Shown here piece by piece: positions 1-20,000 of a stretch of 20,000 nt of DNA. The notes below the pieces were generated by a model, which did not search any database, was not told where the DNA came from, and was given only the letters and a program-made list of their open reading frames with translations. The position numbers and the translations under genes are program-made. Location of the stretch: the IMG/VR virus record IMGVR_UViG_3300021387_000129; one strand, given 5' to 3'. The DNA comes from an uncultured virus (IMG/VR IMGVR_UViG_3300021387_000129). Lineage: Duplodnaviria > Heunggongvirae > Uroviricota > Caudoviricetes. Every line of letters starts with the position of its first letter. Positions within the stretch are counted from its first letter, which is position 1.

Positions 1-255
1 ATCTTTATCCTCCTTGCCGCTCACGTCATCAAAGAATTTGCCAACCTCGTCTACGATTTTGTCAAAGAATTTGGACGCTGTATTCGCGATGGCACAGGAT
101 ATCACCGCTCCCGCACCATAGCTGCACAATTTCATGGCTCCATTGCGCTCCTCATTTCCGTTTCGTATGATCGGTCGCATGAGGCTGGCAGTGCCTGCAT
201 AAATCACGATGCTGCCGCCAGTTTTGATTCGCTCGCGTATTTTCTTTTTGTTCAT
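1..255 (-). CDS. hypothetical protein, runs off window (MNKKKIRERIKTGG...)
   Basis: Hand-translated: ATG at 255 after GAGAGGAG RBS, open for 85 codons to position 1; overlaps the tail of the 152-499 ORF. Confidence 0.6.
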   Translation of the reverse strand, partial: MNKKKIRERIKTGGSIVIYAGTASLMRPIIRNGNEERNGAMKLCSYGAGAVISCAIANTASKFFDKIVDEVGKFFDDVSGKEDKD

Positions 256-499
256 AATCCGATCTCCTCTCACCATAATAATTATTGATTACAATGGGTG
301 CCTGCGCTGATGGATATACCTGCTGGGGCTGATCCTTCCTTGTCAGTACCTTGCTCCCAAATGCAATCACACCGAACGTAAGTCCAAATTTGATAATGCC
401 TGAATAATGCTCCAGCTTGTCATTCAGCGTCTCCTTTGCCGATTCCACAGCACCATCTGTCGCCTTAGTCGTAAGCCTCTTAGTCAATTTTTCAAACAT
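152..499 (-). CDS. hypothetical membrane-associated protein
   Basis: ORF track 152..673; the upstream part overlaps a terminator and another gene, so start placed at MFEKL (499); hydrophobic GIIKFGLTFGVIAFG; no clear RBS. Confidence 0.55.
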   Translation of the reverse strand: MFEKLTKRLTTKATDGAVESAKETLNDKLEHYSGIIKFGLTFGVIAFGSKVLTRKDQPQQVYPSAQAPIVINNYYGERRSDYEQKENTRANQNWRQHRDLCRHCQPHATDHTKRK

Positions 500-500
500 G

Positions 501-535
501 ATAAAAAGAGGAGCCATGTGTTTCCACACAGCTCC
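501..535 (-). terminator. intrinsic terminator, type A
   Basis: GGAGC-TG-TGTG-GAAA-CACA-TG-GCTCC then T-tract; identical to 3342-3367 and 4376-4401. Confidence 0.8.
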
Positions 536-554
536 ATACTCCTTTCGTCTTAAT

Positions 555-857
555 TCATTCGACGTTCGGATCCAACGGGGACACAGGTTGTTGTGGCTGC
601 TCATAATATGCAACCGTCTGCTGAACCCCAGCGTTCTTACCTTTCTTGTAAGCCACGAATGCAGAAGCCACACCTCCGCCGACCGTTACCGCTCCGGCAA
701 CAGCACCTTTCCAATGCCGTTTAAACCAGGCCTTAACGCCCTTCTCTTCGGTCTTCTTCTCAGTCTTCGTTTCCTCTACCTTCTTGGTTTCTTCCACTTT
801 CGGTTCCTCCTTCTTTTCGGTTCCTTCAGTCTCAACAACCTTCTTGTTCTCTTCCAT
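555..857 (-). CDS. hypothetical protein, E/K-rich N-terminus plus one TM segment (cassette cargo)
   Basis: ORF with GGAGG RBS; lies between the motif at 899-925 and the terminator at 501-535. Confidence 0.8.
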   Translation of the reverse strand: MEENKKVVETEGTEKKEEPKVEETKKVEETKTEKKTEEKGVKAWFKRHWKGAVAGAVTVGGGVASAFVAYKKGKNAGVQQTVAYYEQPQQPVSPLDPNVE

Positions 858-898
858 CAGTTTTTACCTCCGAATTATTTTGTGAGATATCACTATCT

Positions 899-925
899 CC
901 ATTATCAGCGTTGTTTTTACTGCGA
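899..925 (-). promoter_or_regulatory. TCGCA-N5-AACA promoter-like motif
   Basis: TCGCA GTAAA AACA ACGCT GATAAT GG. Confidence 0.75.
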
Positions 926-1073
926 GTTTTTGACTGTAATATCTCGCATAGTCTATCCACAGGCATATACATCAATTCCGTCAATGGTATGCCTTCATAT
1001 GGGTCTGTCATGTCACTCGACTCCAGTACCTTCGAATATCCCAGTAATCATAGATCAGCTCGTCAAGGCCGAT

Positions 1074-1970
1074 TCACACGCAATCAGCCTTAATTCTCCA
1101 TCCAAGCCGCATGTCGCTCGGTTCCGTATCGAAATGAATCGCCCAACAGGTATGCTCGCCGTCTGGAGCCGTATCAGGAACCATGTAGATCTCAATCGGG
1201 TCGTCATCAGATCCATCAATTTCGAATCCTTTGTTAAATCCCTGATGCCTGAGCGAAGGCGCATTTGCAATTTTGTCATCAAACCCAATATATTTCACAA
1301 TTTGGCTGAGCGACACACCAACTTCCTTGCCGTCCCAATCTGAGGACATAATCGCGTTCTCATACCTGCTTCTCGGAGGAAGTGCCTTCATCTCACATTG
1401 AGCCTGCTTAATCGCCAACTCGACCCTCTGATGCGTAGAGAAAAATGGGAGCTTGAGCCAATCCAGAACAAACAGTTTGCCTTCTTCTTCTCCCTGCTCA
1501 AAATGAGGAGCTCCGAGAATATCCGCCTTGGTCAGTTTCTGAATATTCTCCTCCGCAACCTTCTGCTGAACTTCCTTCTCTTTCTTTTCGCCCAGCACTT
1601 CTTTGCTCGCCTGCTTGTAATTGTCATAAAGCTTGCGAGTACCTGTATACAGCGCAGTCATCTCAGCCAGGTTCTTCGCAGACACCCGATTACTCCCGAT
1701 ACCGGCTGCAGAAGTACCAACAGCGCACAGAGCAGTGGGAATATAGTCCTTCCAGCAGTTCTTTACTTTGTCCTGGATGCTCAGATCCTCATACTTGATC
1801 CCTTTCTCATCCAGCTTCCGAATACTCTTGATGGTATCCTTATGAGAAATAACCGCCGTCCCAATCGTGCCCACCACATTCACACCTGTCAGAATATTGG
1901 CCCGATTCTTTACAATCCAGTCGCCAGCCTGCTGCGCCATAAGCTTGTAACCTTCAATAATGTAACCCAT
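1074..1970 (-). CDS. conserved phage protein, DUF6353-like (N-terminal hydrophobic helices)
   Basis: 298 aa, AGAAAGGAG RBS; NILTGVNVVGTIGTAVIS...WKDYIPTAL resembles that siphovirus family (from memory, not searched). Confidence 0.6.
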   Translation of the reverse strand: MGYIIEGYKLMAQQAGDWIVKNRANILTGVNVVGTIGTAVISHKDTIKSIRKLDEKGIKYEDLSIQDKVKNCWKDYIPTALCAVGTSAAGIGSNRVSAKNLAEMTALYTGTRKLYDNYKQASKEVLGEKKEKEVQQKVAEENIQKLTKADILGAPHFEQGEEEGKLFVLDWLKLPFFSTHQRVELAIKQAQCEMKALPPRSRYENAIMSSDWDGKEVGVSLSQIVKYIGFDDKIANAPSLRHQGFNKGFEIDGSDDDPIEIYMVPDTAPDGEHTCWAIHFDTEPSDMRLGWRIKADCV

Positions 1971-2003
1971 AGATCCGATCTCCTTTCTTGTCGAGAGAGT
2001 AGT

Positions 2004-2066
2004 AAGAAATAAGGAGAAGAATGCACATACACTCTCCTCCTATAATAAGCATTGTTTTGTTTGCGA
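2004..2066 (-). other. empty cassette: motif directly followed by hairpin and T-tract
   Basis: TCGCA AACAA AACA ATGCT TATTAT AG (2040-2066); hairpin 2012-2041; TATTTCTT. Confidence 0.6.
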
Positions 2067-2069
2067 ATA

Positions 2070-2261
2070 TCATTCTTCAACCATTTCAACACTGGTGTCG
2101 TAAAGGTCATAATAGTTATTGTCTTTTGCGAGATCTTTCATGTGTCTTCCAAATTCCGCGAATTGAGACGCGAAATCAGTATTCGGCAACTCCATGATAG
2201 TTTCTCCTGTTCCTTCCTGGCCAAGGATACTTGTGTAACAATATGTGACCTTTACTTTCAT
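2070..2261 (-). CDS. hypothetical protein
   Basis: 63 aa; start overlaps the stop of the upstream gene. Confidence 0.7.
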   Translation of the reverse strand: MKVKVTYCYTSILGQEGTGETIMELPNTDFASQFAEFGRHMKDLAKDNNYYDLYDTSVEMVEE

Positions 2262-2527
2262 TTTCTATTCCTCCTGTGTTCAGCTGGAGTCTCTGGAGCA
2301 TACCGAGGATCTGGTTCCGGATCTTCCATGAGCTCCTTCATCTTATATTCCGAAACATACTCACCGGTGCTCGTGCGAATACCCGTAGGAGTCTCACCAC
2401 GATCCTTCGCTTCCTTGTACTCCTGAATATAGTACATGATACCAGTCGTCACATCCACCCAGTTGCACCCCATGCCGTAGACCCATTCAAAAGATTTCAT
2501 TGGGTGTTTACGTCTTGCTTCTGCCAT
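2258..2527 (-). CDS. hypothetical protein
   Basis: 89 aa, GGAGG RBS. Confidence 0.75.
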   Translation of the reverse strand: MAEARRKHPMKSFEWVYGMGCNWVDVTTGIMYYIQEYKEAKDRGETPTGIRTSTGEYVSEYKMKELMEDPEPDPRYAPETPAEHRRNRK

Positions 2528-2540
2528 TAAATATCCCTCC

Positions 2541-2861
2541 TTATAAGTCTCTGTTTTCCCACCAATAAAGGTGCTGCAAATATAGGTTCAGGATTTTCAC
2601 CGCACGCCTTGGTAGCTCGTAAGGCCACAATAGATATATCTGAATAATATTGAGAAATTTGGTACGAGTTGGCATCATCTGGTCACTTTTCTCCACTTGA
2701 TCATGCCAGTCGCTCGTATGCATATCGTAAACCGAGTCTGAAATACCATTTTGTTTCTTGGCTCTCTTCGCATACCATACAATAAGCCATGGAAACACAA
2801 GCCGGATAAGAATAACCCCTGTGAGCAGATACGCCAGGATAAAGCTGATGATGTTGATCAA
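2541..2861 (-). CDS. hypothetical membrane protein
   Basis: 106 aa, N-terminal TM helix, abuts the upstream stop. Confidence 0.75.
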   Translation of the reverse strand: MINIISFILAYLLTGVILIRLVFPWLIVWYAKRAKKQNGISDSVYDMHTSDWHDQVEKSDQMMPTRTKFLNIIQIYLLWPYELPRRAVKILNLYLQHLYWWENRDL

Positions 2862-3071
2862 TTACTGTACCTCCGTCTGTTCAATAAATTTGATAAGCCG
2901 ATTGAGTGTGTTTACAATATCTAATTCCTCCCCTTTATCCAGAGATATCATTGGATGAACGGGGTCCACTTCTTCGGCAAGCTGCATTCGATCCATAAGT
3001 TTAAGCTTAAGATTATCCGCGTTGTCCAATAAAATCATAAGTTGTCCAACTGTCATCTTCCTTTCGTCCAT
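2862..3071 (-). CDS. hypothetical protein
   Basis: 69 aa, GGAGG RBS, tight operon spacing. Confidence 0.75.
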   Translation of the reverse strand: MDERKMTVGQLMILLDNADNLKLKLMDRMQLAEEVDPVHPMISLDKGEELDIVNTLNRLIKFIEQTEVQ

Positions 3072-3072
3072 C

Positions 3073-3309
3073 TCAATACCTCCTGCTCAGTTTAGATACG
3101 CACTTACCGATCCAGCCCTTCTTCTTGAATATCTTCCGGGCTTCCGTAGGCTTGTACATCTTGAAGAAATGGCCACCAGCCGGAGTAGTAATCTCATAGG
3201 TCCTCGGTACTTCTGTTCTCAAAACAATCTCCTCCTTCGTAATTCCCCATGCAGAATAATAATTATTGGCACCTGCTGGCATCCTGGTAACCGACGATTT
3301 AGTCACCAT
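3073..3309 (-). CDS. hypothetical basic protein
   Basis: 78 aa, AAGGAGG RBS. Confidence 0.75.
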   Translation of the reverse strand: MVTKSSVTRMPAGANNYYSAWGITKEEIVLRTEVPRTYEITTPAGGHFFKMYKPTEARKIFKKKGWIGKCVSKLSRRY

Positions 3310-3330
3310 TTTAATCCTCCTTTCAGGTCA

Positions 3331-3367
3331 GCGAAAGAAAAGGAGCCATGTGTTTCCACACAGCTCC
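3331..3367 (-). terminator. type A terminator followed by TTTCGC
   Basis: Hairpin 3342-3367, T-tract, TCGC at 3334-3331 with no promoter motif following. Confidence 0.8.
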
Positions 3368-3383
3368 AAATAACCATCCAAAC

Positions 3384-3599
3384 TTAATGAATAGTCACAA
3401 TAGGTTTTTCCTGTTTCCGCTCCTTTCTCTTTTTAAAGTGGTCCACCATCCGATTCGCGCCATTGCTAATTCCTTCGTTAGCGCGATCAATCACAGCTTC
3501 TAAATTCGCTTTGCTGCCTAATCTTCTAAAGACAGCAAATACGAATTTGCAAGCTACAATCGTCGCCATTACTCCGGCTAACCATAACACAAATTCCAT
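3384..3599 (-). CDS. small membrane protein (cassette cargo)
   Basis: 71 aa, AAGGAGG RBS, N-terminal TM. Confidence 0.8.
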   Translation of the reverse strand: MEFVLWLAGVMATIVACKFVFAVFRRLGSKANLEAVIDRANEGISNGANRMVDHFKKRKERKQEKPIVTIH

Positions 3600-3644
3600 A
3601 AGTCATCCTCCTTAAAATATGAATTCAGGGATCGCATTCTCTCC

Positions 3645-3671
3645 CTATATACAGCGTTGTTTCTACTGCGA
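3645..3671 (-). promoter_or_regulatory. TCGCA-N5-AACA motif
   Basis: TCGCA GTAGA AACA ACGCT GTATAT AG; contains the TAG stop of the upstream ORF. Confidence 0.75.
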
Positions 3672-3827
3672 CCCTGCAAAGTTATCCGTTCCAATAAATT
3701 GAGTAGGCAAAGAAATAGAGGCCTGCGTTTCCGCATAAGCCTCTTTATATTCTTCTTCAGTGACAAACTTCATCCATCTTCCGTTCAGCCATCCCATTAC
3801 GGAATAGTCAACATAATAATACTTCAT
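3663..3827 (-). CDS. small hypothetical protein (MKYYYVDY...)
   Basis: AGGAGGTG RBS before ATG at 3827. Confidence 0.65.
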   Translation of the reverse strand: MKYYYVDYSVMGWLNGRWMKFVTEEEYKEAYAETQASISLPTQFIGTDNFAGSQ

Positions 3828-3838
3828 TTGATCACCTC

Positions 3839-3865
3839 CTATCATGAGTGTTGTTTTTACTGCGA
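3839..3865 (-). promoter_or_regulatory. TCGCA-N5-AACA motif
   Basis: TCGCA GTAAA AACA ACACT CATGAT AG; contains the TAA stop of the upstream ORF. Confidence 0.75.
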
Positions 3866-4324
3866 CTTCTGCCCACCGAATATCGACTTTTCAAGTGCAA
3901 TATTTACAGGATGCCCATGTTCAACGACCAAAGGTTGCTGGTGGATAAACTTCTTTTTTAAAACGCGTCCATCAGTAGTCCTGATAGTTATTTCCGGGTA
4001 CTCAATATGATCACCATCCGTATCTCCTTCGTCCGGTTCATCATCCTGTGGCGATTCCTCTTCTGCCAATTGCCGTTCTACTTTCCAATTGGATGCATAT
4101 ACCTCCAACCCCAACTGAAGAAGCTGGACAATCCTTTTGGTAATATTCTCGACATCCTCAATGTCATAGAATGGGAGTGTCATCACCTCAAATGTCGGAT
4201 ACTTGTCCCCAACATTCCATGCCGTCTTAAGAATATACTTCCTGAATTTTGCATACTCTCCAGCATTCTGAAACCGTACCTTAATCGTCACCTGTCCAGT
4301 AAACTTCTCAACATAATCGCTCAT
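3857..4324 (-). CDS. hypothetical protein (backbone)
   Basis: AGAAAGGAG RBS before MSDYVEK; acidic linker. Confidence 0.75.
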   Translation of the reverse strand: MSDYVEKFTGQVTIKVRFQNAGEYAKFRKYILKTAWNVGDKYPTFEVMTLPFYDIEDVENITKRIVQLLQLGLEVYASNWKVERQLAEEESPQDDEPDEGDTDGDHIEYPEITIRTTDGRVLKKKFIHQQPLVVEHGHPVNIALEKSIFGGQKSQ

Positions 4325-4364
4325 ATGCAATCTCCTTTCTAAATTAGACATGACTAATTCGATA

Positions 4365-4401
4365 GCGAAAGAAAAGGAGCCATGTGTTTCCACACAGCTC
4401 C
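4365..4401 (-). terminator. type A terminator followed by TTTCGC
   Basis: 37 bp identical to 3331-3367. Confidence 0.8.
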
Positions 4402-4407
4402 AAATTC

Positions 4408-4707
4408 TTAAATGTTCGTTTCTTTGTTCTTAATGGATTCTTCAACCCATTTATCCGCATTTCTAAACAGTTGATCTGCTTTTTCCTTATTGCTCATATT
4501 ACCTTTCAACAAATTGTCCATCATTTCCACAAAATGCTTTGTCATCACCTCCGTAGTTTTTGCCAGCACTTGACATGCTTTGGCCGTCCTTCTCGACTGA
4601 TATTCCTCCAGTTCTCTAAGAACCAGATGAAACATCATCGGGACAACAGCACCAACCACAATGCCAGTCACCACAATCACCAGAATTGTTCCAAAAACAC
4701 CGTTCAT
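4408..4707 (-). CDS. membrane-anchored helical protein (cassette cargo)
   Basis: GGAGG RBS before MNGVFG; TM helix. Confidence 0.75.
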   Translation of the reverse strand: MNGVFGTILVIVVTGIVVGAVVPMMFHLVLRELEEYQSRRTAKACQVLAKTTEVMTKHFVEMMDNLLKGNMSNKEKADQLFRNADKWVEESIKNKETNI

Positions 4708-4747
4708 AGACATACCTCCTAATAATATAAGGTAGACATCTCTGTCT

Positions 4748-4774
4748 CCATTATCAGCGTTGTTTCTACTGCGA
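4748..4774 (-). promoter_or_regulatory. TCGCA-N5-AACA motif
   Basis: One mismatch versus the 899-925 copy, with flanking AAAAAC and GGAGA also shared. Confidence 0.75.
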
Positions 4775-4792
4775 GTTTTTGCGAAAAAAGAA

Positions 4793-4940
4793 AGGACTTG
4801 TGGGCTTCGAACCCACGTCTCCACATACATGGTGTTCTACCATTAAACTATTCTATCGGCTAGTAAAACCGAGACAGAATTTCTTCCGCTTTTACGCCTT
4901 TCAACGCTCGGCCCTCCGACGGGTTTATACTCCCAATCCT
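4793..4940 (-). ncRNA. tRNA-like structured RNA carried as cassette cargo
   Basis: Closing stem AGGATT/AGTCCT; D-arm-like TAGTTTAATGGTAGAAC; T-arm GTGGG-TTCGAAG-CCCAC; extra domain with two GAAA-capped hairpins; own motif upstream and T-tract-TCGC downstream. Confidence 0.6.
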
Positions 4941-4942
4941 TC

Positions 4943-4969
4943 CTATTTATAGGGATGTTTAAGTTGCGA
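4943..4969 (-). promoter_or_regulatory. TCGCA-N5-AACA motif
   Basis: TCGCA ACTTA AACA TCCCT ATAAAT AG. Confidence 0.7.
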
Positions 4970-4980
4970 ATATAATAGGA

Positions 4981-5008
4981 AGAAAAAGGAAAGGGTTTGT
5001 TCAACCCT
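4981..5008 (-). terminator. type B terminator
   Basis: AGGGTT-GAACA-AACCCT plus T-tract, overlapping the stop codon. Confidence 0.65.
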
Positions 5009-5414
5009 CGCCTTCGGAATTTTCATAATTCTCCATCATGTCGCAAGTCAAGTCAAATGTCCATTGTACTCTATCCCAGCATTTTGTATGATCATAACCG
5101 TCTTCCTCCTGAATCGTGATCTTAATATACTCAGATCCACAGGTCCATTCGTTATCGCCACTTACATACATCGGCATATAGATACTAACATCACATCTAT
5201 ACAACATTTCTTCAAAACTCGCGAAACTAGATTTCGGAAATTCATGTTCTTTAACAAATTCCTTTAAATCAATCTTTTCACTTGTCTGAAAGTAAATAAC
5301 ATCATTGAAATTTTCTTTCAGGTCCCATTCATGATAGTCGTAATTTACATACGAGCATGCGCTCGCACACATAACTACAAATACCAACATAATCACCAGA
5401 ATAAACTTTTTCAT
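5001..5414 (-). CDS. putative lipoprotein (cassette cargo)
   Basis: MKKFILVIMLVFVVMCASAC signal peptide with lipobox-like ASAC; AAGGAG RBS. Confidence 0.75.
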   Translation of the reverse strand: MKKFILVIMLVFVVMCASACSYVNYDYHEWDLKENFNDVIYFQTSEKIDLKEFVKEHEFPKSSFASFEEMLYRCDVSIYMPMYVSGDNEWTCGSEYIKITIQEEDGYDHTKCWDRVQWTFDLTCDMMENYENSEGEG

Positions 5415-5451
5415 TTCCGTTTCTCCTTTCGTTTTAGGGATTCTATCCCTT

Positions 5452-5509
5452 CTATTATAGGGTATGTACATTTTGCGGAAAGAAAAAAGAAAGGGCTTGT
5501 TCAGCCCTT
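5452..5509 (-). promoter_or_regulatory. junction: type B terminator, T-tract, CCGCA motif
   Basis: Hairpin 5491-5509, then CCGCA AAATG TACA TACCC TATAAT AG. Confidence 0.75.
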
Positions 5510-5720
5510 AGTAGTTCCTGATCAACTTCCGAATATAGCCGTTGATCAGATTCCATCCGACCATCAAACCTACCTGCGCAATGCAGAGGTCCCAACTCCG
5601 GATCGTTGCATATGTGTCAAATAACACAATACCCAACTGCACCAGAGTGATGCCTCCAAACACCACATTGATAACAATCTGAATTGTCGAAAAAATCCTC
5701 TCAAAAACCTTCTTTGCCAT
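5508..5720 (-). CDS. small two-TM membrane protein (cassette cargo)
   Basis: AGAAAGGAG RBS before MAKKVF. Confidence 0.75.
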   Translation of the reverse strand: MAKKVFERIFSTIQIVINVVFGGITLVQLGIVLFDTYATIRSWDLCIAQVGLMVGWNLINGYIRKLIRNY

Positions 5721-5758
5721 CTTGAAACTCTCCTTTCTTTTGCGGGATTCTTTCCCGT

Positions 5759-5815
5759 CTACTATAGGGTATGTACATTTTGCGAAAATAAAAGGGCCAT
5801 GCATAAGCACAGCCC
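5759..5815 (-). promoter_or_regulatory. junction: type C terminator, T-tract, TCGCA motif
   Basis: GGGC-TG-TGC-TTAT-GCA-TG-GCCC, then TCGCA AAATG TACA TACCC TATAGT AG. Confidence 0.75.
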
Positions 5816-5822
5816 ATAAGTC

Positions 5823-6170
5823 TTATTCCAGCAAATTCATGCTTGCCAGAATATTGGATAACTTTTCACCTTGTTGTTTTCTTTGATTGATTAACACGTA
5901 GTCATTGTTTCCCAATGGTCGCTTAAGTTTTAGATACATCCCAAGACTCCTGTCATACACATATCGATCTTTGTTAAATTGCTCTTGTTCAACTTGCTTC
6001 AGCTTCTGTCTGCCTCTGTTCCATTTAACAGCAACACCAGCCAGAGAAGTGAACACAGTTCCTCCAACAATCAACTCATCCTTGTGTACCCTACACCAGT
6101 CTCCGAGTTTCCTCATCTTTTCATGAAACTTGCTTTCGACCTTCACCTTGTCCAAATCAATCTCAGGCAT
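5823..6170 (-). CDS. hypothetical single-TM protein (cassette cargo)
   Basis: 115 aa, AAGGAGG RBS. Confidence 0.8.
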   Translation of the reverse strand: MPEIDLDKVKVESKFHEKMRKLGDWCRVHKDELIVGGTVFTSLAGVAVKWNRGRQKLKQVEQEQFNKDRYVYDRSLGMYLKLKRPLGNNDYVLINQRKQQGEKLSNILASMNLLE

Positions 6171-6186
6171 ATAAAAGCCTCCTTTC

Positions 6187-6213
6187 TCATCATTAGCTAT
6201 GTTTCAACTGCGA
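6187..6213 (-). promoter_or_regulatory. TCGCA-N5-AACA motif
   Basis: TCGCA GTTGA AACA TAGCT AATGAT GA. Confidence 0.75.
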
Positions 6214-6222
6214 CCTTATCCA

Positions 6223-6528
6223 TCAAGAATTCCCTCGTTGTATGGGCAAGTCACCTTCAAATTTCTCGATCAGTTTGCATACTTCCGTGGAAGGCACATG
6301 CACGATCTCCTGGAACATAGGAGTATCGAAAAAATCAATGCATTCTTCTATTACATCTTCAGGCGACCTGTGCGGTACATTATGATGTCCTTCTTTGGCT
6401 GTTTTGTAATCGCGCACTGCACGCAGGCATACAGCTGAACACAACCCTCGAATATAAAAGTCATCCGTTGCATTCAGGTCGATGTTGGATTTGTATCGCT
6501 TTTGTTTCCTTCGTCTACGAGTTGCCAT
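6223..6528 (-). CDS. hypothetical phage protein (backbone)
   Basis: 101 aa, AAAGGA RBS; AVCLRAVRDY motif. Confidence 0.75.
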   Translation of the reverse strand: MATRRRRKQKRYKSNIDLNATDDFYIRGLCSAVCLRAVRDYKTAKEGHHNVPHRSPEDVIEECIDFFDTPMFQEIVHVPSTEVCKLIEKFEGDLPIQRGNS

Positions 6529-6552
6529 GAAATCAGTCCTTTCATCATGAGT

Positions 6553-6582
6553 AAAGAAAAAAGGAGAGGCTTATTCAGCCTC
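6553..6582 (-). terminator. type B terminator
   Basis: GAGGCT-GAATA-AGCCTC plus T-tract, overlapping the stop. Confidence 0.65.
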
Positions 6583-6798
6583 CTTCTCCTTTGCAAAAGC
6601 CAACGCTATTTTCCGTCTCACGCGGGTTTGTTTGTTGTCCCGAATCCTTTCAAGAGCTCGTATTTCTCGTTGACGCTCATCAATTTTCGCGTCGTATTCT
6701 GCTTTAATAGCAGCTAACTCTTCGCTTGCTTCAAACCGTTTACGAAGCTCTTTCTGTTCTTCTTCATCAAAAACATACCTTAGTCGCGTTTTAATCAT
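6571..6798 (-). CDS. coiled-coil hypothetical protein (cassette cargo)
   Basis: 75 aa, AGGAGGTG RBS. Confidence 0.75.
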   Translation of the reverse strand: MIKTRLRYVFDEEEQKELRKRFEASEELAAIKAEYDAKIDERQREIRALERIRDNKQTRVRRKIALAFAKEKEAE

Positions 6799-6811
6799 AA
6801 TGCATCACCTC

Positions 6812-6871
6812 CTACTGTAGGCAATGTTTATTATGCGAAAAAATTAAGGGCCCGTGTTTCCACGAACCCTT
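6812..6871 (-). promoter_or_regulatory. junction: type D terminator, T-tract, TCGCA motif
   Basis: AGGG-TT-CGTG-GAAA-CACG-GG-CCCT, then TCGCA TAATA AACA TTGCC TACAGT AG. Confidence 0.75.
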
Positions 6872-6878
6872 TAAGTTC

Positions 6879-7262
6879 TCACTTCTTCTCGTCTTTGATT
6901 ATGAGATTCCCAATATACTTGGGTTTCTCAGTTCTCGTCGGTTCTGTTGCTTTGTCATAGTGCAACTGCCCTATTTTGGGCTTTTCAGCATAATTAAGCG
7001 ATTTCGTCGTGACAATATTGCCCCGATCTTCATGCTTAAGTACGCTCCACACCGTCGCAAAGGAACTGACACTTGAAATCGCAGTCTGCAAGAAGCCCAG
7101 ACCCAACTGAGTGCGCCAGCCCTTATCGTTCTGTTCACTCTTGGTCAGCTTCTCCAGCTGCGTGTTCAACTTGTCATATTCCTCGCTAGTAGGATCTACT
7201 TCAGCCATCCGATCCAACAACCGTTGTCTCGCTTTTTTGATACTGTTTTTGTCGTTGCTCAT
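6879..7262 (-). CDS. hypothetical protein (cassette cargo)
   Basis: 127 aa, AAGGAGGTG RBS. Confidence 0.8.
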   Translation of the reverse strand: MSNDKNSIKKARQRLLDRMAEVDPTSEEYDKLNTQLEKLTKSEQNDKGWRTQLGLGFLQTAISSVSSFATVWSVLKHEDRGNIVTTKSLNYAEKPKIGQLHYDKATEPTRTEKPKYIGNLIIKDEKK

Positions 7263-7278
7263 TTATGCAACACCTCCT

Positions 7279-7338
7279 TCATCTTAATCGATGTTTTGAT
7301 TGCGAAAGAAATTGAGGGCCGTGTTTCCACGAACCCTC
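7279..7338 (-). promoter_or_regulatory. junction: type D terminator, T-tract, TCGCA motif
   Basis: Hairpin 7314-7338, then TCGCA ATCAA AACA TCGAT TAAGAT GA. Confidence 0.75.
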
Positions 7339-7344
7339 GTCTGT

Positions 7345-7497
7345 TCACTCAAACATATCATGATAACTCAGCGTACCATCTATCAGCTCCTTTCTGATGT
7401 CCTCAATCTCGGAAATAACACCTGCGACCGTTACTACTATAGTAGGTCGTTCAGGTTCCTTCACCTCAACCTTGACATCGTCACCAGAGTTTTCCAT
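7345..7497 (-). CDS. 50-aa acidic protein, not in the ORF track (cassette cargo)
   Basis: Hand-translated MENSGDDVKVEVKEPERPTIVVTVAGVISEIEDIRKELIDGTLSYHDMFE; GGAGGTG RBS; fills the space between motif and terminator. Confidence 0.7.
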   Translation of the reverse strand: MENSGDDVKVEVKEPERPTIVVTVAGVISEIEDIRKELIDGTLSYHDMFE

Positions 7498-7522
7498 ACA
7501 GGGTCACCTCCTCATAATACGT

Positions 7523-7584
7523 CTATTATGAGAGATGTTTCTATTGCGAAAGAAAAAAGTAAGGGCCATGCATAAGCACAGCCC
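7523..7584 (-). promoter_or_regulatory. junction: type C terminator, T-tract, TCGCA motif
   Basis: Hairpin identical to 5794-5815, then TCGCA ATAGA AACA TCTCT CATAAT AG. Confidence 0.75.
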
Positions 7585-7590
7585 AATAAG

Positions 7591-7920
7591 TTACTTGTCC
7601 TGTTCTGTGAATACAAACAACACCATCGCTAATAAAGCGATAACGTATTCTTTATCTTTTAGTCCATACTCTCCAGTTTCATCATACCGAAAACTCGATA
7701 ATTCGATTGAGTGATCTCCACTGACCAAGCACAACGTATACGCTGGCAACTCCAGTTCTTCATTCCACCGTTTGCCAACATAATACCTCATGTCTTCGTA
7801 AATTTTACACGAAATCGATTCATCTTCCGTTTTTGGTTGAAGTTCTGCCTCATCCAAAGCTTGAATACATTCTCTGATGTCTTTCATGTATTCATCCAAA
7901 ATGTCATCGTTCTTTTCCAT
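7591..7920 (-). CDS. acidic hypothetical protein (cassette cargo)
   Basis: AAGGAG RBS; start at 7920 or 7929. Confidence 0.75.
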   Translation of the reverse strand: MEKNDDILDEYMKDIRECIQALDEAELQPKTEDESISCKIYEDMRYYVGKRWNEELELPAYTLCLVSGDHSIELSSFRYDETGEYGLKDKEYVIALLAMVLFVFTEQDK

Positions 7921-7955
7921 ACAAAACACTCCTTATTTTTTTGTAACCTTTCGGT

Positions 7956-7982
7956 TCATTATAAGGATTGTTCCTACTGCGA
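7956..7982 (-). promoter_or_regulatory. TCGCA-N5-AACA motif
   Basis: TCGCA GTAGG AACA ATCCT TATAAT GA. Confidence 0.75.
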
Positions 7983-8007
7983 GCTCCGCACCCCTTCACT
8001 ACGTTTA

Positions 8008-8044
8008 GCGGGAAAAAAGAAAGGCCCCGTGTTTCCACGAAGCC
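8008..8044 (-). terminator. type D terminator followed by T-tract-CCGC
   Basis: GGC-TT-CGTG-GAAA-CACG-GG-GCC TTTCTTTTTT CCCGC. Confidence 0.75.
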
Positions 8045-8051
8045 CCTTTGA

Positions 8052-8276
8052 TCACTTCTTTCGTTTTATGACCATCGAATAGAGACCCATCTTGCTCAAT
8101 TCAACACACCTCCTCAATGCTCCTTTTAACGTTCTCTTCTGAGGCAGCAGAATATCGACCGGATAGCACTCAGCCTCCGGATTCACATCCGGTAAACCTT
8201 CCTCCCGGGCGACAATCATCGCCTCTTTTTCATTTTCAACCAACACTGAATTCTGGTATTTCTTGAATAGATGCAT
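8052..8276 (-). CDS. hypothetical protein (cassette cargo)
   Basis: AAGGAGG RBS before MHLFKKY; the upstream part of the track ORF is antisense to the tRNA fragment. Confidence 0.7.
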   Translation of the reverse strand: MHLFKKYQNSVLVENEKEAMIVAREEGLPDVNPEAECYPVDILLPQKRTLKGALRRCVELSKMGLYSMVIKRKK

Positions 8277-8290
8277 CAGCATCCCTCCTT

Positions 8291-8317
8291 TCATTAAAAG
8301 GGATGTTTCTACTGCGA
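8291..8317 (-). promoter_or_regulatory. TCGCA-N5-AACA motif
   Basis: TCGCA GTAGA AACA TCCCT TTTAAT GA. Confidence 0.75.
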
Positions 8318-8406
8318 AAAAAATAGGCAAAAATTTTGGTGTATGTACAGATCGCGGTCTCTTCCTGGCTGTTCCATGGATAAGGCCTTGCGCGGTAATG
8401 TTTCTG

Positions 8407-8454
8407 TCCTTGGTAAGGATGAGGTCGCCGGTTCGAATCCGGCCATCAGCTCCA
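8407..8454 (+). other. attP core: 3' half of tRNA-Thr(GGT)
   Basis: Anticodon loop TTGGTAA, T-arm GCCGG-TTCGAAT-CCGGC, CATCAGC-T-CCA; no 5' half; adjacent to the integrase. Confidence 0.85.
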
Positions 8455-8456
8455 CG

Positions 8457-8494
8457 ACCTGAAGCACGTTGTATCAATGGGCTTCGGGTTTTTT
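8457..8494 (+). terminator. terminator downstream of the reconstituted tRNA
   Basis: ACCTGAAGC...GCTTCGGGT plus T-tract. Confidence 0.6.
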
Positions 8495-8498
8495 GTTA

Positions 8499-9722
8499 TT
8501 ATCCTGTAGACTCCTCGGAAGATCTCATACTTTGAGAATTGTCCAGTGTTTTGTCCGGTTGAGGGTCATTCATGACGAGTCTGACGCTCTCAAATAATTC
8601 GGTTCTGTACTTCACATAGCGTTTCTCTGTTATGTCGCTCTTGGAATGACCAAGCATGCGTGAAATAACGTCCACAGGAATGCCTGATTCACGCCATTCA
8701 GTAGCACACGTATCACGAAAATCATGTGCTGTGTATTGCTGCAAGTCAAATTGGCACCTGATCCGGTTAAATTCCCGCTTAGCCTCTGAATAAGATAGCG
8801 GAGTTTCCCGTTTACCCTCATCCAGATAGCTGCTGAGAATAAAACCAGTAGCATACTTCGGCTTTAATGTCTCCCATACGACTTTTGGCAAGGGAATTTC
8901 CCTGTCGCTCGTCTTGGATTTTGGTGGTTTGATCTCTGGCTGATTCCTCGTTGGATGAACAACAGCCCTTTGAATATGCACCCAGCCCGTCTGAGGATCA
9001 ATATCTTCCCATTTAAGACCGAGCACTTCTTCAAATCGCAGACCCAAATAACACAGGAGTACAGCCATATTCCGAGTACGACTTACAGGCATTTGCGAGA
9101 TTTGAGCTCTTACTTCTGCCATCTTTTCACGAGGTATAGCCTGATGATGCGTCGTAGCTGCCCCTCCAATTACCAGTTTCTCCGACTTCATTGGATTTCG
9201 GGAAATATGTCCATCTTCTACAGCTGAATTCAGCGCAGGAGACATGTTATTCTTGATTTTAAGCAGCGTCTCATGGGAATATCCGTCCTTCTCCAGCTGG
9301 TTAAACCACTCCTGCAATCCTGTAGTGGTGATCTGGTCTACAGGAATGCTACCCCACTTGGGAAGAATATGCTTGCTTACGATGTACGCTCTTGAACTCT
9401 TGGTTAATGACTGCTGTTTAGACTTGTAAACCTTGTTGAACTCCTGTAGATAGCTTCCAAATAAAGGTTCTTTTGGCTTTGGCTTCTCTATATGGCTGAT
9501 GATGCCAGGCATGACGGTGCCCTCCTGGAGACACAGTTGCAAATATCCTTCAAGCAGCTCCTTGAGGGTTTTGCCTGTCACCCAGCACTCTTTACCACCA
9601 ATATTCATCTGCTGCTTATAGCGCTTAGGCATGGTTTCTCCTTCTGCGCAAAGCCCTATTCCGTTTACAAGGTTCAGCAATATACCAAGGACCTGACTTT
9701 GAGTATAAAGAACCTCAGACAT
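8499..9722 (-). CDS. int: tyrosine recombinase / phage integrase
   Basis: Catalytic motifs GLRFEE, PKSK, HDFR, LGHS...RY; SAM-like core-binding domain; alternative start at 9632. Confidence 0.95.
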   Translation of the reverse strand: MSEVLYTQSQVLGILLNLVNGIGLCAEGETMPKRYKQQMNIGGKECWVTGKTLKELLEGYLQLCLQEGTVMPGIISHIEKPKPKEPLFGSYLQEFNKVYKSKQQSLTKSSRAYIVSKHILPKWGSIPVDQITTTGLQEWFNQLEKDGYSHETLLKIKNNMSPALNSAVEDGHISRNPMKSEKLVIGGAATTHHQAIPREKMAEVRAQISQMPVSRTRNMAVLLCYLGLRFEEVLGLKWEDIDPQTGWVHIQRAVVHPTRNQPEIKPPKSKTSDREIPLPKVVWETLKPKYATGFILSSYLDEGKRETPLSYSEAKREFNRIRCQFDLQQYTAHDFRDTCATEWRESGIPVDVISRMLGHSKSDITEKRYVKYRTELFESVRLVMNDPQPDKTLDNSQSMRSSEESTG

Positions 9723-9878
9723 GAAGTCAACTCCTGTAATTCATGAAAATAGCCGGAACCCCACCAAACCGGCTGATCCCGCCGAACTCATCTCCAACCT
9801 GCACGTCGACAAAGGCTCTCATCCCGGCTGCGAGACAAAAAGTTATCGGGTTGGATAAGAGAAAGGACTACTCCGAAA

Positions 9879-9968
9879 TGCTGATGCCGGGGATCGAACC
9901 CAGACTGTTCCATGCCAGTAAAGAAGAAAGGAGATCGTGAAAAACTTCGCTGGCATTAACACATCAGC
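9879..9968 (-). ncRNA. tRNA-scaffold RNA with anti-SD loop
   Basis: 7-bp acceptor GCTGATG/CATCAGC; T-arm CTGGG-TTCGATC-CCCGG; D and anticodon arms replaced by TGCCAG..CTGGCA hairpin with loop CACGATCTCCTTTCTT. Confidence 0.65.
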
Positions 9969-10001
9969 AAAAATAAAAGAGCCATGCGTATGCACAGCTC
10001 T
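9969..10001 (-). terminator. GU-wobble terminator
   Basis: AGAGC-TG-TGC-ATAC-GCA-TG-GCTCT plus T-tract. Confidence 0.75.
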
Positions 10002-10028
10002 ATGAGAATGATTAACCAAGAACCTTCT

Positions 10029-10181
10029 TCATTTATGTTCACACTCCTTTTTTCCATCCATAACAGTATTGATCGCATTCATGATTGCGGTCTGCAATGT
10101 ATCTGCCTCGATAAGGTCTGCGTACTTCACGATAAGGTAAAATTCTTCTCCAGAAAACTCAATGCAGATTTTCTCGTTCAT
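10029..10181 (-). CDS. small hypothetical protein, possibly ribbon-helix-helix
   Basis: GGAGG RBS before MNEKICIEFS; strand-helix-helix pattern. Confidence 0.55.
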   Translation of the reverse strand: MNEKICIEFSGEEFYLIVKYADLIEADTLQTAIMNAINTVMDGKKECEHK

Positions 10182-10209
10182 GATGCCTCCATAATACATG
10201 GTAATTTTG

Positions 10210-10414
10210 ATGCGGGTGAGGATTTGCACCTCACATAGCTGTTCATCTCAGAGCCATGCTTTACGATCTCCGCAATAAGATCATCATAGCACACAGCCTT
10301 GCCATAAGCGTCTACTGATGCAACCGGACTCCGCAGACTTAATTGCGCCATCTGTTTCTGTCTGTACGCACCTGGGCTTCTCTCTTTCTAGCCACATCTA
10401 TTCCGCCACCGCAT
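10210..10414 (-). ncRNA. expanded class-II-tRNA-like RNA (~205 nt)
   Basis: ATGCGG/CCGCAT stem; TGGCGGAATAG...GTAGACGC D-arm with large stem insertion; T-arm GTGAGG-TGCAAAT-CCTCAC. Confidence 0.6.
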
Positions 10415-10433
10415 TTAAGGCGTTATTTAAAAA

Positions 10434-10557
10434 ATGGCTTCCGTACAGCACGGACTCAAACCGTGTGCTTCGCCGCTGTTAACGTCCACGGAAGACGGTC
10501 ATGAGGCAGGCACCCGCCCCTGTACGGATTCACACTTCCTTTCTGAGTGTTAGCCAT
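10434..10557 (-). ncRNA. cloverleaf-containing structured RNA
   Basis: Outer stem ATGGCT/AGCCAT; 9-bp TCCGTACAG/CTGTACGGA; T-arm-like CACGG-TTTGAGT-CCGTG; T-tract. Confidence 0.55.
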
Positions 10558-10621
10558 AAACGTGTTATTTTGTATAGCTTGAAACAAAAATCCGGTCAAT
10601 CATCCTATCCACTGTCTTTCT

Positions 10622-10696
10622 TTATTTTTCTGCATTAAGAATTGCTCCAACAATGGACACTATTAACGCAATAATCGATATGATTAAAAACATCAT
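10622..10696 (-). CDS. 24-aa hydrophobic peptide
   Basis: MMFLIISIIALIVSIVGAILNAEK, GAGGGGTG RBS. Confidence 0.45.
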   Translation of the reverse strand: MMFLIISIIALIVSIVGAILNAEK

Positions 10697-10702
10697 CCCG
10701 TC

Positions 10703-10873
10703 TCACCCCTCTTTGCAACTGTCATTCTTTTTAAGCCATTCCATCACAACCATCCGTACAAGCCCAGAAACCGTCATACCACGTTTGGCCGCTTTTGCTT
10801 TCAGATGATTCAGCACAGCCGGAGAGAAAAAGACATTGATTCGCTCAGAGTTTTCTGGCGATTTAGGGGACAT
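10703..10873 (-). CDS. ribbon-helix-helix (CopG/Arc-like) DNA-binding protein, 56 aa
   Basis: Hand-translated ERINVFFSPAVLNHLKAKAAKRGMTVSGLVRMVVMEWL; GGAGGTG RBS. Confidence 0.75.
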   Translation of the reverse strand: MSPKSPENSERINVFFSPAVLNHLKAKAAKRGMTVSGLVRMVVMEWLKKNDSCKEG

Positions 10874-10894
10874 AATACCACCTCCTCAGATAAT

Positions 10895-10923
10895 ATTGTA
10901 TCACCCTTTTATCATCATGTAAA
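10895..10923 (-). promoter_or_regulatory. sigma70/SigA-type promoter
   Basis: TTTACA-17 nt-TACAAT with extended TG, upstream of the RHH gene. Confidence 0.6.
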
Positions 10924-10926
10924 GTG

Positions 10927-11013
10927 TTATTTAAATACCGATCCGTTCCCGACAAGTATCCCGCCAACGAAGCAGCAGATACACACCAACGCCCATGCTA
11001 TTTCTTGCGTCAT
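10927..11013 (-). CDS. 28-aa membrane peptide
   Basis: MTQEIAWALVCICCFVGGILVGNGSVFK, GAGGTG RBS. Confidence 0.45.
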   Translation of the reverse strand: MTQEIAWALVCICCFVGGILVGNGSVFK

Positions 11014-11024
11014 CTTGCACCTCT

Positions 11025-11453
11025 TCAAATCTGTTGCGCCAAATACTTCATCAGTTCTGCATTACCTTCTTTAATCTTGTCGTTGTCTCCTAAATTACCA
11101 TATGTCGACAGCACTAGCAGGAATTTGCATATAGCCACCAATCCAGCATGCAAATTTTCCTGGCCTTTCGCAGCATCTGAAATAAGCCGTTCATGGTTAT
11201 CCAGACGTTGCTTATCCCTACCTAAATTCTTTTCGATCTCCTTGAATCGTGGTTCCAGCTTTTCAATGACCTTCTGGCTCACCTGTTCAGCGAAATCTGG
11301 TTTTTGCGCTTCATTACGATCTCTTCTCCGTTGAATAATCGTATGAATGGCGTCATAAACCCTGTATCCAATTAAAAATAACAGTCCAATGGCAACAACC
11401 CCATAAATCGTTGTCCACAGAACATCTGGCGTGAACCCCTCTACCGTAGGCAC
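11025..11453 (-). CDS. membrane-anchored coiled-coil protein (lysis-region type)
   Basis: N-terminal TM plus coiled coil. Confidence 0.75.
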   Translation of the reverse strand: MPTVEGFTPDVLWTTIYGVVAIGLLFLIGYRVYDAIHTIIQRRRDRNEAQKPDFAEQVSQKVIEKLEPRFKEIEKNLGRDKQRLDNHERLISDAAKGQENLHAGLVAICKFLLVLSTYGNLGDNDKIKEGNAELMKYLAQQI

Positions 11454-11472
11454 CCGTCATCACTCCCTCGTG

Positions 11473-11724
11473 TTAAAAATGCGGGAACTGATTCATGAGA
11501 TTCTGAATCTGTTCATTGGAAATATTCCTGGTTTGCTGTAAATACTGCAGGATCTGATTCGGATCTCCCATAATCTCGTTCGGAATATCCGGGAATGCCT
11601 GTCTCACGAATTGCTGCGGGTTCCTCATAGCCTGAAATAAGCTGTTCACCTTCTGGATTGGATTCATCGGTCCCTGCTGTGGTCTCGCGCCTCCCATGAG
11701 CATATTATACAGCGGATTAGGCAT
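11473..11724 (-). CDS. Q/M/P-rich conserved phage hypothetical protein
   Basis: MPNPLYNML...NPQQFV...DPNQILQYL. Confidence 0.75.
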   Translation of the reverse strand: MPNPLYNMLMGGARPQQGPMNPIQKVNSLFQAMRNPQQFVRQAFPDIPNEIMGDPNQILQYLQQTRNISNEQIQNLMNQFPHF

Positions 11725-12166
11725 TATTCTCAACCCCATTCTTCAGCTTGCGAATCTCTTCCCTAATCCCTTCAATATCTTCTTTGGTGGCGTAATTCCC
11801 ATGGCTCATACCATTAGTACCAGAAGCCCCATTCAAAAGCTGCTGATTCTGCTGCTCAGGCATCTCATACTTCAGCCTCTGCAGCGGATTCGGAATACCC
11901 ATGGGCCCCCAGCTTTTCAGCCAAATAACCGTGTCCGTGCTGTCCCAAAGCGGGATAGGCTGGTTCGCAGGGAGTCCGGCAGGCATCTGGAAAGCCTTGG
12001 CACCAACTTCTCCTTCAACCCACTCCATTGGCTTCAGCTGCATAGGCGCGGCACTCTGCTGATAATTGGGAGCAGGCTGCTGAGCATAACTTTGTTGGTA
12101 AGGATATGCATTCGGCTGATAGGCCGTGGACGGATAGATGTTATACGGGTTGTAGTAATTAGCCAT
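11717..12166 (-). CDS. conserved phage hypothetical protein (Y/Q-rich N-terminus)
   Basis: AAGGAGGT RBS; WVEGEVGAKAF...LWDS...YATKEDI pattern. Confidence 0.8.
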   Translation of the reverse strand: MANYYNPYNIYPSTAYQPNAYPYQQSYAQQPAPNYQQSAAPMQLKPMEWVEGEVGAKAFQMPAGLPANQPIPLWDSTDTVIWLKSWGPMGIPNPLQRLKYEMPEQQNQQLLNGASGTNGMSHGNYATKEDIEGIREEIRKLKNGVENNA

Positions 12167-12180
12167 AGAAATACCTCCTT

Positions 12181-12375
12181 TTAATCATTGAGTGGACACC
12201 AGAATGGTTTTTCTTTTTCATGATAGTATATGTTTATTAAGTGTACTTCACACGGACAGCCTTCGCATTTGTTCATTTCAGGTTTGCTCTCCAAGTTTTC
12301 AGTCGGTCTCTTGTATAACAATTTACCAGTTTTACTGTATACACTTTCTAAATCCAACAATTCATAATGCGCCAC
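12181..12375 (-). CDS. small Cys-containing hypothetical protein
   Basis: CEGCPC...WCPL; AAGGAG RBS. Confidence 0.55.
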   Translation of the reverse strand: MAHYELLDLESVYSKTGKLLYKRPTENLESKPEMNKCEGCPCEVHLINIYYHEKEKPFWCPLND

Positions 12376-12396
12376 TGACTAACTATCTCCTTTTAC

Positions 12397-12573
12397 TTAA
12401 TCGCACCACGTGTAAATTACGTATTGACATATTTCCCACAGGTTATCGAGGGTAATATTTTCATTTCCTTTCCAATTACAATCATCATGCATTCGTTCAT
12501 TCCACTCTTCTTTTGACATTTCTTTTTCAAGATAGCACAGTCCATTTTCTACCAAATGTTCTAAATTACTCAT
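12397..12573 (-). CDS. 58-aa hypothetical protein
   Basis: Hand-translated MSNLEHLVENG...YVIYTWCD; AGAAAGGAG RBS. Confidence 0.65.
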   Translation of the reverse strand: MSNLEHLVENGLCYLEKEMSKEEWNERMHDDCNWKGNENITLDNLWEICQYVIYTWCD

Positions 12574-12602
12574 CGGCTATATCATCTCCTTTCTAATAAG
12601 TT

Positions 12603-12690
12603 AAAGAAAAAAGAGAAAGGCGTGCATTAATCCGAATTCTCAGATTTGCCTTTCTCTCCCTCTCTATTTAGAGCGTTGTTTTTACTGCGA
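12603..12690 (-). other. empty cassette / small RNA: motif, hairpin, T-tract
   Basis: TCGCA GTAAA AACA ACGCT CTAAAT AG (12664-12690); stem AGAGAAAGGC/GCCTTTCTCT. Confidence 0.6.
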
Positions 12691-12734
12691 GTTTTTAGAC
12701 TTGTTTAATTAACGATTGTGATTTAAAGTGTTAT

Positions 12735-12872
12735 TTAATAAAACTTCTTTTTTCGTGTTTTTCCACACAGGTTGCACTTGCACAAAAACACGCCGACGTG
12801 TAAACCAGAATAGTCCCAATAATCATAAATTGGCTTGTCAGTTATCTTATGCCATTTGTGAATACAAAACAT
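12735..12872 (-). CDS. 45-aa zinc-ribbon-like protein
   Basis: MFCIHKW...CKCNLCGKTRKKKFY; AGGAG RBS. Confidence 0.65.
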   Translation of the reverse strand: MFCIHKWHKITDKPIYDYWDYSGLHVGVFLCKCNLCGKTRKKKFY

Positions 12873-12883
12873 TTGTTAATCTC

Positions 12884-13003
12884 CTATTTTGGTTTCTTTT
12901 CGCAATAGTCCCTAAACGGACACCATGAACAAGCAAACGACCGTGCAGGGCAATCCGTATCGGGACTATCTATCGTAATGGGAGAAAATCCTTCTCCAAT
13001 CAT
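12884..13003 (-). CDS. 39-aa Cys-rich peptide
   Basis: MIGEGFSP...CPARSFACSWCPFRDYCEKKPK; GGTGGTG RBS. Confidence 0.5.
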   Translation of the reverse strand: MIGEGFSPITIDSPDTDCPARSFACSWCPFRDYCEKKPK

Positions 13004-13034
13004 TGCACATCACCACCTTTGTTAATGTGTTATT

Positions 13035-15755
13035 TTATCCTTTTTTTAGTTTGTAATAACCAGAACCATAGTTGTTTTTTACAATGACTTTGATTTTTGA
13101 TCCTGCAACGATATCACCTATTGATATGCTCCCGTATTCTTCAATTACTTCGATTATTCTGCCGTTAAACGTATCTGGGACATCGATGTATTTATTTACG
13201 GACGAATGCGCGTCGACCATCAAATAGATGTCATCGCCGACATAATACCACGCAACGGAAGGCAATTCGTTATCATACGTGATCAGCGGGCATCTGAATC
13301 CAACCATGCTCAAAGTGTCTTCGTCTGTTACGGGTTTGGGGGTTGCGGATGAATAAGAATAGAAAAACGGATGCATTTTGTGTGTTTCGTATATAAACCC
13401 GGCACTGTTGATGACTTTTCTCAGATCGTCAACTCCGTCAGCGTACTTGTTGTTGTACCCTATAACCATCCCGTTTCCCGCTGTGTTGCTGTTGGTATAC
13501 TGGTAGTAGCGAATTGGGGGTTTGTTTGCATCGCGCCATGTGCTCGGTGTCAGTTCTTGTCGTGCGCTTGGGATCGCGCCAACGCCATCGAAAGTCGTAC
13601 CGGGTACAGACCAGTAGTTAAACCCACCAGACGTGGATTGCACACCATGCGCAAACTCGAAATCCCCATCTCTGTTAAAGCCGATTGATTCGTATACCGT
13701 GATACTCCCGCGTTCACTACAATGAAGCACCAGATTCATAGTGAAAAAGCTGTCTGCGATGGCTTCGCTGAAATACGATGAGTTCGTGTTGTTTCCGACA
13801 TGGTTTTTTAGGTACGTTATCATCGCCGCTGAGGAGATGACATCGTACGAGTTCACGATATCAAAGTACGAGCTTCTGTACACCCCGTTTTCCGTTATCT
13901 CGTTTCCTTTGTCATCAAACACCTTTACGGTCTGGTGGTTGATGGCAGGTGTTATTTGTTGACCACGTTCGTACGAACTAAACGTCTTTGTAACACCATC
14001 CCTCGACATGCTATTTACTTCGATAGCAAGCCAATCAAGACCATTATGTGTGTTTACAGGGAAACCACCCCAAATGACGGTGTCGCTTACTATGCGGATG
14101 ATAACAAATTCTTTCCCGTCTATCAGCCATGTTTCGCCGATGTTGCTCTCTGTAAACCCGTGTGCTGATTCGAACGTTAGTTTGTAGCCATATGCGTTCC
14201 CGTGGTTACCACCAACGATTGTTCCGTTCATACGTACACCCGTCATATCGTCTGTGGCAGTTTTGAAGAGCGTTCCGGCTGTTACGTTGTCAGCACTTGT
14301 TTTCGGCAACGTGTAGTAGCTATCGAAGTTAAACACGTTGTCCGTTGTGTTTATAATAAACTTAATGGCTATATCGAGTTCAGAATCGAATCTGCTCCTG
14401 ACATGAAAATCTGTTCCGATTTTGTTTAATATAACATCTCCATTCGGTGTGATTTGCTCTATCCTCTTTTCGAGTTCGCTTATTTTTTTAGTGTTTGAAT
14501 TAATCTTTGATTGTAGAGTTGTCTCTCCATAAACCAATATCTCGCTTATAGGTATTCCAGACAGATCATCATGTACTCCGTAGTACTCGTCCGATGAGCT
14601 ATGAACGCTTCTGTTGGTGATATAGAAAACCACATACTCAACCCCGGAGTTATCTTTAATCTCTATTGAAAGGTCTTTATCATTACCGGAGAAGTTAACG
14701 TAATCTGTTGAACCGCCATGCCAAATGGCATTTGTCAAGCCATATGCTCTATACCCATTCGATGAATTATTTATATTAAAAGCAAAAAGCGGGTTTTTCG
14801 ATGCCCCGTAAAGAGCAACATCGCCAATGTAAAGCGTTTCTGTTTTTATGTTTATAGTTCTTCCTAACGCAGACACAGGGATATATCCGCTTAGTATACC
14901 ATTAGCGAACGACACAAACGATCCGTTACTATTCTGTATGATGTAATGATCCACAACGTAATCGCTTACATCTACTGTTCCCATATTGAAACTGTTTATA
15001 TTTTTTATTTTGGCCGTGTTTGCGGCAACATCTGTTTCAAGATGTCCGATTCTGTTTTCTGCGCCTAAAAGCCCTTTTTCTTTTGTTGCTATAGCCCAAT
15101 ACACTACGTCCTCATGTGTTAAAGCCGGGTGGGCAGAACCGTAGTATGCGTTAAAAGCAATTTTTGCGGCTGTCGGATATGCCGTTTTTATGCTCGATGA
15201 TACGACGGTAAGGCTTCGTGAAATAAATTCACCAAGAAATGTTCCAGACTCATTCCAACAAACAACGTTCCATATGGAGTAACCAGAAAAAGCATTTATA
15301 AGTTCATATGTTACATCTTCTTGAATATCTACGATGTCAGTGCAAGCCCAACCATCATCGGACCTAACCTGTCCTGTTGATTTGAGGTAATATTTGTTTG
15401 GTAGAAAATAACCTGTGCCGCCACCATATATATATAGTCCGTCCTTTTTATAAAAAGCGCTCTTTAAGTCACCAATCTCATCCTCAAAGCTCACTTCATC
15501 CCAATGCGCAGCCGTCCAGGATTCAGTTGTTTGAATATCCGTTTTTGCCACGTATGGTTTATCCGCATATAGACAATAAGTTCCAGCAGTAACAGGGAAA
15601 GTCAAATCCTCATATCTTGAGGCAATAATGACAGTATCACCACGATCACCCTTAGCACCTGGCGCTCCAGGATCACCCTGTCTTCCGGGCGGCCCAACAA
15701 TCGCAGGAATATCAATCCAATTCCCTTGACTATCCTTGACTCTCAATATATTCAT
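13035..15755 (-). CDS. large fibre / receptor-binding-like protein with collagen repeats
   Basis: GPPGRQGDPGAPGAKGDRGD, short carbohydrate-binding-like motif, coiled segments, beta-rich body; GGAGG RBS at MNILRV. Confidence 0.75.
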   Translation of the reverse strand: MNILRVKDSQGNWIDIPAIVGPPGRQGDPGAPGAKGDRGDTVIIASRYEDLTFPVTAGTYCLYADKPYVAKTDIQTTESWTAAHWDEVSFEDEIGDLKSAFYKKDGLYIYGGGTGYFLPNKYYLKSTGQVRSDDGWACTDIVDIQEDVTYELINAFSGYSIWNVVCWNESGTFLGEFISRSLTVVSSSIKTAYPTAAKIAFNAYYGSAHPALTHEDVVYWAIATKEKGLLGAENRIGHLETDVAANTAKIKNINSFNMGTVDVSDYVVDHYIIQNSNGSFVSFANGILSGYIPVSALGRTINIKTETLYIGDVALYGASKNPLFAFNINNSSNGYRAYGLTNAIWHGGSTDYVNFSGNDKDLSIEIKDNSGVEYVVFYITNRSVHSSSDEYYGVHDDLSGIPISEILVYGETTLQSKINSNTKKISELEKRIEQITPNGDVILNKIGTDFHVRSRFDSELDIAIKFIINTTDNVFNFDSYYTLPKTSADNVTAGTLFKTATDDMTGVRMNGTIVGGNHGNAYGYKLTFESAHGFTESNIGETWLIDGKEFVIIRIVSDTVIWGGFPVNTHNGLDWLAIEVNSMSRDGVTKTFSSYERGQQITPAINHQTVKVFDDKGNEITENGVYRSSYFDIVNSYDVISSAAMITYLKNHVGNNTNSSYFSEAIADSFFTMNLVLHCSERGSITVYESIGFNRDGDFEFAHGVQSTSGGFNYWSVPGTTFDGVGAIPSARQELTPSTWRDANKPPIRYYQYTNSNTAGNGMVIGYNNKYADGVDDLRKVINSAGFIYETHKMHPFFYSYSSATPKPVTDEDTLSMVGFRCPLITYDNELPSVAWYYVGDDIYLMVDAHSSVNKYIDVPDTFNGRIIEVIEEYGSISIGDIVAGSKIKVIVKNNYGSGYYKLKKG

Positions 15756-16126
15756 TTTATCCTCCAAAAGAAGCTGGGAATTTCAGATCCTGAATCCCAG
15801 CTATCATAATAATCACCATCAATGATTGCCACAGCATGACTTCCTGTTCCAATAATATATACCCCTCTGGGATACATCTTGGTAAACAGATCAATCGTCA
15901 CACATGTTGGGCAGTTATCAGGAAGGAGAAACGGTTCAAATCCCATTTGATAAAGATACTTGCCCCAGACTGCGTCCGCGACAGGAATATTGAACTCTTT
16001 TCGACCAAGAGCACACAGATCGTCATAAACATCGATCCATCTCCGGTTCAGAGCAATAGTAATAGCACGAATAACACAGTCTGGGACTTCTTTGTGAGCA
16101 GGGTTCGGGTTACATCTCATCCACAT
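15752..16126 (-). CDS. conserved phage protein, putative papain-like Cys-His-Asp hydrolase
   Basis: DCVIRAI...SHAVAIIDG..YYDSWDS. Confidence 0.6.
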   Translation of the reverse strand: MWMRCNPNPAHKEVPDCVIRAITIALNRRWIDVYDDLCALGRKEFNIPVADAVWGKYLYQMGFEPFLLPDNCPTCVTIDLFTKMYPRGVYIIGTGSHAVAIIDGDYYDSWDSGSEIPSFFWRIK

Positions 16127-16379
16127 GAGCTTCGTCGCTCCATGGTTCTTCGTAGCTCATAGCCCTTTCGCTGTCGCCAATTCCCTGAGTGGTAGGATCA
16201 ACCAGCACACCGATCAGACCTAAGAAGGTCAAGATTTGACTGGCAACCTTCATCATGGTGTTTTCAGTCACGATCGGAACCACGTCAAACAGCTCCAGCA
16301 TGCTGAATACAAATCCAATGATCAGCGACACGAACATCGTGAGCCAGGTTTTATTTTTGAACCGTACTTTCCAATTCAT
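16110..16379 (-). CDS. phage holin, phiLC3 family
   Basis: MNWKVRFKNKTW, two TMs, GVLVDPTTQGIGDSERAMSY signature. Confidence 0.9.
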   Translation of the reverse strand: MNWKVRFKNKTWLTMFVSLIIGFVFSMLELFDVVPIVTENTMMKVASQILTFLGLIGVLVDPTTQGIGDSERAMSYEEPWSDEAHVDEM

Positions 16380-16401
16380 GATATCTCTCCTTCCAAATCA
16401 T

Positions 16402-16432
16402 AAAAATAGGGGCCAGCACTATGCCAGCCCCT
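16402..16432 (-). terminator. GU-wobble terminator
   Basis: AGGGGC-TG-GCA-TAG-TGC-TG-GCCCCT plus T-tract. Confidence 0.75.
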
Positions 16433-16438
16433 TAGAAA

Positions 16439-16792
16439 TCACCAAGGCATTTCGGGCGGATACATACGCCTCATGGCTTCAGAATATCCCCTGGAATAAC
16501 CTTCATTGTAGCTGCGGCCACCTTCACGGCTCACATACTGGCCGGTGCTAGGGCTTCGACCGCGGCGCCCGGACATCCCACCATCATCACCAGACATGCC
16601 CTGGAACTCATACTCGCCTTCGCCCATTTCTTTCTCGATCTGCTCAATCCGCATCTGCTTCTCCAGTGCCATCGTCAGGCACTTGTACATTTCAGCATCC
16701 GCGGCAGTGAATTCGCTCTTGTTGGCGTATTGGGCATCAAGCTTCTCGAGCTCCTCCTTAGCAACCCGCTTCAGATTTTTCAGTTCCTTCAT
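16439..16792 (-). CDS. conserved phage hypothetical protein
   Basis: AAGGAGG RBS; SGRRGRSPSTGQYVSR motif. Confidence 0.8.
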   Translation of the reverse strand: MKELKNLKRVAKEELEKLDAQYANKSEFTAADAEMYKCLTMALEKQMRIEQIEKEMGEGEYEFQGMSGDDGGMSGRRGRSPSTGQYVSREGGRSYNEGYSRGYSEAMRRMYPPEMPW

Positions 16793-16806
16793 CTCAATGC
16801 CCTCCT

Positions 16807-17250
16807 TTACGCAACCCTGTTCACTTTAACGTTCAGGTTTCGAGTGATAATTGGAATATCCGCCGTAGCGTTAACTACTGCGACATCCGTGCAACACCCG
16901 ACCGGAACATCAATTGTGGTGTCACCGCTCACATGCCAGAACTCTTCCACCGCAGCAGGTGTAGCAACAGCAATGGTCAGCGGCCGAACAAATCCGTTCA
17001 CACTCAGGGCCAGCTGAATTTCTCCTACGGTCCCATCCGTGTCTACTGCAATGTTTCCACTAAAACTAACGCTGTACTGAGCGCGGGCATTGCAGCAAGG
17101 GTTACGCACAATTCCACGAAGCCGAAGATTAGGCGTCTGGTCATCATGCACGACATTCTGCGGACATTTGGTGCAGGGTCGTACATTTTCAAGAATTGCA
17201 GCTGCTCCGGGCTGGAGCGTCTGCGCTTGTACATATCCGTATTCTGCTGA
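16807..17250 (-). CDS. conserved beta-sandwich phage protein
   Basis: MSAEYG...YSVSFSGNIAV...GEIQLAL; AAAGGA RBS. Confidence 0.75.
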   Translation of the reverse strand, partial: SAEYGYVQAQTLQPGAAAILENVRPCTKCPQNVVHDDQTPNLRLRGIVRNPCCNARAQYSVSFSGNIAVDTDGTVGEIQLALSVNGFVRPLTIAVATPAAVEEFWHVSGDTTIDVPVGCCTDVAVVNATADIPIITRNLNVKVNRVA

Positions 17251-17287
17251 CATAACAGCACTTCCTTTCAAAATTGACTTTTAATGT

Positions 17288-17335
17288 CAAAGAAGGGGCA
17301 CGACATCCCCCATGAGATATGGAAATGCGGCCCCT
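17288..17335 (-). terminator. hairpin/terminator
   Basis: AGGGGC...GCCCCT TCTTT. Confidence 0.5.
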
Positions 17336-17348
17336 AAATGAATACTAA

Positions 17349-18110
17349 TTACCCAGCGTATCCACCGCAGCCGCCATAGCCGAAGCCATTAGCGCAGCAA
17401 TTGGGATTCTGCACTATGTAAGCAGGGCGCGGAACCGGAGCCAGATACTGCTCCAGTGCGGCTGTCTGAGCTTCGTTATTGGCGATAATCGCAGCACGAT
17501 CAGCAGTACGGGCAATGCCGTTGCGAAGGTCGAGGTTCTCAGCACGAACGGCATCAATTGTGTTCTGCATGCCGGCAATACGGTTCTCGTAATTCTGCTT
17601 GATGCCGTCGAGTTCGAGCTGGCACAGCTTATCCATCACAGCCTGGTGATTGGCATTGCAGTTGGCACGGGTGTTTGCCCCTTCCTGAGCGATGGCAGTC
17701 TGCAATCCGGCAGTAGCCAGTCGGTTCTCACAGCAGCAGTTCTGAAATGCGCTCTGCAGTGCAAAGTTCTGGTTCATCTCAGCCATCTGACGGCTATTCG
17801 CACCGATTTCAGCCTGAGCAAAACCATTGGCGATTGCCTGATTCACTCCCGCGAAGCCGTTGCACTGGGCAGTCGTGAGGTTGTTGATGCCATTCATCAC
17901 AGCATTCTGGTCGAAGCCCCTCTGAATATCCGCGTTCATAAAACCGCCGCCATTATTACCTCCGAATCCTCCGCCAAAGCCGTTGCCCCAGCCAAGAACC
18001 GCCAACAGGATAATGATCCACCAGGCACCGTTTCCTCCAAACATACCATCATTCATTCCACCGTACGCAGGCGCTACGGGCATATACATTCCATTGTTTT
18101 CACCAGTCAT
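17349..18110 (-). CDS. conserved Gly/Asn-rich coiled-coil phage protein with TM and CCC motif
   Basis: GGNGAWWIIILL...QNCCCENR; AGGAGG RBS. Confidence 0.85.
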   Translation of the reverse strand: MTGENNGMYMPVAPAYGGMNDGMFGGNGAWWIIILLAVLGWGNGFGGGFGGNNGGGFMNADIQRGFDQNAVMNGINNLTTAQCNGFAGVNQAIANGFAQAEIGANSRQMAEMNQNFALQSAFQNCCCENRLATAGLQTAIAQEGANTRANCNANHQAVMDKLCQLELDGIKQNYENRIAGMQNTIDAVRAENLDLRNGIARTADRAAIIANNEAQTAALEQYLAPVPRPAYIVQNPNCCANGFGYGGCGGYAG

Positions 18111-18279
18111 ACTATTTTCCTCCTAAAAATATAGCGGTCGTTTGAGTTAATGTAGCGATAAGTTATCTAAAGAAAGTTAGTAGCCCAATGGAACCACCTC
18201 CTTTCAATTTGATAAGGAAACCGTATAAATAACTTTTTCTGTTTTGATCGATCAAGAATAGAAGAAGTTACTTATCAGA

Positions 18280-18344
18280 AATAAAAAAGAAGAGAGAGGC
18301 ACATTCTGTATCCCTCTCTATAATAAGGCATGCTTTTATTGCGA
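18280..18344 (-). other. empty cassette: motif, hairpin, T-tract
   Basis: TCGCA ATAAA AGCA TGCCT TATTAT AG (18318-18344); stem AGAGAGG/CCTCTCT 18293-18319. Confidence 0.6.
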
Positions 18345-18377
18345 GTTTTTGTAACGATCATTATTTAGTTGAGCAAT

Positions 18378-20000
18378 TTAAGACGCATTAGTAACAGGAG
18401 ATATTTTTTCAGTGAACACGTAGAATGTTTTTTCTCCAATCATCAATGTGATTGTTATTTTTACAAAATTATCATATTCGGATGGTGCGATTGTTATCTT
18501 ATTATCTATCGCACCATATAAACTATATCCGGCATTAACCAAATTATTGCTTAAAGTTATTCGGAACATATCATAGTCGCTGTTTGTTCGTCTTCGATGC
18601 ACATACAGTGTCATCGGGCTGAAGGTATTGGTTCTGGATTTATTTATGTCTCTTAAAGTTATGGTTAATCCATTTCCATTTGAATACCCGAGAGCATCGA
18701 CCGAAAAGCTTCGTGGGAATAACTCATCAACGGTTTGATTAAAATTTGTCGAAGGATATCCTATTGTTATTCCATTATTTTTTTTCTGAGACAAAAATGA
18801 AGGACAAACCAACGTCTGATATTCATAATATGTAGATGGAAGCATTTGATGATTGTCCACTATCCAATTCCCTTGCATGAAAGGATCTCTACCAGACCCA
18901 ATAAATGGATTAAAAACATATGTCCTTGCATTGCTATTTGGAGAAATGCTATAGATTCTATCATAAGCATTATTAAAGTAATTTGTAAATCCGTCTCCTA
19001 TTGCTTCGAAATAGGTATGAAGTATATTCAGCGCATAGCAACCCGTTTTCATAACTAATGTATCATATGTCGATGCATAATTTATTATGGTACCGCCATA
19101 CGTTAACCCTAATCTAAATGATAGCGGGCCAGATTGTGTGGATAATTGATTTATTAAAAATATTCCTTCACTACGAGAAGATACAAGATTAACTCCACCG
19201 CCTATAGGAATAAATCCGATCCTTCCATCTTCATCATTTTTATAATCACTCGGACAATATGTGCCTCCTTCGAAATTAAAGATTGCTTTTGTTTTATCTT
19301 CTGCATCCAAAACGTAAGTTTCTTGTAATCGCTGATTTAATAAAACAAGTCGGTTCCGAAGGTTTTCTGTTTGATACAAACTATCGTCTACGTACATCTC
19401 GGCTTGGCCATAATTATTACTAAATAAGTCTTCTATAACTCCGTTTGAAAAATAAACTTGATCGATATTACCATTTATGTTTGATATTTCGACAGAAGTG
19501 TTGGATATATATTTCCCTTTACAGTGTAATTTATATCCGCACTGCGACGTGCTTAAAGAATTAAATCCTAGCCCAATATAACCAGTTCCTGAAGCATCCG
19601 TGCAAAGACCCCAAATGCGAGCATAATCTATTTGTATTTCATCAAAATGCGAATTACCGCAACTCGATAACCAAACACCAATATTGACAGATCTTGCGCA
19701 ATTAACACGTAGCTTTCCCGTAGTTGTTATTTTACTTCCGGCAAAGCCGATCATATATTCAAACGTATTGAGAGAGTATTTCCTTGTCGTGGCTAAAGTA
19801 GTATCATTAAAATGTAAAACGCACGGCCCAACAAAATCTATAGAATCAGAGATCATATAAGTTTTGTTAGCAAAATATATTTCTTTATTTCCTGATGATA
19901 TTAGTGCTTTAATAGCTTGTGTGTCATCAGTTGCGCCATCACCCTTAGCCCCGAACATTTCAGGAGTTACATAGTTGTTTTTAAGAGCAAGCAATGTTTC
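18378..20000 (-). CDS. tailspike/depolymerase-like beta-helix protein (pectate lyase 3-type N-terminal motif), probably 5'-truncated
   Basis: VTPEMFGAKGDGATDDTQAI motif; frame open to the window edge; visibly AT-rich. Confidence 0.75.
   Translation of the reverse strand, partial: ETLLALKNNYVTPEMFGAKGDGATDDTQAIKALISSGNKEIYFANKTYMISDSIDFVGPCVLHFNDTTLATTRKYSLNTFEYMIGFAGSKITTTGKLRVNCARSVNIGVWLSSCGNSHFDEIQIDYARIWGLCTDASGTGYIGLGFNSLSTSQCGYKLHCKGKYISNTSVEISNINGNIDQVYFSNGVIEDLFSNNYGQAEMYVDDSLYQTENLRNRLVLLNQRLQETYVLDAEDKTKAIFNFEGGTYCPSDYKNDEDGRIGFIPIGGGVNLVSSRSEGIFLINQLSTQSGPLSFRLGLTYGGTIINYASTYDTLVMKTGCYALNILHTYFEAIGDGFTNYFNNAYDRIYSISPNSNARTYVFNPFIGSGRDPFMQGNWIVDNHQMLPSTYYEYQTLVCPSFLSQKKNNGITIGYPSTNFNQTVDELFPRSFSVDALGYSNGNGLTITLRDINKSRTNTFSPMTLYVHRRRTNSDYDMFRITLSNNLVNAGYSLYGAIDNKITIAPSEYDNFVKITITLMIGEKTFYVFTEKISPVTNAS

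Follow-up and report, generated by a model that had tools for sequence, protein, structure and literature searches.

Introduction

Integrons hold gene cassettes and involve the integrase IntI, the sites attI and attC, and the promoter Pc. Lambdoid morons are units of promoter, gene and terminator, inserted between core genes. Promoters for phage-encoded RNA polymerases are typified by the T7/SP6 class. Another described system is the PeSL (promoter-early stem-loop) regulatory cassette of T4-type myoviruses. In those parts of the PeSL papers drawn on here, a hyperplastic early region has composite terminator/promoter repeats ahead of its ORFans. The repeats bound the indels and replacements seen among close relatives, and inter-repeat recombination is proposed (PMC2839356, PMC4122927). 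In the sections used here, a preprint terms RdRP/YonO-like polymerase activity potential (10.1101/842583), and the promoter sequence recognised by YonO of SPbeta is said still to need further work (PMC5467207).

Here, we analyse a 20,000-nucleotide stretch of phage DNA (the window). This is probably the early region, rich in ORFans, of a temperate phage of siphovirus-like type from the ruminant gut, made of small transcription units. An earlier note on the sequence had proposed integron-like gene capture. In our judgement, it is likely that small genes, framed by a terminator and a promoter, are swapped among related phages via recombination in repeated control sequences, and not by an integron-like enzyme. 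The logic would be that of PeSL cassettes, the closest known system.

Results

An array of small units adjoins attP

Features of the locus are listed in Table 1. As the earlier note had said, the array starts beside attP and a tyrosine recombinase. Both adjoin the first unit, with ~90 bp between attP and the array start. The integrase scores 19.2 bits against the integron integrase model TIGR02249, for which the cut-off is 265. A T-arm/acceptor-like match is at 8415-8448, inside the attP core. Contigs of four runs, at depths of 85-683, have the attP stretch in common and diverge into tRNA 5' parts at 8407 and 8440-8454. Inspection of the attP core sequence found no TCGC.

A full unit would comprise a promoter of ~25 bp, often a 5' hairpin, an SD with a small ORF (a tRNA-like RNA in one unit) and an intrinsic terminator. 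By our count, 11 units have the full promoter-SD-ORF-terminator frame and one more is non-coding. Hence, the description of about a dozen framed cargoes was apt. Not every unit is self-contained, though. The motif promoter is missing from three units behind strong terminators (ORF 6528-6223, ORF 4324-3857 and block 3309-2070), and several units have no terminator. Either those strong terminators are leaky or another promoter type is present. In the non-coding unit, the tRNA-like fold scores 29.1 bits with the Rfam tRNA model (positions 8-63); ARAGORN called no tRNA in this unit. The window also encodes an RHH protein.

Of 31 terminator-like sites in the window (14.2 expected), those that are strong fall within the array, on the minus strand. 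Seven hairpins were folded: five have z scores of -3.2 to -5.4, and two are weak, with z scores of -1.8 and -0.6.

Table 1. Features of the array and its surroundings (promoters are putative; L023 is a close relative and X5 a metagenome run)
Feature	Position	Strand	Details
Tyrosine integrase, ordinary phage type	8499..9722	-	PF00589 E 1.8e-20; phrog_1 E 2.7e-54
attP core, look-alike of host tRNA gene 3' part	~8408..8454	+	
Promoter P8317	8293..8317	-	First unit, ORF 8276-8052; 25/25 bases same in L023
Unit 1 intrinsic terminator	8020..8047	-	T-tract reaches CCGC at 8011
Promoter P7982	7958..7982	-	ORF 7920-7591, terminator 7584-7563; identity to L023: promoter 25/25, ORF 65%, terminator 27%
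Promoter P7549	7525..7549	-	ORF 7497-7345, terminator 7338-7314
Promoter P7305	7281..7305	-	ORF 7262-6879, terminator 6871-6846
Window-only block	6533..6882	-	Terminator, P6838 (6838-6814), ORF 6798-6571, terminator 6583-6565, SD; 73 bp in its place in L023 and X5; ends at stop codon and start codon, not TCGC
ORF without motif promoter or own terminator	6223..6528	-	
Window-only unit	5786..6213	-	P6213, ORF 6170-5823, terminator 5815-5794; missing in L023 and X5 (joint 5786 to 6218); cargo has 30%-identical homologue in L029 array
Promoter P5785	5761..5785	-	ORF 5720-5508, terminator 5509-5491; identity to L023: promoter 25/25, ORF 65%
Promoter P5478, CCGCA variant	5454..5478	-	ORF 5414-5001, terminator 5009-4991; near-duplicate of P5785, 5'UTR hairpin included
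Non-coding unit	4785..4969	-	P4969, then ~160 nt with partial tRNA-like fold (4850-4800) and T-tract; 158/160 bases identical in L023
TCGCA-AAAAC-TCGCA duplication and promoter P4774	4750..4784	-	TCGCA at 4784-4780 and 4774-4770; ORF 4707-4408, terminator 4401-4376
ORF without motif promoter	3857..4324	-	After terminator 4401-4376 and TCGC at 4368; P3865 inside 3' end
Promoter P3865	3841..3865	-	ORF 3827-3663; SD begins 2 nt past hexamer
Promoter P3671	3647..3671	-	ORF 3599-3384, terminator 3367-3342, T-tract into TCGC at 3334
Five-ORF block without motif promoter or terminator	2070..3309	-	L023: 1146 additional bases (2 ORFs) just upstream
Promoter P2066	2042..2066	-	Leader hairpin 2041-2012, DUF6353 ORF 1970-1074
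Promoter P925	901..925	-	ORF 857-555, terminator 535-510
Promoter copy outside array	12666..12690	-	Skeleton match
Degenerate promoter copy	18320..18344	-	Between tail-spike ORF and next genes; hairpin and T-run after

TCGCA as the edge of a promoter-like motif

The window has 16 minus-strand copies of a ~25 bp motif, TCGCA-N6-ACA-N6-(T)ATAAT with a purine run. Exact matches to the skeleton, TCGCA-N6-ACA-N10-T, number 14, where 0.18 are expected, and all are on the minus (coding) strand. None of 200 shuffled control sequences reached 14 matches. Two degenerate copies, with CCGCA at 5478 and GCA replacing ACA at 18344, raise the total to 16. The array (8317 to 925) holds all but the copies at 12690 and 18344. 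Most copies come straight after a strong intrinsic terminator and T-tract, and three purines directly follow every copy. We infer that the motif is a promoter, with transcription probably starting right after the hexamer, at the purine run. From its sequence context, TCGCA appears to be the invariant 5' edge of this phage promoter-like motif, not a recombination core.

Alternatively, host sigma-A might recognise the motif as a promoter, through a -10 hexamer and an upstream element of unusual type, perhaps aided by a phage activator. The units would then be early genes or morons, shaped by illegitimate recombination and selection, and the repeats would have no special role. The hexamer is indeed TATAAT-like. 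However, a -35 element at 16-18 bp spacing is absent from the motif copies. A sigma-70 scan of the window found 43 sites (41.6 expected) and picked none of them. Furthermore, among the 14 array copies, six have the GGAGG core of the SD beginning 2-7 nt past the hexamer. Hence, if transcription began 6-8 nt downstream, as is typical for sigma-70, the transcript would lack the SD. We regard a host promoter as unlikely.

It is quite improbable, though compatible with our main explanation, that TCGCA-N6-ACA is an operator: a repeated, oriented candidate site where a phage regulator would bind, overlying a minimal -10 promoter, to silence or time the units. The analogue would be the stoperators of Cluster A mycobacteriophages, which are repeated, oriented regulator-binding sites. 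There are many same-orientation copies, two of which are outside the array. Candidate regulators include the RHH protein, and gp88-type proteins (see below) have HTH domains. However, the distance to the hexamer does not vary, and the purine run is conserved as well. Hence, all 25-29 bp behave like a single element.

T-tracts that run into TCGC

The earlier note had listed nine sites where a T-tract runs into (T/C)CGC. All are present on the minus strand (3334, 4368, 4784, 5478, 5785, 6838, 7305, 7549 and 8011), as is the TCGCA duplication at 4770-4784. Such a site is simply where the terminator of one unit (n) meets the promoter of the next (n+1). It had also been said that no promoter follows at 3334, 4368, 4784 and 8011, and that TCGC thus belongs to right ends too. 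At the first three, TCGC does directly precede non-promoter sequence, so breakage right after TCGC(A) may exceed what plain homology predicts. However, a motif promoter begins 10 nt past TCGC at 4784, and 29 nt past CCGC at 8011. The sites at 3334 and 4368 are in two copies of one ~45 bp terminator module and hence are not independent cases; a third copy, at 510-535, has no TCGC. Finally, CCGC at 8011 reads CCTG in L023, contrary to a right-end core.

These joints, the non-promoter sequence after three of them, and the adjoining attP and tyrosine recombinase are in line with an integron-like array. The units would then be cassettes with a 4 bp TCGC core at both ends, excised as circles and inserted by a site-specific recombinase. 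Against this, the integrase falls below the integron-integrase cut-off, and most units come with a promoter, which is not so for integron cassettes. At the unit boundaries of the window, neither attC-like imperfect palindromes nor GTTRRRY cores were found. Together with the breakpoints described next, we consider such an array highly improbable.

Units come and go among relatives

That modules come and go is borne out. Four unit-scale indels, as well as allele replacements, separate the window from L023. Their 10 common promoters are 88-100% identical (243/250 bases). The ORFs are 65 to 98% identical, and protein identity is bimodal (62-99%). Gut-metagenome contigs also gain, lose or swap units relative to the window, with elements in new combinations. 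Run X5 shows the L023 form again. In other runs, terminators are joined to different promoters, such as in a joint of 2066 to 6839 across a single letter. Note that this comparison is of contigs, a level at which rare circles and deletions are invisible.

Integron-like capture accommodates such differences in unit content, but the breakpoints were expected precisely at TCGC. Just one of the four indels, the window-only unit 5786..6213, has TCGCA at both ends. It shares only 5 bp of sequence there, which counts against our main explanation. Start or stop codons mark the ends of two indels, a pattern also consistent with the host promoter alternative, as if selection keeps whole genes. L023 has an additional unit at the TCGCA duplication, and the junction (window 4781/4782) reads TTTTTTCG/CAAAAAC, not a join of two TCGCA cores. 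By our reading, 6-7 of ~15 breakpoints are within 10 nt of a YCGC edge; such edges cover ~6% of the region.

The motif and its junctions in other phages

Searched for in a 28-position version, the motif matches exactly at more than 143 loci in IMG/VR, where by our own estimate ~0.1 would occur by chance. Across 154 distinct contexts, only T-richness is conserved upstream of TCGCA (0.43 vs 0.245). Folding is more stable for the 46 nt upstream than for a downstream control (-10.9 vs -6.0 kcal/mol). In GenBank, 114 phage records have the motif, mostly intergenic and near 30 kb (Arthrobacter 49, Streptomyces 24, Gordonia 16). TCGCA is thus within a ~25 bp motif conserved over hundreds of phage contigs. 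It would be a promoter edge common to a large phage group, rather than the core of site-specific capture. The same 25 bp are kept in Actinobacteria phages and in the gut phage analysed here, whose GC content is 43% and whose GGAGG sites are Firmicutes-style. This also argues against a host sigma-A promoter.

Arthrobacter phage Gordon has four motif copies past the holin, and a terminator hairpin and T-tract precede copies 2 and 3. Across seven Gordonvirus genomes, one cargo ORF is in the first unit in four, absent in two and in the fourth unit in one. In both genomes without it, the first promoter combines parts of the two flanking ones, as a hybrid. Hence, cargo loss by homologous recombination inside the repeat is indicated. 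A unit with a 210 bp gene, present in two of the seven genomes, is flanked by ~50 bp direct repeats (terminator and promoter 5' half). These junctions weigh against both TCGC cores and a host promoter with bystander repeats, since they mark the repeats themselves as crossover sites. We propose that repeats recombine at short homologies, so that units would be deleted, inserted, replaced or repositioned. Promoters and terminators, repeated many times in one orientation, would supply those homologies.

A candidate polymerase

We lean slightly towards the motif being read by an RdRP/YonO-like phage RNA polymerase, of the kind typical for this phage group, rather than the host sigma-A enzyme. Gordon gp88 has the sequence GADFDGD, a weak RdRP Pfam match and a C-terminal HTH; homologues are in 250 phage records. 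Six of nine motif-bearing IMG/VR contigs searched encode a homologue, including 3/3 of those at least 90% complete. The 20,000 nt window has no RdRP-like polymerase gene, and its 906-aa ORF is unrelated to gp88. Phage FP_oengus has the polymerase without the motif. In Gordon, the polymerase gene is last in the genome and the motif is ahead of early genes. Hence, the enzyme would have to be carried in the virion, unless the host recognises the promoter. This arrangement favours a host sigma-A promoter: these promoters precede the first early genes, and an enzyme encoded at the genome end could serve them only if packaged.

Discussion

Like an integron, the locus is a tandem, one-orientation array of small unrelated ORFs by a tyrosine recombinase, with content that varies among relatives. 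Unlike an integron, it has no IntI-type integrase, most units have both promoter and terminator of their own, and junctions are not site-specific. Morons are likewise self-contained promoter-ORF-terminator units; the units here have no assigned function and adjoin attP. However, a moron is inserted singly, has a host-type promoter and is expressed from the prophage, whereas this array has a dozen units with one phage-specific promoter and common terminator families.

As with promoters for phage polymerases, a conserved sequence of ~25 bp is repeated on the coding strand, a purine run is directly past an A/T-rich element, and, in relatives, the motif co-occurs with a phage polymerase gene. The difference is that the putative polymerase is of the two-barrel RdRP/YonO-like family, and that the window has no gene for it.

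Compared to PeSL, so far as the cited sections describe it, the promoter here is not sigma-70-like and is probably that of a phage polymerase. The hairpin is before the promoter, with a T-tract between, whereas the PeSL stem-loop is often within or overlapping the promoter. The phage is siphovirus-like and temperate, with Gram-positive hosts, and so of another lineage and host group. Even so, on the same partial basis, both systems have terminator/promoter repeats before ORFans, repeat-bounded indels and a proposed recombination mechanism. In both, a circle of one unit, here a conjectural step, would carry one joint.

A promoter-like element starts at the TCGC sites

An earlier note on this DNA proposed an integron-like capture array, with TCGC as the 4-bp core of each cassette. 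All nine sites at which it placed a T-tract running into YCGC (T/CCGC) are present. The string TTTYCGC alone is not enriched in the window, with 10 matches against 7.0 expected. When every T/CCGCA is listed in context, the TCGC sites turn out to open a longer element, in which TCGCA is followed, after six bases, by ACA and, after six more, by a TATAAT-like hexamer and then a purine run. Its skeleton, TCGCA-N6-ACA-N10-T, matches at 14 places, all on the minus strand, where 0.18 are expected; none of 200 shuffles reaches 14. Counting two degenerate copies (5478 and 18344), there are 16 motif copies, and in all of them three purines follow. Two copies (12690 and 18344) are outside the array delimited by the earlier reader. 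The other 14 are inside, one ahead of most units.

The distance between TCGCA and the hexamer is only 14 bp. A sigma-70 scan of the window gave 43 sites, with 41.6 expected, and so no excess; no motif copy was among them. In 6 of the 14 copies within the array, the GGAGG core of the SD sequence starts at most 7 nt after the hexamer, and at 3865, 6838 and 2066 just 2 nt after it. Because the core is so near the hexamer, a sigma-70-type start would lose the SD. From two indirect clues, the SD position and the purine run, we infer that transcription would start directly after the hexamer.

Immediately after two promoter copies (18280-18344 and 2012-2066, minus strand) come a hairpin and a T-rich stretch, and the second hairpin (2041-2012) includes AGGAGG. 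In sequence, they resemble leader attenuators more than simple 5' hairpins. Separately, two pairs of units share a promoter and a 5'UTR with a small hairpin (5730-5785 with 5425-5478, and 4715-4774 with 870-925, all minus strand). The paired stretches, of about 55-60 nt, are 88-92% alike and stand ahead of unrelated ORFs.

All genes in the window are on the minus strand (see table). The copy of a tRNA 3' part beside the integrase is the attP core. Rfam aligned a T-arm/acceptor-like stretch here. The same stretch is common to contigs of four gut-metagenome runs, at depths of 85-683, and both sides diverge into tRNA 5' parts. For the 906-aa ORF, IMG/VR contigs match the first ~107 residues only; there too, the match is beside a holin homologue.

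Features of the window and unit-scale indels relative to the close relative L023
Feature	Position	Strand	Remarks
Tail-spike-like ORF	18378-19994	-	
Holin	16110-16379	-	
906-aa ORF	13035-15755	-	directly after holin; no Pfam, PHROG or NCBIfam match
Small ORFs		-	between 906-aa ORF and integrase; one is an RHH protein
Tyrosine integrase	8499-9722	-	
attP core	~8408-8454	+	copy of tRNA 3' part, between integrase and first small ORF
Small ORFs	8317 down to base 1	-	
Indel 1, window-only block	6882-6533		ends are a stop codon and a start codon
Indel 2, window-only unit	6213-5786		TCGCA at both ends
Indel 3, L023-only unit	4781/4782		window reads TTTTTTCG|CAAAAACTCGCAG, not two joined TCGCA cores
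Indel 4, L023-only two-ORF block of 1146 bp			begins 12 nt after TCGC 3334, ends at a start codon

The motif is spread among related phages

A metagenome scan with a 25-position motif returned L023, a contig of 5942 bp with 83-98% identity to the window array, and a fragment 100% identical to window 4657-6687 (L028). It also found more distant contigs (L020/L030, L025, L027 and L029) with 5-10 same-strand copies each. The order in these distant contigs is tape-measure and ReqiPepy6-Gp37-like tail genes, motif array, DUF6353, then DUF5906 primase/polymerase. More than 143 IMG/VR loci match the consensus motif exactly. A 38-nt copy matches 114 GenBank phage records, mostly in intergenic positions near 30 kb; by host, these include Arthrobacter (49), Streptomyces (24) and Gordonia (16). 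In Arthrobacter phage Gordon, four copies directly follow the holin, ahead of gp35-gp38, where gp38 is the DUF6353 protein. Copies 2 and 3 come after a terminator hairpin and T-tract. The terminator-promoter arrangement of the window is also present in relatives. The motif is a family trait rather than a local core.

Upstream of TCGCA, no position is conserved in 154 distinct contexts, and the region is only T-rich (0.43 versus 0.245). In the same contexts, it is more structured than a downstream control (-10.9 versus -6.0 kcal/mol). The array itself had no match among GenBank phages by megablast or blastn, and the DUF6353 protein had no confirmed relative in IMG/VR. Two results with a 19-mer motif were set aside as chance. 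In genome contigs, it gave 13 single matches in unrelated taxa, near our own chance estimate of ~17. In IMG/VR, it gave one locus (L001) with no further motif copy. No described promoter for these phages was found in the openly available literature that was searched.

A candidate polymerase for the motif

Gordon gp88 is a protein of 917 aa annotated as 'RNA-dependent RNA polymerase'. It has the sequence GADFDGD, a weak RdRP Pfam match and a C-terminal HTH. Homologues are in 250 phage records (Arthrobacter 95, Gordonia 55, Streptomyces 54, Lactococcus 13, Faecalibacterium 2, and others). The phages with these homologues form the supergroup described in preprint 10.1101/842583, which proposes RNA-polymerase activity; the word 'promoter' occurs 0 times in its main text. 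According to PMC5467207, the promoter sequence recognised by YonO still calls for further work. Of nine motif-bearing IMG/VR contigs searched, six have a gp88 homologue. In the three that do not, completeness is 14-66%; where it is at least 90%, in three contigs, the homologue is always present.

Three observations count against a link between motif and polymerase. First, a motif scan of FP_oengus, which has the polymerase gene, found none. Second, no gp88-type polymerase gene was found within the 20-kb window. Third, the polymerase gene of Gordon is last in the genome and the motif is ahead of early genes. Taking both sides together, we lean slightly towards the motif being read by the phage RdRP/YonO-like RNA polymerase. 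As a candidate promoter the motif is sharply defined, and the phage polymerase family that it may serve is uncharacterised. Since phage Gordon and its host, Arthrobacter sp. ATCC 21022, are cultured, this candidate is open to direct experiment.

The 906-aa ORF was considered as a gp88-type polymerase and rejected, being unrelated to Gordon gp88. A single in-frame stop (TAG, TAG and TAA) interrupts the polymerase match in three of the six gene-bearing contigs (G001, G003 and G009). Possible explanations are read-through, recoding, a gene split in two or an error in sequencing.

Terminators and an ORF-less unit

The window has 31 terminator-like sites, where 14.2 are expected, and the strong ones are on the minus strand in the array. 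The hairpins are short and G+C-rich, have T-tracts, and group into repeated families. Sites 3334 and 4368 lie in two copies of one ~45-bp terminator module. When seven hairpins were folded, five were far stabler than shuffles (z -3.2 to -5.4). The remaining two (6590-6560 and a T-arm-like hairpin at 4815-4785) were not. Several units have no terminator. Conversely, three minus-strand blocks (3309-2070, 4324-3857 and 6528-6223) have no motif promoter, though they lie behind strong terminators. Either these terminators are leaky for the transcribing enzyme or there is a second promoter type.

The CCGC at window 8011 is CCTG in L023, the closest relative. Nearby, comparing window 8005-8010 with L023 5500-5520, there is an 11-nt insertion in L023 and in run X5, another gut metagenome. 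It resembles a tandem duplication of the AAACGTAGTGA-like element beside it. Ahead of the L023 promoter homologous to the motif copy at 3671 is a similar element.

One unit (4785-4969, minus strand) has a promoter and no ORF, with an RNA of ~160 nt. Rfam finds a partial tRNA fold here (29.1 bits, model positions 8-63), which ends in a T-arm-like hairpin and T-tract; ARAGORN detects no tRNA in the unit. The stretch is 99% identical in L023. Counterparts are in L181 (about 4380-4510) and in L029 (about 7420-7460). Promoter-driven, ORF-less stretches with T-arm-like hairpins, of the GGTTCGAATCC type, are also in Gordonvirus arrays and in L029.

Units turn over between close relatives

The earlier note expected indel breakpoints to fall precisely at TCGC in relatives. 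A global alignment of window 3200-8470 with L023 identified four unit-scale indels (see table), just one of them bounded from TCGCA to TCGCA. Breakpoints are concentrated at the unit joints: by our own reading, 6-7 of ~15 are within 10 nt of a YCGC edge, such edges covering ~6% of the region. Most others are start or stop codons. This expectation did not hold.

That the units themselves are modular and mobile, as had been supposed, is supported, with indels and replacements relative to L023. The ten promoters shared with L023 are identical at 243 of 250 bases (88-100% each), and the protein identities, from 62 to 99%, have a bimodal distribution. ORFs 7920-7591 and 5720-5508 are allele replacements, only 65% identical between promoters that match at 25 of 25 positions. 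Window block 1 and L023 unit 3 of the table use one frame for unrelated cargo proteins at different array positions (window 6565-6838 and L023 2636-2956, both minus strand). Here, the shared parts are the promoter with AAACATTGC, the SD-ATG spacing, and the terminator GAGGCTGAATAAGCC overlapping the -EAE stop. A homologue of the cargo of the TCGCA-bounded unit, with 30% identity, is in the array of the distant contig L029.

The L023 form recurs in run X5. In two further runs, X3 and X4, contigs join window terminators to different promoters, such as 2066 to 6839 with a single letter in between. Note that short-sided joints in X2-X4 were taken only as signs of elements in other combinations. 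A backward joint in X2 (6878 to 4779, side 32) was considered as a circle and not counted, with a depth of 84 versus ~5 for the phage. It most likely comes from another, more abundant entity sharing these elements.

Junctions in Gordonviruses

We compared the holin-to-DUF6353 interval in seven Gordonviruses, where cargo position also varies. One cargo ORF forms the first unit in four (Nightmare, Synepsis, Breylor17 and DevitoJr), is missing from two (Gordon and Darby) and takes fourth place in Teacup, where the promoter ahead of it is a copy of one from another unit. Gordon and Darby have a hybrid first promoter, whose upstream flank and first 15 bases are as in the promoter of the missing unit; the remainder, and the downstream flank, are as in the next promoter. 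A unit with a 210-bp gene, found in two of the seven, has direct repeats of ~50 bp on both sides, each made up of terminator hairpin, T-tract and promoter 5' half. Hybrid promoters and direct repeats are what homologous exchange between regulatory repeats leaves behind, rather than signs of a fixed 4-bp core. The hybrid-promoter junctions are clean enough to measure crossover positions. With one TCGCA-to-TCGCA indel in four, and Gordonvirus junctions inside promoters or between ~50-bp repeats, the proposed TCGC core and integron-like mechanism are not supported.

Comparison with integrons and PeSL cassettes

Integrons have an IntI-type integrase, attC sites with GTTRRRY cores, and promoterless cassettes under one common promoter. 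The window integrase scores 19.2 bits on TIGR02249, for which the cut-off is 265, and generic phage-integrase families match it best. Of 15 GTTRRRY matches between 500 and 8400, none is at a unit joint; they are inside ORFs or, by chance, in one hairpin. Rather than promoterless cassettes, the array has its 14 motif copies, one ahead of most units. Integron membership fails on every feature tested. The phage-integron label is attractive but wrong, and is replaced by two testable results.

Among known systems, the PeSL cassette of T4-type phages comes closest. As described in PMC2839356 and PMC4122927, PeSLs combine an early promoter with a stem-loop and are repeated upstream of ORFans in hyperplastic regions; their recombination gives indels, replacements and mini-circles. 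Here too, a variable early region has a composite of promoter and stem-loop repeated in its intergenic spaces. Similarly, repeats bound indels and replacements between close relatives, though some breakpoints are start or stop codons. There are also differences. The PeSL early promoter is host sigma-70-like and the window motif is not. A classic hairpin and T-tract stands ahead of the promoter here. T4-type phages are a different lineage. As to mini-circles, the material covered was contigs, in all 20 listed runs.

A wider reading joins two claims. In one, TCGCA-N6-ACA-N6-TATAAT-purine would be the promoter of a single-chain RdRP/YonO-like RNA polymerase that marks the Gordon/ReqiPepy6/1706 supergroup (Actinobacteria, Firmicutes). 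In the other, terminator-promoter joints would be portable recombination modules, like PeSL mini-circles, with ORFans and tRNA-like RNAs hopping within and between phages and breakage favoured at the T-tract/TCGCA edge. We regard the two together as possible, and rather doubtful. Descriptions of shuffling by regulatory repeats have so far concerned T4-type myoviruses; it also shapes the ORFan region of a widespread siphovirus group unrelated to them. As a second, independent case of gene shuffling by regulatory repeats, this group remains of interest.

Follow-up and report, generated by a model that had tools for sequence, protein, structure and literature searches.

Destruction of tRNA is a common endpoint of bacterial immunity, and the answers of phages to it consist, to our knowledge, of replacement tRNAs, repair enzymes and proteins. 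Among the RNAs that carry a tRNA-like part, tmRNA has no D stem. The tRNA-like domain of tmRNA (RF00023) joins a tRNA-like core to a large inserted domain, which, according to sources available in part, lies at the anticodon position, while the CCA end is kept and the molecule is charged. YrlA RNAs are defined, in the available sections of PMC4201824, by a T arm placed before the D arm, the motif GNCGAAN0-1G and a Ro60 gene within 4 kb, and the same sections give Deinococcus Yrn1 with D and T arms in unpermuted order. The confinement of conservation to the elbow in YrlA has been read as the binding of an elbow-reading protein (10.1101/312249, available part), and many enzymes read the tRNA elbow (PMC10424219, available part).

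The RNA described here, which is found in gut phages, lies on the minus strand of a 20,000-nt stretch of DNA from an uncultured virus of the Caudoviricetes (the window) and, like tmRNA, combines a tRNA-like core with a large inserted domain. With YrlA (RF02553; PMC4201824 and 10.1101/312249, in the parts available) it shares a D/T elbow module, no anticodon loop, no free CCA, variable stems, the joining of the tRNA-like module to a second module and the occurrence in phages. However, YrlA is circularly permuted, with its acceptor closed by a loop and its second module at the anticodon position, whereas the second module of the phage RNA is placed between the acceptor 5' strand and U8. A preliminary description, made from the letters of the window, had already set the RNA apart from permuted YrlA; in fact, D precedes T in all 49 members of the family, and no match to the YrlA covariance model was found in the window. 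The phage RNA is not YrlA, even if it may work like YrlA.

Architecture of the RNA

The elements follow one another as P1, P2 hairpin, P3, AGG, variable tip, YUAD, P3', linker, A7 and U8, D arm, stunted anticodon arm, variable loop, T arm, A66, P1' and U-tract. In the window, they and their flanks are located as follows.

4991..5009, minus strand: terminator-like hairpin of the upstream gene (ORF 5471-5001)
4946..4969, minus strand: repeated phage promoter-like motif directly before the RNA; the same motif stands ahead of relatives
4789..4944, minus strand: whole tRNA-like non-coding RNA, with ends placed from P1 and the flanking motifs; 49 distinct relatives, with covariation
4935..4944, minus strand: 5' strand of P1, the stem at the acceptor position (core 4940-4935); five of six core pairs change on both sides
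4921..4934, minus strand: P2 hairpin, three G-C pairs and the conserved loop (A)G-N-R-N-AAA
4916..4920, minus strand: 5' strand of P3, 5 bp with 4859-4855; 97.7% paired in 43 members, with two to four standard pair types per position
4913..4915, minus strand: AGG strand of the conserved asymmetric internal loop (A unpaired, G-U, G-Y), G-U in 33 of 33; AGG also served as a parser anchor, so its counts in the 43- and 49-member sets are by selection
4868..4912, minus strand: variable distal domain, a three-way junction in the window's lineage, 17-85 nt among relatives
4912-4907/4873-4868, minus strand: P4
4906-4895, minus strand: P5, with a GAAA cap
4889-4874, minus strand: P6
4855..4863, minus strand: CUAG strand of the internal loop (4863-4860) and 3' strand of P3 (4859-4855)
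4834..4851, minus strand: A7-U8-A9 and D arm (4848-4834), loop AAYGGUA; partial Rfam tRNA match
4821..4832, minus strand: stunted anticodon arm, 12 nt (4 bp, 4-nt loop)
4799..4820, minus strand: variable loop (4820-4817) ending in C48, T arm (4816-4800) with loop UUCGAAG and G60, and unpaired A66 at 4799
4784..4798, minus strand: 3' strand of P1 (4798-4789) and U-rich tract (4792-4784), without CCA
4750..4774, minus strand: promoter-like motif of the following unit (family D2; gene from about 4713 to 4408)

The terminal stem P1 can be extended to 10 bp (4944-4935/4798-4789), and the conserved core of the insert is, as judged by sequence comparison, the P2 hairpin together with the 5-bp P3 and the AGG/YUAD internal loop. 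All helices named in the preliminary description are found in the sequence, in place and on the minus strand, and the relatives support the terminal stem, GTCGG/CCGAT, the stem below the junction, the D arm, the 12-nt anticodon arm and the T arm. The 9-bp stem AGGGCCGAG/CTCGGTTTT is better drawn as 6 bp (4912-4907/4873-4868) followed by the conserved AGG/CUAG internal-loop motif, and the P2 hairpin (4934-4921) with its conserved A-rich loop had been overlooked in the inserted domain. Both GAAA-capped hairpins were confirmed, but a GNRA-type cap is conserved only on the first, the loop of the second being free.

Constrained folding of the tip in 49 members gave one hairpin in 28, two in at least 20 (a floor, two members of the window's lineage having folded as one hairpin) and three in 1. 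Since the tip varies in this way and two distal hairpins occur in 20 of the 49, the three-way junction, on which the first description of the insert had centered, is present here as a variable, lineage-specific periphery and not as the conserved core.

The AGG/YUAD loop presumably resembles GNRA tetraloop receptors in its letters. In common with the IC3 and 11-nt GNRA receptors (PMC2275092; 10.1101/2024.05.28.596103; available sections), it is a small asymmetric A-rich internal loop beside G-C/G-U pairs, and an A-rich hairpin loop that could dock lies nearby. However, of the CCC:GGG signature of the IC3 class (PMC2275092, same sections) the asymmetric loop is present here and the CCC strand absent, and the partner of a GNRA receptor is a 4-nt loop, whereas the P2 loop has 7-10 nt. 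That P2 docks on the AGG/YUAD loop is our guess, and a contact between the two is only suggested by the shortened P2 loop of the forms without P3 (L144, L157 and L171).

Compared with canonical tRNA (RF00005), the RNA has the same U8, D arm, variable loop and T arm, and its D-stem variants covary in a tRNA-like manner; different from canonical tRNA, it lacks the 17-nt anticodon arm with a 7-nt loop, the contiguous 7-bp acceptor adjoining U8 and the CCA, and it carries an 85-nt insertion between P1 and A7. With Rfam 15 at E values up to 1, the only match over the RNA in the window was a partial one to tRNA (29.1 bits, model positions 8-63), and at gathering score the loci of 10 relatives gave over the RNA only partial tRNA matches, in 3 of them; no family beyond the partial tRNA was thus matched. 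The window gave no Rfam match to a self-cleaving ribozyme or riboswitch, 4789-4944 gave none to RF00023, and ARAGORN reported 0 genes in the window. With neither a 17-nt anticodon arm nor an encoded CCA, the RNA looks like a tRNA mimic that would not function as a tRNA, as had been claimed from the start.

Relatives, covariation and sister forms

Relatives were collected by pattern scans. Those of viral contigs returned at least 120 stretches in the broadest case, mostly other tRNA-like elements, and 3 in another; further ones returned 10 matches (8 family, 2 chance), 21 (17 family or sister forms) and 34 (18 family). A metagenome scan gave 39 matches, and a species-genome scan gave 19, 2 of them from the family; these two sit on contigs of phage type, one binned as uncultured Clostridium sp. 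and the other as uncultured Prevotella sp. Because of these two bin titles the host is uncertain; genes of the Gram-positive lysis type suggest Clostridia. Altogether, 49 distinct members with the full insert core, out of 281 sequences collected, fall into 13 lineages, all in phage-type DNA, lineages being single-linkage clusters at 80% identity and L160, identical to the window RNA, being counted once with it.

A covariance model of 33 members scored members outside its training set (L172, L211, L192 and L200) at 114-132 bits, sister forms at 59-70 bits and insert-less tRNA-like elements at no more than 52. Model R1, run on 150 further genomes of the class of G018, gave nothing at E<=1e-6 among the 20 candidates scored per genome. 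A search with the DUF6353 protein of L174 led to 14 near-identical loci; a weak model match was present in 12 of 14 closely similar DUF6353 loci, and the seven inspected by eye are insert-less forms. The DUF6353 protein of the window, used as a query in a survey of DUF6353 phages, gave no matches.

Folding of the single sequence is weak evidence, and the case rests on the relatives. The minimum-energy fold of 4793-4940 has a z of -2.45 (3 of 200 shuffles as good) and does not form the inserted arm; the insert alone reaches -0.51 and the plus strand -1.42, and the comparative fold, extended under constraint, lies 3.6 kcal/mol above the minimum. Of 1281 cells in an unfitted MAFFT alignment (33 sequences), 85.9% are paired, versus 74.7% after shuffling (equaled in 0 of 500) and 31-48% with the partners slid, and 29 of 44 pairs show changes on both sides. 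Anchor-based pairing in 43 members amounted to 97.7% for P3 and 100% each for the D and T stems (0 of 2000 strand swaps in each case). With one sequence per lineage (n=13), P3 was paired at 93.8% versus 66.4% (0 of 5000), a figure lowered by 5 misparsed members of the 49, one of them a lineage representative; the T stem reached 100% versus 79.3% (0 of 5000) and the D stem 100% versus 95.1% (82 of 5000). Covariation among the relatives supports the terminal stem, the inserted arm and, in tRNA order, the arms at the D, anticodon and T positions. RNAalifold on 15 close members recovered, unaided, P1 to P5 and the D, anticodon and T stems; P6, the length of which varies, is absent from the consensus but folds in single sequences.

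In the same one-per-lineage set P2 gave no covariation signal, since its sequence is nearly invariant; one compensated case is found in L202. Two other readings of P2 were tried and rejected. As a DNA -10 box, it is contradicted by variants that break the box and by a lack of enrichment outside the RNAs (15 matches versus 11.4 expected, several of them copies of the same site). P2 also has what we take to be a likeness to the type I-E crRNA handle, but a mimic of that handle does not agree with a stretch that stays a hairpin and is compensated in L202.

A decayed tRNA gene or attachment-site relic beside chance hairpins would fit the merely partial Rfam tRNA match, the different minimum-energy fold and the presence in the phage of an integrase and, at 8415-8448, of a second tRNA half. 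Such a relic is hardly credible for an RNA that has a promoter motif of its own and fixed non-standard letters and that shows, across 13 lineages, compensatory changes in the D stem, the T stem and the insert.

The letters U8, A14, G18, G19, U54, U55, C56, R57 and A58 are kept, and the D loop AAYGGUA, the T loop UUCRAAG, U8, C48, G60 and A66 occur in 49 of 49 members, although the invariance of the elbow letters is partly by selection, most search patterns having required them. Most patterns also demanded G60; three scans did not, and every full member that they returned has G60, among them 4 new ones recovered without any constraint on the T loop. The part conserved least is the anticodon arm: it measures 8-15 nt in 39 members, 20-23 nt in 10 and 17 nt in none of the 49, several scans having left a 17-nt arm permissible, and its loop reads GCAA in 16 of the 49, with 24 other loop readings in the remainder. 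An encoded CCA within 16 nt of the T stem was found in 0 of 49, and the letters of P1 are free, so that acceptor identity is lost.

The preliminary description had offered, as an example of a function, a decoy for anticodon nucleases (PrrC or AriB type), a proposal in keeping with the tRNA shape and with the frequency of such nucleases among anti-phage effectors (PMC13462974, available sections). Given invariant D and T loops, an anticodon arm that is canonical in no member (free in length and letters, with a GCAA cap in 16) and the lack of an encoded CCA, we regard the family as an elbow mimic and the anticodon-nuclease decoy as very unlikely.

Members with the insert carry non-standard letters, namely A15 with C48, plus G60. 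In seven insert-less forms that follow the same promoter motif, position 60 is always U and the 15-48 pair is standard in 6 of 7, which indicates that the A15/C48/G60 combination travels with an insert. Insert-less units (L219, L221, L222, L224, L228, L230, L231, L017, L061, L089 and L245) have a short anticodon arm, a long terminal stem, no CCA and the same promoter motif. Sister forms bear at the same point a different three-way junction, the first hairpin of which has a conserved GUUAYG loop (L149, L163 and L205), a minimal hairpin (L144, L157 and L171) or a short loop (L088). Two model matches each were found in G012, G021 and G025.

L137 contains at 920-1110 (+) a second, tandem unit with its own promoter motif, in which a P2-like hairpin and a stem lie 5' of an uninterrupted tRNA-like chassis (U48, U60), that is, the same parts in another topology. 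Viral tRNA-like elements of other kinds, with a shortened anticodon arm and no relation to this promoter system, recur in L003, L007, L011, L014, L023, L027 and their kin, in L010 and its kin, and in L013, L026 and L038; short-armed tRNA mimics seem common in viral contigs.

Putative transcription unit and genomic setting

The window is phage DNA, with an integrase (8499-9722), a holin, tail genes and, on the minus strand, a series of small genes, most of them without family; one of these encodes a DUF6353 protein, relatives of which occur in Arthrobacter, Streptomyces, Gordonia and Rhodococcus phages and in gut siphoviruses (99 records). Such a small-gene architecture is common to related actinophage clusters (PMC13313380, available part). 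None of 50,697 named phage records covered 80% of the window by blastn, the best reaching 30%.

The small genes of the window have a repeated motif in front and often a hairpin with a U-tract behind. Between 2042 and 8317, the motif has 7 copies on the minus strand and 0 on the plus strand, with 0.11 expected (300 shuffles), and it would be a promoter. Only about 14 nt separate its CGCA block from its TATAAT-like end, and ribosome-binding sites or RNA 5' stems start within 0-3 nt of it, which is at odds with a sigma-70 promoter and may point to a polymerase or activator specific to the phage. In other units the distance from the motif to the ribosome-binding site is 1-2 nt, and in relatives the terminal stem begins after 0-3 nt; given these spacings, we place the RNA start tentatively near 4944 and not at 4940. 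In L197, the RNA is followed closely by a gene at 4138-5247 (+), the product of which combines an HTH, a sigma-70 region 4 and the C-terminal domain of RNA polymerase alpha and is a candidate for activating the repeated motifs.

Promoter-like motif, RNA and U-tract thus appear, on sequence grounds, to form a self-standing unit. Three RNA runs of a single sample yielded 0 contigs on the window, a neutral outcome as regards expression. The designation as cassette cargo is apt in one sense, that of a promoter-to-U-tract unit among shuffled accessory genes. A coding reading, in which ORF 4830-4408 begins within the RNA, was rejected on account of the indels of any length in relatives and of a ribosome-binding site before 4713. 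Since the next unit has its own motif at 4750..4774, the RNA in the window is not the leader of the gene at 4713-4408.

This point also bears on the hypothesis of a cis element, that is, a tRNA-shaped 5' leader that is stabilizing, attenuating or processed (RNase P/Z type) and controls the gene behind it. In L194, L198, L147, L161, L174 and L266, inspected by eye, a ribosome-binding site and an ORF follow the U-tract with no motif seen, and likewise in the forms with other inserts L144, L157 and L205. However, the window, like most close relatives, has another promoter motif immediately behind the RNA, and between lineages the downstream genes are unrelated, so that we judge a cis role to be unlikely.

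The RNA is surrounded by small shuffled accessory genes, and no neighbor gene is common across lineages (374 flanking ORFs in 195 clusters), synteny being limited to within lineages. In relatives, the accessory region contains a Tad3 anti-Thoeris gene in L197 (9637-10086 (+), above the cut-off), a Lar match in L202 (below the cut-off) and Ro60 in L200. Some 4 kb upstream of its family RNA, L174 has a reverse transcriptase gene at 11857-13041 (-), and an RT-18 RNA match falls at 12926-13001. Beside the integrase of the window, 8415-8448 (+) holds the 3' portion of a tRNA, comprising T arm and acceptor strand, with a weak tmRNA-model match, most likely the integrase attachment site.

Candidate functions and the Ro60 question

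Conservation is confined to the elbow, the core and the root of the insert, while the anticodon arm, P1 and the tip vary, which is the pattern taken in YrlA for the sign of an elbow-reading partner (10.1101/312249). The reading that we rank first, while giving it somewhat less than even weight, is a decoy that titrates, in stoichiometric amounts, a host protein recognizing the T arm or elbow. The RNA would be transcribed abundantly early in infection and fold to an L-shaped core presenting the tRNA elbow; unable to be charged or to decode, it would soak up an elbow or T-arm reader, the likeliest targets being immune nucleases that attack tRNA or other host enzymes directed at tRNA. The insert would probably pack the A-rich loop of P2 on the AGG/YUAD loop or bind a protein, and would shield the acceptor side; the three-way junction would be an ornament of one lineage. 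Readers of the elbow or T arm are favored because the D and T loops are invariant and the anticodon arm is free, and the titrating decoy is placed first because of the counter-defense genes in the region, the phages with two copies and the known T-arm-reading nucleases. In particular, Cash cuts the T-loop UUC (PMC13462974) and Cas12a3 grips the T arm and acceptor stem (PMC12851939), according to the available sections of both sources. Two copies in some phages (G012, G021 and G025; L137) are as expected for a titrating RNA, and the insert-less versions behind the same motif in related phages count for a decoy as well.

Some points tell against the decoy. By analogy, an intact UUC T loop would be cut by a Cash-type enzyme instead of blocking it, and Cas12a3 would need the CCA tail, which is absent here; moreover, the position in an accessory region does not single out counter-defense, and the conserved P2 loop and AGG/YUAD loop are left unexplained. 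To roles other than the five readings named in this report we assign a small chance.

At least three types of module are mounted on the chassis. It is possible to hypothesize, although we hold it doubtful, a phage-clade-wide family of anti-defense RNAs, in which a tRNA chassis stripped of anticodon and CCA carries modules at the acceptor/T junction and acts as an uncleavable or sacrificial sponge for elbow-reading immune effectors. If the sponge reading is true, the family would stand as the RNA equivalent of protein sponges and as a modular tRNA scaffold of natural origin. The family offers a ready test set, with one chassis bearing no insert, a small insert, a simple arm or a three-way junction, together with fixed non-standard letters, and it adds to tRNA mimics a topology, with a domain between acceptor strand and U8, that is missed by tRNA finders and Rfam.

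The family is absent from Rfam 15, and no description of it, nor of a non-coding tRNA mimic of this build, was found in the literature searched, which covers subscription papers thinly. PMC10690425, in its available part, reports 10,006 anonymous viral RNA candidates, some of them tRNA-like; four family motifs and six contig identifiers are absent from its readable tables, and a fragment may be listed there anonymously. The available part of PMC10085705 has nothing on the family. Judged from sequence, the family is real and apparently undescribed, a variant of tRNA-mimic non-coding RNAs with a putative function.

A further reading is that of a Y-RNA-like tether or gate, in which the tRNA module binds an elbow-reading effector and the P3 and AGG/YUAD helix binds a second protein, Ro60 of host or phage or another one, so that the two proteins are brought together. 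Its bipartite build and the D and T arms of Yrn1, which stand in the same order (PMC4201824, available sections), agree with this. A Ro60 gene was found in 3 of 25 records in one set and 0 of 10 in another; by PHROGs naming there is none among the 31 ORFs of the 20,000-nt window. Of six records that have the P2-P3 type RNA and a completeness of 90% or more, two have Ro60 on the same strand (L200 and L211), which speaks for a tether, but four have none, the two positives belong to one lineage, and the distances to their Ro60, about 7 and 15 kb, exceed the 4 kb given in the available part of PMC4201824. Both positives, moreover, carry short RNAs of their own beside Ro60, one with a YrlA score of 36.7 bits against a 69-bit threshold. 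The Ro motif GNCGAAN0-1G occurs in 4 of 43 members, inside a variable stem, and not in the window, and P3 covaries freely, unlike a Ro site read by sequence. We consider the tether improbable, albeit worth retaining, since a different RNA, in the third Ro60-positive record (L033), shares YUAGC letters in its 3' strand with P3.

That RNA, also present in L218, has the same D-anticodon-T chassis and GNCGAAN0-1G and lies about 330 nt upstream of Ro60. Like Yrn1, it has D, short anticodon and T arms in tRNA order and a stem formed by the two ends of the RNA. However, in Yrn1 and the L033/L218 RNA the terminal stem bears the Ro site, whereas in the window family the letters of the terminal stem are not conserved and the junction gives off a folded P2-P3 module; the Levitt letters differ likewise, being A15-U48 with Y60 in L033 against A15/C48 with G60 in the window family. 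As an RNA adjacent to Ro60 turned up on the same chassis, the family has a bearing on the origin of Y RNAs from tRNAs.

Upstream of Ro60 in G008/G016 (L217:590-1230 (+) and L216), we noticed at least five short RNAs with a GYAG...UACUUCG pattern, a tRNA-Leu lying between them and one giving the weak YrlA match of 36.7 bits. In L218 (G022), a Y-RNA-like array, the same as in L033, lies upstream of Ro60 on the minus strand, at about 960-1330 in the numbering of that strand; the Rfam YrlA model gave no match on it, and it is possibly an unrecorded class of Y RNA.

What the first reader, a model, noticed from the sequence alone, without database searches (positions are those of the whole stretch)
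9879..9968. tRNA scaffold displaying an anti-Shine-Dalgarno guide that matches a phage RBS
Seen: perfect acceptor stem and T-arm (the part RNase P and RNase Z recognise), while the D and anticodon arms are replaced by a long hairpin. Its loop CGAUCUCCUUUCUU (9937-9924) is the exact 14-nt complement of the RBS of the 298-aa gene (1976-1989). Shorter matches occur at the RBSs of genes starting at 255, 4324, 5720 and 12573, and the loop resembles the 16S 3' end. The acceptor strand CATCAGC is the same as in the attP tRNA-Thr. Established: P1/P7 C4 and P4 CI are RNase P-processed antisense immunity RNAs. Inference: an RNA-based repressor or general translation inhibitor next to int. Caveat: about 9 of the 14 nt are generic SD sequence.
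Basis: partly seen in the sequence, partly recalled or inferred. Interest (0 to 1): 0.8.

Follow-up and report, generated by a model that had tools for sequence, protein, structure and literature searches.

The report
tRNA-like RNA module upstream of phage integrase
A temperate phage of rumen Clostridia carries, between a terminator and its integrase gene, a tRNA-shaped element whose long arm shows the mirror image of the phage's own ribosome-binding sites; it may be a small regulatory RNA, but nothing yet shows that it is made.

Summary
At 9968..9879 (-) there is an 8-bp acceptor helix, a canonical T-arm and a single long arm in place of the D and anticodon arms. A strict scan for that combination expects 0.01 hits per shuffled window. 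The 21-nt loop contains the exact complement of the 14-mer at 1976-1989.

- **Not a known family.** ARAGORN and Rfam find nothing at the element.
- **Likely origin.** Its ends (acceptor, U8-G9, discriminator A) best match tRNA-Leu(UAA) of the host family, more than the attP tRNA-Thr.
- **Setting.** It abuts the T-tract of an intrinsic terminator, has no sigma-70 promoter of its own, and lies 156 nt upstream of int.
- **Relatives.** One relative (L100, about 97% identical) keeps the element. Its two changes both give G·U pairs on this strand only.
- **The loop is not a general anti-SD.** Most RBSs fit the 16S tail better, but three (starts 1970, 255, 4324) are predicted to bind the loop 5-7.5 kcal/mol more strongly. 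The 14-nt match is only weakly beyond chance (3-17%).

No expression or deep comparative data could be obtained. My best reading (0.35) is an RNase P/Z-excisable anti-RBS RNA. A decayed tRNA relic is nearly as likely (0.30).

The parts
9879..9968 (-). tRNA-like element (90 nt). Acceptor 9968-9962 pairs with 9886-9880; discriminator A at 9879. T-arm 9903-9887. Long arm 9961-9906.
9924..9944 (-). 21-nt loop of the long arm. Positions 9937-9924 are the complement of the RBS type AAGAAAGGAGATCG.
9969..10001 (-). intrinsic terminator: 10-bp hairpin 10001-9978 plus T-tract 9977-9969, which ends at the element's first base
   Evidence: conserved in L100
9723..9878 (-). non-coding leader between the element and the int start codon. 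It carries single-base indels in relatives.
8499..9722 (-). tyrosine integrase, 407 aa
8407..8454 (+). 3' part of tRNA-Thr(GGU) with CCA; the likely attP core
1976..1989 (-). RBS of the 298-aa DUF6353 gene (start 1970). Exact 14-nt complement of the loop; predicted duplex -23.3 kcal/mol.
260..273 (-). RBS of the gene starting at 255; predicted duplex with the loop -21.8 kcal/mol
4328..4341 (-). RBS of the gene starting at 4324; predicted duplex with the loop -19.5 kcal/mol
10895..10923 (-). nearest upstream sigma-70-like promoter (TTTACA-17-TACAAT, TG-extended). It heads an inserted gene block whose transcripts would have to read through the terminator to reach the element.

Best explanation
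The element is a tRNA-derived RNA module, most like tRNA-Leu(UAA) at its ends.

**What it keeps.** It keeps the acceptor stem, discriminator and T-arm, the parts that tRNA-end-processing enzymes read. The rest has become one long arm with an open 21-nt loop.

**Most likely mechanism.**
1. Transcripts that read through the upstream terminator are cut by RNase P at 9968 and by RNase Z after 9879.
2. This releases a stable RNA of about 90 nt. As a by-product it severs the int message from upstream transcripts.
3. The loop then pairs with the AGAAAGGAGAU(C/U)G-type ribosome-binding sites of a few of the phage's own genes (starts 1970, 255, 4324; more weakly 12573 and 5720) and lowers their translation.

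**Shown:** the fold, its tRNA-like ends, the complementarity, the setting.

**Inferred:** transcription, both cuts, stability, any repression.
For: - **More than chance.** The tRNA-like ends are expected 0.01 times per shuffled window. The fold has z -2.9 and persists inside the 281-nt leader.
- **tRNA descent.** A model of the element finds, in 3 of 151 host-family genomes at E<=0.001, only tRNA-Leu(UAA) genes. Two of the three have the same acceptor and the third differs at one compensated pair; all have UG at 8-9 and discriminator A.
- **Strand.** L100 differs at two adjacent stem positions. Both become G·U on this strand and mismatches on the other. The arm survives on this strand (-25.8 kcal/mol) and collapses on the other (z -0.6).
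- **Targets.** The three strongest predicted partners of the loop among 30 RBS regions bind it 5-7.5 kcal/mol better than the 16S tail. Only 6 of 2853 windows on the coding strand reach -20 kcal/mol.
- **Plus-strand reading is weak.** The only start codon (GTG 9937) lies 3 nt after GGAG. One relative has a base inserted after 9968, which would shift that frame.
- **Similar build elsewhere.** An unrelated GC-rich contig (L116) has the same layout, with z -5.1 and a 9-nt loop holding the same AUCUCCU.
- **Precedent.** RNase P cuts phage antisense C4 RNA, M3 RNA and operon mRNAs (PMC11143913, passages).
Against: - No sigma-70 promoter lies between the terminator and the element. The element begins at the last base of the terminator tail, so supply depends on read-through.
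- There are no compensatory double changes. Only one relative could be aligned, and the element's divergence (2 of 90) is no lower than that of the leader (about 7 of 156).
- The 14-nt match is 2.8-17% likely by chance once the SD core is granted.
- AUCUCCU is also the 3' strand of the anticodon stem in many tRNA-Leu(UAA) genes. The anti-SD look may therefore be partly inherited.
- No Rfam family matches.
- L100 has C instead of U just after the discriminator.
Confidence: 0.35

Rival explanations
1. A decaying relic. A tRNA-Leu(UAA)-like gene, phage-borne or picked up at an old attachment site, lost its D and anticodon arms. It now lies untranscribed between a terminator and int, and its likeness to an anti-SD is inherited and compositional.
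For: - The ends match host-family tRNA-Leu(UAA).
- AUCUCCU is the usual anticodon-stem strand of that tRNA.
- The window holds other tRNA debris: a partial tRNA at 4850-4800 (29.1 bits) and a weak one at 10526-10442.
- The element sits in a transcriptional dead zone after a terminator.
- It diverges from L100 no less than its flanks do.
- Odd tRNA-like sequences are common in phage contigs: 38 of 418 scan hits.
Against: - Decay should not leave 8 of 8 acceptor pairs, an intact T-arm and a new 15-pair arm. The interior alone has z -2.2, with 6 of 200 shuffles as stable.
- The interior shows no significant likeness to tRNA-Leu: z 3.4, matched by unrelated tRNAs.
- The extension of the complement from 7 to 14 nt needs explaining.
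- Both changes in L100 spare pairing.
Confidence: 0.3
2. A cis-acting processing or insulating signal only. The tRNA-like fold makes RNase P and RNase Z cut read-through late or inserted-block transcripts ahead of int. This uncouples or destabilises the int message, an analogue in effect of lambda sib (recalled). The loop has no target.
For: - Position between terminator and int, kept as one 320-nt block in L100 while the DNA on both sides differs.
- RNase P is known to cut operon mRNAs (PMC11143913, passages).
- The int RBS is not a good partner of the loop.
Against: - It does not explain why the arm displays the phage's RBS complement in an open loop.
- A terminator already insulates int.
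- L100 keeps the element although int is deleted there.
Confidence: 0.15
3. The plus strand is what matters. AAGAAAGGAGATCG is (or was) the RBS of a plus-strand gene, either the 22-codon frame from GTG 9937 or a longer one in relatives.
For: - The sequence is identical in type to real RBSs of this phage.
- L100 keeps the 22-codon frame with 2 synonymous changes and 1 non-synonymous change (my reading).
- With the extra A seen in run X2 the frame would join the 84-codon frame 9984-10238.
Against: - The spacing between GGAG and GTG is 3 nt.
- The T-loop motif and the G·U changes make sense only on the minus strand.
- The 84-codon frame has no family. It overlaps a minus-strand gene with its own GGAGG site (my reading).
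- No plus-strand promoter was found in 9500-9900.
Confidence: 0.05
4. A DNA site: a second or former attachment core, or an Int-binding site.
For: It lies next to int, is tRNA-like, and shares the acceptor strand with the attP tRNA-Thr part.
Against: - No genome of 185,579 species holds a tRNA with these ends (0 hits).
- The real core (8412-8454) is found exactly in 45 loci.
- A recombination core does not need the 5' acceptor strand or the arm.
Confidence: 0.05

Closest known systems
C4 antisense RNA of phages P1/P7 (and CI RNA of P4)
   Same: Phage-encoded; cut out of a longer transcript by RNase P (PMC11143913, passages). It acts by pairing with ribosome-binding regions (recalled).
   Different: - No Rfam match here.
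- The scaffold here is a true acceptor plus T-arm mimic.
- The predicted targets are 5-10 kb away, not directly downstream.
- The host is a Gram-positive anaerobe.
- Neither expression nor processing is shown.
tRNA-Leu(UAA) of the host family
   Same: Acceptor stem, U8-G9, discriminator A, T-loop and the 7-mer AUCUCCU.
   Different: No D arm, anticodon arm or variable arm. ARAGORN and the Rfam tRNA model do not call it. It scores only 31-33 bits either way.
tRNA-like domain of tmRNA
   Same: Acceptor stem and T-arm, with the rest replaced.
   Different: It is 90 nt and has no tag frame. Pair 3-70 is U-A, not G·U. ARAGORN, which also seeks tmRNA, finds none.
tRNA-like processing signals in longer transcripts (RNase P sites in operon mRNAs; mascRNA type, recalled)
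   Same: A tRNA-shaped fold embedded in a longer transcript, between two genes.
   Different: Here the fold carries a long arm whose loop matches ribosome-binding sites. Cutting has not been shown.
tRNA 3' fragments at phage attachment sites
   Same: Next to a tyrosine integrase, with a tRNA-derived sequence.
   Different: It has both acceptor strands. No host tRNA matches. The true att core lies on the other side of int.

Membership tests
tRNA (RF00005) | cloverleaf with D arm and anticodon arm | tested here: not met
   ARAGORN finds 0 genes in the window. There is no tRNA match at E<=10 in 9700-10150. The fold shows one long arm instead.
tRNA (RF00005) | 7-bp acceptor stem, discriminator, 5-bp T-stem with a T-loop of type UUCRANY | tested here: met
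tmRNA | tRNA-like ends enclosing a tag reading frame and pseudoknots; G3·U70 | tested here: not met
   ARAGORN finds no tmRNA and Rfam gives no match. The element is 90 nt long and pair 3-70 is U-A.
C4 antisense RNA (P1/P7) | match to the family's sequence and structure model | tested here: not met
   No Rfam family other than a chance miRNA hit (E 4.1) at E<=10.
C4 antisense RNA (P1/P7) | complementarity to a ribosome-binding region of a phage gene | tested here: met
   14 of 14 nt at 1976-1989. Predicted duplexes are -23.3, -21.8 and -19.5 kcal/mol at three RBSs. The match is only weakly beyond chance.
C4 antisense RNA (P1/P7) | made and matured by RNase P; represses in vivo | not testable with these tools
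   The two RNA runs laid gave no cover here, which says nothing either way.
attP core (tRNA 3' fragment) | identity to the 3' part of a host tRNA gene | tested here: not met
   0 hits in genome contigs for these ends. By contrast 8412-8454 is exact in 45 loci.
independent sRNA gene | own promoter and own terminator | tested here: not met
   No sigma-70-like promoter between 10001 and 9968, and no terminator after 9879. Only consensus promoters are covered by that scan.

The most novel reading that the evidence does not exclude
Phages have turned tRNA-Leu-type genes into scaffolds. The acceptor and T-arm serve as built-in RNase P/Z cutting marks, and a long arm displays an AUCUCCU-centred anti-RBS loop. 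The released RNA selectively shuts down a subset of the phage's own genes, acting as an RNA immunity or timing switch beside int. The window's element and the GC-rich L116 element would be two members.
Probability: 0.15. Interest if true: 0.8.

Novelty: new variant of a known kind. Interest (0 to 1): 0.45.

Why it matters
If the RNA is made and cut as proposed, it would be a promoter-independent way for a Gram-positive phage to produce a stable antisense regulator from any read-through transcript. It would also extend the rare C4/CI type of RNA immunity to gut and rumen Clostridia phages. Finally, it would give a natural example of the 'tRNA scaffold' trick used in RNA engineering. If it is a relic, it simply marks a past tRNA capture next to int.

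Tried and rejected
**Searches for relatives of the element**
- blastn of 9600-10300 against phage records: no match.
- Exact 25-mer and 20-mer in IMG/VR: 0 hits each.
- Gapped ends-pattern in genome contigs: 0 hits.
- The relaxed version of that pattern in metagenome contigs: 65 loci, of which only L100 is a relative.
- The same relaxed pattern in IMG/VR: 17 loci, none a relative.
- blastn in 401 genomes of the host order: only chance hits, best E 0.0013. Four of these were inspected and lie in unstructured, probably coding, sequence.
- Model R1 in 151 family genomes and 88 loci: only tRNAs at about 30 bits.

**Searches through neighbouring genes**
- int has no close relative: best 31% identity in 5 host genomes; 0 of 399 at E<=1e-70; none in IMG/VR.
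- Six relatives of the 142-aa neighbour carry it inside a lysis block, with no element or int nearby.

**RNA evidence**
- Contigs of two metatranscriptome runs (X20, X21) covered only the tRNA-Thr part and 10210-10347. This is no evidence either way.
- Variant letters inside 9879-9968 in runs X2 and X4 were cut from the listing.

**Other**
- Interior likeness to tRNA-Leu is not distinguishable from that to unrelated tRNAs.
- The 16S tail pattern was not found in 5 host genome bins but was found in 7 of 121 family genomes.
- Earlier findings of this scan: nothing, 3 look-ups.
- Literature: 3 papers hold 'tRNA-like', 'anti-Shine-Dalgarno' and 'phage', none on such an element (listing only). No paper holds 'tRNA-like', 'integrase', 'prophage', 'RNase P' and 'small RNA' together.

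Full report
**Setting**

The window is phage DNA, with essentially all genes on the minus strand.
- Tail-fibre-like protein at 18378-19994.
- Holin at 16110-16379.
- A 910-aa protein at 13035-15767.
- A tyrosine integrase at 8499-9722.
- Small genes of unknown function to the left.

No whole genome is held for the window.

A 3' part of tRNA-Thr(GGU) with CCA lies at 8407-8454 (+), 44 nt beyond the int stop.
- Its 43 nt at 8412-8454 occur exactly in 45 loci. By their record titles nearly all are Clostridia genome bins, many from rumen or gut.
- In several of those loci the likeness runs on into the tRNA's downstream flank, for example L002 at 93% over 92 nt.

This is the likely attP core, and it names the host group.

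**The element**

- A 7-bp acceptor helix, plus an eighth pair.
- A 5-bp T-stem (one G·U) with loop UUCGAUC, joined directly to the 3' acceptor strand.
- A discriminator A.
- In place of the D and anticodon arms, a 4+7+4-bp arm with a 21-nt loop.

The fold has MFE -29.5 kcal/mol and z -2.9. It persists when the whole 281-nt leader is folded, and that leader is otherwise not unusually structured (z -0.4).

A strict scan for 'acceptor plus adjoining T-arm' finds only this site and expects 0.01 per shuffled window.

ARAGORN calls no tRNA or tmRNA. Rfam gives no family at E<=10 apart from a chance miRNA hit.

**Ancestry**

A covariance model of the element was run over 151 genomes of the host family.
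- It gave three matches at E<=0.001, all tRNA-Leu(UAA) genes at 31-33 bits.
- Two of the three share the acceptor; the third differs at one compensated pair. All share UG at positions 8-9 and discriminator A.

The 7-mer AUCUCCU in the loop is also the 3' strand of the anticodon stem in this and many phage tRNA-Leu(UAA) genes. Overall, though, the interior is no more like tRNA-Leu than like unrelated tRNAs.

No tRNA with these ends exists in the 185,579-species collection.

**Neighbourhood**

The element's first base is the last base of the tail of an intrinsic terminator: a 10-pair hairpin at 10001-9978 followed by TTTATTTTT.

No sigma-70-like promoter lies between them, nor in the 156-nt leader before int. 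The nearest upstream promoter is at 10923-10895. It heads a block with a ribbon-helix-helix gene at 10703-10873. So the element can only be transcribed by read-through.

**Relatives**

Only one could be aligned: L100, a 4337-nt metagenome contig.

The stretch 10007-9690 (terminator, element, leader and the first 11 int codons) is 96.9% identical. Around it:
- L100 lacks 10008-11024.
- L100 lacks int, deleted between two copies of TCAGGTC.

Inside the element there are two adjacent changes (C17 to U, A18 to G). Both turn Watson-Crick pairs into G·U on this strand and into mismatches on the other. The arm survives on this strand (-25.8 kcal/mol) and is lost on the other.

This favours an RNA on the minus strand, but it is weak evidence:
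- There is no double compensatory change.
- It may be a single mutational event.
- The element has diverged no less than its flanks.

Public runs add little.
- 19 further DNA runs hold a fifth to a third of the sampled words of 9300-10300, out of 13 studies in all; where an organism is on record it is a ruminant or gut metagenome.
- In two runs that were laid, contigs cover the element at about 95-97% identity, so these are strain-level relatives.
- One has an extra base in the T-tract just outside the element.

**The loop**

The exact 14-nt complement at 1976-1989 is real. It belongs to an RBS type, AGAAAGGAGAU(C/U)G, shared by the genes starting at 1970, 255, 4324, 12573 and, less well, 5720.

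The chance of a 14-nt run against any of 30 RBS regions depends on what is granted:
- 2.8% given a generic SD core.
- 17% given the phage's own 11-nt core.

The loop is not a general anti-SD.
- In 18 of 30 RBS regions the host-type 16S tail (read) pairs better.
- The int RBS is among the poorest partners (-8.1 kcal/mol).
- Three RBSs stand out, against -18.4, -14.3 and -14.6 kcal/mol for the 16S tail: -23.3 (1970), -21.8 (255) and -19.5 (4324).
- Their products are of unknown function; one is DUF6353.

**Plus-strand reading**

- The only start codon after the SD is GTG 9937, 3 nt after GGAG.
- A relative's inserted base after 9968 would shift that 22-codon frame.
- The T-loop motif and the G·U changes are meaningful only on the minus strand.

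I rate this reading low.

**A similar build elsewhere**

Among the 82 pattern hits, one GC-rich contig (L116) has the same layout between two genes of unknown function.
- The same acceptor (by design of the search).
- A canonical T-arm.
- A single 4+6+6-bp arm.
- A 9-nt loop, CCAUCUCCU.
- z -5.1, with 0 of 200 shuffles as stable.

It is a lead for a wider class, not proof of kinship.

**Verdict**

The anatomy is real and tRNA-derived. I favour a minus-strand RNA that is excised at its tRNA-like ends and whose loop pairs with a subset of the phage's RBSs (0.35). Cutting would also uncouple int from upstream transcripts.

A decayed tRNA-Leu-type relic is nearly as likely (0.30). A purely cis-acting processing signal (0.15), a plus-strand RBS (0.05) and a DNA site (0.05) follow.

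Nothing here shows transcription, cutting or repression.

Noticed in passing
window 8407-8497 (+): A 3' part of tRNA-Thr(GGU) with CCA, exact in 45 loci that by title are nearly all Clostridia genome bins. Likeness to the host's downstream flank and terminator runs on to about 8497. This is the likely attP and host assignment.
   Followed up: partly
L100 4029-4035; window 9692-9698 and 8462-8468: The one close relative lacks the whole int gene. The deletion lies between two copies of TCAGGTC and leaves the first 11 codons joined to the tRNA-Thr part.
   Followed up: partly
window 10008-11024: A 1-kb block absent from L100. It has its own strong promoter (10923-10895), a ribbon-helix-helix gene (10703-10873) and small genes. 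It is moron-like, possibly a toxin-antitoxin or exclusion module.
   Followed up: partly
window 4800-4850 (-): Partial tRNA (Rfam tRNA 29.1 bits, model positions 8-63) with D arm and T-arm but no acceptor stem. It is followed by AGTCCTTTCT (4798-4789), the same 10-mer that follows the main element (9869-9860).
   Followed up: partly
window 10442-10526 (-): A second, weak cloverleaf-like fold (7-bp acceptor, T-loop UUUGAGU) overlapping a terminator-like hairpin. The relaxed scan expects 0.23 per window, so it may be chance.
   Followed up: no
window about 9799-9815 and 9826-9842: Two copies of a TTTGTC..GCAG motif in the int leader on the minus strand, about 27 nt apart. They could be a regulator's binding sites for int expression.
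   Followed up: no
L116 903-983: A GC-rich contig with the same layout (acceptor, one long arm, T-arm), z -5.1 and loop CCAUCUCCU, lying 31 nt upstream of an AAGGAGAG ribosome-binding site.
   Followed up: partly
L103, L149/151/155, L111/153/154, L082/128/139, L146, L142: tRNA-like genes with constant or near-constant ends (GCTGATG ... GGCGGTTCGATTCCGTCCATCAGCA) but very different interiors. In three loci the next gene looks like cargo: a HigB-like toxin, Abi_2 and DUF4145. One member lies beside a Lacto-phage-1 RNA.
   Followed up: partly
L141 3352-4008, L147, L145, L096: Phage tRNA-like genes with inserts of about 40 nt after an intact D arm (apparently in or near the anticodon region), sharing an AACAGC motif. 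ARAGORN does not call them.
   Followed up: no
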